Part shown: piece by piece, positions 1 to 64,000 of the stretch
Layout: each line of letters opens with the position of its first letter
How positions within the stretch are numbered: the first letter of the stretch is position 1
Assembly (NCBI GenBank): GCA_964607705.1
Contig: CAZSLI010000004.1
Span: 15,750 to 79,749 of the forward strand
DNA from: an uncultured Eubacteriales bacterium
GTDB lineage: Bacteria > Actinomycetota > Coriobacteriia > Anaerosomatales > PHET01
Direction: 5' to 3'
DNA length: 64,000 nucleotides
Notes under the pieces: generated by a model
Databases searched by the model: none
What the model was told of the DNA's origin: nothing
Seen by the model: the letters and a program-made list of their open reading frames with translations, nothing else
Made by a program: the position numbers and the translations under genes

Positions 1-1070
1 CCGTGACACGAGAAGCACGCGGCCGCGTACGTGCCTTGCGTCTGGTCGGTCGCGAGCGTGCTCTGCGTCGTGGGCCGGTACTGCGCCACAAGCCCGTCGT
101 AGGCACTCGGTCCGCGATGCGCCGCATGACAATTCAGGCAGTCGCCCTTCGTCCGCCCTGCTGCCGAGGACGCCGGCAGTGAGCCGTGCGGGTTGGAGTC
201 AGCAAGGTACGCCGCCTCACCGGGGAAGGTGCCGAGCACGGGATAGCCCGCCGAGTTGGTCTTGGGCGCAGCCACGTCGGGATAGGGCGTCGCGCTCGTC
301 CAGCCGGACGGCTTCGCATGGCAGCTGAGACACCACGCGGTGTTTCCGCCGGCAGTGGTCCGACCCTGGATCACCGGCTGGGGGTTGCGCGGGTTCTTGG
401 CCGGGTCCAAGTGGGGGCTGTGGCAGCTGGCGCACGAGGCCGTGGTGTTGGCGGCATCGCCGGTCTCCTCGATCGAGTGACCGCTCGTCAGGGCGAAGGA
501 GTCATCGGCGCCATCGAACACGTCGTACTTGGACCCGACACCCGAGTGGCACGAGAAGCAGACGCCCGAGTCGCCCGAGGGCACGGACGCGGGCCGCGCG
601 AGCGTGCCGTCGACAGCAGCCACGTGAGTCGAATGACACTGGGCGCAGGTACGCGATCCCTCGTTGGCGGTGCCGTGGGGCGAGAGCGTGTCACGGGCAA
701 CGATGGGGCCCGCAGGGTCCGACAGCGCCGACTGTCCCTGGCCGGTGACCGCGCTTACGCGGTAGTAGTAGCTCTGCCCCTCCGAGGAGAACGTGTCCTC
801 GTAGAGCTGCTGGTCGGTCGAACCGATCAGGTAGGCACGTCCGTCAGGCATGGCTGCACGCCACACGCGGTACTCGGTGCCGTCGCTATCGGCCGTGCCC
901 GGCTCCCAGCTAACGACCGCGACCGTCGCCGTCGTATCGCCGGGCCGCGCTGTCACGTTCACGGGCACGTCGGCGCCCAGACCTGCGCGCGCCTGAGCGA
1001 CCGCAAAGGCCGCCCCGCCGACCAGCAGAAGTGCCCCGAGCATCATGGCGAGGGCGAAACGGTTCTGCAC
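1..1070 (-). CDS. Secreted multiheme cytochrome c with N-terminal fibronectin type III domain (3' end truncated by window edge)
   Basis: Manual minus-strand translation from GTG at 1070 is open to the edge: signal-like MQNRFALAMMLGALLLVGGAAFAVAQARA, FN3-like segment (VVSWEP...EYRVWR...YYYRVSAV), then CAQCH (633-647), CFSCH (546-560), CASCH (420-434), CLSCH (318-332), CLNCH (126-140), CFSCH (3-17). Not in the ORF track because it has no stop in the window. Confidence 0.9.
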   Translation of the reverse strand, partial: MQNRFALAMMLGALLLVGGAAFAVAQARAGLGADVPVNVTARPGDTTATVAVVSWEPGTADSDGTEYRVWRAAMPDGRAYLIGSTDQQLYEDTFSSEGQSYYYRVSAVTGQGQSALSDPAGPIVARDTLSPHGTANEGSRTCAQCHSTHVAAVDGTLARPASVPSGDSGVCFSCHSGVGSKYDVFDGADDSFALTSGHSIEETGDAANTTASCASCHSPHLDPAKNPRNPQPVIQGRTTAGGNTAWCLSCHAKPSGWTSATPYPDVAAPKTNSAGYPVLGTFPGEAAYLADSNPHGSLPASSAAGRTKGDCLNCHAAHRGPSAYDGLVAQYRPTTQSTLATDQTQGTYAAACFSCH

Positions 1071-1319
1071 GGTGACGACTGACGGTGGCAACGACGTCGA
1101 GCGGACGGACTCTATGAGGATCCCGATAGCGCGGGAGACTTGGTTTCGCGTGTTCACGATACGCGCGTTAGTGCAGGAGGCATGCCATGGCGGCCACATG
1201 AGAAGACCCACACAATTCGTCCACACCGCAACAATCTGAGGACAGGGGTCCAACGGCCCGCCGTACCGGTGGGGTATGAACGCAATGAGTCCGCCCGACA
1301 TCCGAAAGGGGCTTTCGTC

Positions 1320-2111
1320 ATGCCGCTTCCCCAGGTGGGCGAACAGGCCCCTTCACTCTCTCTGCCGAGCCATCTCGGAGACATCGTCAGCCTTGATGAA
1401 CTGCGCGGAAAGAACATCGTGATCGCGTTCTTCCCTCTCGCATTCACTCCCGTTTGAACCAACCAGATCCCCTCGTACGAGCAGGCGCTCAGCCGCTTCG
1501 AGGGGATGAACACCCAGGTCATGGGTGTGAGCGTTGACCATGTGCCGGCGCTGATGGCGTGGGCGGAGTCCTTGGGGGGCATCAGCTTCCCGCTGCTTTC
1601 GGATTTCTGGCCGCATGGAGCTGCCGCTGAGGCGTGGGGCGTGTTCCGGCATGAGGACGGCCACTCAGAGCGAGCGTTGTTCATCCTGGATGCAGAAGGC
1701 ATCGTTCGGTACGTGGACGTCCACGACATCGCCGACCAGCCCGATAACGAGACGCTCTTCGCCGAGCTGGCCAAGCTGGAACCCGAGTCGGCCGGCCGCC
1801 TCCTCGCTGCAGAGTCGTCCCCCCAGACCGGATCCGATGCACCCGTGTCCCCCGACCGACAGGAGACCTTGTCCGACGGGGTGCTGATGTACTGCCGCTC
1901 ATGGTGTCCCGACTGTCGGCGCGCCCGCGACTGGCTCGACCGCGAGGGCATCTCCTACGTCGAGATAGATGTTGATCAGGACGCCGTGGCGCGTGAAAGG
2001 GCCGCCTCTCACAACGAAGGCCGACTCCACACACCGACCTTCGAGATCGGCGAAGAGGTGTGCGTCGATTTCCAGCCACAACGCATCAGGCAGCTCCTCG
2101 ACATGATGTGA
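1320..2111 (+). CDS. Selenocysteine-containing AhpE-type peroxiredoxin fused to a glutaredoxin domain (Sec at codon 46)
   Basis: ORFs 1140-1457 and 1506-2111 are in one frame, separated only by TGA 1455-1457, which falls at the peroxidatic Cys position (FFPLAFTPV-U-TNQ; later SDFWPHG, SERALFILD). C-terminal Grx domain with WCPDC. Confidence 0.88.
1469..1505 (+). promoter_or_regulatory. Putative bacterial SECIS element
   Basis: CCCCTCG (1469-1475) pairs with CGAGGGG (1499-1505); apical GAGC-AGGC-GCTC hairpin; stem starts 11 nt after the UGA; loop GG at +27/+28. Confidence 0.75.
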
Positions 2112-2312
2112 CTCCCGATAGGGGAAGACGCGCCCATCACAGCTGAGGAGCCATTCACCGCCCGCGCGAGACAAGCCGCTCACGGCGTTCCTGCAGCCAC
2201 TCGCGAAGTTACCGCGGGTTAGTTGCTAGTACCACGGCTTACCCACTGGAATATCCCGCGCTCCGCTGGCACAATGGCGGCAGAATGATGCGGACTGCGG
2301 CGAGGGGGCGGC

Positions 2313-2894
2313 ATGAGCAAGAAGGCACGCGGGGAAGGCCGAGCAAGAGACGACGCCCATAACCCGAGCGATTTCGCTCTCCAGTCGTACGGTCGCGCGG
2401 TCAACTACCTATCGCGAAGCTACCAGTCGTATCTCGACACCGTGACTGCCCCCTACGGCGTCTCAAGCGCCCACGTCCCGCTACTCGTCTACCTTTGGGA
2501 GGGTAACTCCGGAGAGACGCAGAACGAGATCGCTCGCGCGCTCGGCGTGGACAAGGGAACGATATCCCGGAACGTACAGGCCCTACTGCGGCTCGGCCTG
2601 GTGACGCAGACCGAGTGTACGCGCGACTCCCGCGCCTGCACCGTGGACCTCACCGATGAGGGCCGTCGCCTCTCACAGCCCATCGGCAAGATGTCCGATG
2701 ACTGGGCCGCGGGCGTGACAGGCCACCTCTCGGAGGAGGACCGTGTGCGCGTGCTGGCGGACCTGCAGTCGATGATCGTCCGGTCGGACGCGCTCATCCA
2801 GGGTGCCAAGGCAGCTCACGCCGGCATGGCGGCCGCGAGCTTCGTGGACGCTTCCGTGCCCGACATCACCGCGCAGGCGGTCGAGACGGTCTAA
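2313..2894 (+). CDS. MarR family transcriptional regulator
   Basis: wHTH pattern TQNEIARALGVDKGTISRNVQALLRLGLV...D.R...V.LT.EG. Confidence 0.88.
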   Translation: MSKKARGEGRARDDAHNPSDFALQSYGRAVNYLSRSYQSYLDTVTAPYGVSSAHVPLLVYLWEGNSGETQNEIARALGVDKGTISRNVQALLRLGLVTQTECTRDSRACTVDLTDEGRRLSQPIGKMSDDWAAGVTGHLSEEDRVRVLADLQSMIVRSDALIQGAKAAHAGMAAASFVDASVPDITAQAVETV

Positions 2895-3265
2895 CTCTCC
2901 TGCTCGGACTCTCCGGCCGCACCGTCTGTGCGGTCGTCCGACGCGGGTGCACCAGTCTGGGGCGCATCGGCTGACAGCGGCTCGCGCGCCGGTTCCGACG
3001 CGCCCGTACCGGGCAGCAGACCTGCAGCGTACTTGACTGCCGTCATCGAGCCGAAGGCGGCGCCCAGCCAAGCATCGGCAGCCAACGCCTCCCCACCGAC
3101 AGCGGCCTGGAACGCCATGTAGGTGCAGACCAGAAAGCATCCCGCCACGCCGATGAACCATGCGATGCCGTGAAGCTTGAGGCGACGACCCACGACCCAG
3201 CCCACGACGGCGCCTGCTGTGAGGCCGCCGAACGTCGATGCTATGACCGCGGCAGTCTGGTTCAC
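2891..3265 (-). CDS. Small membrane protein, unknown function
   Basis: About 3 hydrophobic segments; GTG start overlaps the upstream stop (GTGA coupling). Confidence 0.6.
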   Translation of the reverse strand: MNQTAAVIASTFGGLTAGAVVGWVVGRRLKLHGIAWFIGVAGCFLVCTYMAFQAAVGGEALAADAWLGAAFGSMTAVKYAAGLLPGTGASEPAREPLSADAPQTGAPASDDRTDGAAGESEQES

Positions 3266-4203
3266 GCTGTGATGGCCCCTGCCCGAGCGGACGGGTCGAC
3301 GCCTGCTGCGACCCGGGCCTGTTCGTCTGCGTAGAGCAACCACAAAGCCTGCGTACCGAGTTCGGAGCCGCCCGACTGCTCAAGGAGCTGGTAGAGCCGC
3401 TTCGCCAGCTCGAGTCCCGGCAGCGCCGCCCCTCGCTCGTCCGCCTCGGCGATCGCGATGCGCAGGTCCTTCACGAAGTGCTTCACGAAGAAGCCGGGCG
3501 CAAGGTCGCCGGACAGGATCCTCGGCGCGAGATTGGTGAGCGACCACGAGGCAGCCGAGCCCGCTGAGACGGACGCGAGAACCTTGGCACGATCGAGACC
3601 AGCCGCTTGGGCATACGCGAGCATCTCCACGGTCGCCAGCATGGAGCCGGCGATCGCCACCTGGTTGGCCATCTTGGCGTGTTGGCCCGCGCCCGGTCCG
3701 CCCTGCAGCACGATGCTCTTGCCGAGTACCTCGAACACCGGGACGGCCGCTTCGAAGTCTGCCTCGGCGCCGCCTACCATGATGGTGAGCGTGGCGTTCC
3801 GGGCCCCCACGTCGCCACCCGAGACCGGTGCGTCGAGCATCCTGAGGCCTCGCTGCGCGGCCTCCTCGGCGATGCGCGTCGCCAATCCCGGCGACGAGGT
3901 CGTCATGTCGATGAGAAGGCTGCCCTTGGCGGCGTTGTCCAGGATGCCGTCCACCCCGAGGTAGACCTCCTCCACATCGCTGGGATAGCCAACCATGGTG
4001 ATGACGACATCTGCCTCGTGCGCCGCCGCGCCGGGGCTGTCGGCCCACGCGGCTCCTGCAGCGATCAGGGCCTCGGCCTTCGCTCGAGTGCGGGAGTAGA
4101 CGGTCAGCTCGTGGCCGGCGCGCAGCAGGTGCCCAGCCATGGACGTGCCCATGACTCCCGTGCCGATGAATGCTATCCGTCTCGGGCTGATGTCACTCGG
4201 CAT
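3262..4203 (-). CDS. NAD(P)-dependent oxidoreductase, 3-hydroxyisobutyrate/tartronate semialdehyde reductase family
   Basis: IAFIGTGVMG Rossmann motif, DAPVSGG, GQHAKMANQ, FFVKHFVKDL. Confidence 0.9.
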   Translation of the reverse strand: MPSDISPRRIAFIGTGVMGTSMAGHLLRAGHELTVYSRTRAKAEALIAAGAAWADSPGAAAHEADVVITMVGYPSDVEEVYLGVDGILDNAAKGSLLIDMTTSSPGLATRIAEEAAQRGLRMLDAPVSGGDVGARNATLTIMVGGAEADFEAAVPVFEVLGKSIVLQGGPGAGQHAKMANQVAIAGSMLATVEMLAYAQAAGLDRAKVLASVSAGSAASWSLTNLAPRILSGDLAPGFFVKHFVKDLRIAIAEADERGAALPGLELAKRLYQLLEQSGGSELGTQALWLLYADEQARVAAGVDPSARAGAITA

Positions 4204-5095
4204 GTCGTGTCCTTTCGTGGGGGCCGGGCTGAAGAACCGGCGGTGAGACGAGATCTACGCGTGTGTAGGCGACGCGAAAGCCGAGACGCTCCATGTTTCG
4301 CTGGGAGCCGCTGCCCGGTGATGATTCGGTCACAGCCAACTCGCATCCCCTCTCCGCACCGAGCTTCAGCCGCGCCAGCTGCAACGCACGCTGCACCCCG
4401 CGTCGGCGAAACTCCGGGAGCGTGGCGTCGGCCGACAACCAGGCGATGCTGTCTTGCACGTAGAGTTCGCCGGTCCCGGCGGGGCGGCCATCGACGAACG
4501 CCATGAGCAAGGTCGTGCCGGGCCGGTCCGCGACGACGCGGGACAGCGCCAAGTGCGAAGCCGGTGGTTCGAGCGGCGCCGAGAACCCGACCGCAGCGAC
4601 GTGTGCCCATACGGCGCGTCCTTCGTCGGTATCGATCACGCGAATGTCCACGTCCGACTGCACATCCACTAGTCTGTCATGCGCCTCGTAGGCGCGCACG
4701 AGCACGTTCTCGAAGCCATCGAGCCTCCACCCGAGGTCCGCCATCCGGAGCAACAGACTGCGATCGACGAACGGCGAGAGAACGGCAACGCCTTGCTGCT
4801 CCCGGTCGGCGTAGAACGAGTGGAGCGCTCGTGCGTCCTCGGCGGTGACCGCGGTTGACTGCAGGCCCAGGCCGATAGCCTGGTTCACCGGCGAGCCTTC
4901 GCCGAGGTACACCGCGACGCCGCCGGCCACCTCGAGAAGCGCCGCATCGGAGTACGGATCGCTGGCGCGGGCGGTCTCGACGAAACGCCGCATCTCCTCG
5001 GCGGAAAGCGCCTCAAGACGAGACGTGAGCGCGTGATCGGCGAACTGATGCAACGACCCTCCCGAAGCCAATCCCCTGTCGTCGTAGGGTACCAT
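4193..5095 (-). CDS. GNAT family N-acetyltransferase
   Basis: ATLPEFRRRGVQRAL acetyl-CoA motif and SQRNMERLGF; start set at ATG 5095. Confidence 0.82.
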   Translation of the reverse strand: MVPYDDRGLASGGSLHQFADHALTSRLEALSAEEMRRFVETARASDPYSDAALLEVAGGVAVYLGEGSPVNQAIGLGLQSTAVTAEDARALHSFYADREQQGVAVLSPFVDRSLLLRMADLGWRLDGFENVLVRAYEAHDRLVDVQSDVDIRVIDTDEGRAVWAHVAAVGFSAPLEPPASHLALSRVVADRPGTTLLMAFVDGRPAGTGELYVQDSIAWLSADATLPEFRRRGVQRALQLARLKLGAERGCELAVTESSPGSGSQRNMERLGFRVAYTRVDLVSPPVLQPGPHERTRHAE

Positions 5096-5147
5096 TTGCC
5101 CCGGCTCCCGAAGTGCGGGGAGGCAGCCAGGCCGGAAGGACGCGCTC

Positions 5148-5861
5148 GTGCCCGAAATGAGCGAGGAACAGCAGGTAGCAGTCGGCGCGGGAAGGCCCAA
5201 GCGAAGGCTGTCGAGGGGCGCCATCGTGGGGATCGGCATCGCCGTCGCGGTCGTCATCGGCTTCGCGGCGCTGACCGTTTGGGCGCTGGGGCGCTCGAGT
5301 GGCACGCCGGGCGGGTTCGCCGAGCAGCAGAGCGCTTGGTCCTCGGCGATGGCGAAGGCGGGCGTCGAAGCGACCTACCCTGCCGGACCCGTCGATGTCA
5401 CGAAGGTGCGCGCAACGGGATCGCACCCGTTCTCGGCGACGTTCACCGCCGAGGAAGTGAGCGCTCTGCTCGCGGTCTACCGCTTCTCGACCGAGTCGGC
5501 GGGAGCGAAAGTCGGACTCAAGCGCGCGCAGGTGGGGTTCCCCGAGGCGGGCGTAGCGCAGATCGACGCCACCATGCGCGTGGACGACTCGTCGTACTCG
5601 GCGAAGGCTCTCGCGCCGGTCGTCTTCGAGAACGGCCGCGTGCGCCTGTCGAAGAGCGGTGCCGAGGCGTCGGTCGAGGGCTTCAAGCTCAAGGGCGGGC
5701 AGCTCGGCCAGCTCGTGAGCGTGACCGAGTCCTACCTCAACGACTTCATCGCCGCGGCGCCCGGCCTGCGCATCGAGTCGGCGCGCATCGTGAATGGCGG
5801 CATCGAGATGACCGGCACGGCGCCGACTCGCATCGAGAACCCCTCACCTATCCCCGAGTAG
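5148..5861 (+). CDS. Membrane-anchored protein of unknown function (one N-terminal TM, beta-rich outer domain)
   Basis: Basic patch, then AIVGIGIAVAVVIGFAALTVWAL; codon usage consistent with a real gene. Confidence 0.65.
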   Translation: MPEMSEEQQVAVGAGRPKRRLSRGAIVGIGIAVAVVIGFAALTVWALGRSSGTPGGFAEQQSAWSSAMAKAGVEATYPAGPVDVTKVRATGSHPFSATFTAEEVSALLAVYRFSTESAGAKVGLKRAQVGFPEAGVAQIDATMRVDDSSYSAKALAPVVFENGRVRLSKSGAEASVEGFKLKGGQLGQLVSVTESYLNDFIAAAPGLRIESARIVNGGIEMTGTAPTRIENPSPIPE

Positions 5862-5876
5862 CGATCGCCCGGCGGC

Positions 5877-6458
5877 CTAGTTCCCGGCGTGCAGCCGCTC
5901 CATGACCCACGCCATGTTCTCGCCGAGCCGGGTCATCGTGCGCATGCCCTCGGCGTCCTCGGCGACCTCACCCTTCTCCCGGCCGATACCGATGTTCCAG
6001 TAGCTCGAGCCGACCACGATCATCTCGCTGATCAGGAAGAAGTGGTTGATCGTGTCGAAGGCGTGCATGGCTCCGGCGCGGCGAACGGCGATGACGGCTG
6101 CCCCCGGCTTGCGCTGCAGCAGCTCGGGACGCGAGCGGGCGACGTAACCGGCGCGGTCGATGAGCGCCTTCATCTCCGCGGAGACGTCGGCGAAATACGT
6201 GGGGCTACCCAGCAGCACCGCGTCGGCGGCGAAGATCGAGGCGATGATGTCGTTGCCCGCATCGCGGCGGCCATGGCAGGCGCCGTCACCTATCTCGCGA
6301 CACTTGCCGCATGCCGTGCAGCCGCGCACCTCGCGGCCGCCGATCTCGATGAGCTCACAGTCGTGGCCGGCTGCCTGCAGCGGCGCCAGCGCCTCCTGAA
6401 GCAGGCGGGCGGTGTTGCCACCACGGCGGGCCGATCCGGAAACGGCGACGACTTTCAT
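5877..6458 (-). CDS. Flavodoxin family / iron-sulfur flavoprotein (NADPH-dependent FMN reductase fold)
   Basis: MKVVAVSGSARRGGNT, GCTACGKC...C Cys motif, GSPTYF, KALIDR; AGGAG RBS. Confidence 0.88.
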   Translation of the reverse strand: MKVVAVSGSARRGGNTARLLQEALAPLQAAGHDCELIEIGGREVRGCTACGKCREIGDGACHGRRDAGNDIIASIFAADAVLLGSPTYFADVSAEMKALIDRAGYVARSRPELLQRKPGAAVIAVRRAGAMHAFDTINHFFLISEMIVVGSSYWNIGIGREKGEVAEDAEGMRTMTRLGENMAWVMERLHAGN

Positions 6459-6546
6459 CGGCATGACTCCTGAGTACGAGCGGACGGGGCGGCCAATTCG
6501 GCGCACTCCACTGTACCTGCGACGTGCCCGGGCGGGAAAGCGTAGG

Positions 6547-7068
6547 TCAGGGCGTAGTCTCACCCGCGGGCTCGGCCGGCAGCACATCAGCCTTCTCGGG
6601 CGCAATGAGCGCCAGCCAGAAGACGCGGTCGGCGATGAGCAGCGCGGTCCCGATGCCGATGTAGAGCGCACCCAGGATCCCGGCGCCGATGACGCCCGGA
6701 TGCACGACGAGGTTCCGGATGAGGATGCCGCCGCCCATCATGAGGGCGACCAGCCCCCAGGAACGCGCCGAAAAGAAGCCGAAGAAGCAGGCGCGGCCGC
6801 GTTGCCTGATGCGAGCGACGGCCTTGGTGGCTATCCGGTCCAGGAGGTAGCGCGACTTCACGACGCCCAAGGCGAGCGCGATGCCGAGAACCCACGCGTG
6901 CCAGTAGCGGCCACTCACGTAGCCGGTTCCACGAACCAGCAGGATCCCGGCACCGACCATCCACATGAGCGCCGCAGCGGCCAGCTGCACCTTCACGCCG
7001 GCACGCGGCGTGAACCGGCTGCCGGAGCGGGGCGTGGCCGCGGTGATGTCGTTCGTTGAGTCAGTCAT
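6547..7068 (-). CDS. Conserved membrane protein (about 4 TM)
   Basis: Hydrophobic helices, CFFGFFSARSWGLVALMM motif; AAGGTGG RBS before ATG 7068. Confidence 0.65.
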   Translation of the reverse strand: MTDSTNDITAATPRSGSRFTPRAGVKVQLAAAALMWMVGAGILLVRGTGYVSGRYWHAWVLGIALALGVVKSRYLLDRIATKAVARIRQRGRACFFGFFSARSWGLVALMMGGGILIRNLVVHPGVIGAGILGALYIGIGTALLIADRVFWLALIAPEKADVLPAEPAGETTP

Positions 7069-7199
7069 GCCCCACCTTAAAGCAGACGGCGTGCCGACGG
7101 TCGCGTGCCACCTTACACGATGCGCGTTCCACTCCCACGCGAAGCAGCATCGGCCGTGGCGGGAATATCGCATGCGTCGGCTGGCACCGCAGCGACGCC

Positions 7200-7238
7200 A
7201 AGGGTATGTTATGCGATACGGCGGCAATTCTATGCAGT
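7200..7238 (+). promoter_or_regulatory. Possible degenerate tandem ARG boxes
   Basis: TATGCG (7210) and TATGCA (7231) half-sites repeat with a 21-nt period upstream of the arcE-like/arcC pair; left half-sites match poorly. Confidence 0.3.
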
Positions 7239-7277
7239 CGGTGTCAGCCCGAGCCGAGCGTTCAGGGGAGGAGCATC

Positions 7278-8633
7278 ATGCCAGCGTCAGAGAACAACAC
7301 CCGACGCGTGATCGTCATGGGAGCAGCAGGTCGCGACTTTCATGACTTCCTCGTCGCGCTGCGCGACGATGACTCGGTCGAGGTGGTGGCGTTCACCGCG
7401 ACGCAGATTCCCGGCATCGATGGTCGCACCTTCCCCGCCGCGCTGGCCGGACCTCGCTATCCCGGCGGCATCGAGATCTATCCCGAAACCGAACTTGCGC
7501 GGCTCATCGCGGAGCTGGACGCCGACGAGGTCGTGTTCGCCTATTCCGACGTCGCTCACACGGACCTCATGCATAAGGCCTCGCTCGTCCTCGCCCACGG
7601 CGCTGACTTCCGGCTCATCGGCCCCAAGCGTTCGATGATCGAGTCGACCAAGCCCGTCATCAGCGTCTGCGCGGTGCGCACCGGCGTGGGCAAGTCGGGG
7701 CTCTCGAGGCGCGTCTTCGAACACCTGACCGCCCGCGGTCTGCGCGTGGTCGATGTTCGCCACCCCATGCCCTACAGGGACCTGACCGCGATGGCCGTCG
7801 AACGCTATGCCAGCATCGAAGATCTCGATCGCCTCGGCGTCACCGTCGAGGAGCGCGAAGAGTACGAACCGCTGATCGAGATCGGCGGCATCGTGATGGC
7901 CGGCGTCGACTACGAGGCCATTCTGCGGGCGGCAGAGGCCGAGGCCGACGTCATCGTCTGGGACGGCGGAAACAACGACTGGCCCTTCTTCAAGTCGGAC
8001 CTTGAGATCGTGGCGCTCGACCCCCACCGGGTGGGGCATGAGCGCGCGTACTACCCGGGCGAGGTCAACTTCTTGCGTGGCGACGTCCTCGTGATCAACA
8101 AGGTCGACACCGCCGAGCCGGACAAGGTCGAGGAGCTCGTCGCCACCGCGCGGCGTTTCAACCCGGGCGCGACCCTCATCCGCACCGCCCTCGACATCCA
8201 TGCCGACGATGACGATCTGATGCGCGGCAAGATGGTACTCGCGGTCGAGGATGGCCCGACGGTCACCCACGGCGGCATGCCGTACGGCGCCGCAGCGTTG
8301 TCCGCCGAGAACGGCGGGGCGGCGGGCCTCGTCGATCCCACCCCGTACGCCGTCGGCTCGCTCAAGGACACGTTCAAGGCGTACCCGCATATGACCAAAG
8401 TACTGCCGGCCATGGGATACTCCCCCGAGCAGTTGGCCGACCTCGAGGCCACGATCAACGCGACCCCCTGCGATGTCGTCGCCATCGGCACGCCGATCGA
8501 CTTGGCACGCCTCATCCACATAGACAAGCCTCACGTGCGCATCAACTACGACGTAAAGGACGCTGGTATGCCTACGCTCGACGACGTGCTGGACAGATTC
8601 TTGAATGAGCAGGGAGTCCTCGGTGATAGCTGA
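7278..8633 (+). CDS. COG2403 P-loop protein (cyclic 2,3-diphosphoglycerate synthase-like); probable arginine synthetase ArcE
   Basis: MGAAGRDFHDF, AFTATQIP, AVRTGVGKS P-loop, RHPMPY, EEREEYEP, WDGGNND, VEDGPTVTHGGM; overlaps the carbamate kinase gene. Confidence 0.78.
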   Translation: MPASENNTRRVIVMGAAGRDFHDFLVALRDDDSVEVVAFTATQIPGIDGRTFPAALAGPRYPGGIEIYPETELARLIAELDADEVVFAYSDVAHTDLMHKASLVLAHGADFRLIGPKRSMIESTKPVISVCAVRTGVGKSGLSRRVFEHLTARGLRVVDVRHPMPYRDLTAMAVERYASIEDLDRLGVTVEEREEYEPLIEIGGIVMAGVDYEAILRAAEAEADVIVWDGGNNDWPFFKSDLEIVALDPHRVGHERAYYPGEVNFLRGDVLVINKVDTAEPDKVEELVATARRFNPGATLIRTALDIHADDDDLMRGKMVLAVEDGPTVTHGGMPYGAAALSAENGGAAGLVDPTPYAVGSLKDTFKAYPHMTKVLPAMGYSPEQLADLEATINATPCDVVAIGTPIDLARLIHIDKPHVRINYDVKDAGMPTLDDVLDRFLNEQGVLGDS

Positions 8634-9573
8634 GCTCGGTACGCTCGTCATCGCACTCGGCGGCAACGCCATCGCCCGCTCGGGCGACGATGGCTCCCTT
8701 GAGGCACAGTACGTCCGCGCCCGGGAGGCCATGGCCAGCGTTGCCGACCTCCTGTGCGCCGGAGCTCACATCGTCATCACGCACGGAAACGGTCCTGTCG
8801 TGGGCAATATCGTCCTGCGATGCGAACTTGCCAGCGATCACGTTCCACCCATGCCGCTCTACATCGCGGGCGCGGACTCCGAGGGCGGCATCGGCCTGAT
8901 GCTCCAGCAGACCCTCGGCAACGAACTGCGTCGCCGAGACTGCCCGCATCCGGTCGCCGCGATAGTCACGCAGGTCGTCGTTGACGAGGCCGATCCAGCC
9001 TTCGAGCGCCCCACCAAGCCGATCGGCGGCTACTACACCGATGCCGACGCCGATCGGCTCCGGTCTGAAGCCGGCTGGAGCATGGCCCGTCAACACGACG
9101 GTCGCTACCGGCGAGTAGTCCCCTCCCCGCGCCCGAAGCGCGTGGTGGAAGTAGAGGCTGTACAGGCGATGATGGCGGCCGGCGTCATCCCGATCACCGC
9201 GGGAGGCGGAGGCGTACCGGTCACCGAGGACGCGGACGGCATGTACGCCGGTTGCGACGCCGTCATCGACAAGGACTGGACGAGCGCGGTCCTTGCCCAC
9301 CAGCTCGATGCCGCGCGGCTCTACATACTGATGGAGACCGACGCCGTCTACCTTGACTGGGGCACGCCCGAGCAGCGCGCCCTGGAGAGCATCACGCCGG
9401 ATGAAGCCGACCACCTGGTCGCGTCGGGACAGCTCGCCGAGGGCTCGATCGCGCCGAAGGTCGCCGCGGCCGCCTGGTTCGCGCGGACCACAGGCCGTCG
9501 TGCGACGCTCTGCCGGACCGAGGACCTGCTCGCAGCTGTCGAGGGTCGGTGCGGGACCCGGATCGAGGGCTGA
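8623..9573 (+). CDS. arcC: Carbamate kinase
   Basis: VIALGGNAI, THGNGP, PTKPIG, YRRVVPSPRP, GGGGVPV, AVIDKD, GSIAPKV. Confidence 0.93.
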   Translation: MIAELGTLVIALGGNAIARSGDDGSLEAQYVRAREAMASVADLLCAGAHIVITHGNGPVVGNIVLRCELASDHVPPMPLYIAGADSEGGIGLMLQQTLGNELRRRDCPHPVAAIVTQVVVDEADPAFERPTKPIGGYYTDADADRLRSEAGWSMARQHDGRYRRVVPSPRPKRVVEVEAVQAMMAAGVIPITAGGGGVPVTEDADGMYAGCDAVIDKDWTSAVLAHQLDAARLYILMETDAVYLDWGTPEQRALESITPDEADHLVASGQLAEGSIAPKVAAAAWFARTTGRRATLCRTEDLLAAVEGRCGTRIEG

Positions 9574-9585
9574 GCCGGTCAGCGG

Positions 9586-9601
9586 TGTGACCGATGTCAC
9601 A
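9586..9601. promoter_or_regulatory. CRP-family binding site
   Basis: Perfect TGTGA-ccgatg-TCACA in the intergenic region upstream of ORF 9688. Confidence 0.75.
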
Positions 9602-9687
9602 TGAATCGTGAAGTGAACGATGGAGCGGCGGCCGTGTTGCGCCGAACCTGACTACACGACCCGAACTCTGACCGCCAAGGGACTGCC

Positions 9688-10260
9688 GTGCTGACCGCCA
9701 CCGGAAGCCTGGCGCAGGTGCGTCCGCACTATGTGGGCGACGACCGCGACCTCATGCGCGTGCTACTCAATGCCACCTCGACCGCCGAGGCGAACCTTGC
9801 CCTCGATGTGCTGCGCGGCACAGTGCCCGAGAAGGTGCTCGTGAACGCGTGCAACCTGCGCGAAGTGCTGCTGTCTCTCCCCGCGTCCCCCTTCGCCATG
9901 CGGGTCGACGAGGAGACACTCGTGAAGACGGCCGGCCTCAAGCGGGGCATGGCGACGATGAGCAAGATCCTCTCCGATGGAACCGAACTCGTGGTGACCA
10001 CCGCAGGCAACCTCGTGCTCGACGTCATCGTTCGCCGAGACGGCGAGAAGTACTTCTGGAACCAGGTCCCGGTGACCGAGGACTACGTGACCGGTAGCGT
10101 CTTGGATCTGTGCATCGAGAGCGACTGTCTGCTGGACGCAGTGGTCGACCTCGCTCACTGCATGGGGATGGTCTTCAACCCGAAGTTCTACCTGTCGCTC
10201 GAGGACTGGTCTCTCGACCACGCCTTCGACCTCTTCGAAGGCCTTGAGGGCCTGTTCTGA
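9688..10260 (+). CDS. Hypothetical protein
   Basis: 190-aa ORF with normal composition that fills the gap between convergent genes; no recognisable motif. Confidence 0.7.
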   Translation: MLTATGSLAQVRPHYVGDDRDLMRVLLNATSTAEANLALDVLRGTVPEKVLVNACNLREVLLSLPASPFAMRVDEETLVKTAGLKRGMATMSKILSDGTELVVTTAGNLVLDVIVRRDGEKYFWNQVPVTEDYVTGSVLDLCIESDCLLDAVVDLAHCMGMVFNPKFYLSLEDWSLDHAFDLFEGLEGLF

Positions 10261-10288
10261 CGCGACCGCCCCTGATCGGCCTTCCCGC

Positions 10289-10903
10289 TTAGGCGACCTC
10301 GGCCATGCTCGTGATCGTGCACCCTGCGCTCGCCATGGCCTGAAGCGCCCTTTCACCGTCTCCCCTGACGGCGTCGACCGCTCGCACCCCATCAGCCACC
10401 ACTGCCACCTCGAACCCCAGGCTGCGCGCATCGAGCGCCGAGTACTTCACGCAGTAGTCGGTGGCCAGCCCCACGATGACCACTCCCTGCACGCCGCGGT
10501 CGGCGAGTATCGCGGAGAGTCCCGTGTCGCAACGCCTGGCGTTGTCGAAGAAAGCCGAGTACGAATCCACTAGGGGATCGGTGCCCTTGCGGATCACCGC
10601 ATCTATGTGTGCGACGTCGAGGGCAGAGTGGAATGAGGCACCCGGCATGTTCTGGACGCAGTGATCGGGCCACAAGACCTGTTCGGTCCCCGCCAGGTCG
10701 ATCGTTTGCCCGGGCTGTCTGCCCATGTGGTTGCTCGCGAAGCTGCCATGATCGGACGGGTGCCAGTCCTGCGTCGCGACCACGAACTCAAAATCGGGCG
10801 CGAGGTGGTTGGCGACTGCCACCGCCGCTTCGCCATCGCGTACGGGCAGCGAGCCGAACGGCATGAAGTCGTTCTGAAGATCGATCAGCAGCAGTGCGCG
10901 CAT
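10289..10903 (-). CDS. pncA: Nicotinamidase/pyrazinamidase
   Basis: LLLIDLQNDF, TQDWHP, WPDHCVQ, KG...DSYSAF, GLATDYCV. Confidence 0.93.
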   Translation of the reverse strand: MRALLLIDLQNDFMPFGSLPVRDGEAAVAVANHLAPDFEFVVATQDWHPSDHGSFASNHMGRQPGQTIDLAGTEQVLWPDHCVQNMPGASFHSALDVAHIDAVIRKGTDPLVDSYSAFFDNARRCDTGLSAILADRGVQGVVIVGLATDYCVKYSALDARSLGFEVAVVADGVRAVDAVRGDGERALQAMASAGCTITSMAEVA

Positions 10904-10907
10904 GATC

Positions 10908-12443
10908 TCACGTCCCCTCCGTTTGTCGGCGTGAAGTCGCCGCTTCCGCAGCCGCGAGGGCATCTCCGCTGGGCAACGCCTCTTCGGGCGTGATGCCGCG
11001 CGCCTTGAGCACGAGGGCGGTCCTCAGGTCGTTCAAGCGCCTCTCGAGGCCCACGGGATACCTGTGGGGATTGATGAAGCGTGTGACTGAGGGATCCAGC
11101 TCCTCGAGTCCGGCCCGTGCGCGGTCGTGGACTTCGCGCAGGCCGGGCGTTTCCCACGTCAGGTCGCCCTGCCTGAAGACCGGCTGCAGCAACTCCTCGG
11201 CAGTGTGCGATGAGGTGAAGGTCTTGCGTCGCGTCGGGTCTTCCGGATCGACCATCATGGCCTCTAGCGGGCCCGGATGCCCGAGGTCGTAGATCATGTC
11301 GCCCGCAAGAGACCCGTCGACCCGTCGATACCGCCGGACGCCGAGGACGCCGGGCGTGGTCACCTTCGCAGTCTGCTCGGATACCTTTACGCGAGGAATC
11401 CAGTCTCCGCCCGGCCGGCGAACGGCCGACAGCTTGTAGACGCCACCCAACGCCGGCTGCTCCCAGCCCGTGACAAGCTTCGTGCCGACGCCCCAGACGT
11501 CGATGCGGGCACCCTGGTCCTTCAGCGAAGCGATCAGGTGCTCGTCGAGCTCGTTGCTGGCGACCACGAGAGCTTTGGGGAACCCGCCCGCATCAAGCAT
11601 CCTTCGCACCTGCGTCGAGAGCCATGCGAGGTCTCCCGAGTCGATCCTCACGCCGAGCAACTCGTGGCCGCGCTCGCGAAGCCTTCGCCCCGCGGCCATC
11701 GCACGCTCGACCCCTTCCAGGGTGTCGTAGGTGTCCACGAGGAAGGTGACGTTGTTCGGCAACGCCTGAGCGTAGGCCTCGAACGCCTCGAGCTCGGTAT
11801 CGAAGGCCATGACCCATGAGTGCGCATGGGTCCCGGCTACCGGGATGCCATGCATCTGGCCGGCGAGGGTGTTCGAGGTCGAGTCGACGCCCCCAACATA
11901 AGCGGCCCTGCTTGCGGACAGCCCCCCGTCCGGTCCCTGCGCCCGCCTCAGGCCGAACTCGAGCAGGCGGTCCCGGCCGGCAGATAGGCGGCAGCGCGCA
12001 GCCTTGGTCGCGATGAGGGTCTGGAAGTTGATCGTGTTGAGCAATGCCGTCTCCACCAACTGACACACCGGCAGAGGGCCGCGGACCCGCATCAGCGGTT
12101 CTCGCGGGAAGACCACCGTGCCCTCGGCGATGGCATCGACGTCGCACGAGAACTCGAGCGAGCGCAGCGACTGCAGGAACTCGGCGGAGAACAGGCCCGC
12201 GCCGTCGGCGCCGCGCATCTGCGCGAGATATGCGGCGTCTTCCTCGGTGAACCTCAACTGCCGCAACCACTCGACGGCCTGCTGTAATCCGGCGGCGACC
12301 GTGAAGCCGCCGCCGAATGGGTTCTCCCGGAAATACAGATGGAAGCAGCCCTCGGTCTCGGCGATACCCGCGTGCATATATGCCTGCGCCATCGTGAGCT
12401 GGTACAGGTCGGTACTCATGGCCGATGCCGTCGAGACGAACAC
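10908..12443 (-). CDS. pncB: Nicotinate phosphoribosyltransferase
   Basis: TDLYQLTM, LEFGLRRAQG, GTHAHSWV, LVDTYDTL, GVRIDSGDL, WGVGTKL. Confidence 0.95.
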   Translation of the reverse strand: MFVSTASAMSTDLYQLTMAQAYMHAGIAETEGCFHLYFRENPFGGGFTVAAGLQQAVEWLRQLRFTEEDAAYLAQMRGADGAGLFSAEFLQSLRSLEFSCDVDAIAEGTVVFPREPLMRVRGPLPVCQLVETALLNTINFQTLIATKAARCRLSAGRDRLLEFGLRRAQGPDGGLSASRAAYVGGVDSTSNTLAGQMHGIPVAGTHAHSWVMAFDTELEAFEAYAQALPNNVTFLVDTYDTLEGVERAMAAGRRLRERGHELLGVRIDSGDLAWLSTQVRRMLDAGGFPKALVVASNELDEHLIASLKDQGARIDVWGVGTKLVTGWEQPALGGVYKLSAVRRPGGDWIPRVKVSEQTAKVTTPGVLGVRRYRRVDGSLAGDMIYDLGHPGPLEAMMVDPEDPTRRKTFTSSHTAEELLQPVFRQGDLTWETPGLREVHDRARAGLEELDPSVTRFINPHRYPVGLERRLNDLRTALVLKARGITPEEALPSGDALAAAEAATSRRQTEGT

Positions 12444-12521
12444 GATCCCCTCCTCGGCAACGAGCGTAGCACGCACGCGCGACGTGGACGGTTAGGATGG
12501 TGATACCCGAGGTGGAAGAAG

Positions 12522-13442
12522 ATGCGGATGGAAGCGCCCCCGCCAAGCAGCGACGCACAACATAAGGACAGCGCATTCGCCGCTGCTCTCGCGTCGGTCG
12601 AGCGCCTCACCGCCGAGGAGCCCGGGCACATCTTGCCCGAGTGCCGAACCCGGTTACTGCATCACGGCCATCCCACTGCCAAGGCGTTCCTGCTTTTCCA
12701 CGGCTACACGAACTGCCCGGCGCAACTTTCCGTTGTCGCCGAGGAGCTTCATCGACGTGGCCACAACGTCTTCGTGCCGTTGGAAGAGGGACACGGCAGG
12801 GCAGACGGGTCGCCCGCTGACCTGACGCACGTAACGCCTGACCGTCTCGCCGAATGGATCGGCCGGACGATCGAGTGCGCGCGGGGCCTCGGGGAACGTC
12901 TGACCGTCGTCGGCTTCTCGGTAGGGGGTGTCTACGCCGCTTGGGGCGGGCTGAACAACGAATGCGTTGACGAGGTCATCATGCTGTCGCCGGCGTTCCT
13001 CCCGTACAGCTACCCCCGGCTCGCCATCGGACTGCTACCGCTGCTCACCCGAGTGCTCCCCGAGCGTTACCTGTGGTGGGACCCCCTGAGAAGGGATGCA
13101 GCACCGCTCTCGCCCTACGGCTATGCGCGACTCTCACGACGCGGTATCTCCGCCGTGTTCGCCTTGGGACAACGTGCCTGGCGCAAGGAGCCGTGTCGTA
13201 CGACTGAGTTGCGCAGGGCGGTCCTGGTCCTCAACGAATGGGACTTCGCCGTAAACCCCAAGGCGGCATGGCAGGCGTTCGAGGACGCGCTCGTGCCGAG
13301 AGCGCGACATGCCGAGCTGGTCCGACTCGAGGCATCGCTGCGGCTGCCGCACGATTACCTGGATCCTCATCGACCCGGCCGGGAGGATGCTTCCGAAGTT
13401 CGCCTCCGTATCGCGTCCATCGCCGAGAACAGCGACGACTGA
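12522..13442 (+). CDS. Alpha/beta hydrolase (carboxylesterase-like)
   Basis: LLFHGYTNCP, nucleophile motif GFSVG, C-terminal PHD. Confidence 0.8.
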   Translation: MRMEAPPPSSDAQHKDSAFAAALASVERLTAEEPGHILPECRTRLLHHGHPTAKAFLLFHGYTNCPAQLSVVAEELHRRGHNVFVPLEEGHGRADGSPADLTHVTPDRLAEWIGRTIECARGLGERLTVVGFSVGGVYAAWGGLNNECVDEVIMLSPAFLPYSYPRLAIGLLPLLTRVLPERYLWWDPLRRDAAPLSPYGYARLSRRGISAVFALGQRAWRKEPCRTTELRRAVLVLNEWDFAVNPKAAWQAFEDALVPRARHAELVRLEASLRLPHDYLDPHRPGREDASEVRLRIASIAENSDD

Positions 13443-13619
13443 GAACGGCAGTCCGCGACGCCGGTGACTCCGGTGGGCAGAACACCGTCGCGGGTGCCCT
13501 CGGAGGACCTGGATGATTCTGTGAATTCCGGCGAGCGGCGGCCGCAGAAGGGACTAGCGGGGTATAGTTGCCGAGACGTCTCCCGCGGGGAGGCATCCAG
13601 GGGATCTGGAGGGGGCACT

Positions 13620-13793
13620 ATGGAGCCGTCCGCCGAGGAGACTCGCCAAGAGCTCGAATCGCCACAGCCCATGGTGGTCGATGCGCCGGAAGGCGGCGTC
13701 GACCCCAGCGTCGATCTCTACGCTCAGGCGGAGCTGGAACGGCGACATGAGCGCATGGAGCTCATGATCGAGAAGGCTCGACGCCTCACCTGA
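13620..13793 (+). CDS. Small acidic protein (57 aa)
   Basis: GGAGGGGG RBS, TATAGT -10-like hexamer at 13564-13569, helical C-terminus. Confidence 0.5.
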   Translation: MEPSAEETRQELESPQPMVVDAPEGGVDPSVDLYAQAELERRHERMELMIEKARRLT

Positions 13794-14697
13794 GATACAG
13801 CACGGCGGCAAGCGCCCCGATGATGACCGGGACCACCACGACCGCCACCGCTATCAAGAGCACCGTCCTCGCTCCTTTGGGCTGTTCGCGGCGAAGCACG
13901 AAGAACCCGACCACGCCTGCTATCGGCACGATGACTGCCAGCGCGTACCACCACCAGGCGACCGGTGCCTCCGCGGGCATGTCGACCACCGCGAAATCGT
14001 CGTACACCTCGCCTGTGGCAGGCGGCTGCTGCGACGCGGGGTCCGGCGTCTGGTCCTGTATGAGAGCCGGCCCGTCAGCGGCGTACTCCTGCTCTGGGGC
14101 CGCTTGGCCGAAGTAGGGATCCGCCATCGGCTGCGCCTGCATCGCGTATGACTCAGGTGACGGCGCGGGCGCGTAGTACTCGCTTGGCGACTCGGTCGTG
14201 AACATCTCGTGAGCCGGCGAAAGATTCGCCTCGGCTTGCGGCGCGCTTGGTGTCACCTGTTCCTGCCAGGCAGGCGCTGCATCGGCGACGGCGTCAGTAG
14301 ACGGCCACGTTGAGTCCGCTCCCGCCTGCCCCGCGCCGTCTTCGAAGACCCACGCCGGGAGATCCGACTGTGCGGCAGGATCGACTGCCACAGCCGGGAT
14401 GGATGCGGGTACAGGTGCCGCGGCGTACTCGGCGATCCGCGCGACTGGTGTCCCGTATTCCGGCGCCGGCGGCTCGATCGAAGCCACTGGAGCGACGGCA
14501 GGCTGAGGCGCGGCGGTGATCGCGAGGGTGTTACCGTCGTAGACCGCGCCGGACTCAGGATGTGCTGCCGCAAATGCGGCGAGCAACTCGGCCGCCTCGT
14601 TCTCCGACACGTTCTGGAGGTCGCTCGGGCGTGCTCGGCCACTCACATCGAGAAGCAGTTGGATGAAGCTGTCCATACGTGGGGTCAGGCCGGCCAC
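13786..14697 (-). CDS. Pro/Ala/Glu-rich protein with C-terminal two-TM hairpin
   Basis: GGAGG RBS before GTG 14697; long low-complexity linker; WWWYALAVIVPIAGVVGFFVLRR...LLIAVAVVVVPVIIG. Confidence 0.7.
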   Translation of the reverse strand: MAGLTPRMDSFIQLLLDVSGRARPSDLQNVSENEAAELLAAFAAAHPESGAVYDGNTLAITAAPQPAVAPVASIEPPAPEYGTPVARIAEYAAAPVPASIPAVAVDPAAQSDLPAWVFEDGAGQAGADSTWPSTDAVADAAPAWQEQVTPSAPQAEANLSPAHEMFTTESPSEYYAPAPSPESYAMQAQPMADPYFGQAAPEQEYAADGPALIQDQTPDPASQQPPATGEVYDDFAVVDMPAEAPVAWWWYALAVIVPIAGVVGFFVLRREQPKGARTVLLIAVAVVVVPVIIGALAAVLYLR

Positions 14698-14777
14698 GTC
14701 AATCCTCCCCCTCAGGGTTCCAACGTTACCCCGAGTATCGCCCGAAAGCCGTCTGTCGTGAACCCTGGCGCCGCGGT

Positions 14778-15320
14778 TTACGGTTCCTTGTAGCGCGGCC
14801 TGCCGTCCCGTGCCCAGCGGCTCGCCTCGCTCCGGTTCCGAGGGTGACGGGTGTAGGCGGTCACCAGGCGCTTCGCGACGATGATCGGAATGGCGTCGGC
14901 CGGGTGAGGCATTCCGGCGTAGCGTCTGATCACGGCGATGGACTTCGCGGCGGCGTCGTCCTCCTCGCGCATCCACACGAGGTGCCCGATCGCCGGGATA
15001 TCCTCGGCCTCACAGACCTTTACCTCGTACTCCCACTCCCATCCGAGGTCCGGGCTCGATCGAGCACCCTCTCCCACCTCACTCTCCATGAGCTCAAGTA
15101 CTCGGTAGGCGCGCCTCGCCTTCAGCTGTATGCCGACGAGCACCGCGGTCACGCTGACCCGAGGGTCACCGTCTCTCTCGGCAGCCTCGAGCCACGCGTC
15201 GCGGCGAGGGCATTCGACGTATTCCAGCAACTCGACGGCGCGCCGGCGCACGGCCGGGCGCGGACTCATCAGCACGCGCTCAAGCCAGGCGGTGGTCTCA
15301 CTGGTGGCGTCGTAGGGCAC
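14778..15320 (-). CDS. Hypothetical protein with HEAT-like N-terminal repeat
   Basis: SPRPAVRRRAVELL and DGDPRVSVTA resemble HEAT/PBS motifs; GGAGG RBS. Confidence 0.6.
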   Translation of the reverse strand: MPYDATSETTAWLERVLMSPRPAVRRRAVELLEYVECPRRDAWLEAAERDGDPRVSVTAVLVGIQLKARRAYRVLELMESEVGEGARSSPDLGWEWEYEVKVCEAEDIPAIGHLVWMREEDDAAAKSIAVIRRYAGMPHPADAIPIIVAKRLVTAYTRHPRNRSEASRWARDGRPRYKEP

Positions 15321-15440
15321 CTGCGGACCTCCCGTCTAACGATGCCGTCACGGCAAGTGTGCGCGGAGGGTCTGACACGCCATCCGCAGGGACCGCGTCC
15401 CCGATGGCTTTGTCCCTCGGCTGAGGGGTATCGTCCGGTC

Positions 15441-16607
15441 ATGGACGCCCTCGTCTACAGCGACGAACTCGCAGCCTATAGACTCAGCGAGACGCACCCC
15501 CTGGACCCGTACCGCTTCGTCGGCGCAGTCGCGTTGATGGAGTCATGGGGCCTCCTGCGGTCTGAGGGCGCGGCAGTCCTCCGTCCGGCCCCCTGCCACC
15601 GAGAAGACCTGCTGCTCGTTCACGAAGAGACGTACGTCGACTTCGTGCGTCGCGCCTCCATCAACCCGGCCGACGCCCGCGGACACGGCATCGGCCCCGG
15701 CGACACTCCGGCGTTCGCCGGCATGCATGATGCCGCGTCTACTGTCACCGGCGCGACGATCCGGGCTGTTGAGGCGGTCCTGGCAGGAGCTGCGCGGCGC
15801 ACGTTCAGCCCCGCAGGTGGACTCCATCACGCGCACGCCGATCATGCTTCGGGGTTCTGCGTCTACAACGATTGCGCCGTCGCGATCGCCCGGGCCACGC
15901 TCGACCATCCTGGCCTGCGTGTGGCCTACGTCGACCTTGATGCGCACCATGGCGACGGGGTGCAGGCGGCCTTCTATGACAGAAGCGACGTTCTGACGAT
16001 CTCCGTTCACGAGTCGGGACGCTACCTGTTCCCGGGCACGGGCCTCGTGCAAGAGGTCGGTGAGGGACAGGGTGTCGGCTGCGCCATCAACGTGCCGCTG
16101 CCACCCTACGCAGACGGCGCGTCGTACCAGGTGGTACACGAGGAAGTGATCGCCCCCGCACTCAAGGCGTTCTCGCCGGATCTGATAGTCGCCCAGCTTG
16201 GGGCCGACACCCATCGGGCCGACCCGCTGACCCATCTCTACCAGTCAGTGCAGGGCTTCACCGAGGCGGTTGCGCGCATCGTCGACCTCGCCGAGGAGCT
16301 CACGAGCGGCCGACTGGTCGCCACAGGTGGCGGCGGCTATCGCCCGTTCTCCGAAGTGCCGAGGATGTGGGCCGGCGCATTTGCCGTCCTTCTCGGCAGG
16401 GAGATTCCCGAGCGGGTGCCTGATGCCTGGCGGCACGAGGCACAAGCGGCAGCGTCGAGGGCAGGCGTGCGTCAAGAGATTCCGAAACTGACGTTTACCG
16501 AGGAGCTGGCGGAGCTGGATCCCGAGCTGCGCCACGAGGTTCTCGGCGAGACGCGAAGCGTGGTGGAACGTGTGCGCAGGACATCTCCCCTGCTCAGAGG
16601 AGCCTAA
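15441..16607 (+). CDS. acuC: Acetoin utilization protein AcuC / Zn-dependent histone deacetylase family
   Basis: GGLHHAH, SGFCVYND, DLDAHHGDG, GADTH..DPL, GGGGY; TATCGT 6 nt before ATG suggests a leaderless transcript. Confidence 0.88.
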   Translation: MDALVYSDELAAYRLSETHPLDPYRFVGAVALMESWGLLRSEGAAVLRPAPCHREDLLLVHEETYVDFVRRASINPADARGHGIGPGDTPAFAGMHDAASTVTGATIRAVEAVLAGAARRTFSPAGGLHHAHADHASGFCVYNDCAVAIARATLDHPGLRVAYVDLDAHHGDGVQAAFYDRSDVLTISVHESGRYLFPGTGLVQEVGEGQGVGCAINVPLPPYADGASYQVVHEEVIAPALKAFSPDLIVAQLGADTHRADPLTHLYQSVQGFTEAVARIVDLAEELTSGRLVATGGGGYRPFSEVPRMWAGAFAVLLGREIPERVPDAWRHEAQAAASRAGVRQEIPKLTFTEELAELDPELRHEVLGETRSVVERVRRTSPLLRGA

Positions 16608-16858
16608 CAGTCGGCGCCGTCACGGCTTTCCAGGAACAGTTGCCTGATCTTGAACAGGGTGATGTCGATGCTCGCATCGGACGCCACCGGCGACAGGGCG
16701 TCGCGGACCGCGGCCTCGATGGCAGGCAGGTCGTCAGCCGACAACGCCTCCACCGGCTTGCGCTTGCACAGCGCCGTGCCCCGGAGAGTCACTTCGGCGG
16801 CGTGCTCGTTCATGGTGGGTCCAAGTGCAAGGATCATTGCGCGGAGTCTGTGATGCAT
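16604..16858 (-). CDS. Small hypothetical protein (84 aa), paralog A
   Basis: GGGAG RBS; clear similarity to 16975-17232. Confidence 0.7.
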   Translation of the reverse strand: MHHRLRAMILALGPTMNEHAAEVTLRGTALCKRKPVEALSADDLPAIEAAVRDALSPVASDASIDITLFKIRQLFLESRDGADC

Positions 16859-16955
16859 CTCGGGCTCCCAAGCAGTGGCAAGGCAGGATTGCCGTGGCCA
16901 TGCCCTGAGATTCGGCCCGCAAGCGCATGATGGCGAGTCCTTGGGGCGGGAATCG

Positions 16956-16971
16956 TGTGACACCCGTCACA
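16956..16971. promoter_or_regulatory. CRP-family binding site
   Basis: Perfect TGTGA-cacccg-TCACA between the two small paralogs. Confidence 0.75.
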
Positions 16972-16974
16972 CCG

Positions 16975-17232
16975 CTACTGCTCGGTCAGCTCGGCGTCCT
17001 CGAGATACGCGGCACGCAGGCGGGTGATGATGTGCTCGACCCGGGGCTCAGCCGACGTGTGCGCGACCGCCTCCCGCACTGCGCGCTCGACGGCGGGCCA
17101 GTCCTCGGCAGTCAAGGCATCGAACGACTTGCGACGAGTGAACGCGGCTATGTGGAGGAATCCCTCGGCCTGCGTTCGCGACATGATCGGCGACAGCGCT
17201 TGGATACTGCGCTCGAGCCTGCTTCGCATCAT
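16975..17232 (-). CDS. Small hypothetical protein (85 aa), paralog B
   Basis: GAGGGGGAG RBS; shares RL..I.AL.P.M...AE..L...RK...AL.A.D.PA.E.AVR.A with paralog A. Confidence 0.72.
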   Translation of the reverse strand: MMRSRLERSIQALSPIMSRTQAEGFLHIAAFTRRKSFDALTAEDWPAVERAVREAVAHTSAEPRVEHIITRLRAAYLEDAELTEQ

Positions 17233-17319
17233 CGCTCCCCCTCGGATGCGCCGGCGATGACAGGGGCACCGATGATGCACGGAGACGCCGCCGCGCTCAA
17301 TGCAGGAGGCCGATTGATT

Positions 17320-17335
17320 CGTGACGTGCGTCACA
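17320..17335. promoter_or_regulatory. CRP-family binding site
   Basis: CGTGA-cgtgcg-TCACA (1 mismatch) upstream of paralog B. Confidence 0.65.
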
Positions 17336-17378
17336 TCGGACCCATGCGGCACGGTCGACCGAGCGCGAAGCTGCGAAT

Positions 17379-18218
17379 CTAATCCTCGGGGAGAAGCGCG
17401 ACGCCCCAACCTGTTCCCGTGTGAGTGGCGATAACCGTCCCCGTCGCATAGACGTTCATCTCGAGGGCCTCGAACCGCCTTCTGATCTCGTCGGCGAGCC
17501 ACTGGGCACGTTCGGGCTTCATCGCGTAGCCGACCGCGAATCTGCCCTTCACCGCACCCTTCATCTGCTTCTCTATCCAATCGAGCGTGTAGCGCAGGGC
17601 TGCCTTCTCGCCTCGGCTTCGCCCAAGTGGCTTGAACGATCCGGCCTCGTCAACAGTGAAGGTCACCTTGAGGTCCAATACGGATCCGAAGAACGAAGAG
17701 ACCGCGCCGATCCGCCCGCCCTTGGCAAGATTGTCGAGCGAATCCACCCCGACGATGAGGCGCACGCGCTCACGTGCGCCGTCGAGACGCTCGAGTGCGG
17801 CTTCGACGGAGAGCCCTTGGGCAGCGGATGCGGCCGCGTCCATGACCTGCAATGCGAGGCCCCACGAGAGGTTCCGCGAATCGAACACGTGGACCCGTCC
17901 CGCGAAACGCTCGGCGGCCTGACGTGCCGAGTCGAAAGTGCCCGACAGGTTGGCCGAGATGTGGATGGAGATGACCTCATCGGCGACGGCGAGTGCCCGC
18001 TCGTAGGCCTCGACGAACGCTCCGATGGGCGGCTGCGAGGTAGTGGGAAGCCGAGGACTCGCATTCATGCGCTGGAAGAACTCCGCCTGCGTCAGAGTCA
18101 TGTCCGGCATCGTCTCGTCGCCGATCGTGAGGGACAGCGGGACGACTTGGATGCCCCGCTCCTCTGCCAGATCCTGCGTGATATCGGCAGTGCTGTCGGT
18201 GACCACTGCGAAGCGCAT
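17379..18218 (-). CDS. DegV family fatty-acid-binding protein
   Basis: VVTDSTAD, PTTSQP, IHISANLSGT, DSRNLS, LAKGGRI, ATHTG. Confidence 0.93.
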   Translation of the reverse strand: MRFAVVTDSTADITQDLAEERGIQVVPLSLTIGDETMPDMTLTQAEFFQRMNASPRLPTTSQPPIGAFVEAYERALAVADEVISIHISANLSGTFDSARQAAERFAGRVHVFDSRNLSWGLALQVMDAAASAAQGLSVEAALERLDGARERVRLIVGVDSLDNLAKGGRIGAVSSFFGSVLDLKVTFTVDEAGSFKPLGRSRGEKAALRYTLDWIEKQMKGAVKGRFAVGYAMKPERAQWLADEIRRRFEALEMNVYATGTVIATHTGTGWGVALLPED

Positions 18219-18279
18219 TCTGCCTCCTCATCGGGTGGCTCCATCGTACCCGAGAACCGAGGAATCCGCAGGACTCGGA

Positions 18280-19017
18280 CTACTTCAGCGGTGGCTCACC
18301 CGGACTGTAGCTCTCGACGAAGAAGCCGCGCCACGAGGCGACCTTCCACTTCCCGGCGTACTCGGCGATGGGGGTGTCCTGGCGAGACAGGTCGACAACG
18401 AGCACGACGTCGTCGGCTCCTGGCTGACACGAGTCGTAGACGCTGACGAAGGCGCTGTCACCCACGCGTCTCATCGCGTACGCCACCACCTGATGATTGA
18501 GGCCGATCCGGCTCAGGGAGCGCGCGCGAACCAGTCCGAGCGGGACCGGTCCCGACTCCAGGCCCTTGGCCAGAGCCGGCAACTCCTGCTCCCTCGTGAG
18601 CGACCCCACCCCGTCCATCAGGCTTGCTCCAGCCAGGTCAGGCATCACGGTCCATGCCATGAAGCGCAGGCCGTTTTGGACGATGCTGTCGGCGCTGCGC
18701 TCGACGAGATACTCGTCCGGAGCGCCCGAGGAGGAAGCCTCCACTCCCTCGCGGTAGTAGTCGAGGGCTCCGTACGTCATGCCACCGCAGCGCCCCGACA
18801 GAGCACGTTGCACCGCCGGGGTACGCGTATCCGGACGTGGGTTACGGAAAGCGAATCCGTTCCGCGACGGCCGGAAGGACGTGGCGACAGAGAGAGGCAG
18901 TTGCCGAGGCGAGGCCACCGTAGCGGCGGCGGGACCGCCGATGAAGGCGACCAGCGGCAGCACCACCGTGACCAGGAGCGCGACGATGACCGGAGTACGG
19001 CGGGAGGGCGGATGCAC
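18280..19017 (-). CDS. Exported protein, possible papain-like cysteine peptidase
   Basis: N-terminal hydrophobic segment; RCGGM, NHQVVAY and VYDS give a candidate Cys-His-Asp triad. Confidence 0.55.
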   Translation of the reverse strand: MHPPSRRTPVIVALLVTVVLPLVAFIGGPAAATVASPRQLPLSVATSFRPSRNGFAFRNPRPDTRTPAVQRALSGRCGGMTYGALDYYREGVEASSSGAPDEYLVERSADSIVQNGLRFMAWTVMPDLAGASLMDGVGSLTREQELPALAKGLESGPVPLGLVRARSLSRIGLNHQVVAYAMRRVGDSAFVSVYDSCQPGADDVVLVVDLSRQDTPIAEYAGKWKVASWRGFFVESYSPGEPPLK

Positions 19018-19131
19018 GTGAAGGAGCCTTTGCGAGGTTCGCCTTACGTTGTCGCTCTATCCGCGCAAGAAGGAAGCCAAGTCGTCCAGCGGCTGCGGAG
19101 AGTGTCCCCGAGCCGCCGGCACAGACTGGCG

Positions 19132-20463
19132 TCAGTTCGAGCTCGAGCCGCCCGAGGTACCCTGTCCGCCACCCGGGCCACGGCTCGCGCGACCCTTGCC
19201 GCCACGGCGTCCGCTGCGCCTCGACCGACCGTCGCCGCCAGCGCCCTGACCGCCGCCCTTGGCACCGTGTCCGTTGCGCTGTCCGCCGCCACGCTGCTGC
19301 TGCGGCTTGGCCGCCGTCCGCTCAGGATCGGGGACGATGCGCTCCGGCGCATACGCGAAGCCGCTGGCGTCCTCGCAGGAAAGCGGCGCTCCGAGCGTCT
19401 TCTCGATCTCCCTGAGCGTCTCGTGCTCGGTCTCGTCCAGGAAGCTGATCGCCGTTCCACTCGCTCCCGCGCGGGCCGTGCGCCCGATGCGGTGGACGTA
19501 GTCCTCGGCGGTGTTGGGGAGGTCGTAGTTGACGACGTGACTGATCTCGTCGACGTCGATGCCACGCGAGGCTACGTCGGTGGCCACAAGCACCAGATGG
19601 CGGCCTCGCTTGAAGCCCTCGAGGGCCGTCTGACGCTGGCTCTGGCTGCGCCCGCCGTGGATCGCCGAGGAACTGACGCCAGCACGCGAGAGCTGGCGCG
19701 CGAGACGGTCGGCGCGGTGCTTGGTGCGGGTGAAGACGAGCGTGCGCGTGTGGTCGCCCTCGTTGAGCAGGTGCACGAGCAGGTCCGTCTTCTGCGCGCG
19801 GGCCACGGGGTAGAGCGTCTGGTCGATCCGGTCCACAGGCTTGGTGGGCGGCGAGACCTCGACCCGGATGGGGTCGCGGAGGATCGAGTCGACGATCTTG
19901 ATGACCTGGGGGTCCATGGTCGCCGAGAACAACAGGTTCTGGCGGCTCTCCGGTAGCAGGTTCAGAATGCGGCGCACATCCGGCCAGAAGCCCATGTCCA
20001 ACATGCGATCGGCTTCATCGAGCACGACGATCTCCACGCCGGACAGGTCGATCGCGTTACGGCCATGGAGGTCCAACAGGCGTCCCGGGCAAGCGATGAC
20101 GATATCGACGCCGCGGCGGAGCTTCTGGATCTGCGGCTGTATGCCCACGCCGCCGAAGACGACAGCGGCGCGGTGACGCGTCTCTTTGGAGGCATCGCGG
20201 ACGACGTCACCGATCTGTAAGGCGAGCTCCCTCGTAGGGGTGACGACGAGGGTCTTCACGCCCCGCTTCTTGGGAGTGCGCTGAAGCATGGGAAGGACGA
20301 ACGCAGCCGTCTTCCCAGTGCCGGTCTGCGCAACGCCCACGACGTCGCGACCTGCGAGGATCTGCGGGATGGCTTCACGCTGGATGGGGCTGGGTTCGGC
20401 GTAGCCGAGGGCCGCCACGCCTGCAAGCAGGCGCGGCTCGAGGCCGAGGTTCTCGAACGACAA
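19132..20463 (-). CDS. DEAD-box RNA helicase (RhlE-like)
   Basis: Q motif, AQTGTGKT, PTRELA, DEAD, SAT, HRIGRTARAG, Gly/Arg-rich tail; TTG start after AGGAG. Confidence 0.95.
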   Translation of the reverse strand: MSFENLGLEPRLLAGVAALGYAEPSPIQREAIPQILAGRDVVGVAQTGTGKTAAFVLPMLQRTPKKRGVKTLVVTPTRELALQIGDVVRDASKETRHRAAVVFGGVGIQPQIQKLRRGVDIVIACPGRLLDLHGRNAIDLSGVEIVVLDEADRMLDMGFWPDVRRILNLLPESRQNLLFSATMDPQVIKIVDSILRDPIRVEVSPPTKPVDRIDQTLYPVARAQKTDLLVHLLNEGDHTRTLVFTRTKHRADRLARQLSRAGVSSSAIHGGRSQSQRQTALEGFKRGRHLVLVATDVASRGIDVDEISHVVNYDLPNTAEDYVHRIGRTARAGASGTAISFLDETEHETLREIEKTLGAPLSCEDASGFAYAPERIVPDPERTAAKPQQQRGGGQRNGHGAKGGGQGAGGDGRSRRSGRRGGKGRASRGPGGGQGTSGGSSSN

Positions 20464-20635
20464 TGTGTCTCCTGTTTTCTGGGCGCTGCCACGGGGGCGC
20501 GCTCCTTTTGGCAGACGCAGTTGATGTTCTGGCGCGTCTGTCGCAACAGGGACAACTGGGTCTTGGTGTCGGCGCATTGTAGCACCTCGGGTGCCATGAG
20601 GCTTCTCGCAGTCACTGGAGCCCGTCTACGCGGTC

Positions 20636-20651
20636 TGTGACGTGAATCACG
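20636..20651. promoter_or_regulatory. CRP-family binding site
   Basis: TGTGA-cgtgaa-TCACG (1 mismatch) in the divergent helicase/protease intergenic region. Confidence 0.6.
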
Positions 20652-20735
20652 ATGACTCCCTGACGACTTCACAAGTCAGGCGTGAATCGGTCCGAAAACC
20701 GACACAGCAAGTCAATCGCACACTGGGAGAACGCC

Positions 20736-22781
20736 GTGAAAGTCGTACCGCCCCGCCTGCTTTCCTTTCTGCTCGCCACGATCCTCTGCACCGCCTCGCT
20801 CGGCCCTCTCTCTTCGGCAGCCTCAGCCCAGACGGCTGATTCGTCAGTGATCGCGTCGCTCGGAAGGCAGTCGTCCGGCGCCGATGCCGTCTCGCTGATG
20901 GGCGATCGCATCGATGTGGTCGCCGCCGCCCACGGCAAGTCATCGGCCGAACTGAAGCGCGCGCTGAAGGAGGATCGCAGCCTCAAGGTCGACCCCAAGG
21001 GCCACCTCTTCTACGAGGAGGCCGCCCTGCCCGCCGACCTCGCCGCGGCGGCCGCCGAACCCGTCAACCCCTGGGCCGGCGCACTCTTCCCTCTCGATCA
21101 GACATTCAGCCTGCACAGCAAGCCGGGTTCAAAGCGCGTCATCTACATCGACGTGGACGGGCACACGCTCTCGAACACCGCTTGGAACGGCGGCACCGTC
21201 CCCAATCCGCTCGTCTGCACGCCGTGGGACACCGACGGCAATCCCAGCTCGTTCTCCGACGCCGAGCGCACGAAGGTCCAGCAGGTGTGGCAGCGCGTGG
21301 CCGAGGACTACGCCCCCTTCGACGTGGACGTCACCACTCAGGATCCCGGGGCGGCCGCGATGACGCGCGACAGTCTCGCAGACGAGTACTACGGCGTCCG
21401 CGTTCTCATCACGCCGATGAGCAGCTACTTCGGTGGCGCCGGCGGCCGAGCGTTCGTCGGCGTCTTCGACTCGACAGGGGATGCGTACAAGCCGGCGCTG
21501 ATCTTCCCCGAGAAGTTGGCTAACGGTGAGAAGTACGTCGCAGAAGCGTGCTCCCACGAGGCCGGCCACACCCTCGGCCTGCTCCATGACGGAACGACGT
21601 CGGGCGCCGAGTACTACCAGGGCCACGGGACCGGCGAGACCGGCTGGGCGCCCATCATGGGCAGCGGCTACTACAAGCCGGTCACGCACTGGAGCAAGGG
21701 CGAATACCCCCTCGCGAACAACCAGGAAGACGACCTCGCGATCATCAACCAGAACGGCGCCGTCTACCGAGCCGATGACATGGGCGGCTCCTCTGCCACC
21801 CCTCACATGCTGGCAGCGGGCTCCACGCTCTCGTCCCAGGGGGTGATCGAGCGCACGGGAGACGTGGACGTCGTGTCGTTCGCTGCTGGTAGCGGTCCCG
21901 CGACGATCACCGTGCTGCCGGCTCTTCTCGGCGGCGACCTCGATGTGTCGCTTGAGCTGCGCGACGCGTCCGGAGCGCTCGTTGCCAGCGCCAATCCTGC
22001 CGAGACGCTCGGCGCGAGCCTGACGGCGAACCTGAGCGCAGCCACGTACTACCTCTCGGTGACGGGCACCGGCAAGGGCGACCCGCTCAGCACAGGCTAT
22101 TCCGCGTACGCATCCCTCGGCGCGTGGCGGCTCAGCGGCGCCGTGGCCGACCCGGGTGTCGTCGCCCCCGGCCCCAACACCCCGCCTACGGCCGTCATCG
22201 CACAGAGTGGCGCCGGCCCCGCCGCGCCGGTCTCGGTCACTCTCGACGGCTCGGGATCGACGGACCCCGACGGATCCATCGCCTCGTGGGCGTGGGAACT
22301 CGGTGACGGCGGCACGGCGTCCGGCTCCATCGTGACCCACACGTACACCCAGGCCGGCAGGTACACGGTGAGACTGACCGTGACGGATAACCAAGGCGCC
22401 GTCGGGACCGAGACGTATGTCGTGGACGTCCCCGTGCCAGCCGTGCCGAGTATGCACGTGAGTTCCGTGACGATCGCCGTGACGTCGACGAAGTCTGGAA
22501 AGATCGCAAGGGCCATCGTGAAGGTCGTCGACGCACAGGGGGCGCCCGTGAGCGCCGCGACGGTCGTCGGCAGCTGGGGCGGCATCATGACCGGAACGGG
22601 CACAGGAACCACCGGCTCCGACGGGGCCGCCGTCATCACGAAGTCCTTCAAGAAGTCGGGCACCGTGACGTTCGTGGTGTCCCAAGTGTCCAAGGCGGGT
22701 TGGGCGTACGACTCGGCGTCCAACACCAGTGCGAACGCCGCCGCGCTGAGGATCGGGCCTCGCGCTCGAGCGCTCCGTTAG
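20736..22781 (+). CDS. Secreted metzincin zinc metalloprotease with PPC-like and PKD domains
   Basis: Signal peptide, HEAGHTLGLLH, Met-turn APIMG, PKD motif (LDGSGSTDPDG, WELGDG, HTY..AG.Y.V.LTVTD). Confidence 0.88.
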   Translation: MKVVPPRLLSFLLATILCTASLGPLSSAASAQTADSSVIASLGRQSSGADAVSLMGDRIDVVAAAHGKSSAELKRALKEDRSLKVDPKGHLFYEEAALPADLAAAAAEPVNPWAGALFPLDQTFSLHSKPGSKRVIYIDVDGHTLSNTAWNGGTVPNPLVCTPWDTDGNPSSFSDAERTKVQQVWQRVAEDYAPFDVDVTTQDPGAAAMTRDSLADEYYGVRVLITPMSSYFGGAGGRAFVGVFDSTGDAYKPALIFPEKLANGEKYVAEACSHEAGHTLGLLHDGTTSGAEYYQGHGTGETGWAPIMGSGYYKPVTHWSKGEYPLANNQEDDLAIINQNGAVYRADDMGGSSATPHMLAAGSTLSSQGVIERTGDVDVVSFAAGSGPATITVLPALLGGDLDVSLELRDASGALVASANPAETLGASLTANLSAATYYLSVTGTGKGDPLSTGYSAYASLGAWRLSGAVADPGVVAPGPNTPPTAVIAQSGAGPAAPVSVTLDGSGSTDPDGSIASWAWELGDGGTASGSIVTHTYTQAGRYTVRLTVTDNQGAVGTETYVVDVPVPAVPSMHVSSVTIAVTSTKSGKIARAIVKVVDAQGAPVSAATVVGSWGGIMTGTGTGTTGSDGAAVITKSFKKSGTVTFVVSQVSKAGWAYDSASNTSANAAALRIGPRARALR

Positions 22782-22810
22782 CATCGCCGACACGATCAAG
22801 CAACGCCTTA

Positions 22811-22834
22811 GGACCGGGTCACGTGACCCGGTCC
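22811..22834. terminator. Perfect 24-bp palindrome (terminator hairpin or operator)
   Basis: GGACCGGGTCACGTGACCCGGTCC, 30 nt after the protease stop and upstream of the XRE gene. Confidence 0.55.
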
Positions 22835-22906
22835 TTCGTGCGCGGGTCGGTCGCGCGGGCTGAGCCTTTCACCTGCGTGGTAGAATCCGCCGGGGGGGCT
22901 GACCAG

Positions 22907-23485
22907 ATGTCAGAGTTGCTCGGCCAGACGCTGCGGGAACTTAGAAACGCGCGCGGGGAAACCCTCTCCGACGTGTCGGACAGGACGGGCCTGTCGATCG
23001 CGATGTTGTCGCGGATCGAGCGTGGAGACCGCCTTCCGTCCCCCAAGTCGATGAATCTTCTTGCCGGGCACTTCGGATTCGCGGCCGACGATCTGCTCGG
23101 CGACGTGGCTGCGCACAAGATGGTCAGCCGGTACGGTCGCGAGAGCGCCAGCCGTGCCGCGCGGCAGATCATGCGAAGCAACCGGGTCGCCGAGGACACG
23201 GGTGCGAGCCGATCCCGGGTCCACACTCCGGGCGCGGGACCCACGTCGAGCGATCCCGACCGCTCGCTCGATGAAGCGATCCGGGTCATTCAGAGGGCCT
23301 GCGCGAACCAGGCGGAGCTCCTGGACGCCGGCACCCCCGAGCGGCTCTTCAGGATGATCGCCGGTCTCGATGCGCTCGTGCGACCACCCCTCGAGCTTCT
23401 CGCCCGGATAGCCGAAGACGGCGGCGATCCCGATGCCAAGCGCCTCGCGCAACACTCGCTTCGCAGTCTGCGTGCCCGGCGCTAG
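22907..23485 (+). CDS. XRE-family HTH transcriptional regulator
   Basis: LRELRNARGETLSDVSDRTGLSIAMLSRIERG; TAGAAT -10 at 22881. Confidence 0.85.
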   Translation: MSELLGQTLRELRNARGETLSDVSDRTGLSIAMLSRIERGDRLPSPKSMNLLAGHFGFAADDLLGDVAAHKMVSRYGRESASRAARQIMRSNRVAEDTGASRSRVHTPGAGPTSSDPDRSLDEAIRVIQRACANQAELLDAGTPERLFRMIAGLDALVRPPLELLARIAEDGGDPDAKRLAQHSLRSLRARR

Positions 23486-23758
23486 CTCGCTCATCGCGCC
23501 GAGCGACCGCCGACGACGATGTCGCTCCCACGTGCCGTCGCTCTCTATGTGACACGCGCGCGAAAAGGAGTGAGCGCAGAGCGCGAGGAGCCGTGGATGC
23601 GACGCGTCCGCTGATGCCTCCGCCTGCATACCGGGGCGGGCGGCAACACGCGGACCGTTCGTGCGCGCTTCGAGCAGGATTCAGGCGGTCGGTCGTCGTA
23701 TCTCCCCCGTATCGGAAAGGTTCCGATGGGGCCGCTAAGCGGGGGGATCGAGACCGGC

Positions 23759-24115
23759 ATGGACACGGCGATCCTGGTATTCACGGGCTTTCTCTTGGTC
23801 GGCGGGCTACTCGGGGTCATCCTCGTGTCGCTGCCCCGCTGGATGGCGCCGCGCCACCGAAGCGAGCTGAAGTCCAGCGCATACGAATGCGGCGAGCTTC
23901 CCATCGGTGAGCCCTGGATCCGCTTCCGTGTCGCCTACTACGTCTTCGCGCTCGCCTTCGTCGTGTTCGACGTCGAGGCGGTCTTTCTCTACCCGTGGGC
24001 GGTGATCATCCGGCGTCTCGGGATTCCCGGGCTGATCGAGATGGCCGTCTTCGTCGGCATCCTGGTTCTCGGCCTCGCGTATGCGTGGCGCAAGGGGGTG
24101 CTCAAGTGGACGTAG
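23759..24115 (+). CDS. nuoA: NADH-quinone oxidoreductase subunit A
   Basis: YECGE, YYVFALAFVVFDVEAVFLYPW, WRKGVLKW; alternative start at 23726. Confidence 0.95.
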   Translation: MDTAILVFTGFLLVGGLLGVILVSLPRWMAPRHRSELKSSAYECGELPIGEPWIRFRVAYYVFALAFVVFDVEAVFLYPWAVIIRRLGIPGLIEMAVFVGILVLGLAYAWRKGVLKWT

Positions 24116-24603
24116 AGGACAAGAGCGGCATTCTCGTCGCTCCTCTCCAACAGGTCATGAACTGGGCCCGCGGTCACTCCATGTGGCCGCTGACATTCGG
24201 CACGGCCTGCTGCGCCATCGAGATGATGAGCTGCGGCTCCCCCCGTTACGACACAGACCGCTTCGGCATCTTCTTCAGGAACTCTCCGCGCCAGGCAGAC
24301 TGCATGATCGTGGCTGGCACCATCAACCTGAAGATGGTGCCTCGGATGAAGCTGCTCTACGAGCAGATGGCGGAGCCCAAGTACGTCATCGCCATGGGCT
24401 CGTGCGCGATCGGCGGAGGACCATTCTCGTTCGGCTACAACGTCGTCAACGGTGTGGACCAAGTCATCCCGATCGACATCTACGTGCCGGGATGCCCGCC
24501 TCGGCCAGAAGCGCTCATCCACGCGCTGCTAACGCTCATGGAGAGGAACGCTGCCGGCGAACCATCGGCTGCCGAGCGTTTCGCGCAGGAGGCTGCACTG
24601 TGA
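24106..24603 (+). CDS. nuoB: NADH-quinone oxidoreductase subunit B
   Basis: FGTACCAIEMM, SPRQAD, MGSCAIGGG, YVPGCPPRPEAL. Confidence 0.95.
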   Translation: MDVEDKSGILVAPLQQVMNWARGHSMWPLTFGTACCAIEMMSCGSPRYDTDRFGIFFRNSPRQADCMIVAGTINLKMVPRMKLLYEQMAEPKYVIAMGSCAIGGGPFSFGYNVVNGVDQVIPIDIYVPGCPPRPEALIHALLTLMERNAAGEPSAAERFAQEAAL

Positions 24604-26309
24604 CGCACGCAGCCCCGACCTCCGCCCTGGCCGTAGGCGCGCTCGAGGACGTTTCCGCCACCGAGCGCGGATGCGTGACCCCAGGCGGCATGCCATACGC
24701 CGTGGTGACAGCAGAGGAGTTGCCGAGTAGCGCGCGAGCCCTTCTCGACCATGGGTTCGGCCATCTGGCTCTCGTCACCGCCGTCGAACGCGTTCCTCTC
24801 GCCGAGGAGGCTGGCTCCGATTCAACGGCATCGTCGGTGGACGAGCCGGGACTCGACCTCATCTACGTGCTGACCCGAAGGTCCGACTCGGCCCGCGTGA
24901 TGCTCCGGGTGCGGCTCGTCGACTCCGACCTCGCGGTGCCGTCACTCACGCCGCTCTGGTCCGGCGCCCACGCCCTGGAGCGCGAGGTCTACGACCTCTT
25001 CGGCGTCATGTTCGTCGGTCACCCTGACCTCAAGCGGATCGTGCTGCGCGACGACTTCGAAGGCCACCCACTGCGCAAGTCGTTCGCCATGGGCGAGCAC
25101 GGAGTGACCGCCGAGCAGGTCGCCGAAGCCGTGAAGGACCATGGGGACAAGAACAACCGGCCCGCGGAGCACTCTCCTCTCATCGAGGGGCGGCTACCGG
25201 GCGATCCCCTCCTGCACTCAGAGCGGCTCATCCTCAACGTCGGCCCGCAACACCCGAGCACCCACGGCGTCTTGCACGTCTGGCTGGCGCTCGACGGCGA
25301 GAACGTGGTCGCTTCGGAGCCGACGCACGGCTACCTTCACCGCTGCATCGAGAAGCTCGCGGAATCTCGCAACTACCGAGCGAACATCGCACTGCTCGAC
25401 CGGTGTGACTACGTGTCCGGTTTCCACACGGAGCTCGCCTACATGCTGGCGCTCGAAGAGCTCGCCGGCGTCGAGAGCACTCCCAAGGCCGACTTCATAC
25501 GCGTCCTCATGAGCGAGCTGGTCCGCATCACCAGCCACCACACGTGGCTAGCTGCCTGCGGCCTGGACACCGGCGCCCTCACGCCCTTCCTCTACGCGTT
25601 CATCGACCGCGAGAAGATCCTCGACTTCTTCGAGATCGTCACCGGCGGTCGTATGATGTTCAACTACTTCCGTCCGGGCGGAGTGAAGGACGATCTGCCG
25701 CCTGGTGCTGCCGAGGACCTTCGTCGCTATCTGTTGACCTTCGAGAAGCAGGTGGACGAGTACGAGTCACTCCTTACCGCCAACGAGATCTTCCGCTACC
25801 GCGTCCGCGGCGTAGGCGTCCTCCCCCCGTCGACGATCGAGAGTTACGGGGTGACAGGTCCACTCGCGCGGGCATCCGGTGTCGACATCGACCTGCGTCG
25901 CGATGACCCGTACTCGGCGTACGACCGGTTCAAGGTGAACGTCCCTATCGCTCAGGCTGGTGACACCTTCGACCGCTACGTCGTGCGTATCGCGGAGATG
26001 CGCGAGTCCGCGCGCCTCGCCCTCGCCTGCCTGGACGGCATGCCCGAGGGCCCGTATCTCAATCCCGACGTACCAAGGATCTTGCGACCACCGGTCGGCG
26101 AGGCCTACCGCGAGGTCGAGAGCCCCCGGGGAGAGCTCGGCGTCTATCTGGCGAGCGACGGATCGGCCCAGCCGTGGCGGCTGAAGGTCCGCTCGCCTGC
26201 TCTATCGAATCTGCATGTTGCGCCCGAGATGCTGCGCGGCACCAAACTCGGCGACGTCGTCGCGGTCCTCGGCTCGGTGGACGTGGTCATGGGAGAGATC
26301 GACCGGTGA
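24600..26309 (+). CDS. nuoCD: Fused NADH-quinone oxidoreductase subunit C/D
   Basis: EREVYDLFG, GHPLRK, GPQHPSTHGVL, GYLHRCIEK, DVVMGEIDR; no Ni-binding CxxC pairs. Confidence 0.95.
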   Translation: MTHAAPTSALAVGALEDVSATERGCVTPGGMPYAVVTAEELPSSARALLDHGFGHLALVTAVERVPLAEEAGSDSTASSVDEPGLDLIYVLTRRSDSARVMLRVRLVDSDLAVPSLTPLWSGAHALEREVYDLFGVMFVGHPDLKRIVLRDDFEGHPLRKSFAMGEHGVTAEQVAEAVKDHGDKNNRPAEHSPLIEGRLPGDPLLHSERLILNVGPQHPSTHGVLHVWLALDGENVVASEPTHGYLHRCIEKLAESRNYRANIALLDRCDYVSGFHTELAYMLALEELAGVESTPKADFIRVLMSELVRITSHHTWLAACGLDTGALTPFLYAFIDREKILDFFEIVTGGRMMFNYFRPGGVKDDLPPGAAEDLRRYLLTFEKQVDEYESLLTANEIFRYRVRGVGVLPPSTIESYGVTGPLARASGVDIDLRRDDPYSAYDRFKVNVPIAQAGDTFDRYVVRIAEMRESARLALACLDGMPEGPYLNPDVPRILRPPVGEAYREVESPRGELGVYLASDGSAQPWRLKVRSPALSNLHVAPEMLRGTKLGDVVAVLGSVDVVMGEIDR

Positions 26310-27433
26310 GCGTACTGAAGATACTCATCGGCATCGTCGCGATCGTGTTGGTCGTTCTCATCAACACGATCATCGTCATGTGGTGCGAGCGTAAGTGGCT
26401 CGGTCACATGCAGTCCCGTCAGGGGCCCCTCCGCACGGGCTGGCATGGAGTCATCCAGCCGTTCGCCGATGCGATCAAGCTCCTCGGCAAGGAAGACCTT
26501 GTGCCGAACGGCTCCGATCGCGTGCTGTTCCTCGTCGCACCGCTCATCGCGTTCACGCCGTCCATCCTCGTCTACGCAGCCACCCCATGGGTCGAGTCGT
26601 TCACCGGCTCGTCCTCGGACACGGGCATCTTCATGGTCTTCGCCATCGCGGCGCTCTTCCCGGTGGGGATCCTCGTGGCCGGGTGGGCCTCCCACAACAA
26701 GTACGCGCTCTTCGGCGGCTTCAGGGCGGCTTCTCAGCAGATCAGCTATGAAGTCCCGATGCTCCTCGCGCTGATGGGCGTGGTCATGTTGGCCGGCTCG
26801 ATGAACATGGGCCGGATCGTTGACGCCCAGGCGACGTGGTGGAACGTCGTCACCCAGCCATTCGCATTCCTACTCTTCTTCATCGGGATGCTTGCGGAAC
26901 TCAACCGCACGCCGTTCGACATGCCCGAGGCAGAATCGGAGTTGGTGGCCGGCTTCAACGTCGAGTACTCGTCGATGCGTTTCGCACTCTTCTTCGTCGC
27001 CGAGTACGTGAACGTGTTCACGTGGGCCCTCTTCACCACCGTGCTGTTCCTGGGCGGGTGGAACGGGCCGCTGTTGCCGGACTGGGCGTGGCTGTTCCTC
27101 AAGACCTATCTCGTCGTGTTCCTGATCATCTGGGTGCGGGCCACCTTCCCGCGCGTGCGGGTCGACCAGCTCATGGCACTCGGGTGGAAGGTGCTTCTGC
27201 CGGCGGCGCTGATCAACCTACTGCTGACCGCCTTCGGAGTCGTGACCAACGTGGCCGTGCTCGTGGTGCTCGAGTTCGCCGCCGCAGCGGCGTTCGTCGC
27301 AGTCATCGCCTATCTGGGTCGCCACGCGGGCGACAAGGAACGGACGACGGCGAAGGAGTCGCACGCCACGCATCATGCGCGCGCCAAAGATGCCGTGCTC
27401 ATCGCCGCCGAGTCCGAGGGGGCGGTCGTGTGA
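26306..27433 (+). CDS. nuoH: NADH-quinone oxidoreductase subunit H
   Basis: ERK, QPFADAIKLLGKE, QQISYE, ELNRTPFDMPEAESELV, RATFPR. Confidence 0.95.
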   Translation: MSVLKILIGIVAIVLVVLINTIIVMWCERKWLGHMQSRQGPLRTGWHGVIQPFADAIKLLGKEDLVPNGSDRVLFLVAPLIAFTPSILVYAATPWVESFTGSSSDTGIFMVFAIAALFPVGILVAGWASHNKYALFGGFRAASQQISYEVPMLLALMGVVMLAGSMNMGRIVDAQATWWNVVTQPFAFLLFFIGMLAELNRTPFDMPEAESELVAGFNVEYSSMRFALFFVAEYVNVFTWALFTTVLFLGGWNGPLLPDWAWLFLKTYLVVFLIIWVRATFPRVRVDQLMALGWKVLLPAALINLLLTAFGVVTNVAVLVVLEFAAAAAFVAVIAYLGRHAGDKERTTAKESHATHHARAKDAVLIAAESEGAVV

Positions 27434-27882
27434 TCGGCATGGCGAAGGGGATGTTGACCACCCTCAAGCACGCCTTCCGGCCGGCGTTCACGACGCGCTA
27501 TCCCTGGGGGCCCGTTACCCTCCCCGAACGCAGTCGGACGTCGTTCGCTCTCCCACTCGGCGAAGACGGTCTCCCGCTGTGCAAGGCATGCAACCTCTGC
27601 GCGAAGAGCTGTCCTGATGCAGCGATCGTGCTCGAATCGGAGAAGCGCGCCGACGGACCGGGCCGGGTGCTCACGTCGTTCAAGATCGATCTCGGCCTGT
27701 GCATGTACTGCGGCATCTGCGTCGAGAACTGCCCGTCCTCGGGACTTCATCACACCGGTGACTTCGAGACTGCCACGCACCTGAGGGATGACACGATGCT
27801 CGTGTTGTTCGAGGCCCCGGGCGCGACTGCCCCCGCCGAGGACTCGGCCGGCAAGGCACCCGTCGCAGAGGAGGCGTCATGA
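27430..27882 (+). CDS. nuoI: NADH-quinone oxidoreductase subunit I
   Basis: CKACNLCAKSCP and CMYCGICVENCP. Confidence 0.95.
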   Translation: MIGMAKGMLTTLKHAFRPAFTTRYPWGPVTLPERSRTSFALPLGEDGLPLCKACNLCAKSCPDAAIVLESEKRADGPGRVLTSFKIDLGLCMYCGICVENCPSSGLHHTGDFETATHLRDDTMLVLFEAPGATAPAEDSAGKAPVAEEAS

Positions 27883-28385
27883 CGCTCACGGGCGTGCTCT
27901 TCTACGTCTATGCGGCGGTAGCCCTCGCCGGCGCTGTGGGCCTCGTCATGGCGCCCAAGCTCATCCACGCCGTCATGTGCATGTTCGCGACGATGTTCTC
28001 CATCGCCGCCCTCTACCTGCTACTGGGCAGCGAGTTTCTCGCAGCCATGCAGCTCTTCGTCTACGGCGGCGCGATCACCGTGCTCGTCCTGTTCGTGCTG
28101 ATGCTCACGCGACCGACCGAAGGCGCCGAGTCGGCCCCACCGGTCAGGTGGTTCGCCGCAGCCCTGTGCCTCGTGTTCTTCGGCGTGCTCGCCACGACCT
28201 TGGGCCGCGCCGAGTGGCAGGTCGCCGCAAGCCACGCGCACGACGCGGCCTCTCTCGGCGAGATCCTCTTCTCTCGCTACGCCCTCCCCTTCGAGATAGC
28301 CGGCCTCGCGCTCACTATCGCGCTCATCGGCGCCATAGTGCTCGCTCGTGAGGACGACATGGCGGAGGAGGTGGCCGAGTCATGA
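27879..28385 (+). CDS. nuoJ: NADH-quinone oxidoreductase subunit J
   Basis: QLFVYGGAITVLVLFVLML, PFEIAG. Confidence 0.93.
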   Translation: MTLTGVLFYVYAAVALAGAVGLVMAPKLIHAVMCMFATMFSIAALYLLLGSEFLAAMQLFVYGGAITVLVLFVLMLTRPTEGAESAPPVRWFAAALCLVFFGVLATTLGRAEWQVAASHAHDAASLGEILFSRYALPFEIAGLALTIALIGAIVLAREDDMAEEVAES

Positions 28386-28690
28386 TCGGCCTCAACCACT
28401 ACCTCGTGCTGGCCGCGGCGCTCTTCTGCATCGGTCTGTACGGTGCGCTCACGTCGAAGAGCGCACTGCGCGTGGTCATCTGCGTCGAGCTCGTGCTGAA
28501 CGCCGTGAACCTGAATCTGGCGGCCTTCTCGGTGTATATCGCTCCGCGTGAAGCGGTCGGCATGAACTTCGTCATCTTCCTGATGGTGGTAGCAGCGGCC
28601 GAGGTCGGCCTGGCACTGGCGCTCATCATCACGCTCAACCGATCGAGCGACATCAGTCGCATCGACAGCATCAGCAGGTTGAGGGGATAG
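28382..28690 (+). CDS. nuoK: NADH-quinone oxidoreductase subunit K
   Basis: ICVELVLNAVNLN, VAAAEVGLALA. Confidence 0.95.
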   Translation: MIGLNHYLVLAAALFCIGLYGALTSKSALRVVICVELVLNAVNLNLAAFSVYIAPREAVGMNFVIFLMVVAAAEVGLALALIITLNRSSDISRIDSISRLRG

Positions 28691-28692
28691 CG

Positions 28693-30618
28693 ATGAACCT
28701 GATGCACTACAGCTGGACGCTTCCCCTCGTTCCTCTGGCTGTCTTCGTCTTCGTGGTGGCGACCGGCCGCAAGTCGCCGAGGATGGTGGCGCCGGTCCTC
28801 GGCATCGCTGCCCAGGCGGTGGTCTTCGCGGCCTCGGTCGGGATGCTCGTCGCGACGAGCGCCGGAGCGACCTACGAAGCGTCAACGACGTGGCTGCGGG
28901 TCGGCGAGAAGACGATCGAGTTCGGCGTGCTCATCGACCCGCTCTCCGCCACGATGATCGCCATCGTCTCGTTCGTGAGCATGCTCGTGCAGCTGTACTC
29001 CATCGGCTACATGTCGGAGGAGGAGCGCTTCCGCTGGTTCTACGGTGCCATCTCCCTGTTCACGGCGGCGATGCTCGGAGTGGTCATCTCCAACGGCTGG
29101 CTGCTGATGTACATGAGCTGGGAGGTCATGGGCCTCGCGAGCTACCTCTTGATCGGCTTCTGGTACGAGGACCCCAACGCTCCCCCCGCGTCTATGAAGG
29201 CGTTCTTGGTCACGCGCTTCGGCGACGTGGGATTCGGGCTCGCACTCGTCCTCATGTGGCTCACGGTGGGCTCGTTCACCTTCAGCGTCGTGTTCGAGGC
29301 CGTCGAGTCGGGTGCATGGGTCGGTGCGTCGCTCGCCGCTTGTGCACTGCTCTTGTTCGCGGGCGCCATGGGCAAGAGCGCCCAGTTCCCGCTCCACGTC
29401 TGGCTACCGGACGCCATGGCCGGTCCGACGCCCGGCTCGGCGCTCATCCATGCAGCCACCATGGTGGCCGCCGGCGTCTACCTCGTAGCGCGCTCGTTCC
29501 CGCTCTACGAGGCCGCCGAGTGGACACTCGGCGTCGTGGGGACCGTGGGGACGATCACCGCGGTCATGGGGGCACTCATCGCGCTCTCGATGCATGACAT
29601 CAAGAAGGTTCTCGCGTACTCCACCATCTCGCAGTTGGGCTACATGTTCCTCGCGTTGGGCACGGGCAACTGGGTCGCGGCCGTGTTCCATCTGATGACG
29701 CACGCCTTCTTCAAGGCGCTGCTCTTCCTCGCGGCCGGGTCTGTGATCCATGCCACGCACACTCAGGACCTCCACGAACTCGGGGGCCTGTGGCGCAAGA
29801 TGCCGTGGACGACGGCGACCTGGTGTCTCGGGGCCCTTTCGCTGGCCGGCATTCCCCCGCTCGCGGGCTTCTGGAGCAAGGACGAGATTCTCCTTTCCGC
29901 ATTCAACAACGGGGACTGGGGCTTCTTGATCGCCGGTCTGGCGACGGCCGCGCTCACCGCCTTCTACATGGCGCGCGCGACCTTCCTGACATTCTTCGTC
30001 AAGCCGGGGCCACAGAGCCAAAGCGAACATGCACACGAAGCGCCCTGGGTCATGACGGTCCCGCTGGCTGTACTTGCTGGACTCGCGGTGACCGTCGGAC
30101 TCGTGGGTTCGCCGGCCACCGGGTATGCGTTCGGCGGGTTCCTCGGCGAGCATGAGGCCGCGGACCCGAACCTGATCCTCGCGGGTGTCGCTGTGGGCGT
30201 CGCCGTCGCCGGCATCCTGCTCGCTTGGTCGAGTTACATCAGACGCCTGTTCGAACCGGACGGCTACTTCCGCACGCGGCTCGTCTCAAAGGTCTTCGAG
30301 CGCAAGTTCTGGATGGACGAGATATATAGCCTGTTCGTCGTCGACCCCACCAAGGCCATTTCCGAGTTCGCGCGCAAGGTCGACCACACTGTGATCGACG
30401 GAGTTGTCCGAGGGCTCGGCTGGGTGGGCCTCAACGTCAGTGCGATGCTGGCATGGATCGACCGTGAGGCGGTCGATGGCACGCTGGTCGATGGCCTCGG
30501 GGAGACGGTCGCCGAGTCAGGCGAGATCGTTCGGCAGGTGCACTCAGGCAACGTCCAGACCTACCTGCTCCTCCTGGTCGTCGGCATCGTGGTCCTCGCG
30601 GTGGTGTTCGCCCGATGA
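28693..30618 (+). CDS. nuoL: NADH-quinone oxidoreductase subunit L with extended lateral helix
   Basis: WEVMG, GKSAQFPLHVWLPDAMAGPTP, HAATMV, THAFFKALLF, GFWSKDEI. Confidence 0.95.
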   Translation: MNLMHYSWTLPLVPLAVFVFVVATGRKSPRMVAPVLGIAAQAVVFAASVGMLVATSAGATYEASTTWLRVGEKTIEFGVLIDPLSATMIAIVSFVSMLVQLYSIGYMSEEERFRWFYGAISLFTAAMLGVVISNGWLLMYMSWEVMGLASYLLIGFWYEDPNAPPASMKAFLVTRFGDVGFGLALVLMWLTVGSFTFSVVFEAVESGAWVGASLAACALLLFAGAMGKSAQFPLHVWLPDAMAGPTPGSALIHAATMVAAGVYLVARSFPLYEAAEWTLGVVGTVGTITAVMGALIALSMHDIKKVLAYSTISQLGYMFLALGTGNWVAAVFHLMTHAFFKALLFLAAGSVIHATHTQDLHELGGLWRKMPWTTATWCLGALSLAGIPPLAGFWSKDEILLSAFNNGDWGFLIAGLATAALTAFYMARATFLTFFVKPGPQSQSEHAHEAPWVMTVPLAVLAGLAVTVGLVGSPATGYAFGGFLGEHEAADPNLILAGVAVGVAVAGILLAWSSYIRRLFEPDGYFRTRLVSKVFERKFWMDEIYSLFVVDPTKAISEFARKVDHTVIDGVVRGLGWVGLNVSAMLAWIDREAVDGTLVDGLGETVAESGEIVRQVHSGNVQTYLLLLVVGIVVLAVVFAR

Positions 30619-32078
30619 CCACGGTCCCGGTGCTCTCGGTCATCACGCTCACGCCGGTCGTCGCGGCCGTGCTCATCGCCGTGTTCGGCCGCGGCCGGAG
30701 TCCTCGGTACATCGCGCTCGCTGCTGCCTCCATCTGCCTTGGCTCGGCCGTGTGGGTCTACTTCAGCTACGACCGCGTCGCGTCGGGATTCCAGTTCGTC
30801 GAGTCGATGCCGTGGATCCCGTCGCTGGGAGTGGGGTACCTGGTCGGCGTCGACGGCATCTCGGTCCCCATGCTGATGCTGATGGGCCTCGTGATGTTCA
30901 CCGGCGTGCTGGTCAGCTGGGACCTCCAGGAGCGGACGCGCGAGTTCTTCGTGCTGTTGCTGCTGCTCGTAACGGGCGTCTTCGGTGTGTTCGTGTCTCT
31001 CGACGCGTTCCTGTTGTTCTTCTTCTACGAGATGGCCGTTCTTCCGATGTACCTGCTCATCGCGATCTGGGGGTCCACGAAGAAGGACTACTCGGCGATG
31101 AAGCTGACGCTCTTCCTGTTCGCGGGAAGCGCCGCCATCGTGCTCGCCCTCGTGTTCGTCTACTGGCAGGTCGGCGCGAACTCGTTCGACCTGCGTGTCT
31201 GGGCCGCGTACGACTTCCCCGCCGAGTTCCAGCGGTGGGCGTTCCTGGTGCTGTTCCTCGGCTTCGGAGCACTCGTGCCAATCTTCCCGCTCCACACGTG
31301 GTCGCCCGACGGCCACGTCGCGGCGCCCACCGCCGTCTCGATGATGCACGCCGGCGTGCTACTCAAGATCGGCGCGTTCGGCGTGATCCGGTTGGGGATG
31401 TGGCTCTTCCCTCAGGGCATCACCGACTGGGCCTACCTGATCGCGATCGTCGGCTGCATCAACGTCGTCTACGGCGCCCTGTGCGCCATGAACCAGACTG
31501 ACCTCAAATACGTCATCGGCTACTCCTCGGTCAGCCACATGGGTTACGTCCTGCTGGGGCTGGCGATGCTCGACCGCTTCGGCATCGAGGGAGCGGTCTT
31601 TCAGATGTTCGCGCACGGCATCATGACCGCACTGTTCTTCGCGCTCATCGGCTACGTCTACGAAAAGGCGCACACGCGCCAGATCGCCGAGATATCGGGC
31701 CTGATGCGCAAGACGCCTCTGGTCGCCGCAGCGTTCATCATCGCAGCCGCAGCCAGCATGGGTCTGCCGTCGACCAGCGGCTTCGTCGCGGAGCTGTTGG
31801 TGTACATCGGGATGATCCAGCAGGAGCCCATTCTCGCCGTCATCGCGTTCATCGGCGTCGTCGTCACCGCCGCCTACCTCGTCCGGATGCTCGGCAAGAT
31901 CCTGCTGGGCGAGCCGTCCGAGTCGGTCGCCGCGATCTCGGACCCGCGGCCACTACGCCTTGCGCCCATGGGGATGCTGGCCGTGACGATCATGGTCGTC
32001 GGGCTCAACCCGGCCATGCTCTATGGCACCATCCGGGCCGGCGTCATCCCGCTCGTCACCAAGCTGGCGGGGGGCTGA
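30615..32078 (+). CDS. nuoM: NADH-quinone oxidoreductase subunit M, copy 1
   Basis: FFFYEM, PLHTWSPDGHVAAPT, HAGVLLKIG, YSSVSHMG, GFVAE. Confidence 0.92.
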   Translation: MTTVPVLSVITLTPVVAAVLIAVFGRGRSPRYIALAAASICLGSAVWVYFSYDRVASGFQFVESMPWIPSLGVGYLVGVDGISVPMLMLMGLVMFTGVLVSWDLQERTREFFVLLLLLVTGVFGVFVSLDAFLLFFFYEMAVLPMYLLIAIWGSTKKDYSAMKLTLFLFAGSAAIVLALVFVYWQVGANSFDLRVWAAYDFPAEFQRWAFLVLFLGFGALVPIFPLHTWSPDGHVAAPTAVSMMHAGVLLKIGAFGVIRLGMWLFPQGITDWAYLIAIVGCINVVYGALCAMNQTDLKYVIGYSSVSHMGYVLLGLAMLDRFGIEGAVFQMFAHGIMTALFFALIGYVYEKAHTRQIAEISGLMRKTPLVAAAFIIAAAASMGLPSTSGFVAELLVYIGMIQQEPILAVIAFIGVVVTAAYLVRMLGKILLGEPSESVAAISDPRPLRLAPMGMLAVTIMVVGLNPAMLYGTIRAGVIPLVTKLAGG

Positions 32079-32081
32079 TAG

Positions 32082-33551
32082 ATGCCCGAAGCCATGACTT
32101 GGATGCGCTATCTGGCTCCCGAGATGATCGTCGCCCTCACGGGTGTGGTCCTGATCGTCGCCGATCTCATCTGGCCGATGCGCGAGGACTGCCGTCACAG
32201 AGGTCGGCCGTGGATCGCCTACCTCGGGATAGCGGGCCTTGTCGCCGCAGCCGTGGCCACCGTGATGACCGGCGCGCCGTCCGGCGGCGTCGCGCTCTTC
32301 GGCGGCATCATCCTCATCGACCAACTGGCTGTGTTCTTCAAGGTGCTGTTCCTCGGGATCGGGGTCATCGTCCTGCTCATCGCGGTCGACCCCCTCCCCG
32401 TGTTCAGCAAGTGGCCTGCGGAGTTCTACGCACTGGTGGTGTGGTGCACGCTCGGCCACATGCTCCTCTCCTCGGCGGGCGAGCTGTTCACCATCTTCCT
32501 GTGCCTGCAGCTCACCAGCCTGCCTCTGATCGTGCTCATCGGCTACGCCAAGCGTGATGTCCGCAGCGGTGAGGCGTCGCTCAAGTACCTGCTCCTCGTG
32601 CTCGTCTCGACTGCGGTACTGCTCTACGGGATGTCGCTCATCTACGGGGCGCTCGGCACGAGCACCATCTCTGAGATAGGGACGCTGCTGGAGCAGCAGT
32701 CCGAAGTGACCACGGTCGTGGCGCTCGGCCTCGTGCTGCTGCTCACAGGGTTCGCGTTCAAGATCACCGCGTTCCCCTTCCAATACTGGGTGCCCGACGT
32801 GTACCAAGGCGCCCCCACCCCCGTGACCGCCTTCCTGTCGGTGGGCTCCAAGTTCGCAGGATTCGCCCTCGCCCTGCGTATCATCGTCACGGGGCTGCAG
32901 ATCGACCTGAACTGGCATCTCATCTTCGGGGCGCTGGCGGCGCTGTCGATGACGTTCGGCAACCTCGGCGCGATCAAACAGACCAACATCAAGCGCATGC
33001 TCGCCTACTCCGGTATCGCTCAGGCCGGGTATCTGCTCGTCGGGCTGGCGGCGCTCTCTGCTTCGGGCATCGGCGCCCTGCTCTTTTACGCCGTCGCCTA
33101 CACCGCCGCGAACCTGGCGGCGTTCGGCGCGATCATCGTGTTCGCGCAGCAGACCGGTTCCGAGGAGATCGCCGACTACGACGGCCTTGCCCGCCGAGCT
33201 CCCCTCGTCGCCCTCGCGCTGACGGTCGCGCTGCTTTCCTTGGGCGGACTGCCGCTCATGGCAGGCTTCATGGCGAAGTTCTACGTCTTCCTGTACGCCG
33301 CGCTGGCCGGGCTCTTCTGGCTCGTCGCGATCGGCGTGGCGAACGGCGTCATCGCGCTCTACTACTACCTGCGGGTCGTCTGGCACATCTACGTCGCCGA
33401 GGACAAGACCTCGGGCGCCGAGCTCCGTCTCGCACCGCGTGCGGGCATCGCCCTGTCGCTCTGCGTCGTGGGCATCTTCGCGATCGGACTGTTCCCGCAG
33501 CCGTTGTTCGACGCCAGCCAGCGGGCCGCGGCCGCGCTATTCGGCGGCTGA
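32082..33551 (+). CDS. nuoN: NADH-quinone oxidoreductase subunit N
   Basis: GEASLKY, FKITAFPF..WVPDVYQGAPT, KRMLAYSGIA, GFMAKF. Confidence 0.95.
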   Translation: MPEAMTWMRYLAPEMIVALTGVVLIVADLIWPMREDCRHRGRPWIAYLGIAGLVAAAVATVMTGAPSGGVALFGGIILIDQLAVFFKVLFLGIGVIVLLIAVDPLPVFSKWPAEFYALVVWCTLGHMLLSSAGELFTIFLCLQLTSLPLIVLIGYAKRDVRSGEASLKYLLLVLVSTAVLLYGMSLIYGALGTSTISEIGTLLEQQSEVTTVVALGLVLLLTGFAFKITAFPFQYWVPDVYQGAPTPVTAFLSVGSKFAGFALALRIIVTGLQIDLNWHLIFGALAALSMTFGNLGAIKQTNIKRMLAYSGIAQAGYLLVGLAALSASGIGALLFYAVAYTAANLAAFGAIIVFAQQTGSEEIADYDGLARRAPLVALALTVALLSLGGLPLMAGFMAKFYVFLYAALAGLFWLVAIGVANGVIALYYYLRVVWHIYVAEDKTSGAELRLAPRAGIALSLCVVGIFAIGLFPQPLFDASQRAAAALFGG

Positions 33552-33567
33552 GAGGAAGGAGGGCCGC

Positions 33568-35040
33568 ATGACTGACGCAAGCATCCTGTTGCTCACCATC
33601 CTCGTGCCGCTCGTCGGGGCGGTCGTCATCGGCGCACTGCCCATGTCGCTCGAGCGGCTGGCTCGTCCAGCGGCCATCGGAGTATCGGGATTGGTGCTGG
33701 TGGCGTGCGGGCGCCTGTGGATAGCGTTCGACTCGGCGGCCCAAGGCATGCAGTTCGAGTACGTGCGCGACTGGATTCCCGGGCTGGGCACGAGCCTGCA
33801 TCTCGGCGTTGATGGACTCTCGTTGCCGCTGGTGGCACTGACGGCGCTGCTGACGGTTCTGGCTTGCGTGGCGTCCAAGTCGGTGACGGACCAGCGCCGA
33901 CAGTACTTCACTCTGCTATTGCTGCTCGAGGCCGGCCTGATAGGCGTCTTCGTCGCCTTGGACCTCGTGCTCTTCTACGTCTTCTGGGAAGTCGTTCTGA
34001 TCCCGATGTTCTTCCTGATCAGCGTCTGGGGCGGGCCGCGCCGGTCGTACGCGTCGGTCAAGTTCTTCGTGTACACGCTTGCGGGCTCGCTCGCCATGCT
34101 CGGCGGCATCATCACGCTGTATCTCGCGACCGGTGCGACATCGTTCGATCTTATCGGCCTGCAAGCCGCAGCCGGGGGACTCGCCCCCGCACTTCAGCTC
34201 GGGATCTTCCTCGCGATGGCATTCGCGCTCGCGGTCAAGGTTCCCATCGTGCCGTTCCACACCTGGCTTCCCGATGCCCATGTGGAGGCGCCGACAGCCG
34301 TTTCGGTCCTGCTGGCCGGCGTTCTGCTCAAGATGGGCTCGTACGGGTTCATCCGGCTTGGCCCGCAGCTCCTGCCCGAAGGATTCAAGGCAGTCTCCCC
34401 TGTGCTGGCGGTGCTCGCGGTCGTCTCGATCGTCTACGGCGCCGCTGTCGCACTACGGCAGACCGACCTCAAGAAGCTCGTCGCCTACTCCTCGGTATCG
34501 CACATGGGCTACGTCATGCTCGGAATAGCGGCCGGCACTACCGCCGGCATCCTGGGAGCCGGTGTGCAGATGGTGTCTCACGGGCTGATCGCCGGCATGG
34601 CGTTCCTGCTTGTCGGGGCGCTCTACGAGCGCGCACATACGCGGGAGATGCAGGCCTTCGGCGGCATCGTGAAGGTCGCGCCTGTCCTCGGCGGCATGCT
34701 GGTCCTGATGGCGTTCGCCTCGCTCGGGCTTCCCGGCATGAGCGGCTTCATAGGCGAGTTCATGATCGTCACGGGGTCATTCTCAGCGTATCAGTGGATC
34801 TCGGTCATCGCTGCCACGGCCGTGGTGCTGACCGCCGCCTACCTGCTTTGGATGTTGCGCCGCGTGGTGTTCGGCCGACTCAACGAGGAGCGGCTCGAGA
34901 TGCCCGACATGACCGCCACCGAGGCGTGGGCGATCATGCCGCTCGCGGCCGCGACCTTGATCATCGGCATCTTCCCGCAGACGCTTGCGGGTGTCATGCA
35001 GGCGAGCGTGCAGGCGGTCGTCACGGCTCTGGGCGGCTAA
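33568..35040 (+). CDS. nuoM: NADH-quinone oxidoreductase subunit M, copy 2
   Basis: FYVFWE, AVKVPIVPFHTWLPDAHVEAPT, GVLLKMG, GFIGE; own AGGAAGGAGG RBS. Confidence 0.93.
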   Translation: MTDASILLLTILVPLVGAVVIGALPMSLERLARPAAIGVSGLVLVACGRLWIAFDSAAQGMQFEYVRDWIPGLGTSLHLGVDGLSLPLVALTALLTVLACVASKSVTDQRRQYFTLLLLLEAGLIGVFVALDLVLFYVFWEVVLIPMFFLISVWGGPRRSYASVKFFVYTLAGSLAMLGGIITLYLATGATSFDLIGLQAAAGGLAPALQLGIFLAMAFALAVKVPIVPFHTWLPDAHVEAPTAVSVLLAGVLLKMGSYGFIRLGPQLLPEGFKAVSPVLAVLAVVSIVYGAAVALRQTDLKKLVAYSSVSHMGYVMLGIAAGTTAGILGAGVQMVSHGLIAGMAFLLVGALYERAHTREMQAFGGIVKVAPVLGGMLVLMAFASLGLPGMSGFIGEFMIVTGSFSAYQWISVIAATAVVLTAAYLLWMLRRVVFGRLNEERLEMPDMTATEAWAIMPLAAATLIIGIFPQTLAGVMQASVQAVVTALGG

Positions 35041-35085
35041 CGGAAACCGACCGGACCAGCCATCGCCTCCGCACGACGCGCCGCG

Positions 35086-35955
35086 CTAGTGGGTCGCGAG
35101 CGCAGTCTCGAACTCGGTCGCCAACTCACTCTCGGACTGTGCACCCACCCACCGCTTGATCTCCTTGCCTGATGCGTCGACCAGCATCATGGTGGGCACC
35201 GCCGATACCCCTTGCTTGTTGGCGAACGCGGCTGCAGCCTTGTCCTTGTCAGTCTCCGGGTAGAGCTTGAAGGTCATGCGCCCCGCGTACTCCTGCGTGA
35301 GCCTGTCGACCACAGGCTTCATCTCGATGCAGGCCGGTCAAGTGGAGGTGCCGAAGTAGTAGAACGTCACCTGCCCGCTGGTCGAAGGCGGCCATGCCGA
35401 GGAGGTGGACCCGCCTCGCATACCAGAGAGCATGCCTACGCTCATCGCGCCACTGACGACCGTGACCACTACGCCTGCGATGAGCATCTGTCGAGCCGCC
35501 GCACGATTGGCATCTCGCACGATCAGCCAGCCGATGATGCCGCCGACTATTCCGAGCATGAACGGTAGCCACCACACCCACTTCGAGTAGCGGCCACCCG
35601 AAGGTTCGACATCGAGCAAAGACTTGCCTGCGGGTGCCTGCATCACCTGGTCGACCGGGCTGACGCCGGCACGCGCCCGGCCGGGCTCGGTGAAGGGTGG
35701 GGCGCCGGGGCTCTGAGGGGGTGTCCCAGGGGGAATCGGGCCCGCGACCGCAGCCTGATTCGGGGACTCGACCCAGGTCATCCGTTCGCCATCGAAGCTC
35801 AACGGCACTTCGGAGGAGTGGATCTGGACGTAGCGAGCGAGCGCCTCGGCGGCTTCCTCACGATCGAGGCCGGCCATCATCTCGGGCGTCACGTATCCTC
35901 GCAAGCTCAGCGTCTGCGAGATGTGCGCGTCGATCGCTTGCGTGTAGTCGGCCAT
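35086..35955 (-). CDS. Membrane-anchored selenocysteine thioredoxin (UxxC motif)
   Basis: ORFs 35338-35955 and 35086-35322 are in frame across TGA 35338-35340, giving FYYFGTST-U-PAC-IEMKP; the Trx fold continues with GVSAVPTMMLVD..G..W.G; two TM helices upstream. Confidence 0.88.
35292..35333 (-). promoter_or_regulatory. Putative bacterial SECIS element
   Basis: AGCCTGT-GGTCG-ACAGGCT perfect 7-bp stem, lower stem CCTGC/GCAGG; loop GG at +27/+28 from the UGA. Confidence 0.78.
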
Positions 35956-36059
35956 CCGGGCCCCTTCATGCGGGTATGCGCGTCACTCGGCTTATCGGCA
36001 GCAAGCGTCTGTGTGACGAGTGCGCCCGGTCACAATTCGGCAACCGGCGCAACAACCGG

Positions 36060-37616
36060 CTAGCTGTCGAGCCGACTCTTGAGCACGTCGTTGACCACCT
36101 GCGGATTAGCCTGACCGCCCATTTCGCGCATGACTTGGCCGACGAAGAAGCCGATGAGGCCGGTCTTGCCGCCGCGGTACGCATCGACCTGGCCGGGATT
36201 CGCGCCGAGGACGCGGTCCACGACGGCCTCGATAGCACCGGAGTCGGAAACCTGCTTCATGCCCTTGAGCTCGACGATCGCGCCGGGAGCATCGCCCGTG
36301 GCAGCCATCTCCGCGAACACGTCCTTGGCCTGCTTGCTCGATATGACACCGTCATCGACCAATTCGACGAGCTCGGCCACCATGCTCGGCACGATCTTGG
36401 AGTCGACGACCGAGATACCCTCGGTATTCAGGTGTGCCGACAGGTCGTTGAGCATGACGTTACTGATCGCCTTGGCGCGTTCCACGCCCGCCAGCGTCAC
36501 GGCTGCCTCGTAGAACTCGATCATGTCGAGGTCGCCGGCAAGCACCGTGGCGTCGTGCGCGGGCAGGCCGAAGTCGCTCATGAACCGGCGCCGCGTGGCG
36601 TCCGGCAGCTCCGGCAGGCGCTCGCGGACCGAGTCGATGAACTCCTCGGAGAACTCGAACGGGACCATGTCGGGCTCGGGGAAGTACCGATAGTCGTGAG
36701 CCTCTTCCTTGCTGCGCAAGGTACTCGTTCGCTTTGCCCCGGCGTCCCAGTGCCGGGTCTCCTGGACCACGTGCCCGCCCGACTCCAGCAGCTCGGCCTG
36801 CCTTACGATCTCGTGCGCGACGCCATCGTGGAGCGACTTGAACGAGTTCATGTTCTTGATCTCGGCTTTGACGCCCAGCTCGGTCTCGCCGCGTCGGCGG
36901 ACGCTCACGTTCGCGTCGACGCGCATCGAGCCCTCCTCCATGTTGCAGTCGGAGATGCCCAGCGAGAGCCAGATGAGTCGGAGCTTCTGCGCGAAGCGGC
37001 GCGCCTCCTCGGGGGTGCGGATATCGGGCTCGGTGACCAGCTCGATCAGCGGCGTGCCCGCCCGGTTGAAGTCCACCAGCGAGTGGGTGGCGCCAGCGAT
37101 GCGGCCCTCGCTCCCGCCGACGTGGATCATCTTGCCGGTGTCCTCTTCGAGGTGGATGCGCGTGATACCGATGCGCGCGGCGTAGCCGCCATCCTCGGCG
37201 ATCGTGACGTTGGCTGCCGAGGACCGGTCCACGCGCTGCGGGCTCCCGGCTTCCTCGACATCGACCTCGACGAACCCGTCGGCGCAGAACGGCAGGTCAT
37301 ACTGCGAGATCTGGTAGTCCTTGGGCATGTCGGGATAGAAGTACTGCTTGCGATGGAACTGGCTCCAGCGGGCGATCTCGCAGTTGGTCGCGAGACCCGC
37401 GAGCACGGTCGACTCGACGGCGGCCTGGTTGGGCACCGGCAGTGCGCCGGGAAGGCCGAGGCATACCGGGCACACGCGGGTGTTGGGCTCACCGCCGAAC
37501 GCCACAGGACAGCCGCAGAACATCTTGCTGTTCATCGAGGTCAACTCGGTGTGGATCTCGAGACCGATCACGGCCTCCCAGTCCTCGAGTACCTCGAGCA
37601 GGCGGTCTTTCGCCAC
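36060..37616 (-). CDS. gatB: Asp-tRNA(Asn)/Glu-tRNA(Gln) amidotransferase subunit B
   Basis: VIGLEIH, CPVCLGLPG, YFYPDMPK.YQISQ, HLEEDTGK, DFNRAG, YRYFPEPD. Confidence 0.97.
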   Translation of the reverse strand: MAKDRLLEVLEDWEAVIGLEIHTELTSMNSKMFCGCPVAFGGEPNTRVCPVCLGLPGALPVPNQAAVESTVLAGLATNCEIARWSQFHRKQYFYPDMPKDYQISQYDLPFCADGFVEVDVEEAGSPQRVDRSSAANVTIAEDGGYAARIGITRIHLEEDTGKMIHVGGSEGRIAGATHSLVDFNRAGTPLIELVTEPDIRTPEEARRFAQKLRLIWLSLGISDCNMEEGSMRVDANVSVRRRGETELGVKAEIKNMNSFKSLHDGVAHEIVRQAELLESGGHVVQETRHWDAGAKRTSTLRSKEEAHDYRYFPEPDMVPFEFSEEFIDSVRERLPELPDATRRRFMSDFGLPAHDATVLAGDLDMIEFYEAAVTLAGVERAKAISNVMLNDLSAHLNTEGISVVDSKIVPSMVAELVELVDDGVISSKQAKDVFAEMAATGDAPGAIVELKGMKQVSDSGAIEAVVDRVLGANPGQVDAYRGGKTGLIGFFVGQVMREMGGQANPQVVNDVLKSRLDS

Positions 37617-37746
37617 GGATCGTGCTCCCATCGGGTATCGAACGCGGCAGCGTACGATCGCGCGGCCGCCAACAGGCTTGATAGGTACCGCACGATTCTA
37701 CCCGAGCCGCCCGCCCCGCGGGACTACGCGCTGCGTGACCGACCCG

Positions 37747-38748
37747 CTACGGCGCCGGAAGCGGGAATATCGCGTCGACGCCACTCACGCTCTGTCCGTC
37801 GCCCGCCAGCACCACCGGCGTCGCGCTGTCTGCCGAGGAGACGTAGCGCCAGTACTGGGCGCCCGTATGCCAGCTGAAGAGCTTGACCCGATAGGTGCCC
37901 AGTTCGAGGTCGGGTGAAGTGTAGGTTCCGTCGCTCGCCGTCCACACCATGGCGACGTAGTCGCTCGGCCAACTGAGATCGTCGTTCTGCTTGTAGAAGT
38001 AGACGGTGCCGGCAAGCCCCCAGGCTCCTCCGCCTCCGAAGATCGTGCCACTGATGGTTCCGACGAGCGGGGGTGCCGGCTCGCTGGGCTGAAGCGCGAC
38101 ATCCACGCCCGAGAGCGCCTCACCGCGCGAGATACTGAATGCCGTGGGCACTTCTCCGCCGATGAACGCGGACACGTAGCCTGGTGCCGATCCGCGGAGG
38201 GCATAGCTCCCCGTCACCAGCGACGAGGTGGTGAAGGCGCCGTCCGGAGCTTCTACCGTCATCGACGGCACTGTCTCCCAGCCGCCTGCCGCCGCCCGGT
38301 AGAGCTCCACTCGTGCGCCGCTCAACGGAGCCCCTGCAACATCGACGACCCGGCCCGACAGAGCCCCGTAGCAGGTGAGCGCGACGGGAAGCGAGTACTC
38401 GCCCTTAAGAGTGTAGGTGCGGTCCACGGAGAGCCCGTCCGCGCTGGCAGCGCTGACGGCGAAACGGTAGGTCCCCAGCCTTCCCGAGAACGTCCACGTG
38501 CCGGACGCGTTCGTCACACCGGAGCCTGCAGGCTGCCACGTGCCGTCCTTGGCCCGCGCGGACACCGTGACCTGCGCGCCTGAGATGAGCTCGCCCGTGC
38601 CGGCATCGGTCGCCGACACCACGACCAGCACCTGAGCAGACGCCTGCGGAGCAGGCTTACGCGGTGCTGCCGGGGCCGATGCCGGCGACATGGCCACGAG
38701 CGCCATGCAAAGCACCAGCGCATACAAAGATCTGCGCTTCATCTTCAT
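37747..38748 (-). CDS. Secreted protein with carboxypeptidase-regulatory-like (prealbumin-fold) repeats
   Basis: Signal peptide; three beta-sandwich repeats (G.V.D..G..LSGA.V, G.Y.L..SAPGY). Confidence 0.75.
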   Translation of the reverse strand: MKMKRRSLYALVLCMALVAMSPASAPAAPRKPAPQASAQVLVVVSATDAGTGELISGAQVTVSARAKDGTWQPAGSGVTNASGTWTFSGRLGTYRFAVSAASADGLSVDRTYTLKGEYSLPVALTCYGALSGRVVDVAGAPLSGARVELYRAAAGGWETVPSMTVEAPDGAFTTSSLVTGSYALRGSAPGYVSAFIGGEVPTAFSISRGEALSGVDVALQPSEPAPPLVGTISGTIFGGGGAWGLAGTVYFYKQNDDLSWPSDYVAMVWTASDGTYTSPDLELGTYRVKLFSWHTGAQYWRYVSSADSATPVVLAGDGQSVSGVDAIFPLPAP

Positions 38749-38828
38749 CGCCTCCCGTGCGCCGAGGGCGATCGAGAGCCCTCCGGGATGAAGATACCCG
38801 CATCAAGATGCCGAGCCGCACTCCGCGG

Positions 38829-40421
38829 CTAGGGAGCCTTCGCCGCCAGCGCGAGGATCGGGAAGCGCAGCGGCCACTGAGTCCCGCCCAAGGGCCACTG
38901 CTGGAACACCTGGCCGGCCGGGTACTCGGCGGTCTTGACCTGGACGATGAACGGCGTGAAGCCTGCCGAGGACACTGCCTTGCTGGCCTCCTCTGACGGC
39001 TTGCCCACGATCGTGGGCGCCGCCGCGCGTGACAGGTTGCCTTTGGAGACGAGTAGGCCGACGACACCACCCTTGGCCGTCTTGCTGCCTGCCGGCGGCA
39101 TCTGGCTGGCTACCATGCCCTTCGCCACGCTCACGCTCGGCGCCTCGATCACCTGCGGCTTGAGACCCGCGTTCGTGAGCCGCTTCTCGGCCTCCGAGCG
39201 CGAAAGCCCCTTCACGTCGGGCACGCTCACGCTCGCCGTGCCAGGCCCCTGCGAGACGAGGTACTGCACCGCGGAACCATACGTCGCCGATGTGCCCGGC
39301 GCAGGAGACTGGGTCGCGACCGACCCAGCGGTGACACTCGCGCTGTAGGAGCGGTAGGCATTCCCTGAGAACCCTGCCGAGGACAGCGCGGCTACCGCCT
39401 CCGACTCGGTGAGGCCGGCGAGCCGCGGCACCGTTGCCTGCGACGGTGCGGGACCCTTGGAGACCGCGAGCGCGACCACCGCACCGGGCTGCAGCTGGGC
39501 TCCCATGGTGGGTAGCTGGCTCTCTACGAAACCAACGGCCACCGTGGAGCTGTAGGAGTCCACCCGGTACGCGGCCAGCCGGGCAGACGCAAGCAGCTCC
39601 ACCGCCTCCTCGTACTTGCGACCTGCGACGTTAGGGACCTTGGCCGACGTCGGCGCGGCGGCGAGGACGAAGGACACTGCGGAGCCGGGCTTCGACGTGC
39701 TGGACGCCGGCGGGACCTGGCTGATGACAGTACCTGCGGGTGCGGACTCGGTCGGCTCCTCGCTCACCTTGCCGAGACGCAGGCCAGCATCGTTGAGCGC
39801 CTGGGTAGCCTGCGCCGGGAGCTTGCCGACGACGTTCGGGACGGTGATGTCGCGGCCGACCTGATACCACCACAGGTAGCCCAGCGCCGCGAGGGCGATC
39901 AGTACACCGACGACAAGGCCGACCCACACCCAGACGTTCGAGCGGCCCTCGGGTCCGAGGTCGACACCCGGCACCGGCTCGAGCGCAAGCACGGCGGCTG
40001 AAGCGTCAGCGTCGGCTACCGAGGAGTCGGACGCGACAGGCGCGCCGTCACCCTCGGCGACAGAGGGTGCCTCGTCGTCGGTGTCGGTCAGCGACTCCTC
40101 GATGGCGGCGATCTCTGCAGTGTCTCCCATGGCGTGGGGCGCGTCTGAAGACTCTGGGGCGGCCGGCGTTGCGTCTGCCGGCATCGAGTCTGCAGGCGGC
40201 TGCTCAACAGGCGGCTCCCCGATTGGGGGTGCGCCGGTGTCGGGTTCGCTCACTGGTGGCTCGTCCGCGGGAGGCTCATCGACAGGTGGCTCGCCAGGAC
40301 CCGGGTCTGGGTCGGACGGCTCTTCGGTCACACGAGTGCCGGGCGACTCCTCGGCAGCCGATCCTTCGAGCGGCGATGCCGCACCCTCTGCAGCCAGTTC
40401 GTCTCGCGCCTCGTCGTCCAT
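38829..40421 (-). CDS. Kinase-less membrane protein with five PASTA domains
   Basis: Acidic disordered N-terminus with EPP repeats, one TM, five VP.V.G...A...L..AG repeats. Confidence 0.88.
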   Translation of the reverse strand: MDDEARDELAAEGAASPLEGSAAEESPGTRVTEEPSDPDPGPGEPPVDEPPADEPPVSEPDTGAPPIGEPPVEQPPADSMPADATPAAPESSDAPHAMGDTAEIAAIEESLTDTDDEAPSVAEGDGAPVASDSSVADADASAAVLALEPVPGVDLGPEGRSNVWVWVGLVVGVLIALAALGYLWWYQVGRDITVPNVVGKLPAQATQALNDAGLRLGKVSEEPTESAPAGTVISQVPPASSTSKPGSAVSFVLAAAPTSAKVPNVAGRKYEEAVELLASARLAAYRVDSYSSTVAVGFVESQLPTMGAQLQPGAVVALAVSKGPAPSQATVPRLAGLTESEAVAALSSAGFSGNAYRSYSASVTAGSVATQSPAPGTSATYGSAVQYLVSQGPGTASVSVPDVKGLSRSEAEKRLTNAGLKPQVIEAPSVSVAKGMVASQMPPAGSKTAKGGVVGLLVSKGNLSRAAAPTIVGKPSEEASKAVSSAGFTPFIVQVKTAEYPAGQVFQQWPLGGTQWPLRFPILALAAKAP

Positions 40422-40611
40422 TGGGTGCCCCTCCCGCTGCCCTCGGCCGGTGGATCTCCCTGATTCTACCGAAGCCGGGCAGCCTGCGTGTCCACTGCCC
40501 CGCCGAACGGCGCAGGAAGTAGCGACGCACGCGCGAAGCGAACATAAAGGATGACTAAACGGGTAGGTTCCAATGGGTGGACTGTCGAGTATTTCCAGTC
40601 AGGAGGCACAC

Positions 40612-40986
40612 ATGGCCGACGAGACCAAGCGCGACACGACTCCGGACGTCGCGGGACTGTTGGAGAACGTGATGCTCATGGGCATCGGAGCGCTCGAGGC
40701 AGCACGCGAAAAGGGCAGCGAGATCTCCGATGACCTCCTCGAACGCGGCCGGACCTCGAAGTCGGACGCCAAAGAGGTCGTTGGCAAGTTCAGCGAAGCC
40801 GCCGAGAAGCAGCAGGAAGTCATGCGCACCACGGTCGCGCGTGAGACCGACCGCGCCATGAAGACCGCGGGCGTCGCGACGAAGGAAGACATCGAGGAGC
40901 TCAGGGCCGAGATCGGTGAGATCAAGCGGCTCATTGCCGGCTTGGCCACCGTGCAGGGCAGCGGCACCGCGACTCCCACCGAGTAG
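40612..40986 (+). CDS. Phasin-like (PHA-granule-associated family) protein
   Basis: LLENVMLMGIGAL, DLLERG, GVATKEDIEELRAEI; AGGAGG RBS. Confidence 0.78.
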   Translation: MADETKRDTTPDVAGLLENVMLMGIGALEAAREKGSEISDDLLERGRTSKSDAKEVVGKFSEAAEKQQEVMRTTVARETDRAMKTAGVATKEDIEELRAEIGEIKRLIAGLATVQGSGTATPTE

Positions 40987-40999
40987 CGGGCCGGGATCG

Positions 41000-42652
41000 G
41001 TGCCCCCCTACAAGCACCTTCAGCGCTATCGCGAGATCGTCGGCGTCCTCGCCGATGAGGGGCTCGATAACGCGCTGGACGTGATGGGCCTTAGGCGGTT
41101 CGCGCCGATGAGGGGCCGCATATCGGCGGGCCGGGACAAACCCGAACCGGTGCCGGTGCGACTCCGCCACACGCTCGAGCGGCTGGGACCGGCTGCGATA
41201 AAGATCGGGCAGGCAGCATCCACGCGCTCCGACGTCATTCCCGAAGAGTACATAGACGAGCTGCGCAAGCTCCAGGACCAAGTCGCGCCCCTCGCCTACG
41301 ACGAAGTACGCCGCGTGGTCGAAGAAGAGCTGGGCGCGCCGATCGGCGAGCTGTTCGCAGACTTCGAGATAGTTCCACTCGCGTCTGCCTCGCTCGGTCA
41401 GGTCCACGCCGCGGTGCTACCCGACGGTACCGAGGTAGCGGTCAAGGTCCAACGCCCGGGCGTCCGCACAGTAGTCGACGTCGATCTCGACATAATGATC
41501 ACCCAGTCGCGGTTCGTGGCGAATCACTCGGAGATCGCTGATCACTACGACGTGGTGGAGATCGTGAGCGAGTTCGCCCGCGCGGTTCAGCAGGAGCTGG
41601 ACTACATCACCGAGGCACACAACGCCGAGAAACTGGCCCTGCTGTTCGAAGAGGATGACACGGTTCTCTTCCCGAAGGTGTACTGGGAGTTCACGACGTC
41701 GCGAGTCTTGACGCTCGAGCGCATCGTCGGCATCCCGATGAACCGTACGGAACTGCTTGATGCGGCCGGGTATGACCGAAACGAGCTGGCGAAGCGCGGG
41801 ATCTACTGCTACCTCTCGCAGATATTCTTCCACGGCTTCTTCCATGCCGACCCCCACCCCGGCAACCTGTTCGCCCTCGAAGACGGGCGCGTGGCGTTCA
41901 CCGATTTCGGGCGCGTCGGAACCATCTCGCAGGTGGGCCGTGACCAGCTCGCCGACCTCTTCTTGGCGATCATCGACAATGACGTCGGACTGGCGGTGGA
42001 CACGTTGGTCTCGGCGGCAGGCTCGCCGGGCGACATCGACGTCGCGGAACTCGAACGCGAGATATCCCGGCTCATCACCAAGTACTACAACAAGTCGCTG
42101 AACGAAGTACGCATCGGTGAGCTGATCAACGAGGTTCTCGCGCTGGTCCGCGACCACCACCTCATGATGTCGTCGGAGCTCGCGATGCTGCTCGCCACGC
42201 TGGTGGTACTCGAGGGTCTCGGCTCACAACTCGACCCCGACTTCGACTTCGTCTCGGTGACGGCCCCGTTCGCTCGCCGCATCATCGACGACCGACTGCG
42301 CCCCGAGGCGCTGCTGCGTAATCTGACCCAGTCAGCCCGGCGCTTCAGCCGCCTGCTCGTCGACCTGCCCGAGTCTGCCGCTCGCTTCATGAAGCGCGCC
42401 GGCCAAGGCGAATTCCGCGTGGCGATGCATCCTATCGGACTCGATCCGCTCATGAAGCGCTTCGAGGAGGCGACCAATCGCGTCGCTTTCGCGATGGTGG
42501 TCTCGGCGTTCGTCGTGGGCCTTTCGATGCTGCTGCGCGGCACACCGATCCCGGAGTGGTTCCTGTGGGCGGCGCGACTCGCGCTGGCCGCCGCTCTGGG
42601 GGTCGGAAGCTGGTTCTTCATCTCGGCGATGCTCGCACGGAACAAGCGCTAG
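41000..42652 (+). CDS. ABC1/AarF/UbiB family atypical kinase
   Basis: LGPAAIKIGQ, ASASLGQVH, VAVKVQRP, FFHADPHPGN, DFG; two C-terminal TM helices. Confidence 0.93.
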   Translation: MPPYKHLQRYREIVGVLADEGLDNALDVMGLRRFAPMRGRISAGRDKPEPVPVRLRHTLERLGPAAIKIGQAASTRSDVIPEEYIDELRKLQDQVAPLAYDEVRRVVEEELGAPIGELFADFEIVPLASASLGQVHAAVLPDGTEVAVKVQRPGVRTVVDVDLDIMITQSRFVANHSEIADHYDVVEIVSEFARAVQQELDYITEAHNAEKLALLFEEDDTVLFPKVYWEFTTSRVLTLERIVGIPMNRTELLDAAGYDRNELAKRGIYCYLSQIFFHGFFHADPHPGNLFALEDGRVAFTDFGRVGTISQVGRDQLADLFLAIIDNDVGLAVDTLVSAAGSPGDIDVAELEREISRLITKYYNKSLNEVRIGELINEVLALVRDHHLMMSSELAMLLATLVVLEGLGSQLDPDFDFVSVTAPFARRIIDDRLRPEALLRNLTQSARRFSRLLVDLPESAARFMKRAGQGEFRVAMHPIGLDPLMKRFEEATNRVAFAMVVSAFVVGLSMLLRGTPIPEWFLWAARLALAAALGVGSWFFISAMLARNKR

Positions 42653-42748
42653 AGAGCACCCGTGCACAGAGAGAGGCCGCCCTCTCGGACGGCCCCTCAG
42701 CGTAGCTCTGACTCGTTTGACTCGCTCAACCGGCCTCCCCTTCCGCAG

Positions 42749-43189
42749 TTACGCGTGAACCACCGGCCCACCGTGGCTGCTGCTCCGGTAGGTGTGCTCG
42801 TGTCCAAACGCCGTCCTGACGCTCGGAGCGAACAGATACGCGAGCACGACGGCCGCTATGATCGCGGCGACGACGAGGGTCGTCGAGAGTCCAGCGGTGA
42901 ACATCAAGATCAGGTTCGCGGCGAGCATGACGCCGTAAAGCACGACGCCAAGCGTCCACGACCACGACTTCAGCATCAACGCACCGATGCCGAAGACGAT
43001 GCCCAGCACGCTCAGGACGATCATCACCGTACCCGCCGTGACGCCGAGCCCACCTGCCAGCGACCCGACTCCCATTCCCGGTACGGCTAACGCCGTTATG
43101 CCGAGGAATGACAGGCCGCCAAACAACTGCACAAGTCCGCCGATAATGGCGAGGATGGCGAGAATGGTAACGCCGATCGGACGCTTCAT
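42749..43189 (-). CDS. Four-TM membrane protein
   Basis: MKRPIGVTILAILAIIGG start, AGGAGG RBS. Confidence 0.75.
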   Translation of the reverse strand: MKRPIGVTILAILAIIGGLVQLFGGLSFLGITALAVPGMGVGSLAGGLGVTAGTVMIVLSVLGIVFGIGALMLKSWSWTLGVVLYGVMLAANLILMFTAGLSTTLVVAAIIAAVVLAYLFAPSVRTAFGHEHTYRSSSHGGPVVHA

Positions 43190-43368
43190 CGTCGGCCTCC
43201 CTTCGTTTGGGCGCGGCCAATGCCGCGGCCAGCCCCTGTACTGCTTCTCACTACTTAAGGGATACCCCCATCGGTATTCCAGATAACGCCAAGCGACCTA
43301 TCCGTCCCACTCCTTCGGTGAACGGATGGAAGCGCTCGGAAGAGGTGTGACCAGCTCCGCAAAGAGGT

Positions 43369-43396
43369 AGCGGCCGCCGGGTACCCGGCGGCCGCT
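43369..43396. terminator. Perfect 28-bp palindrome, likely terminator after gatA
   Basis: AGCGGCCGCCGGGTACCCGGCGGCCGCT, 29 nt beyond the gatA stop. Confidence 0.65.
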
Positions 43397-43424
43397 GACG
43401 GCTTCTTGATGCAGGATCAGCGGT

Positions 43425-44924
43425 CTAGTAGAGCGCCTTCACCGTTGGGGGCGTGGTGTCGAATGCAAGTGCTTCCTCCAGCGCCGCAGCAGCCCGAAGC
43501 ACGGTCGCTTCGGCAAAGTGATTGCCGATGAGCTGCAATCCGACAGGCAGGCCGGTGCGCGCACCGAGGCCCCCGGGGATCGACAGACCCACGTTGCCGG
43601 CCAGGTTGACGGGTATGGTGAAGACGTCCGAGAGGTACATCGCCAGCGGATCGGCCGACTTCTCGCCTAGGTTAAAGGCGGTCGTCGGAGTCGTGGGCGT
43701 CACGAGGACGTCGTAGTCCTCGAATGCCGCTGCGAAGTCGCGCGCGATGACGGTGCGGGCCTTCTGCGCCTGACCGTAGTAGGCATCGTAATAGCCAGCC
43801 GACAGCGCATAGGTGCCGAGCATGATGCGGCGGATCGACTCGGGACCGAAGCCTTCAGCGCGCGAGCGGGCGTAGAGGTCGAGCACGTCCTCGGCGTCCG
43901 CGACTCTGTGGCCGTACCTGATCCCGTCGAAGCGCGCGAGATTTGAAGACGCTTCCGCCGGACCGACGATGTAGTAGGCCGACAAACCGTGGCGGGCGTT
44001 GGGCAGCTCGACTTCGCCGACCTCGGCACCCAGTTCCTCGAACATGCGGGCAGCGGCCAGCGTGGCGTCGCGAACCTCGGGGTCGAGGCCCTCGAGCTCG
44101 AGCATGTCCGAGACGAGGCCCACCCGCAGCCCCTTGACGCCGTCGCGCAGGCCGACAGCGAAGTCCTCGGCGGGGCGTGCGACGCTCGTGGCGTCCATCG
44201 GGTCCTTGCCGCAGATGGCGTTCAGCGCCAGCGCCGACTCCTCGACGGTCTTCGTGAACGGTCCGATCTGGTCGAGCGAGCTCGCGAACGCCACGCACCC
44301 GTACCGGGAGACGCGGCCGTAGGTCGGCTTCATCGCGACGACTCCGCACAGGGCGCCGGGCTGGCGGATAGAGCCGCCGGTGTCGCTACCCAGCGTGATG
44401 GCGGCCATCCCGGCGCTGACAGCGGCTGCCGAGCCACCGCTCGAGCCGCCGGGGACACGGTCGAGGTCCCAGGGATTGTGGGTGGGGCCGAACGCCGAGT
44501 TCTCGGTTGACGAGCCGAAAGCGAACTCGTCCATGTTGAGCTTGCCCACGGGAACGGCGCCGGCCTCCAGCATCCGCTGCACGGCGGTGCAGTTGTACAC
44601 GCTCTCGTAGTTCGAAAGGATCCTCGACGAGCACGTGGTCTTGGTGCCCAGGAGGTTCATGTTGTCCTTGAAGGCGACCGGCACGCCCGCCAGCTTGGGC
44701 AGCTCGTAGGGCGATGCGCCACTGCGGACCATGACGTCGACCCGGTCGGCCGCTTCGAACGCGAGCTCCGGCGTGGGTTGGTTGAACGCGTGTACCTGCT
44801 CATCCAACGCGTCGATGCGCGCGAAGGCCGCTTCTGCGACCTCCCGTGCCGAGAAGTCACCTCGGATGATGGCGTCGCGGATCTCGACAGCGGAGAGCGC
44901 AGACAGGTCGATGTGCCCACTCAC
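43425..44924 (-). CDS. gatA: Asp-tRNA(Asn)/Glu-tRNA(Gln) amidotransferase subunit A
   Basis: KDN, GKLNMDEFAFGSS, PGGSSGGS, GSDTGGSIRQP, RRIMLGT. Confidence 0.97.
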   Translation of the reverse strand: MSGHIDLSALSAVEIRDAIIRGDFSAREVAEAAFARIDALDEQVHAFNQPTPELAFEAADRVDVMVRSGASPYELPKLAGVPVAFKDNMNLLGTKTTCSSRILSNYESVYNCTAVQRMLEAGAVPVGKLNMDEFAFGSSTENSAFGPTHNPWDLDRVPGGSSGGSAAAVSAGMAAITLGSDTGGSIRQPGALCGVVAMKPTYGRVSRYGCVAFASSLDQIGPFTKTVEESALALNAICGKDPMDATSVARPAEDFAVGLRDGVKGLRVGLVSDMLELEGLDPEVRDATLAAARMFEELGAEVGEVELPNARHGLSAYYIVGPAEASSNLARFDGIRYGHRVADAEDVLDLYARSRAEGFGPESIRRIMLGTYALSAGYYDAYYGQAQKARTVIARDFAAAFEDYDVLVTPTTPTTAFNLGEKSADPLAMYLSDVFTIPVNLAGNVGLSIPGGLGARTGLPVGLQLIGNHFAEATVLRAAAALEEALAFDTTPPTVKALY

Positions 44925-45223
44925 GCGTCATCACCGCCGCCGACGATGCGCGGGATGCGGAACGCCCCGTTCTCGGCGTCCGGCGCGTTGAGCAGCGCGA
45001 GGTCGTGCGAAAGACCCGGGCATGCGACGTCCGGCCGTGTCTCATTGACCACCGGGATGGCGTGCGTCATGGGCTCGACGCCCTCGAGATCCAGCTGCTG
45101 GATGGTGTCTATGTGGCCGAGGATCGAGTTCAGCTCGTTTCTAAGCGTCTCGAGCTGGTCGTCGGTGAGCGCGAGCCGGGCGAGCATCGCCACGTGCCGC
45201 ACCTCCGCGTCGGACAGAGCCAT
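44921..45223 (-). CDS. gatC: Asp-tRNA(Asn)/Glu-tRNA(Gln) amidotransferase subunit C
   Basis: EVRHVAMLARL, LNSILGHI, NAP..G.F.IP. Confidence 0.95.
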   Translation of the reverse strand: MALSDAEVRHVAMLARLALTDDQLETLRNELNSILGHIDTIQQLDLEGVEPMTHAIPVVNETRPDVACPGLSHDLALLNAPDAENGAFRIPRIVGGGDDA

Positions 45224-45387
45224 GGGGATTCGTCCTCTCGCAAGGCTGATGTTGCAGTCCACACCGAACGGCGGGTTGCCGGTCCGAGGGACGCGTCACA
45301 TGATACCCGAGTGAATCGGCGCGCCGTGCGCCCGGAAGCACGAGGGAGGGTTCGTGCGGGCATCCTTCGGCAGGTTACGGACCGGGC

Positions 45388-46425
45388 CTACCGAGCCAGC
45401 CAGAACGCCGCCCCTACCACGATCCCGTTGTAAAGGGCGTGGAGCGCGATCGCGGGCCACAAGCTCCGACGCGATACCGCCAGCCAACCCAGTGCGCAGC
45501 CAAGGGCGAACATAGGCATGAAAGACCAGGGCGTCAGGTGGTAGAAACCGAAGAGCGCTGCCGAGACCACGATCGCTGCCCTGCGTCCCCACAGGCCCCT
45601 CGCAGCACCGGCGATCACACCCCTGAAGGCGAGTTCCTCGGCGAAGGGGCCGAGGGTCACCGCCATGAGCACCGCGAGCGAAAGTCCGGCGCTCCCGCTG
45701 CCGAAGACCTCGACCAGCGAGTCGGCCCCACTCGTCGGAGGCGCCCAGCCGATAGCCTGCGCCACCGCTCCCCACGCGGTGGACACCACCCTGGTGAGGA
45801 CGAGCAGGCCCACCACGAGCGCCGCGTCCGTCGCGACGCCGATCATCCCCCGCGGATCACGTTCGGCGGGGCGCAATCGGAAGGCCTCCGCGAACCGGAA
45901 TCCTCGGCGACGCGCAAGGAAGCCGAGGACCGCAAGCTGAGCGGAGTAGAAGACCAGCAGCACCACGCCGCGGACGACGACGTGGCTGGAGTCCGGCATG
46001 ACCTGCACGGGAGCGCTCTCGAGCACCGCCTGCTTCGCGAGAAGTGCCAGCAGCAGCACGAAGCCGACCACAGCACCGTCCATGGCGGACCATTGCGCGC
46101 CGCCCGTGGCGTCTGCGGCTCGAGACTCCCCACGAGCCTTGGCTGAAGCGGCCGCCTTGGCTGACGCGCGCAGCGCCTTGGCCTCGGCACGAGACCCGAC
46201 CAGCACTTTCGGGCCGTCAGCGTCCAAGACTCCTCCGCGGGGACCCGTCGCCTTCAGAATCGCCCCGCGACCGCATGCGGCGACGCACTCGAAGCAGCTG
46301 TCGCATTCGGCGGCATCCACGTGCACGTACCCGCCGCCGACGCGTACGAGCCCCCTGGAGCAGGCAGCGATGCACTTGCCGCAGCGGTCGCATCGCTCCG
46401 GCCGCAGGGCCAGGTGAGACGTCAT
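45388..46425 (-). CDS. 2x[4Fe-4S] ferredoxin domain fused to CPBP (CAAX type II) intramembrane metalloprotease
   Basis: CDRCGKCIAAC and CDSCFECVAAC, then FAEELAFRG, LFGFYH, HALYN. Confidence 0.85.
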   Translation of the reverse strand: MTSHLALRPERCDRCGKCIAACSRGLVRVGGGYVHVDAAECDSCFECVAACGRGAILKATGPRGGVLDADGPKVLVGSRAEAKALRASAKAAASAKARGESRAADATGGAQWSAMDGAVVGFVLLLALLAKQAVLESAPVQVMPDSSHVVVRGVVLLVFYSAQLAVLGFLARRRGFRFAEAFRLRPAERDPRGMIGVATDAALVVGLLVLTRVVSTAWGAVAQAIGWAPPTSGADSLVEVFGSGSAGLSLAVLMAVTLGPFAEELAFRGVIAGAARGLWGRRAAIVVSAALFGFYHLTPWSFMPMFALGCALGWLAVSRRSLWPAIALHALYNGIVVGAAFWLAR

Positions 46426-47786
46426 GCGGCGCCTGACCACTTCAGCAGGTAGATCGCTACGAGCCCGAGGCTGTTGAAGAGCGCATGCGTGGCTATAGGC
46501 AGCCAGAGCGTCCGCGACTTCACGTACAGCCTGCCGAGGATGAGTGCCAATACGAAGATCGGCACCATCGCGACCGGCAGCACATGCACAGAGGTGAACG
46601 CGAGCGAGGAGACAAGGATGGCCGTCTTGTCGCCCCACCGCTCCCTGAGCGCGGACAGGAGCACGCCGCGGAAGATGACTTCCTCGGCGAACGGCGCGAG
46701 AACGCAGACCGCTAGTACCGTGAGCAGCACGCCGAGCGGCCCGGAAGGCAACAGCGTCGTGGGATCGATCCCCCGGCCAACGTTGACGCCGAGATACTGC
46801 AACAGCACGCCCCACAGGCCCGACAGCAGGCGTGCACCGAGCGCCACTCCGAACGCCAGCGACAAGAGCGGCGCGAGGGCCGCCGGGCGGAGTCCCACAG
46901 CGTCAGTGAGGCTGTAGCCTGCGCCTCGAGCCACTCCCCAGACGACGACCGTCATCAACAGGTAGCCGCCGATGAGCGCGGCACCCATGGCAGCGGCGGC
47001 GGCCGCATCGGACCATCCCTGAGTGGCCACCCATGCGGCGGCGAGGCCGCATAGCAGGATGATCGCCGTCCCCAGTGCTGTCACTGAGACGGCCCGGGCT
47101 ACGCCCCACGACATCAGCGTGAGCGGCGGTTCCGGTCCGAGCTGCTCGTCGGGAGTAGCGGACGCATCGCTGTCCGCGGCGGACCGCTCGAGCGAATCCG
47201 CGCCGGCTTCGGGTCGGTCGGCGGCCTCGGCCACCAGCGGCCGATAGGGCTCGAACTGTCGCGCCCGGACCAGCAGGGCCGCCACCCTCGGCCACCGCCC
47301 TGACGACGCCTCCCCCGCGATCGCCCGGCGAGCGTCGTCGTCGGCGTCCACAAGCAGCCGGTAGTCAGGATTGAGCCGGTACATCGCCTGGATGCTCGCA
47401 TAAGAGATGAAGCCGCCGAAGATGAGCAAGACGAAGAGCGCCGTGAACGCGACGGCTTCGTACAACGAAAGGAACGGCAGATGCGCCCCGCGGGCGTACG
47501 GCTCGTAGACCGACGGCGACAATGCGAACAGCAGCTGCCAAGACAGCGCAGCGAGCAGCACAGGGGCTGCCAGCATGCCGAGACCGACGCCGAGTATCAG
47601 CCGGTAGCGCCAAGCCGCCTGCGCAAGCTCCGTCTCCACGCGCTCGAGCACGGCCTGCGGGCTGAGGTCGGCCCCCTCGGGCTGGTCGGCACGGCACCGC
47701 AGCACGGTGCCCGGCCTGCGCAAGTCCGGAAAGAGGAAGCGGATGTCGGCCTTCACTCGGCGCGGCGCTATGACGGGCACTGACAC
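46422..47786 (-). CDS. CPBP (CAAX type II) intramembrane metalloprotease with N-terminal membrane extension
   Basis: APFAEEVIFRG, FTSVH, HALFN. Confidence 0.85.
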   Translation of the reverse strand: MSVPVIAPRRVKADIRFLFPDLRRPGTVLRCRADQPEGADLSPQAVLERVETELAQAAWRYRLILGVGLGMLAAPVLLAALSWQLLFALSPSVYEPYARGAHLPFLSLYEAVAFTALFVLLIFGGFISYASIQAMYRLNPDYRLLVDADDDARRAIAGEASSGRWPRVAALLVRARQFEPYRPLVAEAADRPEAGADSLERSAADSDASATPDEQLGPEPPLTLMSWGVARAVSVTALGTAIILLCGLAAAWVATQGWSDAAAAAAMGAALIGGYLLMTVVVWGVARGAGYSLTDAVGLRPAALAPLLSLAFGVALGARLLSGLWGVLLQYLGVNVGRGIDPTTLLPSGPLGVLLTVLAVCVLAPFAEEVIFRGVLLSALRERWGDKTAILVSSLAFTSVHVLPVAMVPIFVLALILGRLYVKSRTLWLPIATHALFNSLGLVAIYLLKWSGAA

Positions 47787-47795
47787 GCGGGCTCC

Positions 47796-50223
<2,428 letters not shown>

Positions 50224-50293
50224 CGGAAGACGCCCCTCTCGGTGATAGGCGCGCACCTGCGTCGCCTGCTGTTATCTTATCCCGCCGCAGTGA

Positions 50294-51025
50294 CTATCCG
50301 AGCACATCCACGCCGACAAGCTTGAGGTCGCCCCAGGCGGCGAGCGCGCCATCGACGCTCACGACGCAGCCGAGGACCCCGCCGATGCCGCGCGCCACAG
50401 CCAGTCCGGCCTCGAGATCGGACGCCGAGCGCACGCGGTTGCCCACGGCACTCGCGGCGGCATCGGCCAGTGCGCCGGACCGCGCGATCACGGTCGCGGC
50501 GTCCGCCCTGCCGAGCGATATCGAGGGGCCCACCGTCGCGCTCGACGTGGCCACCGCGAGCGGGAGCGAGGTGCCGCTGAGCTCTATCCCGACGCCACGA
50601 GCGCCGTTCTCGCCCGCCCAGAGCGCCACCGTCCGGTCGCGCGACCCGCACAGGTAGACGTCCCCGCCGTTCTCGACAATCACCTCGTCGCTCAACGGCC
50701 ACAGGGCACGCGCCACGTACTCGGCAACCGCACCGGCGACCGCGGCCATCGGGCCCACTCCGGCAACCTCGGCCGCCCGAGCCATCTCGACCACGACCGG
50801 CCCGGCCGATGCGTCGACCGGCACGGGCACGAATGAGTCGCCGAAACGGGGGTGCCGGACCACGTAGTCCTCGACCTGGGAGCGTGCCTCTGATGCGGCG
50901 GCGGTTGCCGGGTCGCTGAGGTCTGAACTGGCCAGGATCTGCAGGTCTGTGGTGGCGAGCACCACCTCGAATGCGCACAGGCCGGCGTCTACCGCCCGGC
51001 GATACGTTCTCGGTTGATACGCCAC
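50294..51025 (-). CDS. UPF0280 / COG2122 ApbE-like protein
   Basis: YQPRTYR, TDLQI, GPMAAVAGA, VENGGD, ATSSATVGPSISLG.ADA, ADAAA. Confidence 0.88.
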   Translation of the reverse strand: MAYQPRTYRRAVDAGLCAFEVVLATTDLQILASSDLSDPATAAASEARSQVEDYVVRHPRFGDSFVPVPVDASAGPVVVEMARAAEVAGVGPMAAVAGAVAEYVARALWPLSDEVIVENGGDVYLCGSRDRTVALWAGENGARGVGIELSGTSLPLAVATSSATVGPSISLGRADAATVIARSGALADAAASAVGNRVRSASDLEAGLAVARGIGGVLGCVVSVDGALAAWGDLKLVGVDVLG

Positions 51026-51271
51026 GTATGCCCCCGAACGCACCGGGACGCCCGCTGCATATGCACCGAGCGTCCCTGAATCAATGAAGAAGAGTCCCCT
51101 AGGGGTGACCCCCACGGACAAGATAGCCGAAACATCCAAGGATTGCCAGTCGGTCTCATGCTGTCCAGGGGCATTTCCGCACCGTCGAGCCCTGCCAATG
51201 TCTGCCGTTCCGATGGCACAGGTGGGCGAACGGGGATACCCTACAGAGGGACCACGTGGTAAGGAGCACCG

Positions 51272-52306
51272 ATGCGCGAGATCCTAGAGCTGTGCGTCGA
51301 GCTGGATCGCAAGGCGTACGACGATTACCGTGCGCTGGCTCATCTCTGCCGAGTACCCGAGTTGGCGACCATCTTCGAGCAGATGGCCACCGAGGAACGT
51401 GTCCACGTCGACTGGTGGTCTGACCTTCTCATCGCATGGGAGGGCGGGCTCGTCCCCGACATCGCCGATGAGCACAACCTCTTCGAGCGACTCAAGGAAC
51501 TGAGCACGGAAGTCGCAGCGATCTCGCCGGACGACATGCCGGACATGAGCACCGACGACATGCTCGATCTTGCCACGATGCTCGAGTTCTACATGCTGGA
51601 CCCCGTCTTCGGCGAGCTTGTGGACATCATGCAGCCCGGCAGCCGGGTGGAGGTCAGGGAGGCCTACTCCCGCCACGTGCTGCGGCTCGTAGAAGCCATC
51701 GAGCGCTTCTACACGCGGCCCGGGCTGGCGGCCTTCCTTGCGGGCGTGCTGAAGCGCGCCTATCGCGACCAGCAGCGGCTCGCCGCCCTCGCCATGCGGG
51801 ACCAGCTCACCGGCCTCTACAATCGCCGAGGACTCCTCGGGCACCTCACGCAGTGGCTGTCGTGGTCCGAGCGCTACAAGCATCCGGTCGGCGTGGCGCT
51901 CGTCGACCTCGACCACTTCAAGGCGATCAACGACACGCTCGGCCATGCGGGCGGGGACGAGGCGCTGTGCACCGTCGCCCGCATACTCAGGGAGACCGTG
52001 CGCGGCTCCGACGTCGTGGGGCGGTTCGGCGGTGACGAGTTCCTCGTGCTGGCGCCGGAGGCGGACGACGAAGTCCTCGGCCAGCTTATGGTCCGCATCG
52101 TCGAGGCCGTGGGCGACGCCCCGATCGACATCGGAGGCCGCTCAGTGACGCTGTCGGTGAGCGCCGGCGGCGCGTGGGTGCCGGGCGGAGTGGCTATCAC
52201 GCCGGAGATCCTGGTGGCGAAGGCGGACCGCTCGATGTACGAAGCGAAGTCCGAGGGCCGGAACCGTTCGAGCGCGCCTGCAAAGCTCGCCGAACCGGTC
52301 AGCTGA
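51272..52306 (+). CDS. Diguanylate cyclase with N-terminal ferritin/rubrerythrin-like domain
   Basis: D.LTGLYNRR, DLDHFKAINDTLGH.GGD, RGSD I-site, intact GGDEF; N-terminal EERVH motif. Confidence 0.88.
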   Translation: MREILELCVELDRKAYDDYRALAHLCRVPELATIFEQMATEERVHVDWWSDLLIAWEGGLVPDIADEHNLFERLKELSTEVAAISPDDMPDMSTDDMLDLATMLEFYMLDPVFGELVDIMQPGSRVEVREAYSRHVLRLVEAIERFYTRPGLAAFLAGVLKRAYRDQQRLAALAMRDQLTGLYNRRGLLGHLTQWLSWSERYKHPVGVALVDLDHFKAINDTLGHAGGDEALCTVARILRETVRGSDVVGRFGGDEFLVLAPEADDEVLGQLMVRIVEAVGDAPIDIGGRSVTLSVSAGGAWVPGGVAITPEILVAKADRSMYEAKSEGRNRSSAPAKLAEPVS

Positions 52307-53216
52307 CGTCCTCGGCGAGCTCGCCCGCGTGATAGCTCGAGCGGACGAACGGTGCGCTGGCCACGGCATCGAACCCCATCGCGTACCCATCACGCGCAAG
52401 CTGTGCAAAGACCTCGGGCTCAACAAACTCCGTGACAGGTAGGTGTCGGCTGCTCGGCCGGAGGTACTGGCCGAGGGTGAGCATCGTCACGCCATGCGCG
52501 CGCAGGTCACGCATGACCGCGCGCACCTCGTCGGGCGTCTCACCCAGACCGAGCATCAGGCCGGACTTGGTGGGCACGTCGGAGCGCCGTCGTGACACCC
52601 GGCGCAGCACCTCGAGGCTTCGCTCGTAGACGGCTTGGGGACGCACCTCGGTGTAGAGGCGCGGGACGGTCTCGACATTGTGATTGAAGACATCGGGACG
52701 CGCGTCGGCGACCAGGTCGACCGAGCCGAGATCGCCCGCAAAGTCACTGGTGAGCACCTCCACCGCAGCGTCCGGCGCCGCGGCGCGCACGGCGTTCATG
52801 ACGGCCACGAAGTGGGCGGCGCCCCCATCGGTCAGGTCGTCACGGGTGACCGACGTGATCACCACGTGACGCAGGCCCAGCCGGGCGACCGCCTCACCGA
52901 CTCGCGCGGGCTCGTTCGGGTCGAGCGGTTCGGGGCACTGGGTCTCTACCGCGCAGAACCGGCAGCCGCGTGTACAGGCGCCACCCATGATGAGGAACGT
53001 GGCTGTGCCCTCGCTGAAGCACTCGCCGCGGTTCGGGCACTTGGCAGACTGGCACACGGTGTTGAGCTTGAGCTCAGCGAGCAGCCCGTCCACCTCGGTG
53101 TAGGCGCCCGAATGGGCTATGGGCCGCCGAAGCCACGCCGGCAGTCGCTTGGTGCGCTCGGTGGTGCCGTGAGCGTACTCGGCGGGGGGCTGGTGCGATG
53201 AGGTCTCGTGAGGCAT
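52299..53216 (-). CDS. lipA: Lipoyl synthase
   Basis: VCQSAKCPNRGEC, CTRGCRFC, HNVETV, RSSYHA; extended -10 TGCTACCAT just before ATG 53216 (leaderless candidate). Confidence 0.95.
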   Translation of the reverse strand: MPHETSSHQPPAEYAHGTTERTKRLPAWLRRPIAHSGAYTEVDGLLAELKLNTVCQSAKCPNRGECFSEGTATFLIMGGACTRGCRFCAVETQCPEPLDPNEPARVGEAVARLGLRHVVITSVTRDDLTDGGAAHFVAVMNAVRAAAPDAAVEVLTSDFAGDLGSVDLVADARPDVFNHNVETVPRLYTEVRPQAVYERSLEVLRRVSRRRSDVPTKSGLMLGLGETPDEVRAVMRDLRAHGVTMLTLGQYLRPSSRHLPVTEFVEPEVFAQLARDGYAMGFDAVASAPFVRSSYHAGELAEDVS

Positions 53217-53266
53217 GCCGCGCATGGTAGCACGCCACCGCGCTTCTTCGAACGCGCGCTGAAGCG

Positions 53267-54646
53267 CTAGACCTTCCCGGCAGCGTCGAGGGCCGCGAAC
53301 TTGATGACCTCGCTGACGGTCGGGTGGCCGTGAACTGTGTGTGCGAGCTGCTTGACCGTGACTCCGTTGGCCATGCAGACGGCCACCTCATGGATGATCT
53401 CCACCGCGTGCGGCCCGACGATCTGGCAGCCGACGATGCGCCCGCTGCCCTTCTCGGCGACGATCTGCACGAACCCGTCGCTTTCGCCCTCGCCGAGGGC
53501 CTTCCCGTTCGCCGAGAACTTCGACACCGCCTGGATGGCGTCGATGCCGCGCTCCTTGGCGCCGTCCTTCGTGCGACCGACGACTGCGACCTCGGGGAAC
53601 GTGTAGACGCACGCCGGGATGCAGTCGAGGCACACGGTGTCGCTCGGCTGCTCACCCTTGAGCGCCGCGACGGCGTTGCGTGCGGCCGCGATACCCTCGT
53701 CCTCGGCCACGTGCGCGAGCATCATGCCGCCGATGAGGTCGCCGATGGCGTAGACGCCCGCAAGGTTCGTACGGAAGTACTCGTCGACCTTGAGTGCGCG
53801 GCGATCGAACTCGATGCCGGCCGCCTCGTAGCCGAAGCCCGCGGAGTTGGGCACCCGACCCACGGCGCTCATGACGATCTCGCTCTCGAGAACGGCTCCA
53901 CTTGCGAGCGTGGAGCGCATGCGCTCACCCACCCGCTCGACCGTCTGGACCGAGTCGCCGATGTGGAACTCGACCCCAAGCTCCTCGAGATGCTGCTGTG
54001 TCAGGCGGACCACGCGCTTGTCGTTGCCGGGAAGCACCTGCGGGGCGAGCTCGACGACCGTGACTTTGCTGCCGAACGCGGCGTAGGCGCAGGCGAACTC
54101 GAGGCCGATGACCCCGCCGCCGATGATGAGGATGTCCTTCGGGATGTCCTTGAGCGAAACGGCATCGTCGCTGGTCCAGACGCCGGCCATGTCGTGATCG
54201 ATGTTCGGGAGCCTGAAGACGATCGAGCCGGTTGCGAGGATGACCGCATCCGCCTCGACCGTGCGTGTGCCGCCGTCCGCGAGTGCCACCTCGACAGTCT
54301 TCTCGCCCGCGAGCTTGCCCTCGCCATAGACGACCTCGACCTTGAGGCGCTTGGCACTCGACTCCACCTGGCCCACGAGCTCGTCGACCACGCCCTCCTT
54401 GCGGGCGCGCAGACGAGCGACGTCCACCGTGGCGACCTCGACGTCGAGACCGAACTCCTCGGCGTTACGCGTGTCGGCGACGATGTGAGCCGAGCGCAGG
54501 ATGGTCTTGGTGGGGATGCAGCCCCAGTTCAGGCAGGTGCCTCCGAGCCGCTCGCGTTCGACCAGCACGACCTCGGCGCCAAGCCGGGCCGCTTCGAATG
54601 CCGCCGAGTAACCACCGGGACCGCCGCCGAGAACCGCGATACGCAT
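53267..54646 (-). CDS. lpdA: Dihydrolipoyl dehydrogenase
   Basis: GGGPGGY, GGTCLNWGCIPTK, GGGVIGLE, HGHPTVSE. Confidence 0.93.
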   Translation of the reverse strand: MRIAVLGGGPGGYSAAFEAARLGAEVVLVERERLGGTCLNWGCIPTKTILRSAHIVADTRNAEEFGLDVEVATVDVARLRARKEGVVDELVGQVESSAKRLKVEVVYGEGKLAGEKTVEVALADGGTRTVEADAVILATGSIVFRLPNIDHDMAGVWTSDDAVSLKDIPKDILIIGGGVIGLEFACAYAAFGSKVTVVELAPQVLPGNDKRVVRLTQQHLEELGVEFHIGDSVQTVERVGERMRSTLASGAVLESEIVMSAVGRVPNSAGFGYEAAGIEFDRRALKVDEYFRTNLAGVYAIGDLIGGMMLAHVAEDEGIAAARNAVAALKGEQPSDTVCLDCIPACVYTFPEVAVVGRTKDGAKERGIDAIQAVSKFSANGKALGEGESDGFVQIVAEKGSGRIVGCQIVGPHAVEIIHEVAVCMANGVTVKQLAHTVHGHPTVSEVIKFAALDAAGKV

Positions 54647-54785
54647 AAGGAGACCCTCCGAACTCACCCTATGGGCAGATAGTCCGGAGATTCTAGCATG
54701 CCGAGGAATCACATCGGGTGCTGAGCGGAACCTTCCCGGCGCGTCATCGCGGGCGATCGTCTCCGCCGAACCGCCCCTAGCCCGG

Positions 54786-55658
54786 CTAGGCGAGATCGGC
54801 GCCCTCGAGGATCACGCGCACCGCGTCATCGGAGCCAAGCGGCATGATGTGGACCCCATCGGCCATCGCCTTGAGTTCGCGCACCTGCTCGGTGGCGAGC
54901 GCGATCGACTCGGCGAGCGGGTCGGCGGCTCCCTTGATGCGGGACTCGATCGCTTCCGGCACCATGAGACCCGCAAGCTTGCTGTTGATGAAGTCGATCA
55001 CCCGTCCGCTCTTGAACAGCAGGACGCCGGCGATGAGCTTCACGCCGTAGGGCTCCAGCGCCTCTGCCGCGCGCGCGAACTTGGCCACGTCGGTCACGGC
55101 CTGAGTCTGGAAGAACCGCGCGCCGGCCTCTATCTTCTGCACCGTGCGCTCCAGCTGGATGTCGAAGGGCTCCGCTTCAGGGAACGCTGCGGCGCCGAGA
55201 AGGAAGTCGGTCGCCCCGGTGAGCGCAGAGCCGTTCATGTCCGCCCCGTCGTTCAGGCCCCGCGCGACGCCCAAGAGCTGCGTCGAGTCGAGGTCGAACA
55301 CGCCCTTGGCCTCCGGGTGATCGCCGCCGCGGGGATCGTCGCCCGTCACGATCAGCACGTTCTCGAGGCCCAGCGTCCACGCGGCGAGCAGATCGCTTTG
55401 CAGCGCAAGGCGGTTCCGGTCCCGGCAGGTCTGCTGGAATATGGGCTCGAATCCGGCGTCCAGCACCGCGCGAGACGCAGCGAGCGAACTCAGGTGCAGA
55501 GTCGCTCCCTGATTGTCAGTGACGTTGAGCGCGTGACAGTAGGGTCCCAGCCGCTCGACGCTCGCGAGCATCGCCGAGTAGTCGGTCCCGTGGGGCGGCG
55601 CTACCTCGCCGGTGACGACGAACTCACCGCGCTCGAGCGCATCGCGCAGACGGCTCAT
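54786..55658 (-). CDS. metF: Methylenetetrahydrofolate reductase MetF subunit
   Basis: VTGEVAPP, NVTDNQ, CRDRNRLALQSDL, TGD, KIEAGARFFQTQ. Confidence 0.93.
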   Translation of the reverse strand: MSRLRDALERGEFVVTGEVAPPHGTDYSAMLASVERLGPYCHALNVTDNQGATLHLSSLAASRAVLDAGFEPIFQQTCRDRNRLALQSDLLAAWTLGLENVLIVTGDDPRGGDHPEAKGVFDLDSTQLLGVARGLNDGADMNGSALTGATDFLLGAAAFPEAEPFDIQLERTVQKIEAGARFFQTQAVTDVAKFARAAEALEPYGVKLIAGVLLFKSGRVIDFINSKLAGLMVPEAIESRIKGAADPLAESIALATEQVRELKAMADGVHIMPLGSDDAVRVILEGADLA

Positions 55659-56326
55659 CGGCTGTCGCCCTCTCCGCGCTGCTCGCGCATGTTGACGCTG
55701 CCCGGCTTGAGCTTCACGGCATAGTTCTTCGGCGGGACGCTCTTGGCGGCGGTCCTTCCCTGCTCGGCGAGGCGCCGGCGGATACGGACGTGAGTGCACT
55801 CGCGGTCGGCGAGCACCTCGCACTTGCCGTTCCACATGCCACCGCACGGCCCGTTGAGCAGGCCTTTCGGGCAGGTCGTGACCGGGCAGATGCCGGCAGT
55901 CAGGTCGAGAACGCAGTCGCCGCAGGTTTGGCAACGCTCTTCGAAGACGCCGTGGCGGACCACCGTGCCGAGGAAGGCGCTGTCGAGTGCGGGAAACACC
56001 GGCTTCTTCACCGCATCCGCCACCGTCTGCACTCCTGCGCCGCACGTGAGCACCAGGAGTGCGTCAGCGCGGTCGATGTCACCGGAGTTCTTGCGCGTGT
56101 CCAGCCGCGTGCCGCCCTGATGGCAGGCGACCTCGCCTATCGCCCAGCCCGTGACCTCGAAGCCCTCGGCCTCGAGGCGCGCCTTGGACGTCATGATCGC
56201 CTTTTCGCCGCCGGTACCGGCGACGGTGGCACACTGGCCGCAGCCCATGAGGAAGACACGCTTCGCGCCGATCTCCTCGAGATTGCGGCGGATGCGGTTC
56301 CAGTCGCGTGGCTTGGTGATGATCAC
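55655..56326 (-). CDS. metV: MetV (Fe-S/FMN subunit of MTHFR)
   Basis: GCGQCAT, CGAGVQ, ERCQTCGDC, CP.T.CPKGLLNGPCGG...CE; coupled to metF. Confidence 0.88.
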   Translation of the reverse strand: MIITKPRDWNRIRRNLEEIGAKRVFLMGCGQCATVAGTGGEKAIMTSKARLEAEGFEVTGWAIGEVACHQGGTRLDTRKNSGDIDRADALLVLTCGAGVQTVADAVKKPVFPALDSAFLGTVVRHGVFEERCQTCGDCVLDLTAGICPVTTCPKGLLNGPCGGMWNGKCEVLADRECTHVRIRRRLAEQGRTAAKSVPPKNYAVKLKPGSVNMREQRGEGDSR

Positions 56327-56406
56327 GTTCGGCCTCCTCGGCACTCGCTCAGGCGCATGCGCGTGAGAGTCCCGACACGATAGCGCGTGCCCCGTACCGC
56401 GGCAAA

Positions 56407-57531
56407 CTAACCGAGCTGCTCGGCCAGCACCTCGGCGATGCGAGTGGCGGCGGTCCCGTCGCCGAACGGGTTGGCTGCGTGCGCCATCGCTGCATATTCC
56501 TCGGCATCATCGAGCAGCAGGGACGCCTCAGCGAAGACCCGCTCCTCGTCCGTACCCACGAGCCGCACGGTGCCGGCCGCCACCGCCTCGGGTCGCTCGG
56601 TGCAATCACGCATGACCAACACCGGGACGCCGAGCGAGGGCGCCTCCTCCTGCATGCCGCCGGAGTCCGACAGGATGAGCGTGGACGCCTTCATCAGGTT
56701 GACGAACGGCACGTAGTCGAGCGGAGCCAGCAGGTCGACGCGGTCCACACCGCCGAGGACCTCGCGCGCGATCTCCTGCACCTCCGGGTTGAGATGCACC
56801 GAGAAGAGCACATGGACGTCGGGATGCGTCTCCACCAGGCGCTTCGCGGCGCGGCACACGCACCCGATGGGGTCGCCCCAGTTCTCGCGACGATGGCTCG
56901 TCATGAGGACGATGCGCCTTCCGCTCTCGATCGCCGAGCGCACCGGGCCTTCGGGAAACTCGTACGGCATCTCGAGGACCTCGAACAGCGCGTCGACAAC
57001 GGTGTTGCCGGTCATCCACACCTTCGCAGGGTCGACGCCGTCGCGCAGCAAGCGCGACTCGGCGACGCCGGTCGGCGGGAAGTGCCACGTCGCGATCTGC
57101 GTGGCCAGGCGCCGGTTCATCTCCTCGGGAAAGGGTGCATAGACGTCATCTGTGCGCAGGCCGGCCTCGACGTGCCCAACCGGGATCTTGCGATAGAAGG
57201 CGGCGAGCGCCGTGACGAAAGTCGTCGTGGTATCGCCCTGCACGAGCACCGCATCAGGCTTGAGCTCGTCGAGCGCCGGCCCCACGCGCTCCAGCACGCG
57301 GCTCGTGAGGCCGTCGAGCGTCTGCCGAGGAAGCATGACCGCCAGGTCGATGTCGGCCTGGATATCGAAGACTCTCAGCACCTGGTCGAGCATCTCGCGA
57401 TGCTGGCCGGTGACGAGCACCTGCACGTCGAAGCCGCCGTGGCGGCGCAGCGCGTGAACCACGGGCGCCATCTTGATGGCCTCAGGCCGCGTTCCGAACG
57501 CGACGGCGATGGTCTTGCGGGTCATCGGCAT
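56407..57531 (-). CDS. wecB: UDP-N-acetylglucosamine 2-epimerase (non-hydrolysing)
   Basis: FGTRPEAIKMAP, TGQHREM, QGDT, HVEAGLR, PEEMNR, DSGGMQEE, NPFGDG. Confidence 0.95.
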   Translation of the reverse strand: MPMTRKTIAVAFGTRPEAIKMAPVVHALRRHGGFDVQVLVTGQHREMLDQVLRVFDIQADIDLAVMLPRQTLDGLTSRVLERVGPALDELKPDAVLVQGDTTTTFVTALAAFYRKIPVGHVEAGLRTDDVYAPFPEEMNRRLATQIATWHFPPTGVAESRLLRDGVDPAKVWMTGNTVVDALFEVLEMPYEFPEGPVRSAIESGRRIVLMTSHRRENWGDPIGCVCRAAKRLVETHPDVHVLFSVHLNPEVQEIAREVLGGVDRVDLLAPLDYVPFVNLMKASTLILSDSGGMQEEAPSLGVPVLVMRDCTERPEAVAAGTVRLVGTDEERVFAEASLLLDDAEEYAAMAHAANPFGDGTAATRIAEVLAEQLG

Positions 57532-57596
57532 ACCTCCGCGGCAAGGCTACCCTAGCCGAGCAGCCCAGCGCCAGAGCCGCCGAGTGCATCGCCTCG

Positions 57597-60032
57597 CTAG
57601 GAGATGGCTCCCCGCACCGCCTCTACGCAGCCAAGGGCGTCCGCCGAGTACCCCGCCCCGACCTGCTCGGCCCACTCGCGCGTCACCACCGCCCCGCCGA
57701 CGAACAGCGCCACGTCCGGCTGAGCGGCGCGCACCGCGTCAAGCGTGTCGCGCATGGCGGGCAGCGTCGTCGTCATGAGTGCCGAGAGGCAGACGGCCCG
57801 CACGTCGGCGGCAGCCTCGACCACCCGCTCGACGGGAACGTCCACCCCGAGGTCGACGACCTCGATGCCCTGGCTCTCGAGCATCGAGACGCAGATGTCC
57901 TTCCCGATCGAGTGGATGTCTCCCTTGACCGTCGCGAACGCCACGGACGGGCCTGCCGAGAGACCCTCCCCTTCGGGAAGCAGTTCCTTCACGCGAGCGA
58001 CAGCGGCCTTCATGGCCTCGGCCGCGACCATCATCTGCGGCAGGAAGACCTCGCCGCGCCCGTACGCATCGCCGAGCCGCTGGATAGCGGGCGTCAGCAC
58101 ATCGCCGATGACCGACTCGGGCGCCGTGCCACTCTCGACGACCGCATCGACCAGCGTCGGTGCGCTGTCGGCGTCGCCGCGAAGCATCGCGGTCACGAGC
58201 GCTTCTCGGGGATCCGCAGCCTCGGCTGTCGCACCCTCGGCCACTTGTGCCTCGACCCCTCCAGCGGCCTGCTCCATCGCCGACGCGTACGCCGCCTCCC
58301 ACGCGTCCCACGCCTGCACGTGGGCGTCGGGGTCGACCCCGGCCTCACGCGCCTGATTCACGAGCCGGACGGCCTCCATGACCACGTGATCGTTGGGGTT
58401 CACGATCGCCGAGGACAACCCGTAGGCGGCCGCCACCGACAGGAACGCTGCGTTGAGCAGCGGACGGCTCGGCAGCCCGTGGCTGACATTGGAGACGCCG
58501 AGGGTGGTGGCGAGACCCACGGAACTCGCCGCGCTCATCGCCCCGAGCGTCACGCCGGGCGCGTCCTCGTCGGTGGCCGCGGTCATGACGAGCGCGTCCA
58601 CCACAAGATCGCGTGCCGGAATGCCGTGCTGCTCGGCGGCCGACTGCACGCGATCGACGATCGCCGCGCGCCCCTCGGGCCTGCCGGGGATGCCGTCGTC
58701 ATCGAGCGCAAGCACGACCAGTGCGGCGCCGTAGCGCGCCGCGAGCGGCAGCACCGACTCCATCGATGCAACTTCGCCGTTGACGCTGTTGATGAGCGCC
58801 TTGCCGGGATAGACCCGCAGCGCCGCTTCGAGCGCAGCCGGGTCGGTTGTGTCGAGCACGAGGGGCAGGTCGGTAGAGCCGACCAGCGCGAGCACGGCCT
58901 GCGGAAGGACCGCCGGGGCGTCCACTCCGGCAGCACCGACGTTCACGTCAAGCAGGTCCGCTCCCGCATCCTCCTGCTCGGCGGCATACGAGCGCACCAC
59001 GCTCATCGAGCCGGCGAGCAGCGACTCCTTCAGCTTGGGCTTGCCCGTCGGGTTGATGCGCTCGCCGATCACCCGCAACGGCTGTCCCGGGCCGATCTCA
59101 ACGACTCGCCGAGGACCTGCGAGCACCGTGCCTTCGTGGCCCCGGGAGCCGATGTCCACCACGTCGCGGTCAGCGACGGCATCCACGATCGCTCCCGTGT
59201 GGGCCGGCGACGATCCGCAGCAGGATCCCACTGCGGCCACACCTGCGACACGCACCTGTTCTGCGAAGGCACCCATCTCGTCGGCGGTGCCAGGGAAGAC
59301 CGTGTTCCCGGCGTCATCGAGGGTAGGCAGACCTGCGTTCGGCTGCGCGATGACGGGTAGCCTGGTAGCCCTCACCATGCGGGCGGCGAGCGGCAACATC
59401 TGGTCGGGCCCAAGCCCGCAGTTGAGGCCGACGGCGTCGGCGCCCGCCGCCTCAAGTATCACGGCCGCCGCCTCAGGCGACGTCCCGGACAGGTCCATGA
59501 CGCCTGCGAGCCCGAAGGTACAGCTCGCAAATACCGGCAGGTCACATACGCTCTTGGCGGCGAGCACGGCGCAGCGGGCTTCAGCGATGTCGGTCATCGT
59601 CTCGATGAAGATCGCGTCCGGCTTCTCGGCGGCCAGTGCCGCGGCCTGCTCGGCGAAGGCGGCGAAGACTTCCTCGAACGTGGCAGGTCCGAGCGGTTGC
59701 ATGACGAGCCCCGTCGGGCCCATGTCCGCGAGCACGTGAGGGGGCCCGTAGCGCTTGGCGATCTTCACCGCGGCGCGGTTGAACTCATCGACCCGGTCCG
59801 CGTAGCCATACTCGGCGAGCTTGGGCGCCGACCCGCCGAACGTGTTCGTAATGGTGCAGTCGCTCCCAGCGAGCTGGTAGAGCCGAAGCACCTGTCCCAC
59901 CATGTCGGGCGCGGTGATGTTGAGCAGCTCAGGGCACTCGCCCGCCGGAAGGCCGGCGCGCTGGAGCATCGTTCCCATAGCGCCGTCCAGCACGAGCATC
60001 TCGCGGCCGAGCCGCATCATGATATCGGGCAT
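57597..60032 (-). CDS. metH: Cobalamin-dependent methionine synthase (Hcy-binding, pterin-binding, B12-binding domains; no reactivation domain)
   Basis: LDGAMGTML, GLNC, GSCCG, IGERINPTGK, GDIHSIGKDI, SALMTTT. Confidence 0.92.
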   Translation of the reverse strand: MPDIMMRLGREMLVLDGAMGTMLQRAGLPAGECPELLNITAPDMVGQVLRLYQLAGSDCTITNTFGGSAPKLAEYGYADRVDEFNRAAVKIAKRYGPPHVLADMGPTGLVMQPLGPATFEEVFAAFAEQAAALAAEKPDAIFIETMTDIAEARCAVLAAKSVCDLPVFASCTFGLAGVMDLSGTSPEAAAVILEAAGADAVGLNCGLGPDQMLPLAARMVRATRLPVIAQPNAGLPTLDDAGNTVFPGTADEMGAFAEQVRVAGVAAVGSCCGSSPAHTGAIVDAVADRDVVDIGSRGHEGTVLAGPRRVVEIGPGQPLRVIGERINPTGKPKLKESLLAGSMSVVRSYAAEQEDAGADLLDVNVGAAGVDAPAVLPQAVLALVGSTDLPLVLDTTDPAALEAALRVYPGKALINSVNGEVASMESVLPLAARYGAALVVLALDDDGIPGRPEGRAAIVDRVQSAAEQHGIPARDLVVDALVMTAATDEDAPGVTLGAMSAASSVGLATTLGVSNVSHGLPSRPLLNAAFLSVAAAYGLSSAIVNPNDHVVMEAVRLVNQAREAGVDPDAHVQAWDAWEAAYASAMEQAAGGVEAQVAEGATAEAADPREALVTAMLRGDADSAPTLVDAVVESGTAPESVIGDVLTPAIQRLGDAYGRGEVFLPQMMVAAEAMKAAVARVKELLPEGEGLSAGPSVAFATVKGDIHSIGKDICVSMLESQGIEVVDLGVDVPVERVVEAAADVRAVCLSALMTTTLPAMRDTLDAVRAAQPDVALFVGGAVVTREWAEQVGAGYSADALGCVEAVRGAIS

Positions 60033-60039
60033 GCCGTCC

Positions 60040-60375
60040 CTACTCCTCGACCTTGCTGTTCGCGTATGCCACAGCCATGAACCACAGCGAGCCGACGCAC
60101 ATCAACGCCAGCACGATCATCTCCGTCAGCGGACCGGGACCGTACGCCCTGAGAAACCCGGCCAGCTGCCCTGAGGCCGCCGCCCAGGCGAGGTCGAGTG
60201 CGGCCAGGCCCAGAAACGAGTACGCCACGACCGAGTTGTAGCGCATGGCTGCGGCTTTACCCCTCCTGGCGCCGACTACGTACACAAGTCCGAATCCCAC
60301 GCTGGCCGCCATCGTGATCACGAACCCGACGGGCACGAACGTGAAGACCCACATCTGGTTGTATCCGAAATACAC
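60040..60375 (-). CDS. Small membrane protein (about 3 TM)
   Basis: Hydrophobic 111-aa ORF tightly packed within the operon. Confidence 0.65.
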   Translation of the reverse strand: MYFGYNQMWVFTFVPVGFVITMAASVGFGLVYVVGARRGKAAAMRYNSVVAYSFLGLAALDLAWAAASGQLAGFLRAYGPGPLTEMIVLALMCVGSLWFMAVAYANSKVEE

Positions 60376-60390
60376 GCGAGGCTCCGTACG

Positions 60391-60792
60391 TTAGAACGAA
60401 AGACTGACGGCCCGCCGAGGACACGCGATGACGCACGCCTCGCAGTAGACGCACTTGTCCTTGTCGAACACGAGCGCTTCCCCACTCAGGGTCAGCGCTC
60501 CCGACCGGCAGACAGCCGTGCACAGACCACACGTCACGCAGCGATCCTCATCGAGCTTGATGTCGCTGGCGGCCTCGCGGACCTGAAGACCCTGTGATGC
60601 CAGGAACGCCATGGCGTCCGAGAGTGCGTCCTTGCGGCCGGTGACCTCCACAAGCATGCGGCCCTCCTGACCCGGCTGAATCTGTGCGCGAAGGATATTC
60701 GGCACGATGTCGTAGTCCTTCACCAGGTGATAGACCACGGGCTTCAGCGACTGCCGAGGCGGGAACGTGAGATCGAGGCGCTTCTTCGCCAT
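60391..60792 (-). CDS. NIL domain + 2x[4Fe-4S] ferredoxin (MA1822-like)
   Basis: KPVVYHLVKDY...NILRAQI, CVTCGLCTAVC, CVYCEACVIACP. Confidence 0.92.
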   Translation of the reverse strand: MAKKRLDLTFPPRQSLKPVVYHLVKDYDIVPNILRAQIQPGQEGRMLVEVTGRKDALSDAMAFLASQGLQVREAASDIKLDEDRCVTCGLCTAVCRSGALTLSGEALVFDKDKCVYCEACVIACPRRAVSLSF

Positions 60793-61962
60793 CTAGATCG
60801 CCTCCCCGGCGCGGACCTCGAGGGGCTTGGTGCTCTGGGACCCCGGCGGTGGCAGCAGCTCGACCGGCCGCGCGATCGTCCACCCACCGCGTATCCAGGA
60901 CTTGAGCTCCTCGGCGATAGCGCGCGCCTTCTTCAAGGAGCTGATCGGTCCGGTGGGCACCTTGCGGCCCTCGATCTCTATCTCGCCGCTGCGCAGCTGG
61001 GCGTAGGTGACCCGCCCCATGCTCGGGCGGCTTCGACGCTGAACGCCATAGTCGAACACGGTCGCCGAGATCTGCTCGTCGCTCAAAGCCAGCGTGAGCG
61101 CGATGTCCTCATCGAGTACCGGGATGGGGACGCCGATGCCCATGAAGCACGACACCCCGTACTTGGTCATCGTGGCCGCCGAGTAGTACGCCGGCGATGC
61201 CTGCTTCAGATCCGCGATGACTGCGAGGGTGCCCGAAGGGCCCACCGGTACGCCGTGCTCATCGCGCGTCTGATTGGGATTGTGCTGGGTGCCCTGCCAT
61301 GACACGTAGCCGGGCGCACCGGCGACGAAGCACCGGGTGCCGATGCCGATCGTCCGGTACTCCGGGTCATTGAGCAGCGGCGAAAGCGCGCCCGCCGAGC
61401 AGTAGGTCGCGTTGCCGAGCCTCGGCAACAGCGGGCCAAGGTAGGTGTAGAGGGTCTGGTCGGTCGAGTTCACCGCGACCGCGTAGTTCTGATACGCGTT
61501 GCGAGGGTTGAAGAAATACGCCTGATTGAGGTCATCAAGTGTGACCCAGGTATCTATCTCGGTGCGCGGATAGCAATCAGTGCCCGGCCCCGTGGCCTTG
61601 AGCCGTACGGCGTGGCCCCTGAGCAGGTCCTCGATAACATGGGCACCGCCGTACTCGATACCCCGCGTGAGCGAAGGCTCGGTGGCCCCCAAGTAGGTAT
61701 CGACGGCGGCGAGCCCGCCACTGGCGGGAACGTCGTTGAGGGTGATCGCACCCATCTTGATGGGAGGATCCGAATGTCCGAAGTTCAGAAAGGCGCCGCT
61801 CGAGCACATCGGCCCGAACGTTCCAGTGGTGACCACATCGACCTTGCGGGCGGCCTTCTTGAGACCCTCGTCGGAGGCCAGCGCACCGAACTCCTCGGCG
61901 GTCATCACGACCGCTTCACCGGAAGCGATGCGCTCGTTGATCTCGTCCCAGCTCTTGGCCAT
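60793..61962 (-). CDS. Homocysteine biosynthesis protein / aspartate semialdehyde sulfurtransferase (DUF39, MA1821-like, no CBS domains)
   Basis: EINERI..G.AVV.TAEE, VDVVTTGTFGPMCSSGA, NPRNAYQNY, TLYTYLG, LLNDP.YRTIGIGTR, WQGTQH. Confidence 0.92.
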   Translation of the reverse strand: MAKSWDEINERIASGEAVVMTAEEFGALASDEGLKKAARKVDVVTTGTFGPMCSSGAFLNFGHSDPPIKMGAITLNDVPASGGLAAVDTYLGATEPSLTRGIEYGGAHVIEDLLRGHAVRLKATGPGTDCYPRTEIDTWVTLDDLNQAYFFNPRNAYQNYAVAVNSTDQTLYTYLGPLLPRLGNATYCSAGALSPLLNDPEYRTIGIGTRCFVAGAPGYVSWQGTQHNPNQTRDEHGVPVGPSGTLAVIADLKQASPAYYSAATMTKYGVSCFMGIGVPIPVLDEDIALTLALSDEQISATVFDYGVQRRSRPSMGRVTYAQLRSGEIEIEGRKVPTGPISSLKKARAIAEELKSWIRGGWTIARPVELLPPPGSQSTKPLEVRAGEAI

Positions 61963-62056
61963 GACAGCCGCCCCCTCATGCGACGAAGGGCGCCCGCCTC
62001 GGCCTCGTCACCGAGTGGCGCGCCCTCGAAATGCCGGAATACGCACCGGCGGGCGA

Positions 62057-62086
62057 ATGATACCGACTGACTTGCAGCCGGGTCAA
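62057..62086 (-). promoter_or_regulatory. Sigma70-type promoter for the DUF39 operon
   Basis: TTGACC, 18-nt spacer, TATCAT immediately after the Rrf2 stop. Confidence 0.6.
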
Positions 62087-62089
62087 AAC

Positions 62090-62530
62090 TCAGCGTGAGG
62101 CCCCATTCAGCGCCTCGGGGACGCCGCCCTCGGCCACGCAGTCGGCAAGCGTCATGGTTGCGAGCTCGCGCTCGATCATGGCGTCTATGCGCTTCCACAC
62201 GCCGTTGTGAACGGGGCAGTCATCCGTGCGCCGACACGCGTGTTCGTCGTAGGTGCACAGCGACATCGTGGGCTTCTCGTCCATCGCGACGAAGACGTCG
62301 AGCAATGAGATCTCATCGGCCGCCCTGGCGAGCGCGAAGCCTCCCTGGGAGCCACGCCGAGAGACCAGGAGACCGGAGCGAGCGAGCTTGTTGGCGATCT
62401 GGCGGGCGAAATCGTAGGGAACGTCAGCAGACTCGGAGAGGACGGCGATACTGCAGCGGGCGTCGGGCCCGAGCCTGGTCAGCTCGTAGGCGATGCGTAT
62501 CGCATAGTCCGTACGCCAGGCGATCGGCAT
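62090..62530 (-). CDS. Rrf2 family transcriptional regulator with three Cys
   Basis: TDYAIR, L..SGLL.S.RG..GGF.LAR, ISLLDV; C-x6-C-x5-C (LCTYDEHACRRTDDCPVH). Confidence 0.9.
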   Translation of the reverse strand: MPIAWRTDYAIRIAYELTRLGPDARCSIAVLSESADVPYDFARQIANKLARSGLLVSRRGSQGGFALARAADEISLLDVFVAMDEKPTMSLCTYDEHACRRTDDCPVHNGVWKRIDAMIERELATMTLADCVAEGGVPEALNGASR

Positions 62531-62644
62531 GGTCTGGCCCCTTCTTCTGCCCGTCGGCGAACCACGGTGCCTTTTGCGAGAAAGACAATGCTACGAAGCA
62601 GTGCCTTTTCGTACCCTATTTCGTTGTAAGAAACTGCCGACGAG

Positions 62645-63088
62645 TCAGATGCAACCCAAGCGCCAGAGCGCTGCCGCGACAACCTCGTGATGATCGAAGG
62701 CCAGGGTCTCGGGCAAGTCGTCAGCGAAGAACCATCGGGCCTCGGCGCTGTCGTCGCCCGGCACGACGTAGGGCTCCTCCAAGCCGAGATCCGCGAGATA
62801 GGCCGCGCTGACCGTCCAGCCCCTGGGATCGCGTCCCGGGTCGGCGAACGTCCCCACTGGCACCAGCGGCCCTTCCCAGATCAGGCCCGTCTCCTCGGCC
62901 AGCTCCCGGCGCGCTGCGGCTACAGGCCGCTCGCCCTCATCGACGAATCCGCCCGGCAGCGCCCAGCAGTCCTTGAAGGGATCTGCCGCCCGCTTCACCA
63001 GCAACACCTTCCGCGCTTCAACGGGGCCGCTGAAGACCACAGTGTCGCAACAGAATGCGGGCCGAGGATATGCGTAGGTGTAGTCCAT
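62645..63088 (-). CDS. NUDIX hydrolase
   Basis: WALPGGFVDEGE...AARRELAEETGL, DPGRDPRG, LAFDH. Confidence 0.92.
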   Translation of the reverse strand: MDYTYAYPRPAFCCDTVVFSGPVEARKVLLVKRAADPFKDCWALPGGFVDEGERPVAAARRELAEETGLIWEGPLVPVGTFADPGRDPRGWTVSAAYLADLGLEEPYVVPGDDSAEARWFFADDLPETLAFDHHEVVAAALWRLGCI

Positions 63089-63176
63089 ATCTCCAGTGTA
63101 GCGAATCTGACGTGGAGCGGCAGGGCTCGGCTACACTCGCACCCGTCGTCGGAGATGCACATCTAAGGGGCAGGAC

Positions 63177-64000
63177 TTGTCGCAACGCGCCAAAGTGATA
63201 CTGGCGATGCTCACCATGTACGTCGTCTGGGGAACCACCTACCTCGGCATCAAGGTGGGCGTCGACTCGGGGCTCCCGCCTGCCCTCTTCGCAGGTCTTC
63301 GCCTGTTGCCGGCTGCAGCGATCATGTTCGTGATCGCTCGCATGCGAGGTCTGTCGTTGCGCGTCGACCGTTACGAGTTCAGAGTCGTCACCATCGTCGG
63401 CCTGCTTCTTCTGGTCGGCGGCCAGTACGGGATGATGGTCGCCGAGCAGTACGTGCCTTCGGGGATCGCCGCGCTGGTCGTCGCTTTGAATCCCCTATGG
63501 ATCGCGCTTGTCGAGTCGGCGTTCCCGGACATGCAGCGGCCGGGCAAGCTGGGGTGGATCGGGTTGGCTCTCGGCTTCTCCGGCCTCGGCATCCTTCTGT
63601 GGCCGCGGGTGGCCGACGTGCAGACGGGGCCGGCAGAGCTTCTCGGCATCTCGATCGTCGTGCTCGGCACGTGGCTTTGGACTGCGGGATCGATCTACAG
63701 CAAGCGCCACCCGCTGCGCACCGACGGCATCGTCGTGTCGGCGTACGAGATGCTCGCCGCAGGCCTTGTCACCATCGTCTTGGGTACGGTGACAGGTGAG
63801 TGGCAGAGCTTCGTCATGACGCCCAAGGGCGCGGCCGCCTTGGCCTACCTGATCGTCTTCGGGAGCTGCATCGCATTCAGTGCGTTCGTCTACGCGCTGG
63901 CGCATCTGCCCGCAAGCAAGGTCATGACCTACGCATACGTGAACCCGGTCATCGCGGTGTTCGCCGGCTGGGCCGCCGGCCGCCTGGGGCTGGTGCCGCC
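63177..64000 (+). CDS. EamA/DMT family transporter (3' end truncated by window edge)
   Basis: Manual translation from TTG 63177: YVVWGTTYLGIK, AEQYVPSGIAAL, YLIVFGSCIAF, TYAYVNPVIAV; open to the edge. Confidence 0.9.
   Translation, partial: MSQRAKVILAMLTMYVVWGTTYLGIKVGVDSGLPPALFAGLRLLPAAAIMFVIARMRGLSLRVDRYEFRVVTIVGLLLLVGGQYGMMVAEQYVPSGIAALVVALNPLWIALVESAFPDMQRPGKLGWIGLALGFSGLGILLWPRVADVQTGPAELLGISIVVLGTWLWTAGSIYSKRHPLRTDGIVVSAYEMLAAGLVTIVLGTVTGEWQSFVMTPKGAAALAYLIVFGSCIAFSAFVYALAHLPASKVMTYAYVNPVIAVFAGWAAGRLGLVP

Follow-up and report, generated by a model that had tools for sequence, protein, structure and literature searches.

A probable AhpE-type selenocysteine peroxiredoxin with a fused CPDC redoxin domain in an uncultured Coriobacteriia lineage

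The DNA analysed here (the “window”) is a 64-kb stretch from an uncultured, anaerobic Coriobacteriia lineage of sludge. On its plus strand, positions 1320-2111 can be translated into 263 codons with one internal stop, a TGA at 1455-1457 between FFPLAFTPV and TNQ, and with no other disruption of the frame (Table 1). The reading of this ORF as a 263-residue product, put forward in an earlier note on the same DNA, is borne out by the translation, and the start at ATG 1320 is backed both by AAGGGG at 1306-1311 and by relatives beginning MPLPxVGE. The only cysteines of the product are C192, C196, C199 and C248. We take this to be a real gene, very probably for a peroxide-destroying selenocysteine (Sec) enzyme with its own small glutaredoxin-like recycling domain.

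Table 1. Features of the peroxiredoxin-redoxin locus, in window coordinates.
Feature	Position	Strand	Basis
Shine-Dalgarno-like AAGGGG, 8 nt 5' of ATG 1320	1306..1311	+	direct sequence reading
Complete gene for the putative 263-aa selenoprotein (Sec46)	1320..2111	+	translation; both domains via Pfam; orthologues with same architecture and start
AhpE-type peroxiredoxin domain, residues 6-132	1335..1715	+	PF00578 1.4e-34; PDB and fold matches to AhpE
Active-site motif P39-L-A-F-T43-P-V-U46 (PxxxTxxU)	1434..1457	+	translation, AhpE alignment
In-frame TGA, read as selenocysteine (Sec46)	1455..1457	+	aligned with homologues' Cys (TGT/TGC); recurs in relatives
SECIS-like hairpin, 41 nt, begins 9 nt after UGA	1467..1507	+	fold stability, synonymous-codon control, covariation
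Hairpin parts: 9-bp lower stem AUCCCCUCG/CGAGGGGAU, upper stem, apical loop GCUCA	1487-1491 (loop)	+	
Catalytic Arg118 codon	1671-1673	+	aligned with Arg in AhpE NRGTF segment
Low-complexity linker, about residues 150-187, length varies among relatives	1767..1880	+	alignment A1
Glutaredoxin-like (NrdH/YruB/mycoredoxin-type) redoxin domain, residues 188-263	1881..2108	+	PF00462, NCBIfam, PDB matches
Cys192 and redox motif Cys196-Pro-Asp-Cys199 (YCRSWCPDC)	1893..1916	+	family alignment A4
Terminal TGA stop of the peroxiredoxin-redoxin gene	2109-2111	+	
MarR-family regulator gene, downstream neighbour	2313..2894	+	PF12802 6.6e-11

Upstream, on the minus strand, is a gene for a multiheme c-type cytochrome; the portion that falls within the window encodes six CXXCH motifs, and the start is at either 1199 or 1046. 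The divergent arrangement of this gene and the peroxiredoxin (Prx)-redoxin gene, pointed out in the earlier note, is confirmed, but the adjacency is confined to the window's lineage: relatives carry NYN-domain or rhodanese genes upstream, not a cytochrome. Being lineage-specific, the adjacency implies no functional link between cytochrome and Prx, and such a link was rejected. Rhodanese genes lie directly upstream of prx in four distinct contigs; they are mutually dissimilar at a tblastn threshold of 1e-8, and found no match in other loci. Close relatives have in common the gene order prx-MarR-NAD_binding_2-GNAT-FMN_red-AA_kinase-isochorismatase. Among the approximately 46 ORFs of the window annotated with Pfam and NCBIfam there is no thioredoxin reductase and no sel gene; a pyridine-nucleotide disulfide oxidoreductase at 53267-54811 was rejected as a thioredoxin reductase, being a dihydrolipoyl dehydrogenase. 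A promoter and terminator scan of 1000-2400 gave nothing useful.

The N-terminal domain is a Prx of recognizable subfamily. With C put in place of U in the translation, PF00578 (AhpC-TSA) matches residues 6-132 over the entire model (1.4e-34; 119.2 bits vs. a cut-off of 26), and the TGA falls, as had been claimed, where the universal Prx motif PxxxTxxC has its Cys (P39...T43..U46). All 79 alignment rows spanning this region have P39 and T43, and 89/90 have R118. The resemblance to AhpE proposed in the earlier note holds for both sequence and fold: the best PDB sequence match is Mycobacterium tuberculosis AhpE (Rv2238c; 3.6e-28, with a common LLSDFWPHG motif), and the seven best are all AhpE (~1e-28), the next being Prx1-type at 1e-20. 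An AF2 model of P0016, a Cys homologue 52% identical to the window protein, is confident over both domains (pLDDT 93.6, pTM 0.84); its best fold match is AhpE (TM 0.93, rmsd 1.5 A), and the twelve best Foldseek matches are all AhpE. Judged by these comparisons, the domain can be placed in the AhpE subfamily, closer to AhpE than to Prx1, Prx6, PrxQ, Tpx or Prx5. The window protein is of the 1-Cys type: there is no resolving Cys in the Prx domain, as previously noticed, and residues 1-186 are free of Cys altogether, yet 63/90 relatives in family alignment A4 have a Cys at Prx-domain position 77, where the window protein has Ala.

Gaps and insertions in alignment A1 are confined to the linker (~100-aa inserts in P0064 and P0111). 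The domain that follows was described in the earlier note as a CPDC glutaredoxin: the CPDC is there, and PF00462 (Glutaredoxin) matches residues 188-246 (2e-13; 50.8 bits vs. a cut-off of 22.9), but the domain is not of the classical GSH-dependent type. The YruB, mycoredoxin and NrdH models fit it far better than Grx3, although none of the NCBIfam models reaches its curated cut-off on this domain: TIGR02196 (YruB) gives 3e-17 and 62.9 bits vs. 88.55, with the full model length matched, TIGR02200 (mycoredoxin) 3.5e-14 and 53 bits vs. 89.5, and TIGR02194 (NrdH) 3.7e-7 and 30.3 bits vs. 85.75. It is closest to the YruB and mycoredoxin models, yet by the curated thresholds a member of neither. PDB relatives are 3ZIT, 7C10, NrdH (1R7H) and Mrx1 (2LQO; 1.9e-5). 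The motifs that define NrdH-redoxins are CVQC and a C-terminal SGFRP (PMC8945050), whereas those of the window protein are CPDC and VDFQPQ, and the VDFRPD of close relatives merely resembles SGFRP. Conservation in alignment A4 is 90/90 for C196, 88/90 for C199 and 88/90 for C192; two family members have a monothiol SCPDS variant.

How is the TGA at 1455-1457 read? A pseudogene, or a sequencing or assembly error in which a TGC or TGT Cys codon was turned or misread into TGA, would take a change of only one base, and MAG assemblies do contain errors. We give this almost no weight, and consider it effectively refuted: the TGA is the same in three assemblies, namely the window and two from sludge metagenomes, of which one (L092) is 100% identical to the window over 10.9 kb and the other (L093) 99.55% identical, a strain 0.45% divergent; the frame has no further disruptions; and the same codon recurs, flanked on both sides by conserved coding sequence, in over 60 orthologues drawn from different samples and phyla. 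Sampled at the DNA level, 62/64 distinct fused Prx-redoxin loci have the TGA, including Ornatilinea apprima and many Anaerolineae; among the matches listed from GTDB genomes, 14 of 15 fused loci do, the cultured O. apprima P3M-1 included. The close relatives of the window gene (58-70% identity, syntenic, on Coriobacteriia-like contigs), which were collected individually via their truncated database proteins and apart from the GTDB genome scan, all have TGA at this codon.

It is also very unlikely, if somewhat less so, that the TGA is an ordinary stop, giving a 45-aa peptide and perhaps an N-truncated protein from ATG 1506 or 1521. Databases do store homologues as 196-218-aa fragments and a 45-aa mini-ORF, and Sec machinery was not seen in the 64-kb window: annotation with Pfam, NCBIfam and ARAGORN found no selA, selB, selD or tRNA-Sec there, nor did ARAGORN find a tRNA of any kind. 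Against this, the truncated product would be without the opening strands of the Prx fold and without the entire PxxxTxxC active site; the 45 codons 5' of the TGA are conserved as protein in two phyla, and end every time exactly at the peroxidatic position; genuine Cys forms of the fusion (L008, L113, P0016, P0026) are single unbroken ORFs with TGT or TGC in place of the TGA; and a covarying hairpin, considered below, is found in the TGA forms only. A scan of the 64-kb window for in-frame TGA by GC3 yielded no second selenoprotein gene, only antisense-looking frames; its power is limited, because it missed the Prx gene itself, whose N-terminal part is short. The sequencing runs that turned up were of DNA only.

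Reassignment of TGA to Trp or Gly in the host (genetic codes 4 or 25), so that residue 46 would not be Sec, could account for the 22 “full-length” database homologues stored with W at this position. But P0056 (locus L094), the one checked, has a TGA codon; its W comes from a gene caller using another code on a short contig, and under table 11 the gene does not give the stored protein. Many other ORFs of the window end in TGA, as does the Prx-redoxin gene itself, and TGA is therefore not generally reassigned. Moreover, an enzyme with Trp or Gly as its peroxidatic residue could not catalyse, and we consider this reading extremely improbable. Taken as a comparison of sequences, the evidence strongly supports decoding of the UGA as Sec. 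Sec-containing Prx are an established family (PMC13188914, PMC1794560), as the earlier note had rightly assumed both for them and for Prx-Grx hybrids, and Sec use is documented in the phyla Actinobacteria and Chloroflexi (PMC1794560).

The Sec reading made in that note is supported not only by conservation of the TGA at more than 60 loci, but also by the hairpin downstream of it, which lies within the ORF and whose apical loop is 32 nt away from the UGA's first base. Its MFE of -26 kcal/mol corresponds to a z of -4.86 relative to dinucleotide shuffles (-4.6 to -4.9 across runs), and 0/200 synonymous recodings of the window hairpin fold equally well. When hairpins are ranked against synonymous-codon recodings, the median rank is 0.01 for fused Sec forms and 0.45 for Cys forms, the Cys control inside the fused family consisting of two loci only; in the first data set (27 Sec vs. 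59 Cys, mostly Prx-only), the difference has a Mann-Whitney p of 2e-9. The extra stability over synonymous recodings is confined to TGA forms. With 63 Sec forms aligned, 81% of hairpin cells are paired, and the covariation score is 0.301 vs. 0.177 in shuffles (0/500), slid registers reaching at most 0.122. Changes on both sides are seen in 8 of the 12 pairs (e.g., AUCCCG/CGGGAU, AUUCCG/CGGAAU, AUGCCC/GGGCAU, AUACCC/GGGUAU), and from clade to clade the register of the lower stem is shifted by one nucleotide.

Conservation of the hairpin is partly due to coding constraint (QIPSY...FEG) but, to judge from the synonymous-codon control, not wholly so. The published criteria for bSECIS elements concern the distance of the loop from the UGA and a G in the loop. 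Neither a gathering search of the whole window nor a permissive search of 1430-1540 returned a SECIS or other meaningful Rfam match, and no structure was found after the gene's terminal TGA. Comparison across the family indicates that the hairpin would be a bacterial-type SECIS inside the coding sequence, directing Sec insertion at the UGA.

We think it probable, with a good deal of confidence, that the gene encodes one 263-residue selenoprotein in which a SECIS-directed Sec46, in an AhpE-type Prx, is joined through a flexible linker to a CPDC redoxin that recycles it. Mycoredoxin-1 reduces AhpE, either directly or via mycothiol (PMC4360819), and from this analogy and the architecture we infer an electron flow from Sec46 to CPDC. 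The Sec46 selenolate would attack H2O2, an organic hydroperoxide or peroxynitrite, becoming a selenenic acid, which Cys196 of the fused domain, belonging to the same or a partner subunit, could then attack to form a selenenylsulfide; resolution by Cys199 would leave a Cys196-Cys199 disulfide and regain the selenol. Re-reduction of the disulfide would fall to an external system: a thioredoxin-reductase-type flavoenzyme, if the analogy with NrdH-like redoxins holds, or alternatively a low-molecular-weight thiol, much as AhpE is served by the mycothiol/mycoredoxin-1 route. The fusion may thus hard-wire a peroxidase to its reductant, which in M. tuberculosis are the separate proteins AhpE and Mrx1. 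The earlier description of a “self-contained” Sec peroxidase is overstated: oxidised CPDC still needs an external reductant, and the enzyme is therefore not fully self-contained.

Another possibility, to which we assign a low but not negligible probability, is that this is a genuine selenoprotein whose redoxin domain does not recycle Sec46: the protein could be a peroxide sensor relaying oxidation via CPDC, for example to the MarR protein, or the redoxin could serve some other substrate while a free thiol or redoxin recycles Sec46. The closest relatives conserve the MarR gene as a neighbour (the same position in L084, L085 and L092), and its product, a possible candidate regulator of the locus, has two Cys residues; its similarity to OhrR is weak (9e-7, far below the cut-off). 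The gene is missing, though, from the Anaerolineae loci and from several Coriobacteriia-like loci. The Cys at position 77 of so many relatives could be an internal resolving residue, but the window's Prx domain has no other Cys at all. Sec forms consisting of the Prx domain alone exist (L016, L021, L031, L036, L072) and, with the two monothiol members, speak for this alternative; against it, Sec and Cys forms alike retain C196 and C199 (88-90 of 90 members), and a homologous redoxin is documented to reduce AhpE directly (PMC4360819).

The preferred reading, recycling of Sec46 by its own redoxin domain, has partial parallels in several known systems. M. tuberculosis AhpE has in common with the window Prx domain and the homologue model the FFPLAFT..C and LLSDFWPHGA motifs and the fold; it too is without a resolving Cys, and is recycled by a small Grx-like redoxin. 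It differs in having a peroxidatic Cys and a separate redoxin, where the window protein has Sec and a covalent fusion, and in its host, M. tuberculosis as opposed to an anaerobic Coriobacteriia lineage. The fused domain is also unlike mycoredoxin in that it has CPDC plus the additional conserved Cys192, and misses the mycoredoxin model cut-off.

PrxU is the selenocysteine peroxiredoxin reported from Eubacterium acidaminophilum (Sohling et al. 2001). The window protein resembles PrxU and the “Prx (TxxU)” selenoprotein family of the surveys of prokaryotic selenoproteomes in having Sec for the peroxidatic Cys in the TxxU of a PF00578 peroxiredoxin (PMC13188914), and in the interchange of Sec and Cys within the family, as described for Prx (PMC1794560). 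It is not a PrxU equivalog, belonging instead to an AhpE-like subfamily with a C-terminal redoxin domain: the PrxU model NF040737 scores 54.8 bits vs. 270 and the Prx-SUH model NF045827 36.6 vs. 298, both below cut-off. The selenoprotein tables and fusion sections consulted do not include an AhpE-type Prx-redoxin fusion, and our incomplete coverage of the literature turned up no paper describing Sec in an AhpE-type Prx or in a Prx-Grx fusion.

Haemophilus influenzae PGdx (1NM3), with an N-terminal Prx and a C-terminal Grx fold, likewise joins a peroxidase to its own reductant. PGdx combines a Prx5-type Prx with a GSH-dependent classical glutaredoxin, whereas the window fusion has Sec, and its two partners are an AhpE-type Prx and an NrdH/YruB-like CPDC redoxin. 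Against the P0016 model, 1NM3 ranks only 20th in Foldseek (TM 0.47-0.49, rmsd 12 A, 24% identity, 257 columns over both domains), and the two look like independent fusion events. The Cys-containing Prx-Grx-like fusions of Anaerolineae belong to the window protein's own family and share its architecture (45-53% identity over 97% of length), but have TGT or TGC in place of TGA, and no stabilised hairpin.

These findings leave current understanding in place: Sec-peroxiredoxins, Prx-Grx hybrids and the AhpE-Mrx1 couple are all known already, and what is found here is a combination of known themes. A broader proposal, which we put forward tentatively and would not yet bet on, is that the AhpE-type Prx/CPDC-redoxin fusion constitutes a selenoprotein family widespread among anaerobic Anaerolineae and Coriobacteriia, with Sec forms at least as frequent as Cys forms, in which C-x3-CPDC, with Cys192, may serve as a dedicated Se-to-S relay, freeing an AhpE-type peroxidase from low-molecular-weight thiols and coupling it directly to a flavoprotein reductase. 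If true, it would be a natural “Rosetta stone” for the AhpE-mycoredoxin partnership, and would provide ready-made natural Sec/Cys pairs for testing what selenium gives a peroxiredoxin. Why was selenium selected at the peroxidatic site: for resistance to over-oxidation, for example, or for faster resolution by a thiol partner? Comparison of the Sec and Cys versions could address this. The fusion itself is genomic evidence that recycling of AhpE-type 1-Cys Prx by small NrdH/mycoredoxin-like redoxins extends well beyond mycobacteria, and it suggests that strict anaerobes living in sludge and sediments use selenium to defend themselves against peroxide.

That gene callers split its members, and that no NCBIfam model attains its threshold on them, may explain why curation has passed the family by. 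While the Cys fusions of Anaerolineae are annotated intact, as “redoxin domain-containing protein” or “peroxiredoxin/glutaredoxin,” the Sec forms are stored as N-truncated fragments, as a separate 45-codon mini-ORF, or with a W where Sec belongs. The gene of Ornatilinea apprima and dozens to hundreds of others, from MAGs of Anaerolineae and Coriobacteriia, now stand in databases as fragments or with a catalytic-site Trp; a dedicated family model would mend these annotations, and flag the lineages concerned as Sec users.

Comparison with its relatives shows the Prx-redoxin gene as a locus predicted to encode a single polypeptide, in which an AhpE-type peroxiredoxin with selenocysteine (Sec) as its peroxidatic residue is joined to a conserved redoxin domain of dithiol type; the locus also has a SECIS-like element. 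The earlier note's description of the locus proved accurate throughout: the internal TGA, which it had placed at the peroxidatic position, falls on the Cys of the universal PxxxTxxC motif, and the peroxiredoxin domain, said to have no obvious resolving Cys, is indeed without one, residues 1-186 being Cys-free. The catalytic Arg (R118) is kept, and the start, MPLPxVGE, is common to this protein and its closest relatives.

Features of the Prx-redoxin locus and its immediate neighbors (window numbering unless stated)
Feature	Position	Strand	Details
Prx-redoxin ORF	ATG 1320 to TGA 2109-2111	+	263 sense codons, 1 internal stop (translation)
Internal stop TGA	1455-1457	+	context FFPLAFTPV*TNQ
AAGGGG, Shine-Dalgarno-like	8 nt 5' of ATG 1320	+	read from sequence
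AhpC/TSA peroxiredoxin domain, complete	residues 6-132		Pfam, 1.4e-34, stop replaced by Cys
Glutaredoxin domain	residues 188-246		Pfam, 2e-13, stop replaced by Cys
SECIS-like hairpin	1467-1507	+	begins 9 nt 3' of UGA; 9-bp lower stem AUCCCCUCG/CGAGGGGAU, upper stem, apical loop GCUCA
MarR-family regulator	2313-2894	+	directly 3' of Prx-redoxin gene; syntenic in closest relatives
Multiheme c-type cytochrome gene, divergent	3-1199; full gene 421-2514 of L092 (identical locus, longer upstream)	- (window)	six CXXCH inside window; start 1199 or 1046

The same locus is present in two other sludge-metagenome assemblies (100% identical over 10.9 kb and 99.55% over 3.8 kb), with the TGA in both. Among 5.8 billion proteins searched, the best matches (58-70% identity) are solely N-truncated proteins of about 190-218 aa, starting right after the TGA position; remoter matches (45-53% identity) are full-length, at about 247 aa. 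Examined as DNA, 7/7 distinct close relatives have TGA at exactly the same codon and, 5' of it, a conserved stretch of 45 codons, which gene callers annotate as a mini-ORF of its own and which weakly matches AhpC-TSA. TGA is found in 14 of the best 15 fused loci from GTDB species genomes, and TGT in one; one MAG labelled Acidobacteria apart, they all belong to Chloroflexota/Anaerolineae, with the cultured Ornatilinea apprima P3M-1 among them. With the JGI metagenome scan added, the count is 62/64 distinct fused loci. Genuine Cys forms exist (loci L008 and L113; proteins P0016 and P0026, both confirmed to translate as stored).

Many other family members are stored as an N-truncated fragment plus a 45-aa mini-ORF, and 22/79 "full-length" family proteins in the protein database (P0013-P0070) have W at the Sec position; together, W-containing or N-truncated entries make up 33/89 database relatives examined. 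These records are a systematic annotation artefact. In the sole W record checked (P0056, at L094:225-974), the codon is TGA, the record fails to translate under table 11, and the gene caller had used a TGA=Trp code on a short contig. General reassignment of TGA in the source organism can be rejected, since TGA is the stop codon of many window genes, this one among them. Sec use is on record for the phyla Actinobacteria and Chloroflexi (PMC1794560); the 64-kb window yielded neither sel genes nor a tRNA-Sec, nor any further convincing selenoprotein gene.

The SECIS-like hairpin has an MFE of -26 kcal/mol (z = -4.86 against dinucleotide shuffles). Because it sits inside coding sequence, coding constraint was controlled for by ranking each sequence against 100-200 synonymous recodings in the gene's own codon usage: the window hairpin is better than 200/200. 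Family-wide, the median rank is 0.015 for TGA forms (n=27) versus 0.445 for Cys forms (n=59, most of them deltaproteobacterial and Prx-only; Mann-Whitney p = 2e-9), and for fused loci only, 0.01 (TGA, n=62) versus 0.45 (Cys, n=2 only). With 63 distinct TGA forms aligned without gaps, 81% of cells in a 12-pair consensus are paired, and 8 of the pairs have both-sided changes (AUCCCG/CGGGAU, AUUCCG/CGGAAU, AUGCCC/GGGCAU and AUACCC/GGGUAU among the examples). The covariation score is 0.301; column shuffles give 0.177 (0/500 reach 0.301, a count that cannot be read as a probability, the forms being related by descent) and slid registers 0.122 at most. Clades differ in the lower-stem register by a single nucleotide. 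Both the placement of the hairpin and its G-first apical loops are in keeping with bacterial SECIS rules. No Rfam model matches the hairpin, and there is no structure downstream of the gene's terminal TGA (z = +1.0).

The peroxiredoxin domain belongs to the AhpE subfamily, as the earlier note had proposed. M. tuberculosis AhpE accounts for its best seven PDB sequence matches (about 4e-28) and shares FFPLAFT..C and LLSDFWPHGA with it; Prx1-type enzymes come next (1e-20). A model of the Cys homologue P0016 (52% identical to the window protein; 89-sequence alignment) has pLDDT 93.6 and pTM 0.84, with dips confined to the active-site loop and linker, and its closest structures are AhpE chains (TM 0.93, rmsd 1.5 A). 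At position 77, where the third helix begins and the window protein has Ala (nt 1548-1550), 63/90 members of family alignment A4 have a Cys (VPCLKAW), which could serve in them as an internal resolving Cys; S, V, A and T also occur at this variable position, so the family does not depend on the Cys. Stand-alone AhpE-like peroxiredoxins with TGA at the peroxidatic position also occur (L036:3124, from Sulfobacillus harzensis DSM 109850; L031:3124; L016:111; L021:3148; L072:404; L041:6184), in Bacillota, Acidobacteria, a MAG labelled Sphingomonadaceae and an Anaerolineales MAG; the TGA-containing Prx of L041 (FPAAFTPL*TGE) is a second one, 3 kb from a Cys-Prx.

The C-terminal domain is a small Grx-fold redoxin with the motif YC192-RSW-C196-PD-C199. 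Of the "CPDC glutaredoxin" proposed earlier, the CPDC and the fold stand; the domain itself is NrdH/YruB-like and falls below all curated NCBIfam cut-offs, those of the five best models included (YruB-family, 3e-17, matched from end to end; mycoredoxin, 3.5e-14; Uxx-star Grx-like, 9.5e-11; Grx3, 4.8e-8; NrdH, 3.7e-7). Its nearest PDB relatives are the Bacillus cereus Grx-like thioredoxin 3ZIT, 7C10, NrdH proteins and mycoredoxin-1 (2LQO). C196 is invariant and C199 and the extra C192 are each kept in 88/90 members (A4), independently of Sec or Cys state. P0094 and one other row, both Cys forms, lack Cys192 and Cys199 together (S...CPDS), a monothiol redoxin variant. Large length variation is confined to the linker (alignment A1), where P0064 and P0111 have Ala/Glu/Pro-rich inserts of about 100 residues (columns about 190-280), which suggests that a very long tether is tolerated, or even put to use, by the two domains.

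In the cycle that these residues suggest, the selenolate of Sec46 would reduce peroxide, giving Se-OH; Cys196 would attack this to form Se-S; and Cys199 would resolve it, leaving a Cys196-Cys199 disulfide to be re-reduced, presumably by an external system. The analogy with AhpE is a direct one: mycoredoxin-1 (Mrx1) reduces AhpE-SOH either as such or once it has been S-mycothiolated (Hugo et al., 2014, as reported in PMC4360819). Thioredoxin reductase is the established electron source of NrdH-like redoxins (PMC8945050); the window encodes none, its only class-I flavoprotein disulfide reductase being dihydrolipoyl dehydrogenase. Calling the peroxidase "self-contained" was therefore too strong: a donor from outside is required. 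In a rival reading, which we consider improbable, the redoxin domain would act as a relay or output instead of recycling Sec46, with the neighboring MarR regulator as a possible target. With the redoxin as recycler, the window protein would differ from the AhpE-Mrx1 system in that peroxidase and redoxin are fused.

Both themes were already known, as the earlier note had said. Selenoproteome surveys list Sec peroxiredoxins (TxxU), known since Eubacterium acidaminophilum PrxU, as a standard family (PMC13188914, PMC1794560), and PGdx of H. influenzae (1NM3) is a Prx5-Grx hybrid. The window protein scores 54.8 bits against the NCBIfam PrxU cut-off of 270, and no NCBIfam model passes its cut-off for the fusion; 1NM3 aligns with both domains of the P0016 model, poorly (rank 20, TM 0.47-0.49, rmsd 12 A, 24% identity). 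In the literature searched and in the surveys' selenoprotein tables and fusion sections, there was no match to a Sec-Prx of the AhpE subfamily joined to a CPDC redoxin of NrdH/YruB-like type. This fusion, mainly in Sec form and in Anaerolineae and Coriobacteriia, is what these sources lack; it would seem coherent rather than surprising to a specialist. Its value lies in annotation correction and in the natural Sec/Cys pairs that it provides for a system with peroxidase and reductant fused. The observation stands confirmed and its interpretation supported, with three caveats, as to redoxin type, external reductant and the cytochrome neighbor, which is irrelevant to it.

That cytochrome gene is divergently transcribed, as noted earlier; in other lineages it does not adjoin the Prx gene, and NYN-domain or rhodanese genes lie upstream. 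Its product (697 aa in L092) has an fn3-like domain and, at its N-terminus, a hydrophobic segment, weakly resembles MtrC/MtrF and DmsE-decaheme, and is a possible extracellular electron-transfer component of a Gram-positive (Coriobacteriia) MAG. In four distinct contigs from two phyla, with Sec and Cys forms both represented, the gene just upstream of Prx-redoxin encodes a rhodanese domain (L086:5031-5747, L088:4850-5779, L090:711-1790, L176:2033-2887); these four rhodaneses are mutually dissimilar at 1e-8 and have no match in the remaining loci. On the 3' side, the order MarR, NAD_binding_2 dehydrogenase, GNAT, FMN reductase, amino-acid kinase, isochorismatase is common to the window and 7 close relatives. 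The MarR protein has two Cys close together (ECTRDSRAC) and weak OhrR/BilQ similarity, and could be a redox-sensing regulator of the locus.

The window, from sludge, has a G+C content of 66.7%, and its GatB is 86% identical to "Coriobacteriia bacterium" MAG proteins. Elsewhere in it (57597-62590, minus strand) are a methionine synthase (MetH-like; S-methyl_trans, Pterin_bind, B12-binding), a small unassigned ORF, a NIL/4Fe-4S ferredoxin-domain protein, an enzyme of homocysteine biosynthesis of the COG1900 type (HcyBio, 8e-147) and an Rrf2 regulator, a cluster whose predicted products resemble an archaeal-type homocysteine pathway.

Follow-up and report, generated by a model that had tools for sequence, protein, structure and literature searches.

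Complex I homologues of the 2M type were reportedly described by Chadwick, Hemp, Fischer and Orphan in 2018 (ISME J) from clades of Nitrospira, Chloroflexota and Thaumarchaeota; Nitrospira clade 3 and thaumarchaeal clade 2 lack the canonical NADH module or have it in altered form. Among the genomic criteria that published accounts name for 2M complex I are a second nuoM and an insertion of approximately 26 residues in the amphipathic helix of NuoL (PMC9040806, PMC6606698). The literature that we searched holds no purified or solved 2M enzyme and no biochemical or structural evidence for one, and the claims that 2M complex I pumps an extra proton and couples to ferredoxin rest entirely on gene content. 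Additional antiporter-like subunits and a 26-residue insertion in the clamp helix are also found in Candidatus Manganitrophaceae Complex_I_3 and rhizobial 'green' complex I, and insertions of this type occur as well in NuoL of clusters that lack an extra M (PMC9040806).

Here, we describe a nuo operon in a window of 64 kb (the whole stretch of DNA analyzed) that is, by gene content, a further example of the already described 2M complex I, in Coriobacteriia-like bacteria. Two nuoM genes lie in its one nuo cluster, both scoring above the TIGR01972 cut-off of 263.8, and its NuoL carries an insertion of approximately 26 residues in the C-terminal amphipathic helix (74 residues between two conserved anchor residues, versus 47-49 in short-type NuoL), here in the form of a tandem repeat. 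The NADH module is absent from the operon. Like every 2M cluster examined (L021, L027, L047, L051, L075), the window pairs a canonical NuoM, M2, with a NuoM of a subfamily that we call K-less, M1 (written m in gene orders). It differs from other 2M enzymes in gene order, which is L-m-N-M in the window and L-M-m-N in all other 2M clusters retrieved, as described for Chloroflexi (PMC7117926), as well as in its fused C and D subunits, in a TM5 glutamine of NuoN that is confined to this lineage, and in its host, a Coriobacteriia-like actinobacterial lineage. Manganitrophaceae Complex_I_3 and the rhizobial enzyme have two MrpD-like subunits in place of NuoL and five pumps in total, whereas the window has a normal NuoL (PMC9040806). 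EFG-less 11-subunit enzymes (A-B-C-D-H-I-J-K-L-M-N), encoded in Dehalococcoidia-, Bacteroidota- and related genomes, resemble the window in having no N-module, and their single M belongs to the subfamily of M1, to which it is 47-51% identical and for which it provides the best matches outside the lineage. They depart from the window in their single M, their short NuoL helix (47-48 residues between anchors), their separate C and D subunits, and the TM5 glutamate kept by their NuoN. The initial annotation's description of this locus as a true 2M complex stands as far as gene content goes, but the helix duplication proves specific neither to this lineage nor to two-M operons.

Operon organization and absence of the NADH module

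The operon, nuoA-B-CD-H-I-J-K-L-M1-N-M2, occupies positions 23759-35040 of the forward strand, as do all features described below, and its 11 genes overlap or are closely spaced. Open reading frames and NCBIfam/Pfam matches for every gene uphold the gene order initially assigned. nuoA (23759..24115, 118 aa; PF00507, E = 1.9e-36) starts with ATG and has the same length as its homologues in L081, L082, L084 and L085. nuoB (24106..24603, 165 aa; NF005012, 233 bits against a cut-off of 116) starts with GTG, overlaps nuoA by 10 nt, and encodes the expected cluster N2 cysteines (CCxxE, GSC, GCPP). Next is the fused nuoCD (24600..26309, 569 aa), joined to nuoB by a GTGA overlap, with PF00329 and PF00346 matching one open reading frame and NuoD models scoring approximately 420-435 bits; the same fusion is found in L081, L082, L085, L169 and L170. 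nuoH (26306..27433, 375 aa; NF004741, 352 bits against a cut-off of 305) precedes nuoI (27430..27882, approximately 150 aa; TIGR01971, E = 1.2e-27, and Fer4_7), which starts at the GTG of a GTGA overlap and encodes two CxxCxxCxxxCP motifs with the cluster cysteines present. nuoJ (27879..28385, 168 aa) matches NuoJ models with E = 1.3e-34, and the product of nuoK (28382..28690, 102 aa; NF004320, 81.7 bits against a cut-off of 57) keeps both membrane glutamates. By family models, the core membrane and Q-module set (A, B, C, D, H, I, J, K, N) is complete.

The claim that nuoE, nuoF and nuoG are absent from the operon is confirmed and extends to the entire window, where tblastn with NuoE, NuoF and NuoG of related loci as queries returned only generic 4Fe-4S matches. 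Since nuoH starts 4 nt before the nuoCD stop codon, there is no space for these genes between D and H. The N-module (NuoE, NuoF, NuoG) of a canonical 14-subunit NADH:quinone oxidoreductase is therefore not encoded within the 64 kb. The neighbors of the operon are housekeeping genes (a deacetylase, DegV, GatB and an amidase), and, judged by neighboring gene content, it has no linked input module and no linked subunit for docking ferredoxin. Given the absence of the N-module, one would naturally look to a donor other than NADH, and ferredoxin would be the most plausible low-potential candidate. Judged by its nuo genes, the host lineage looks related to cultured OPB41/Anaerosomatales strains. Cultured OPB41 Coriobacteriia have EFG-less nuo loci together with pyruvate:ferredoxin oxidoreductase, on which they depend, and grow lithoautotrophically (PMC9686372).

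The NuoL lateral helix contains two 26-residue units

nuoL (28693..30618, 641 aa) scores 641.6 bits with NF005141 against a cut-off of 556, the match ending at residue 576 of 641. Two motifs in its product, VDHTVIDGVVRGLG at residue 563 (nt 30379) and IDREAVDGTLVDGLG at residue 589 (nt 30457), are spaced by exactly 78 nt, or 26 aa, as initially reported. They lie in a predicted lateral (amphipathic) helix spanning residues 540-617 (30310..30543), which DSSP assigns as one continuous 78-residue helix in an AlphaFold2 model, and which is followed by the predicted last transmembrane helix (residues 620-640). The mean pLDDT of the model is 86.3; within the helix, block means drop from the 80s to the low 50s, and the second half reaches only about 50-60. 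Copy 1 of the repeat, SEFARKVDHTVIDGVVRGLGWVGLNV (residues 557-582; 30361..30438), aligns to the single motif of 6hum_F and 4he8_L, and copy 2, SAMLAWIDREAVDGTLVDGLGETVAE (residues 583-608; 30439..30516), to that of 8e9g_L. The two copies match at approximately 6 of 14 motif residues with a one-residue indel, and at 32 of 78 nt, an identity so low that this single sequence proves little. Profiles of the two copies built from 83 homologues, however, align with an hhalign probability of 98.2% (E = 5e-14), and among approximately 195 homologues the distance between the anchor residues takes only the values 47-49, 73-76, 99 or 151. The extra stretch of the helix is a second copy of the 26-residue unit. 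The duplication that the initial annotation had noted is thus real, being borne out by profiles, alignments to solved structures and anchor spacing, and sequence comparison indicates that it is old.

We then compared NuoL from single-M and 2M clusters, as the initial annotation had suggested. Long helices are found in both, and two-M operons never occur with a short one: in an unbiased genome sample, 5 of 20 long-helix operons and 0 of 50 short-helix operons have two M genes (Fisher p = 0.0013). Single-M operons with a long helix include L083, L086, L084 (Limnochorda pilosa, a complete genome), the second cluster of L170 and approximately 15 other loci. The nearest outgroups, L083 and L086, have the long helix with only L-M-N, which is the very observation that the initial annotation had named as a refutation. 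This speaks against the duplication being a lineage-specific adaptation to M2, and helix length by itself is no proof of a fourth subunit. The general link between long helices and two M genes survives, since every two-M operon has a long helix. On these counts, helix extension is necessary, but not sufficient, for a two-M operon. The role of long helices in single-M operons is a concrete and testable puzzle for models of how the pumps are coupled by the lateral helix and the charged axis.

Two old NuoM paralogues and an altered NuoN

nuoM1 (30615..32078, 487 aa; TIGR01972, 469 bits against a cut-off of 263.8) begins in an ATGA overlap with nuoL and precedes nuoN (32082..33551, 489 aa; TIGR01770, 370 bits against a cut-off of 332.6). 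The terminal gene, nuoM2 (33568..35040, 490 aa; TIGR01972, 574.7 bits against the same cut-off; PF01059 and PF00361), lies 16 nt beyond the nuoN stop codon, with a strong Shine-Dalgarno sequence, GGAAGGAGG (33554..33562), 5 nt upstream of its ATG, and no terminator-like site was found between nuoN and nuoM2.

M1 and M2 are 38% identical and group as sisters in 0 of 100 bootstraps, so a recent local duplication was rejected as their origin. The phylogeny, which the initial annotation had proposed as a check, instead places M1 in a clade of 19 K-less NuoM sequences (88% bootstrap) that have Leu or Ile in place of the TM7 lysine. Residue-level alignment to 3rko_M and 8qby_M puts Leu220 of M1 (codon 31272-31274) at this position, which is K234 in E. 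coli NuoM. M1 retains the TM5 Glu, the TM8 Lys, two His and the TM12 Glu but lacks the TM5 Glu/TM7 Lys pair of canonical NuoM (E144/K234 in E. coli), whereas M2 has the pair and keeps all six channel residues (E, K, K, H, H, E). Many EFG-less 11-subunit clusters also have a K-less protein as their only M, and in L-M-M-N clusters the M that adjoins N is K-less. M2 is most similar to the M of sister operons. M2, although the last gene, is the canonical and probably native M, and M1, between L and N, is on this phylogeny an M of foreign type; the expectation that the M after N is the added gene is not borne out.

NuoN also departs from the usual pattern. Alignment to 6hum_B shows that it keeps the TM7, TM8 and TM12 lysines and has Gln143 (codon 32508-32510) at the usually conserved TM5 glutamate; among 136 aligned NuoN sequences this residue is E in 128 and Q in 8, all 8 in the lineage of the window. 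Mutagenesis marks the TM7 lysine that M1 lacks as functionally important in E. coli NuoM. Without this lysine in M1 and the TM5 glutamate in NuoN, either channel, or both, may be altered in function or fail to pump. Across the lineage, conservation of M1 and M2 equals that of L and N (61-76% identity), and both M genes look functional.

Related loci and history of the operon

The order A-B-CD-H-I-J-K-L-m-N-M is complete in six loci with NuoL identities of 63-77% (L081, L082, L085, L092, L169, L170), and L088 and L093 likewise show the end of this order, as L-m-N-M or m-N-M. Overall, nine related loci share the order of the window. The genes that flank the operon differ among these loci; L170 has the same HtrA, SPOUT methyltransferase and ArgS neighbors as L083 and L086. 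By bit scores and the NuoL tree, the window's A, CD, H, K, L and M2 have their closest relatives in L083 and L086, from uncultured Actinobacteria MAGs. The operons of these loci, A-B-C-D-(E)-F-G-H-I-J-K-L-M-N, share a duplicated helix like that of the window but keep C and D as separate genes and have only one M, a canonical one, and they retain an input module that the window lacks (E-F-G in L086, a GltD-like flavoprotein and G in L083). No K-less M lies within 10 kb of either operon. Comparison suggests that the backbone came from a long-helix L-M-N operon like these, and that the lineage would then have shed the genes of the N-module, joined C and D into one gene, and gained an M1-type gene. 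A separate origin of the two-M arrangement in this actinobacterial lineage, as initially proposed, is plausible although weakly resolved; the M1/M2 pair itself is, as judged from the trees, a combination of two old paralogues, and the same two types are combined in 2M clusters of Nitrospira, Chloroflexota and Verrucomicrobiota.

A proposed four-pump membrane arm and its alternatives

The reading that we favor, and hold to be somewhat probable, is that the operon encodes an EFG-less, 11-gene complex I with a backbone from an L083/L086-like operon, four antiporter-like subunits in one arm, a low-potential donor and about one extra proton pumped. The quinone-reducing module, intact in NuoB, CD, I and H, would be joined to antiporter-like L, canonical M2, K-less M1 and N, the four sharing a single membrane arm beneath a lateral helix of NuoL that offers two 26-residue docking units and would be approximately 39 Å longer than in solved three-pump enzymes. 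The conserved operon and the conserved channel residues lend indirect support to the incorporation of both M subunits, which would give four proton channels and a higher H+/e- ratio; the long helices of single-M operons count against it. M1-type genes adjoin nuoN in all types of cluster seen, which makes L-M2-M1-N the likely physical order. Electrons would pass from a low-potential carrier, most plausibly ferredoxin, to menaquinone, and the protons moved per two electrons would exceed those of a three-pump enzyme by about one, although the enzyme could equally run backwards, the proton motive force reducing the low-potential carrier. The same mechanism has been proposed for 2M enzymes (PMC6606698, PMC9040806).

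That such a four-pump enzyme works mainly in reverse, pushing electrons from menaquinol to ferredoxin for anabolic or CO2-fixing ferredoxin-dependent enzymes, is possible, if on the unlikely side, and concerns direction only. A reverse role has been proposed for 2M enzymes, including those of Nitrospira (PMC6606698, PMC12342949, PMC9040806), and it fits the lithoautotrophy of OPB41 relatives and their reliance on pyruvate:ferredoxin oxidoreductase (PMC9686372). By our own estimate from standard potentials, moving two electrons from menaquinol to ferredoxin costs approximately 70 kJ, which is marginal with four protons and feasible with five. Nevertheless, no sign of direction is found anywhere in the window, and an anaerobe that makes reduced ferredoxin from pyruvate could equally run the enzyme forward.

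The number of pumps can be questioned as well. It seems unlikely that there are always three antiporter-like subunits, with M1 or M2 giving two isoforms and a long helix that is merely inherited, unrelated to M number. Long helices are indeed common in single-M operons, including L083, L086 and the second cluster of L170, and either type can be the sole M (K-less in 33 EFG-less clusters, canonical elsewhere). Cyanobacterial NdhD/NdhF variants, to which such isoforms might be compared, are encoded at separate, separately regulated loci. M1 and M2, by contrast, belong to a single operon that is tightly packed and has no terminator-like site inside it, which leaves no obvious route to differential expression; the pair is kept across the whole lineage, and none of 50 short-helix operons across phyla has two M genes. 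We consider it very improbable that M2 merely rides on the nuo transcript and acts outside complex I, alone or with other partners, in Mrp-like cation/proton exchange or as a DabB-like CO2-hydration partner. Its position at the end of the operon, 16 nt away from nuoN and not overlapping it, and the occurrence of PF00361 proteins in Mrp and DAB systems would allow this, but M2 matches the NuoM model TIGR01972 with 575 bits, a score that no Mrp model comes near. It also carries PF01059, an N-terminal domain specific to NuoM, together with the TM12 glutamate that is specific to M, and it is closest to the in-operon M of sister clusters. No DabA or Mrp partner gene adjoins it in the window or its relatives.

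A bolder reading, to which we give little credence, treats the NuoL lateral helix as a modular ruler of 26-residue docking units whose copy number (1, 2, 3 or approximately 5) sets the number of M modules, with long-helix single-M operons recruiting a fourth module from elsewhere and the window representing a rewired arm. If so, that arm would combine a K-less M, a NuoN without its TM5 glutamate and a canonical M, and its physical order or coupling pathway would differ from those of three-pump and L-M-m-N 2M enzymes; it might even follow gene order, for example with M2 instead of N beside NuoK. Under the favored four-pump reading, the lineage would offer a compact, self-contained, 11-gene version of the 2M enzyme, and its apparent kinship to cultured OPB41/Anaerosomatales strains would make direct tests possible. 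In each 2M cluster examined, two old M paralogues occur as a pair, and one of the two is without the TM7 lysine.

Organization of the operon and absence of an NADH module

Eleven genes on the + strand at 23759-35040, identified from open reading frames and NCBIfam and Pfam matches, encode nuoA, nuoB, a fused nuoCD, nuoH, nuoI, nuoJ, nuoK, nuoL, nuoM1, nuoN and nuoM2, which confirms the gene order of the initial annotation. Most of the junctions are 4-nt overlaps (GTGA or ATGA) or gaps of a few bases. Since nuoH starts 4 nt ahead of the nuoCD stop codon, nothing lies between D and H. M2 (33568-35040) begins 16 nt after the nuoN stop codon, with a ribosome-binding site, GGAAGGAGG, 5 nt upstream of its ATG. 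A terminator scan revealed no terminator-like site between nuoN and M2, and the promoter and terminator scan as a whole gave no more sites than were found in shuffled sequence. NuoB carries all four cluster-N2 cysteines, NuoI has two copies of the CxxCxxCxxxCP motif, and the NuoD portion of nuoCD scores as NuoD with family models; from these sequences, the Q-module of the operon looks intact.

The operon had been described as lacking nuoE, nuoF and nuoG, and tblastn extends this absence to the entire window: queries for NuoE, NuoF, NuoG and an F-like flavoprotein, taken from related loci, found no homologue across the 64 kb and only short 4Fe-4S matches. The larger flanking open reading frames encode housekeeping proteins (a deacetylase, DegV, a DEAD helicase and a PKD protein upstream; GatB, a GatA-like amidase, an ABC1 kinase and LigA downstream). 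Two regions on the - strand, 60391-60792 and approximately 46228-46506, give ferredoxin-like 4Fe-4S matches (E = 1.7e-6 and 7.6e-4) to the Fe-S portions of NuoF and NuoG and may be ferredoxin genes; because they sit 11-25 kb from the operon, they provide no evidence of linkage to it. A GGDEF diguanylate cyclase gene at 51263-52303 (+) encodes an N-terminus that is weakly rubrerythrin-like (E about 1e-4).

A repeated unit in the NuoL helix

Two motifs in the C-terminal helix of NuoL begin at residues 563 and 589 (nt 30379 and 30457), precisely the 78-nt (26-aa) separation that had been reported; copy 1 includes D564 and D569, and copy 2 includes D590 and D595. Within this protein the two copies agree at only about 6 of 14 motif residues with a one-residue indel, and a nucleotide-level comparison is uninformative (32 of 78 nt identical). 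Given this weak similarity, the evidence for a repeat has to come from other proteins. Profiles of the 26-residue segments built from 83 homologues align copy 1 with copy 2 with an hhalign probability of 98.2% (E = 5e-14). The helix motif occurs once in cyanobacterial NdhF1 (6hum_F) and in Thermus Nqo12 (4he8_L), where it aligns with copy 1, and once in Mycobacterium NuoL (8e9g_L), where it aligns with copy 2. Past the aligned motif, 32 residues remain in Thermus Nqo12 compared to 59 in the window NuoL.

To express helix length as a single value, we took two conserved anchor positions, Y545 and G619 of the window NuoL, and counted the residues that separate them in approximately 195 NuoL sequences. 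The spacing is 47-49 residues in 61 sequences, 72-76 in 129, 99 in two and 151 in one, with odd values in another two. These stepped spacings indicate that the helix grows by one 26-residue unit per step. An AlphaFold2 model of NuoL (mean pLDDT 86.3) predicts an unbroken helix from residue 540 to 617 followed by the last transmembrane helix, with confidence falling to about 50-60 in the second half of the long helix. At 1.5 Å per residue, the 26 residues would add a calculated length of approximately 39 Å. When the copies were compared between lineages, the BLOSUM scores were 25.6 for copy 1 with copy 1, 26.9 for copy 2 with copy 2, and 22.8 and 26.1 across copies; over 15 residues, this comparison gives no usable signal for a single or a repeated origin of the duplication.

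Still longer helices were also retrieved. The NuoL homologues P0077, P0092 and L168:492-2513 (670-673 aa) have three helix repeats and 99 residues between the anchors. On the last of these loci, a 3.6-kb contig, the gene lies after the C-terminal end of another L-like gene and immediately ahead of a NuoN-like gene with Gln at the TM5 glutamate position (GIQLTSVPL). A 713-aa NuoL-like protein, P0103 (L087:10001-12142), has about five repeats and 151 residues between the anchors. Its gene is solitary, with an Rnf cluster on one side and V-type ATPase genes on the other. Genes for a NuoB-like protein and a GltD-like flavoprotein are found approximately 5 kb from it, and the edge of the locus carries a NuoN-like gene.

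The long helix and the number of nuoM genes

With a second nuoM and a longer NuoL helix, the cluster is a 2M complex I by genomic definition, as had been proposed. We examined the association of these two features in 80 loci from a species-level genome collection, picked by NuoL similarity alone. Two-M operons are present in 5 of the 20 long-helix loci with a readable downstream region, compared to 0 of 50 short-helix loci (Fisher p = 0.0013). Thus, a long helix looks necessary for a two-M operon. It is not sufficient: a long helix accompanies only L-M-N in metagenome-assembled genomes (MAGs) labelled Zixibacteria, Ignavibacteria, Terriglobia, Candidatus Udaeobacter, Acidimicrobiia and Actinomycetota, in a Melioribacter genome, in the complete genome of Limnochorda pilosa (L084; AP014924.1), in loci L083 and L086, and in a second K-L-M-N cluster beside the 2M operon in locus L170. 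A study of Manganitrophaceae likewise describes a long helix without an extra M for some NuoL genes (PMC9040806). The occurrence of the duplication in single-M relatives had been named beforehand as a refuting observation; it was looked for and found, including in L083 and L086, so the duplication can no longer be argued to have arisen for M2 in this lineage. The association of two-M operons with the long helix across phyla is left standing. In the Candidatus Udaeobacter and Terriglobia MAG loci L012 and L019, a further L-M-N set lies after the long-helix L-M-N operon, convergent with it on the opposite strand.

Two kinds of NuoM

M1 (30615-32078) and M2 are 38% identical. Compared to E. coli NuoM (3rko_M), M1 keeps E144, K265, H322, H348 and E407 and has Leu220 in place of K234, the TM7 lysine, and all six of these residues are present in M2. 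We aligned 101 M and N sequences; at the TM7 lysine position, Leu or Ile is found in 19 of the M sequences. With that column left out, neighbour-joining still unites these K-less sequences as a clade in 88 of 100 bootstraps. The sister group of M1 is K-less in 100 of 100 bootstraps and M1 and M2 are sisters in 0 of 100, which together with their low identity rules out a recent tandem duplication. An Mrp- or DAB-type identity of M2 is rejected on family scores and on the absence of partner genes next to it in the window and in the related loci.

The K-less clade comprises the sole M of 11-gene clusters lacking EFG (MAGs labelled Dehalococcoidia, Bacteroidetes and others), M1 of the window lineage, and the M beside N in all the L-M-M-N clusters retrieved: L021 and L027 (Nitrospira), L051 (Chloroflexota), and L047 and L075 (Verrucomicrobiota). 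When metagenomes were scanned with M1, seven loci of the window lineage came up together with over 70 others that are 47-51% identical. These others all have a K-less M (m) in the order L-m-N with a short helix (47 residues), and where the upstream region is covered the full order is A-B-C-D-H-I-J-K-L-m-N. In a pooled sample that is biased by the M1-seeded scan, a K-less M occurs in 0 of 17 EFG-containing clusters compared to 33 of approximately 50 EFG-less single-M clusters. Taken with the tree, these data indicate that every 2M cluster seen combines a canonical and a K-less M, the latter always next to nuoN in gene order. Members of the subfamily occur at loci L003, L007, L017, L040, L045, L048, L060, L063, L066, L080 and L095-L167; we found no discussion of it in the literature accessible to this analysis.

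A 2018 paper by Chadwick et al. reportedly claims multiple origins of 2M complex I in its title. The scattered positions of 2M clusters in our NuoL and M trees (neighbour-joining, with deep branches not resolved) fit such origins. The window lineage differs from all other 2M clusters retrieved in having the order L-m-N-M rather than L-M-m-N, the order also described for Chloroflexi (PMC7117926), as well as in its CD fusion, a NuoN glutamine and its host lineage.

Proposed mechanism and energetics

Gene content, conservation, residue patterns and helix length are observed; the following mechanism is built on them. Four antiporter-like subunits would assemble under the lengthened NuoL helix; their probable order is L-M2-M1-N, given that the m gene invariably adjoins nuoN. 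Electrons from a low-potential carrier would enter at NuoI/NuoB and reduce menaquinone, and one more proton would be moved per turnover. The standard potentials of ferredoxin and menaquinone are about -450 mV and about -75 mV, respectively, from which we estimate a yield of approximately 72 kJ per two electrons. By this estimate, the yield would cover the movement of four protons, and that of five only if the proton-motive force is modest; run backwards, an enzyme using five protons could feasibly reduce ferredoxin with menaquinol. Such a reverse role has been proposed for Nitrospira (PMC6606698, PMC12342949), and the sequence fits electron flow in either direction.

Relatives and proposed history of the operon

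Uncultured Coriobacteriia or Coriobacteriales MAGs supply the closest NuoL homologues, which are all about 640 aa long and share 63-77% identity with the window NuoL. A genome-collection scan with the NuoL alignment gave no close relatives among the matches listed, the best listed locus being 45% identical, and close relatives were drawn from the metagenome scan and a search for contigs encoding homologues. Six loci (L081, L082, L085, L092, L169 and L170) have the full order A-B-CD-H-I-J-K-L-m-N-M, and L088 and L093 preserve an L-m-N-M or m-N-M end. The flanking genes vary between loci. In a comparison of five loci, the conservation of M1 (65-76%) and M2 (61-74%) equals that of L (63-76%) and N (63-74%). 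At L170:16800-21926 (-), a second nuo-like cluster encoding K, L with a duplicated helix, a canonical M and N directly follows the 2M operon and is convergent to it.

The first cultured OPB41/Anaerosomatales strains have EFG-less nuo loci of eleven consecutive proteins, for which ferredoxin was suggested as the donor and a second M goes unmentioned (PMC9686372). The G+C content of the window is similar to the maximum of 67.65% reported for these strains (PMC9686372), and sequence-cluster look-ups returned no accession tying any homologue to them; a look-up of the window NuoL itself gave no record. The cluster is useful mainly because cultured relatives exist and because its comparative patterns pose sharp, testable questions. 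Such relatives are Anaerosoma tenue M08DHB and Parvivirga hydrogeniphila Es71-Z0120, with the 11-gene nuo loci MCK8114634-44 and MCL4079286-96.

Outside the lineage, L086 and L083 give the best bit scores for the A, CD, H, K, L and M2 of the window, and a NuoL tree that leaves out the helix region joins the window clade as sister first to L083 and next to L086. Both loci have the order A-B-C-D-(E)-F-G-H-I-J-K-L-M-N with a canonical M and a long helix (73 residues), and neither has a second M within 10 kb. The HtrA-like protease, SPOUT methyltransferase and ArgS genes that neighbour the operon in L170, a member of the window lineage, are common to L083 and L086. Given this affinity and these neighbours, the simplest history is the remodelling of a long-helix, single-M operon, in which the input-module genes would have been lost, C and D joined into one gene, and a K-less M acquired. 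The original M would then be M2, which the earlier reading had called the second M.

The window NuoN has the same bit scores (about 290-330) against N of K-less clusters and N of L086, which favour neither source as to whether N may have arrived together with M1. At the NuoN TM5 glutamate position (equivalent to E. coli E133), the window has Gln143 (codon 32508-32510). This position is Glu in 128 of 136 sequences and Gln in eight, all from the window lineage (the window, L081, L082, L085, L088, L091, L092 and L093). In the NuoF position of L083, a 653-aa protein (L083:3134-5095) has NADH_4Fe-4S, Fer4_20 and Pyr_redox_2 (GltD-like) domains and no Complex1_51K, which suggests a non-standard input module.

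Follow-up and report, generated by a model that had tools for sequence, protein, structure and literature searches.

The locus raises the question of whether a reading frame interrupted by a single TGA encodes one protein or two and, if one, how the TGA is read and what the protein does. Within the 64,000-nucleotide stretch of DNA that was analysed (the window), the minus-strand frame 35955..35086 runs from an ATG at 35955..35953 to a TAG at 35088..35086, and on translation its sole internal stop is the TGA at 35340..35338 (codon 206), in the context ...VTFYYFGTST-[TGA]-PACIEMKPVVDRL... on the minus strand. The complete gene (35086..35955) comprises 289 sense codons, including the UGA codon 206, with a GC3 of 0.86 downstream and 0.78 upstream of the TGA. 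Homologues open with MAEYT or MADYT at the same position as the assigned start, and a Shine-Dalgarno-like GAAGGGG lies 5 nt upstream of the ATG. In near-identical public contigs the gene is called as two fragments of 205 and 78 amino acids, as the first-pass annotation, made from the DNA letters, had expected when it stated that the gene would be split and its active site missed. The window gene and at least 36 similar sequence clusters are divided in this way, one part being labelled a 'hypothetical membrane protein' and the other, a small ORF, 'thioredoxin-like', and because of this split the active site is invisible in databases. The gene is real but routinely mis-annotated, and very probably encodes a membrane-anchored thioredoxin-like enzyme in which the reactive cysteine is replaced by selenocysteine (Sec).

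The explanation that we consider very probable is a single 289-residue membrane-tethered thiol-disulfide (selenylsulfide) oxidoreductase, with Sec at UGA codon 206 directed by an RNA hairpin. A TGA occupies the position of codon 206 in 23 of the 25 homologous DNA sequences (the window and 22 of 24 related loci). These loci range from near-identical down to 33% tblastn identity, and throughout this range the frame is open and the protein is conserved both upstream and downstream of the TGA. In databases, at least 36 representatives of 50%-identity clusters end four residues or fewer after the YYFG motif, indicating that gene callers stop at the TGA codon. Homologues that end at this codon had been proposed as a possible refutation; such endings occur only in automatic gene calls, and the DNA continues in frame through a conserved thioredoxin domain. 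The hidden, membrane-anchored thioredoxin-fold selenoprotein with a U-P-A-C motif that was originally proposed is supported by the conserved TGA, coding conservation on both sides of it, a covarying hairpin, a confidently predicted thioredoxin fold and a paralogous Cys form.

Residues 196-289 (35089..35370, minus strand) are predicted to form a minimal thioredoxin-fold domain with the order beta-alpha-beta-alpha-beta-beta-alpha, as judged from Pfam, Foldseek and a homologue model. With a cysteine put at the TGA, residues 193-281 match Pfam Thioredoxin_2 (PF13098; 1.8e-9, 38.3 bits against a cutoff of 27) and Thioredoxin (PF00085; 8.6e-8, 32.6 bits against a cutoff of 23.5), and the protein is not a member of Pfam Redoxin (E = 0.11, 12.7 bits against a cutoff of 26.6). 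Two AF2 models were used, one of the N-fragment homologue P0001, which is 99% identical to the window protein, and one of the full-length Ser-form homologue P0004. In the latter, the thioredoxin domain has a pLDDT of 94-98 over residues 171-270 and of 86 in the last two residues, and Foldseek matched thioredoxins at an E of about 1e-6, with an rmsd of 1.2-1.9 A over about 92 residues.

In an alignment with solved thioredoxins, the TGA codon falls on the nucleophilic first Cys of WCGPC, and the tetrad U-P-A-C (35329..35340, minus strand; Sec206 at 35340..35338, resolving Cys209 at 35331..35329) aligns with their CxxC and precedes helix alpha-1. The tripeptide V253-P254-T255 (35191..35199, minus strand), at the site of the cis-proline loop of thioredoxin-fold oxidoreductases, is invariant in the family alignment; from the alignment to solved thioredoxins and from knowledge of the fold we take it to be the thioredoxin cis-Pro loop, the cis conformation being presumed. 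The protein combines the fold of thiol-disulfide oxidoreductases, as found by Pfam, Foldseek and the model of P0004, with a C/U-x-x-C motif and a cis-Pro loop, and the homologue model predicts the corresponding active-site geometry. Helix alpha-1 has Sec206 at its N-terminus; this residue would make the nucleophilic attack, and Cys209 would be the resolving residue, with the conserved V-P-T loop completing the active site. Catalysis may be directed at exported thiols, disulfides or sulfur species.

Two hydrophobic helices precede this domain. Helix 1 (residues 126-146, WVWWLPFMLGIVGGIIGWLIV; 35518..35580, minus strand; AF2 helix 125-147), in which W128, P131, G138, G139 and W143 are invariant, is joined to helix 2 (residues 157-179; 35419..35487, minus strand; AF2 helix 151-180) by a short inter-helix loop (residues 147-156, RDANRAAARQ; 35488..35517, minus strand), whose basic character follows from K+R counts across the family. 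On the N-terminal side lies a disordered Pro/Ala/Gly-rich linker (residues 63-125; 35581..35769, minus strand), with a pLDDT below 50 over residues 66-123 in AF2 and a conserved SPVDQV...LLD motif; S99, P100, V101 and L114 are invariant. The N-terminal domain (residues 1-62; 35770..35955, minus strand) is modelled as a helix, a short strand, a helix and a beta-hairpin; it is acidic and winged-helix-like, with a pLDDT of 83-92 in the P0001 fragment and 94-97 in the P0004 model. The models, with an N-domain of about 62 residues, a linker, two helices and a thioredoxin domain, reproduce the layout put forward earlier (an N-domain of about 65 residues, a Pro-rich linker, two transmembrane helices and a thioredoxin domain). 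The two hydrophobic helices would anchor the protein in the cytoplasmic membrane, with the small winged-helix-like domain before them.

Although the topology is not fully consistent, the thioredoxin domain probably lies on the outer side of the membrane. Relatives with a zinc-ribbon-like domain at the N-terminus and PKD domains at the C-terminus add to the inconsistency. Among 98 family members the mean number of K+R is 3.57 per 10 residues in the loop, compared to 1.93 per 15 residues in the N-terminal flank and only 0.61 per 15 residues in the flank after helix 2. In relatives of the two-helix module, helix 2 is followed by PKD domains or Thr/Ser/Pro-rich tails. In paralogues, the U-thioredoxin domain follows a lipoprotein signal peptide or a signal anchor. 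These three lines of evidence weigh against the alternative that the same selenoprotein is an N-in/C-in hairpin with thioredoxin domain and N-domain both in the cytoplasm, reduced by an ordinary thioredoxin reductase system. We regard this arrangement as unlikely, albeit the strongest competitor, as several observations speak for it. As the number of membrane helices is even, the N-domain would be on the same side as the thioredoxin domain; it is winged-helix-like and acidic and has no signal peptide, and the outside orientation would need a 125-residue N-tail to be translocated. In the window protein itself the charges are ambiguous, with three K+R in the loop versus 2 + 1 in the flanks, and the nearest matches in sequence and structure are solved thioredoxins, mostly ordinary soluble ones. 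The outward orientation had first been suggested from the basic loop; it draws its support from the family charge statistics, the PKD fusions and the lipoprotein-signal paralogues, whereas the loop of this protein is ambiguous and its N-domain looks cytoplasmic.

If the domain faces outward, an anaerobe that produces multihaem cytochromes would possess an extracytoplasmic Sec oxidoreductase tethered to its membrane; multihaem c-type cytochromes are encoded by the host at 1..1352 of the window. The first-pass annotation had called an outside-facing Sec-thioredoxin domain unusual; exported selenoproteins are not by themselves unusual, with periplasmic formate dehydrogenase and [NiFeSe] hydrogenase as examples. 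DsbA-like and TlpA-like families also figure among those given in a 2026 review on selenoproteins of prokaryotes (PMC13188914).

The N-domain invites a different functional interpretation, in which the protein serves primarily as a redox sensor or an anchor for signal transduction rather than as a bulk oxidoreductase: the Sec-thioredoxin domain would report on the redox or sulfur state outside the cytoplasm, and the winged-helix-like domain would signal to a partner. A loose parallel might be drawn with membrane-tethered regulators that carry periplasmic thiol switches. The N-domain matches no Pfam family, and its top Foldseek matches in the PDB are all winged-helix proteins (BrxR 7qfz, PF0095 2qlz, F-112 2vqc), a fold class typical of regulators. 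Together with the two-helix hairpin it forms a module that several hundred proteins carry, either on its own or with various C-terminal domains; a profile search gave 948 hits at E up to 0.001, the majority of which cover just the linker/hairpin part of the profile. Furthermore, in five full-length relatives the thioredoxin fold persists without any redox residue, as might be expected of a binding or sensing scaffold. However, the winged-helix matches are weak (E = 0.06-0.6), the net charge of the domain, counted from the translation, is about -6 and unfavourable for DNA binding, two membrane helices place both domains on the same side of the membrane, and there is no conserved regulatory neighbour. 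We consider a primarily sensory role improbable. The topology of the N-domain and two-helix module, common to several hundred proteins, is a separate question.

A membrane-tethered Sec oxidoreductase requires that the UGA be decoded as Sec; a SECIS hairpin of the bacterial type, starting 19 nt downstream in the coding sequence, could provide the signal. The candidate hairpin (35300..35318, minus strand) has a 7-bp stem, AGCCUGU/ACAGGCU, and an apical loop, GGUCG, and lies within the codons for K-P-V-V-D-R-L; its stem starts 19 nt and its loop 26 nt after the UGA. A putative SECIS stem-loop is thus located shortly downstream of the UGA and within the coding region. It had initially been called a strong hairpin, a description that is not supported by single-sequence fold energy: folded alone in its 76-nt GC-rich context it is unremarkable compared to shuffles (z = 0.52). 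By comparison between sequences, in contrast, it is significant. The stem is fully paired in all 21 aligned Sec-type sequences, a score that none of 500 shuffles reaches, and covariation is seen at two pairs (U-A to C-G in eight sequences, G-C to A-U in one). One of the covarying pairs follows codon choice, Arg AGG occurring with Pro CCU in 13/13 and Gly GGG with Pro CCC in 8/8 sequences; in 16 window genes only 7% of the Arg codons are AGG and 10% of the Pro codons are CCT. The hairpin is kept by coordinated codon choice within codons that specify a conserved thioredoxin helix, which amounts to simultaneous selection at the protein and RNA level. It also appears to track the TGA across relatives, being degraded in paralogue L024, the Cys form, and carrying a single mismatch in L003, the Ser form. 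Bacterial SECIS elements are poorly covered in Rfam, and it is for this reason uninformative that no Rfam SECIS family was matched in the whole window at gathering thresholds or in 35240..35400 at E up to 10.

The host genome presumably has the capacity to decode Sec, although the machinery was not seen in the DNA at hand. No tRNA-Sec was found by ARAGORN in the window or 19 loci, selA, selB and selD are absent among about 60 Pfam-annotated reading frames across the 64-kb window, and scans for SelD, SelA and SelB signature motifs found none in 370 kb of related loci. Sec decoding is supported by a second TGA-interrupted redox gene in the window (1320..2111), a peroxiredoxin-glutaredoxin fusion with the TGA at the position of the peroxidatic Cys (FFPLAFTPV-U-T). 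Composition scans for further TGA genes carry no information, their filters having missed even both known cases; the other same-frame neighbouring ORFs in the window are separate genes with TAG or TAA ends.

The missing machinery leaves room for readthrough of the UGA as a standard amino acid, either by near-cognate Trp, Cys or Arg insertion or by lineage-wide reassignment. The base after the UGA is C in 20 of 21 sequences, and bacterial termination at UGA is known to be leaky when C follows. On the other hand, TGA is an ordinary stop elsewhere in the window (e.g., 46422..46424), which excludes reassignment across the lineage; the site is the catalytic Cys of a CxxC, followed at SECIS distance by a conserved and covarying stem-loop with a GGUC-type loop, and a second gene has its TGA at a peroxidatic Cys, a pattern characteristic of Sec. 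We therefore deem a standard residue very improbable, and the UGA is presumably read as Sec. A further reading is that translation really ends at the UGA, or that the codon is a disabling mutation, leaving either a 205-residue membrane protein and an independent 78-residue ORF (35322..35086) or a pseudogene. Automatic gene callers give this outcome, and it would fit the absence of Sec machinery from the window, but it is scarcely credible in view of the retention of the TGA down to 33% identity with purifying selection on both sides, the covarying hairpin that follows it, and the lack in the 78-residue ORF of strand beta-1 and the active-site residue, without which it cannot form the fold detected across the TGA.

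The window gene founds a sizeable family without a name in uncultured Coriobacteriia-like actinobacteria. Among full-length relatives of the same architecture, one has SxxC (P0004), five are without a redox residue and none has CxxC; the Cys form (TGC, motif CSHC) is a paralogue, L024. A Cys-containing homologue aligning at the UGA had been named as a check, and it is found in L024 and in the first Cys of solved thioredoxins, but not among the closest full-length relatives, which have Ser or no redox residue. With no same-architecture orthologue carrying CxxC, the classical Sec/Cys orthologue pair is missing within this architecture. Trx(U) paralogues in related MAGs are also fused to an exported rhodanese domain. 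One locus, L010, was considered as a lipoprotein and set aside, as its contig is cut at the N-terminus and the hydrophobic segment may belong to an orthologue, as its helix 2. The window protein is not a member of any curated NCBIfam family at the family cutoffs: it falls below those of the TrxA equivalogs (TIGR01068, 33.5 versus 96.8 bits; NF047697, 23.8 versus 140 bits), of the thioredoxin-like selenoprotein families TUGYCR (NF053656, 18.1 versus 100 bits) and PDO_seleno_TRX (TIGR02187, 15.7 versus 185 bits), and of TsoB (NF045694), and gives no match to SaoT (NF040730) in the NCBIfam search, nor to ResA (NF002854) or TlpA at E up to 0.01.

To our knowledge, few selenoprotein families have been described for Actinomycetota. 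Sec decoding is known in some Actinobacteria (PMC5322559), and Actinomycetota are not mentioned in the text of the 2026 review (PMC13188914). Sec-containing thioredoxin (PF00085, UxxC) is among the characterised prokaryotic selenoproteins (PMC13188914), and the window protein belongs with these known UxxC thioredoxin-fold selenoproteins, as a new variant. Like Sec-containing thioredoxin, it has a thioredoxin fold scoring above the PF00085 cutoff, Sec in place of the N-terminal nucleophilic Cys of CxxC and an in-frame SECIS-like hairpin. In contrast to it, the motif is U-P-A-C (CGPC or CHPC in the aligned thioredoxins), the fold is without the N-terminal beta-alpha extension, and the same chain carries two membrane helices and a winged-helix-like domain. 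With reductases of the ResA/TlpA/CcmG type it would share the general idea of a thioredoxin-fold domain at the outer face of the membrane, and the multihaem c-type cytochromes of the host need such a reductant. Unlike these reductases, the domain has about 95 residues and no TlpA-type insertions, the anchor consists of two helices and an N-domain rather than a single N-terminal anchor, and no ccdA or resBC is nearby. The rhodanese-fused Trx(U) paralogues match the C-terminal thioredoxin part of TsoB, at 42.5 bits against a cutoff of 805, but have their Sec in the thioredoxin motif and not in the rhodanese loop, where CATGARS is kept; the window protein has no rhodanese domain. Similarly, the gene at 1320..2111 resembles the selenoperoxiredoxin PrxU (NF040737) in having Sec at the peroxidatic Cys of an AhpC/TSA domain, and differs from it in its score (54.8 bits against a cutoff of 270) and in a fused C-terminal glutaredoxin domain.

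A broader and more doubtful proposal is that uncultured Coriobacteriia-like actinobacteria have an extracytoplasmic thiol/sulfur redox system built on one Sec-thioredoxin module with several anchors, in which Sec is obligatory and the N-domain couples this chemistry to a partner at or across the membrane. The anchors may be a lipoprotein signal, a signal anchor with rhodanese, and the winged-helix domain with the two-helix anchor. That the architecture of the window protein occurs with Sec or in non-CxxC forms, and never with CxxC, would mean that its chemistry strictly requires Sec. The module may act on polysulfide, selenium or metal species, or it may do without a dedicated reductant of the CcdA/DsbD type.

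The first-pass annotation had suggested that the protein could serve cytochrome c maturation; no CcdA, DsbD or ResBC-type partner is encoded near the window gene. Its neighbourhood is not conserved among the related loci compared, so that no partner can be inferred from context, and the neighbours of the paralogues are unrelated. The neighbouring gatB and nuo genes are common only to the near-identical contigs L006 and L025, whereas L008 and L009 share a cNMP-binding gene and a DUF4126 gene instead.

The frame at 35955..35086 on the minus strand is a single one of 289 sense codons closed by a TAG stop, and in translation its sole internal stop is codon 206, a TGA (35340..35338) set in VTFYYFGTST-[TGA]-PACIEMKPVVDRL. 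As the first-pass annotation proposed, this TGA stands in place of the first Cys of a CxxC motif: when solved structures are searched by sequence, it aligns with the leading Cys of CxxC in thioredoxins. When Cys is substituted at codon 206, residues 193-281, TGA included, match Pfam Thioredoxin_2 (1.8e-9) and Thioredoxin (8.6e-8), both above the gathering scores. Third-position GC is 0.78 5' of the TGA and 0.86 3' of it. The gene is a genuine finding, and its reading as a membrane-anchored thioredoxin-fold selenoprotein is supported by the conserved TGA, the conservation of a hairpin at the RNA level and the fold.

A protein search returned six relatives, of which P0004 alone is full length and the other five end exactly at FGTS[TN]. 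That homologs truly end at this codon is contradicted by the DNA: the contigs of the short relatives carry TGA at the same codon (5/5), and wherever they extend far enough the frame runs on into a conserved thioredoxin domain. Scanning one genome per GTDB species gave a further 18 loci, each of them in a MAG of uncultured Coriobacteriia or Actinomycetota. TGA occupies the position in 23 of 25 DNA sequences, the other two having TCA (Ser; locus L003, encoding P0004) and TGC (Cys; locus L024).

A SECIS-like hairpin with a 7-bp stem (AGCCUGU-GGUCG-ACAGGCU) lies at 35318..35300 on the minus strand. Its presence agrees with the earlier description, but not its strength: on its own, in GC-rich surroundings, it folds no better than shuffles (z = 0.52), so that the evidence comes from comparison rather than from the single sequence. 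Across 21 Sec-type sequences the 63 nt from the TGA align without gaps, the stem is paired in 147/147 cells and two pairs change on both sides; none of 500 shuffles reached the observed covariation or pairing, and in slid controls pairing drops to 15-43%. Covariation takes place mainly as an exchange of codons, Pro-CCU always occurring with Arg-AGG (13/13) and Pro-CCC with Gly-GGG (8/8); AGG and CCT are rare in the window (7% of Arg and 10% of Pro codons, 16 genes). The Cys form L024 retains the peptide motif C-x-E-M-K-P-V-V-D in codons that form no hairpin, and the hairpin of the Ser form has one mismatch; the stem-loop is thus under selection at the RNA level, and only in sequences that have the TGA. 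Both the apical loop, GGUC(G), and its distance from the UGA presumably fit bacterial SECIS elements such as that of E. coli fdhF.

No tRNA gene of any kind was found in the 64-kb window, no sel gene among its approximately 60 annotated frames and no sel gene motif in 370 kb of related loci. Sec decoding in this genome nevertheless has strong indirect support, since a second gene of the window has a TGA at a catalytic Cys. This gene (1320..2111, plus strand) encodes an AhpC/TSA peroxiredoxin followed by a C-terminal glutaredoxin domain (CPDC), with TGA 1455..1457 at the peroxidatic Cys position (FFPLAFTPV-U-TNQ); its score against the PrxU equivalog is 54.8 bits (cutoff 270). The FFPLAFTPV motif with TGA is also present in L024. 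Gene callers would retain only the post-TGA portion of the window fusion. As TGA elsewhere in the window is an ordinary stop, the code is not reassigned. Sec decoding is known for some Actinobacteria (PMC5322559).

The proposed layout of N-domain, Pro-rich linker, two helices and thioredoxin domain was reproduced by AlphaFold2 models of the N-terminal fragment P0001 (99% identical to the window protein) and of full-length P0004. In P0001, residues 1-62 form a confident small domain (helix, short strand, helix, beta-hairpin), residues 66-123 a disordered Pro-rich linker, and residues 125-147 and 151-180 long helices. The P0004 model (31 aligned sequences, mean pLDDT 88.4) has a C-terminal beta-alpha-beta-alpha-beta-beta-alpha thioredoxin fold, at an rmsd of 1.2-1.9 A to thioredoxins (Foldseek). 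V253-P254-T255 of the window protein, invariant in the family alignment, occupies the cis-Pro loop position. The acidic N-domain matches no Pfam family; every top Foldseek match is a winged-helix domain, weakly (E 0.06-0.6).

When a profile built on the N-terminal 202 positions was run against 1.84 billion representatives, 948 matches came out at E ≤ 0.001, 42 of them at E ≤ 1e-30. Redox motifs were tallied over 153 sequences (the 150 profile matches listed plus the six earlier relatives). At least 36 of these end no more than four residues past the YYFG motif; they are cut by gene callers at the TGA, so that annotation indeed loses the active site. Six continue past the motif, none with CxxC: P0004 has S-Q-S-C, and P0017, P0036, P0044, P0045 and P0050 have a recognizable thioredoxin-fold domain with neither Cys nor Sec in the motif. 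A Cys homolog at the UGA is found in the paralog L024 (CSHC), but not among the listed relatives of the same architecture. A single substitution separates the Ser codon of P0004 from TGA, and most of its hairpin persists, which points to a loss of Sec more than to Ser as the ancestral state.

The thioredoxin domain probably faces outside, as the first-pass annotation suggested from the basic inter-helix loop. For the window protein alone the K+R counts are undecided (loop 3, flanks 2 and 1), but over 98 aligned family members they average 3.57 per 10 residues in the loop, 1.93 per 15 before helix 1 and 0.61 per 15 after helix 2. An outside-facing C-terminal domain is also favored by relatives sharing the two-helix module that have PKD domains (P0119, 5e-22; P0134; P0116) or Thr/Ser/Pro-rich tails following helix 2, and by paralogous Sec-thioredoxin domains in related MAGs that come after lipoprotein signal peptides (L017 AALTGC, L020 GLTGC, L011 AMIGC) or after an N-terminal signal anchor and rhodanese domain. 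What speaks against this orientation is that with two membrane helices the N-domain shares a side with the thioredoxin domain, and this winged-helix-like domain, on a 125-residue tail and lacking a signal peptide, looks cytoplasmic; so does the zinc-ribbon-like, Cys-rich domain of the relatives that bear PKD domains.

The module itself (W-x-W-x-L-P...G-x-x-G-G...W...R-D-x-N...) is shared by several hundred proteins (P0053-P0153; for instance P0116, P0119, P0124, P0134 and P0139) whose ends differ, being winged-helix-like or Cys-rich zinc-ribbon-like at the N-terminus and PKD repeats, unknown domains, Thr/Pro tails or nothing at the C-terminus. An N-terminal zinc ribbon and C-terminal PKD in one protein are irreconcilable with an even number of membrane passes.

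UxxC thioredoxin-fold selenoproteins are already well known, and a recent review lists thioredoxin, glutaredoxin, DsbA-like, TlpA-like, SaoT and many other selenoproteins (PMC13188914, 2026). In NCBIfam release 20 the window protein falls below every family cutoff, with 33.5 bits for thioredoxin (among its best scores; cutoff 96.8), 18.1 bits for TUGYCR redoxin (cutoff 100) and no match to ResA, TlpA or SaoT. It would work like a Sec-thioredoxin, yet it belongs to none of the named families. We found no paper describing the architecture; the combination of winged-helix-like domain, two-helix anchor and minimal U-P-A-C thioredoxin domain is new, as is the lack of CxxC forms in this architecture among the 153 listed sequences. 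Annotation and work on actinobacterial selenoproteomes both stand to benefit from the finding.

On the minus strand the gene comes after gatB, and it is convergent with the last gene of a nuo operon (23615..35040, plus strand: nuoA, fused nuoC/D, nuoH, nuoJ, nuoK, nuoL and three Proton_antipo_M genes). The interval from nuoD to nuoH showed no nuoE, nuoF or nuoG, and in this the operon resembles complexes that use no NADH directly. Outside the window, only the near-identical contigs L006 and L025 have the gatB/nuo neighbors; L008 and L009 share neighbors with each other that differ from these, and those of the paralogs are unrelated. A partial multihaem c-type cytochrome gene (1..1352, minus strand; paired CXXCH, MtrC/MtrF-like matches) implies that the organism needs an extracytoplasmic thiol reductant for haem attachment. 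This gene adjoins the selenoperoxiredoxin gene.

Paralogous selenoproteins in related MAGs (L012-L019 and L021-L023; matches at ~10000-10330, in L012 at 8463-8777 and in L016 at 689-946) begin with a signal anchor or a lipoprotein signal and join a rhodanese domain (CATGARS loop) to a Sec-thioredoxin domain, MYEFYTD[SW]-U-P[AST]C; they have the same SECIS hairpin as the window gene. No NCBIfam cutoff was reached (TsoB, 42.5 bits against 805). In L011 and L020 a lipoprotein signal directly precedes the Sec-thioredoxin domain. L024 (~8100-8873) fuses a peroxiredoxin (TGA 8235 at the peroxidatic Cys, FFPLAFTPV*T) to the CSHC thioredoxin domain, the sole Cys form seen of this thioredoxin-domain family and without a hairpin. 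At ten loci (L012-L014, L016-L018, L020-L023) a tRNA-Ala(UGC) is a conserved neighbor, 0.5-7 kb downstream of the paralogous Sec-thioredoxin gene; eight of these loci hold rhodanese fusions, the exceptions being L012 and L020, the latter with a lipoprotein signal instead.

Follow-up and report, generated by a model that had tools for sequence, protein, structure and literature searches.

Gene content and layout of the locus

The window, a 64,000-nt stretch of one contig, carried on its minus strand genes for an Rrf2-family regulator, a DUF39/HcyBio protein, a NIL-domain ferredoxin, a small membrane protein, a short MetH, WecB, MetV and MetF, and all genes named in the original prediction were found in one orientation at or near their expected positions. 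The Rrf2 gene (62090–62530; 146 aa; PF02082, 103.7 bits), which had a NUDIX gene upstream, was followed after a 127-nt spacer by the DUF39 gene (60793–61962; COG1900a; 389 aa), whose stop codon abutted the start codon of the NIL-ferredoxin gene (60391–60792; 133 aa). Next came the small-protein gene (60040–60375; 111 aa), metH (57597–60032; 811 aa), wecB (56407–57531), metV (55655–56344; MetVF-type methylene-THF reductase small subunit; PF12225, 103.6 bits) and metF (54786–55658; catalytic subunit, 290 aa; PF02219, 112.6 bits), the ATG of metF at 55658 overlapping the metV stop codon by 4 nt. Two conserved neighbors on the same strand encoded dihydrolipoyl dehydrogenase LpdA (53267–54712; TIGR01350, 479.5 bits) and lipoyl synthase LipA (52299–53225; TIGR00510, 378.7 bits). 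The order DUF39–NIL-ferredoxin–(small protein)–metH–metV–metF was kept in 32 of 39 Coriobacteriia loci, the 32 being those long enough to show it, and metV followed metH in all operon-bearing relatives. The metF–lpdA interval of other relatives held unrelated metallophosphoesterase and MoaE-like genes. No terminators were predicted at the cluster, which probably comprises several transcription units.

The DUF39 protein matched PF01837 over profile positions 1–345 of 349 (489.3 bits, above the gathering score). HcyBio was its sole domain (residues 17–360), which bears out the prediction that the CBS domains of the archaeal enzyme are absent. Among 80 homologues, C53, C130, H63, H108 and H227 were invariant or nearly so (H108 in 97%), C53 and C130 fully. 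The numbering and 77-residue spacing of C53/C130 match Cys54, which is essential, and Cys131 of the Methanosarcina acetivorans enzyme MA1821 (PMC12068725), an equivalence by numbering and not by direct alignment. The ferredoxin subunit had a NIL domain (PF09383, 61.2 bits), matches to Fer4 families and two CX2CX2CX3C motifs, whose eight cysteines were all invariant in 76 homologues. Of 80 related loci, 76 had its gene after that for DUF39. By these features the two proteins are predicted to form an L-aspartate-semialdehyde sulfurtransferase, the chemistry being taken from published work on the family.

The 111-aa hydrophobic membrane protein had no Pfam or NCBIfam match. About half of the relatives encoded it at the equivalent place, its sequences could be aligned without internal gaps, and its gene remained beside metH where DUF39 had been deleted. 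A profile search with the family returned 64 hits, those with a named source all being hypothetical proteins of Coriobacteriia or actinobacterial MAGs. The AlphaFold model was all helical (pLDDT 91.5); Foldseek found no matching fold in the PDB (best E 1.1), and the best score in the ESM Atlas, 0.88, was below the useful range. These comparisons indicate an unnamed, Anaerosomatales-restricted family that stays with metH.

WecB, a UDP-GlcNAc 2-epimerase (TIGR00236, 477 bits), had been listed with the sulfide–methionine set, but the comparison with relatives did not uphold it as part of the wiring. Its gene, between metH and metV, was missing from all 39 DUF39-bearing related loci. In three relatives (G009, G010, and G019) this junction held an island of 5.5–8 kb with wecB as its final gene, and the island of G010 encoded GT2 and CARDB proteins. 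Synteny thus rules out wecB as a functional operon member and identifies it as a passenger from a glycan island, an unrelated insertion.

COG2122, a separate unit mostly kept or lost with DUF39

The COG2122/UPF0280 (ApbE-like) gene lay on the minus strand (50294–51025; GTG start), 3.8 kb beyond metF and 9.8 kb downstream of the NIL-ferredoxin gene. The protein scored 267 bits with NCBIfam PRK04334.1-3, just below the cut-off of 271, and matched PDB 2o34 over its full length (E 2e-41). Its grouping with the cluster was correct as to presence, but the prediction had omitted the intervening lpdA, lipA and a GGDEF gene on the opposite strand (51272–52306), which place COG2122 outside the metF transcript.

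The proposed link of COG2122 to the DUF39 route gained support from comparison. COG2122 homologues lay directly 3' of DUF39–NIL-ferredoxin in nine loci of Clostridia/Bacillota. Among 41 relatives, 21 had both COG2122 and DUF39, 17 had neither and three were discordant, i.e., the two were kept or lost together in 38 of 41, although these genomes are related and the events not independent. G010 had clean deletions at both the DUF39 and COG2122 sites with flanking genes retained, and G009, with no DUF39 genome-wide, had a clean COG2122 deletion, again with flanking genes retained.

A sequence common to the DUF39 and COG2122 leaders, CTCGGTG...GCGGGCG, was set aside as a candidate shared motif. 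It had nine occurrences genome-wide; about 0.05 collinear 7-mer pairs of this type would be expected by chance, for a motif picked post hoc. The COG2122 leader hairpin was kept in only two loci (L012 and L013).

Regulation of the operon

A Met-specific T-box with an AUG specifier preceded DUF39 in 34 of 39 related loci. By cmscan, relatives' T-boxes scored 60.5 and 59.2 bits (E ~1e-12), and at ~60 bits these leaders lie below the Rfam RF00230 gathering score of 93. Whereas the relatives have a full-length T-box like the Met leaders of Firmicutes, no riboswitch was found before DUF39 with Rfam at the gathering score (whole window) or at E <= 1 (59900–62800), and no RF00230 T-box at E <= 1 in 59900–62800 or on contig C4. 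The T-boxes of this genome were those for Trp, Leu and Ile, together with one partial match. A tRNA-Met T-box is thus the usual switch of this operon in the order, and it has been lost here. The locus is a new example of a known pathway, and the only unusual point is the loss of its relatives' tRNA-sensing switch.

The spacer between Rrf2 and DUF39 contained a sigma-70-like site, TTGACC-18-TATCAT (62057–62086, minus strand), the sole such match in 50000–63300, where shuffled sequences averaged 1.0; its position fits a DUF39 promoter, as a consensus match only. A stem-loop (61987–62026, minus strand; arms of 16 nt, loop of 8 nt) stood directly 5' of the DUF39 ribosome-binding site, with a fold z-score of only -1.7. 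It was rejected as a decayed T-box terminator, as alignments of the leader to the T-box 3' ends of six relatives were no better than shuffles, the one exception being an unrelated 14-nt match.

The Rrf2 protein had been described as having three cysteines. It has five, of which three (C92, C99, and C105), together with H108, were invariant in eight orthologues and form a putative, IscR-like ligand set. The protein shares the winged-helix fold of IscR, RsrR and CymR, and its Cys-x6-Cys-x5-Cys-x2-His spacing resembles the cluster ligands of IscR. Matches to solved family members were weak (best E 8e-10), and no named NCBIfam subfamily or equivalog model reached its cut-off. CymR is a precedent for Rrf2-family control of sulfur amino-acid genes. 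An Rrf2 gene headed the met operon, with or without DUF39, in six of the 41 genomes searched (this one, G006, G008, G013, G007, and G016).

It is tentatively suggested that this 3-Cys/1-His protein, encoded 127 nt upstream, has taken over control of the operon. There is, at about even odds, a rival explanation, in which Rrf2 is a mere neighbor that controls its own gene, the NUDIX gene upstream of it or Fe-S genes elsewhere, and the promoter-like spacer site drives the met operon constitutively or under some other factor. The position of that site after the Rrf2 stop codon agrees with the neighbor explanation, as does the lack of any conserved palindrome that could serve as a common operator in the aligned upstream regions of the eight orthologues. 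At two loci (L013 and L065) Rrf2 coexists with a full T-box and is therefore not required for switching there; orthologues with 56% identity occur at other loci in two genomes (G029 and G010), and five relatives without a T-box also lack Rrf2. Against the neighbor explanation stand the gene's place and direction immediately before the met operon, kept in six genomes with spacers of 15 to ~130 nt where no T-box intervenes, and even where DUF39 was deleted, and the 3-Cys Rrf2 genes that head cysK-like–DUF39–NIL-ferredoxin clusters at seven loci in other phyla. The broader scenario, in which a 3-Cys/1-His Rrf2 sensor replaced the ancestral tRNA-Met T-box on the L-ASST-MetH-MetVF operon in one Anaerosomatales family and the small membrane protein partners MetH or sulfide uptake, is unlikely as a whole.

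A probable sulfide-dependent route to homocysteine and methionine

The locus comes from an anaerobic member of the Coriobacteriia that is Anaerosomatales-like, and is best read, with a probability of roughly 85%, as the known sulfide-dependent route to homocysteine coupled to methionine formation. Sequence and comparison show what the genes are, which catalytic residues are conserved, and the patterns of synteny and co-loss, whereas the chemistry is taken from published family work. The DUF39 protein and the NIL/2x[4Fe-4S] ferredoxin would convert aspartate semialdehyde and sulfide to homocysteine, with COG2122, in its own transcription unit, assisting sulfur delivery. MetVF would reduce methylene-THF to methyl-THF, and the short B12-dependent MetH would then methylate homocysteine. 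MetH had the S-methyl_trans, Pterin_bind, B12-binding_2 and B12-binding domains; neither the PF02965 reactivation domain nor MetE was found in the genome. Two RACo/RamA-like genes (RACo/DUF4445 type) were present elsewhere, and one of their products probably reactivates MetH. A complete route from aspartate semialdehyde and sulfide through homocysteine to methionine, with its own methyl-THF supply, is encoded, as predicted, by the DUF39 protein with its invariant cysteine pair, the NIL-ferredoxin, COG2122, MetH and MetVF. Asd was encoded elsewhere in the genome, which also contained cysK; NIR_SIR sulfite reductase was not found in it.

The route is not the only one to homocysteine that the genome encodes. 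A check for metA, metX, metY and metB revealed a metX-metY operon, another gene like metY and one of CGS/CGL type, which make the DUF39 route redundant. MetX and MetY could meet the whole need for homocysteine, and the DUF39 route may be conditional or even idle. Among the 41 relatives, six had DUF39 only, 18 MetX only, 16 both and one, an 82%-complete genome, neither, a distribution that fits two alternative homocysteine routes.

A different role for metV-metF-lpdA, as a relic or part of the methyl branch of the Wood–Ljungdahl pathway as in acetogen clusters, instead of dedicated methyl supply for MetH, is improbable. Such genes have been reported in some OPB41 MAGs (PMC9686372), but no AcsB/CdhC was found in this 96%-complete genome, on which ground the role was rejected; moreover, metV lay ~20–135 nt after metH in the seven relatives inspected, and a Met T-box preceded the operon in most relatives. 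A glycine cleavage system that would need LpdA and LipA, encoded on contig C1 (gcvH and gcvP), also speaks against it, and LpdA is possibly its L-protein; a link of lpdA to the methionine genes is suggested by inference. It is very improbable that DUF39 and the NIL-ferredoxin make another thiol, like the coenzyme M synthase MMP16, leaving all homocysteine to MetX/MetY: the full MetX-MetY operon and the ability of COG1900 enzymes to act on other aldehydes (PMC12068725) would allow it, but the score with the MMP16 (COG1900d) model TIGR03287 was far too low (125 bits vs. a cut-off of 364), in relatives the two genes open a metH operon behind a Met-specific T-box, six relatives have DUF39 without MetX, and methionine binding has been associated with the NIL domain.

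The sulfide-dependent homocysteine route had been called methanogen-type. The design is indeed that of M. acetivorans, in which MA1821 (DUF39-CBS) and MA1822 (NIL-ferredoxin) form the same two-subunit arrangement with the helper MA1715 (COG2122), and the invariant cysteine pair, the NIL domain and the two [4Fe-4S] motifs are alike; both genomes also have the COG2122 gene and an O-acetylhomoserine sulfhydrylase route alongside. The label is too narrow, however, since the pathway, established by genetics in Methanosarcina, has also been demonstrated in Desulfovibrio (PMC5764234) and occurs widely among anaerobic bacteria. Unlike in M. acetivorans, the genes here are in a bacterial host (Actinomycetota) and in an operon with metH and metVF. 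The C-terminal CBS pair of MA1821 and MJ0100 is lacking, so that the proposed SAM allosteric input would be missing; it is also absent from a 405-aa homologue in a Methanosarcinales-labeled MAG (L086), and is thus not defining for the family.

In Desulfovibrio vulgaris, genetics showed that DUF39, NIL/ferredoxin and COG2122 (DvMF_1464, DvMF_0262, and DvMF_0044 in strain Miyazaki F) are each required for homocysteine, and the short MetH (DvMF_0476) was cofit with a RamA-like protein (PMC5764234). The genome studied here resembles that strain in having bacterial DUF39, NIL/ferredoxin and COG2122, a short MetH without a reactivation domain, and RamA/RACo-like genes. It differs in the contiguity of the DUF39–metVF genes and the presence of MetX/MetY, whereas in Miyazaki F the locus numbers are widely separated and the classical routes absent.

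With these results, the range of the DUF39 homocysteine route includes OPB41/Anaerosomatales, a Coriobacteriia lineage first described without mention of methionine metabolism (PMC9686372), and automated calls of MetX/MetY as present or absent do not decide the source of homocysteine in these subsurface anaerobes. Separate deletions at two loci in the same genomes give comparative support for a role of COG2122 in this route. Modest, testable leads come from the small membrane protein of the unnamed family and from the way regulators have changed at a single operon (T-box, Rrf2 or neither). If Rrf2 has replaced the T-box, methionine synthesis would respond to Fe-S, sulfide or redox status and no longer to the charging of tRNA.

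Gene content and the route to methionine

The cluster is soundly annotated as a system already known, here in a lineage new to it. The minus strand carries genes for Rrf2 (62090-62530; PF02082, 103.7 bits), a 389-aa DUF39/HcyBio protein without CBS domains (60793-61962; PF01837, 489 bits), a NIL ferredoxin with two [4Fe-4S] motifs (60391-60792, abutting the DUF39 stop), a small hydrophobic protein of 111 aa (60040-60375), an 811-aa MetH with four domains (57597-60032), WecB (56407-57531; TIGR00236, 477 bits), MetV (55655-56344; PF12225), MetF (54786-55658, its ATG overlapping the metV stop), LpdA (53267-54712; TIGR01350, 479.5 bits) and LipA (52299-53225; TIGR00510, 378.7 bits). The gene list and shared orientation of the original prediction agree with this run. 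COG2122 (50294-51025, minus strand) has a GTG start, scored 267 bits against a cut-off of 271, and matched PDB 2o34 at E 2e-41; it is a separate transcription unit, since two genes and an opposite-strand gene lie between metF and COG2122. The opposite-strand gene, for a GGDEF diguanylate cyclase (51272-52306, plus strand), is convergent with lipA and is kept between lipA and COG2122 in relatives; its product bears a rubrerythrin-like stretch at the N terminus (PF02915, E 1e-4). The G+C content of the region was 64-71%, and the MAG carrying the window comprised 2.32 Mb in 52 contigs and was 96% complete. DUF2469, an actinobacterial family, adjoins ligA in the window.

The MA1821-22 enzyme of Methanosarcina acetivorans was named L-aspartate-semialdehyde sulfurtransferase in 2025, with Cys54 of MA1821, the DUF39-CBS protein, being essential and Cys131 dispensable, the NIL domain assigned to methionine binding and the CBS pair to SAM binding (PMC12068725). 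In the window's DUF39 protein, C53 and C130 have the same 77-residue spacing and were found without exception in 80 homologues, while all eight cluster cysteines of the ferredoxin (8/8) were invariant in the homologue alignment. The protein scored far under the cut-off of MMP16, a coenzyme M synthase-related model. The MAGs with the closest DUF39 loci (74-83% identity) bear the labels Coriobacteriia, Anaerosomatales or Actinomycetota. Together with DUF2469 and the presence of the small-protein family in Anaerosoma tenue, this places the host as an Anaerosomatales-like (OPB41) member of the Coriobacteriia.

MetH lacking a reactivation domain has been found to cofit with a RamA-like DUF4445 protein (Price et al., PMC5764234). 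A search of the genome found neither the PF02965 reactivation domain nor MetE, and two RACo-like genes were present. Asd and cysK were both encoded and NIR_SIR sulfite reductase was not found in the genome, which fits an anaerobe living on reduced sulfur. AcsB/CdhC was likewise not found in this 96% complete genome, arguing that MetVF does not serve acetogenesis. With gcvH and gcvP on contig C1, it is plausible that LpdA and LipA supply methylene-THF.

Redundancy with MetX/MetY and co-loss of COG2122

A check of the genome for classical homocysteine genes showed that the classical route is present, with a metY-metX operon on contig C2 (TIGR01326, 650 bits; MetX NF001209, 491 bits), another metY-like gene on C3 and, on C14, a gene resembling cystathionine gamma-synthase/lyase. 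This makes the DUF39 route redundant here, as it is in M. acetivorans. The interpretation given in the original prediction is partly borne out. Of 41 genomes in the order, 16 had DUF39 and MetX, six DUF39 only, 18 MetX only and one, 82% complete, neither; this distribution fits DUF39 and MetX being two interchangeable homocysteine routes. Two relatives have DUF39 in two or three fragments (G030:C6:182992-184037 and G035:C5:120925-121919), which may represent pseudogenes or assembly indels; G030 was also without MetX.

Across the same 41 genomes, DUF39 and COG2122 were both present in 21, both missing in 17 and discordant in three; as the genomes are related to one another, these counts do not represent independent events. 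The relative G010 has cleanly lost DUF39 and the NIL ferredoxin from the stretch between NUDIX and the small ORF/metH, and G009 has no DUF39 anywhere in its genome; from both, COG2122 is cleanly deleted, its flanking genes DUF2469 and GGDEF being retained. The two separate deletions in one genome, G010, argue for a functional link between DUF39 and COG2122. In Clostridia/Bacillota loci, COG2122 lies directly 3' of the NIL ferredoxin gene.

A hairpin in the COG2122 leader (51045-51076) was kept, with arm changes, in the related loci L012 and L013. It has CTCGGTG...GCGGGCG in common with the DUF39 leader hairpin (61987-62026), a pattern of doubtful significance that occurs nine times in the genome. 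A 67-aa ORF (51084-51287, plus strand) begins with ATGAAGAAGA, a stretch upstream of COG2122 also kept in L012 and L013, and could be either a small gene in divergent orientation or just a conserved leader.

Gene order, wecB and the small membrane protein

The order DUF39-NIL ferredoxin-(small ORF)-metH-metV-metF was conserved in 32 of 39 Coriobacteriia species loci, the 32 being those long enough to display gene order. The genes lpdA-lipA usually came next after metF, followed by GGDEF-COG2122-DUF2469-ligA in loci reaching that far. Throughout the order, the conserved neighbour on the upstream side of the operon is the NUDIX hydrolase gene (62645-63088, minus strand); about 30 nt separate its end from Rrf2 in G016, where the two may be co-transcribed.

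None of these Coriobacteriia DUF39 loci contained wecB. Orthologues (72-76% identity) precede metV-metF in four DUF39-less family members (G009, G010, G019 and G017), and in the three with fetched flanks (loci L098, L099 and L100 for G009, G010 and G019) the metH/metV junction holds an insertion of 5.5-8 kb with wecB at its end. Products of the G010 insertion (L099:6400-12100), the one inspected, include a GT2 glycosyltransferase and a surface protein of CARDB/PPC type. In the window wecB alone is retained, and it is a passenger. The wecB-metV spacer (56345-56406) and the metH-metV spacer of L040 have TTTGCCGCG...TATCGTG in common; this candidate element, which did not reach the scan threshold (8 of 12), might drive metVF as an internal promoter.

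The small ORF is a real gene. It aligned without internal gaps with hydrophobic proteins of 108-136 aa encoded at the corresponding place in roughly half of the relatives, and remains beside metH in genomes having lost DUF39. A profile search retrieved 64 proteins, including one from Anaerosoma tenue; the matches named in their source were all "hypothetical" and all from Coriobacteriia or actinobacterial MAGs. The predicted structure was of high confidence (pLDDT 91.5) and all helical, and no fold match to it was found in the PDB.

T-box leaders and Rrf2

In 34 of the 39 relatives, GGTGGTACCGCG (ACG in two) occurred 72-115 nt before DUF39, with GGAACATGG about 41 nt after AGAGA in 26 of these 34. 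Full-length T-box leaders were aligned by cmscan in L029 (9646-9954; 60.5 bits, E 1e-12) and L013 (9619-9936; 59.2 bits). When the specifier is taken to be the triplet that precedes a purine and CCCC, it is AUG, the methionine codon. These scores of about 60 bits fall below the Rfam gathering score of 93, so that the relatives' Met T-box would be missed by standard annotation.

No T-box was found in 59900-62800 of the window at E ≤ 1, nor on its contig C4, and its 127-nt DUF39 leader had no detectable relation to the relatives' T-box. The three full T-boxes of the genome, read by the same specifier rule, included none for methionine, being Trp (TGG; C7:73208-73476), Leu (CTG; C33:5649-5952) and Ile (ATC; C1:139872-140126); a fourth match was partial. 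The DUF39 leader had the sole sigma-70-like match in the 13-kb region, and its hairpin sits before the ribosome-binding site.

Rrf2 orthologues shared 54-64% identity, with C92, C99, C105 and H108 invariant. In G006 and G008, Rrf2 lies between NUDIX and the met operon, with the T-box next after it; in G013, G007 and G016 it is at the same place, about 15-110 nt from the next gene, and DUF39 and the T-box are both missing. By this shared position Rrf2 goes with the methionine operon, not with DUF39. A three-Cys Rrf2 also heads clusters of a cysteine-synthase-like PALP (cysK-like) gene, DUF39 and NIL ferredoxin in seven loci of other phyla (L073, L074, L077, L083, L085, L087 and L089; the source MAGs carry the labels Omnitrophota, Thermodesulfobacteriota, Planctomycetales or just bacterium). 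Two of these clusters include an extra gene, and a Thi4 gene is also present in L087. Two results speak against regulation by Rrf2: a search among the orthologues gave no shared operator, and five relatives without a T-box are without Rrf2 too. Direct control of the window's met operon by Rrf2 is a tentative proposal, somewhat more doubtful than probable.

Four features are of modest interest: a DUF39 route made redundant by MetX/MetY, COG2122 being lost together with DUF39, a T-box that has disappeared beside a conserved Rrf2 gene, and the unnamed small membrane protein.
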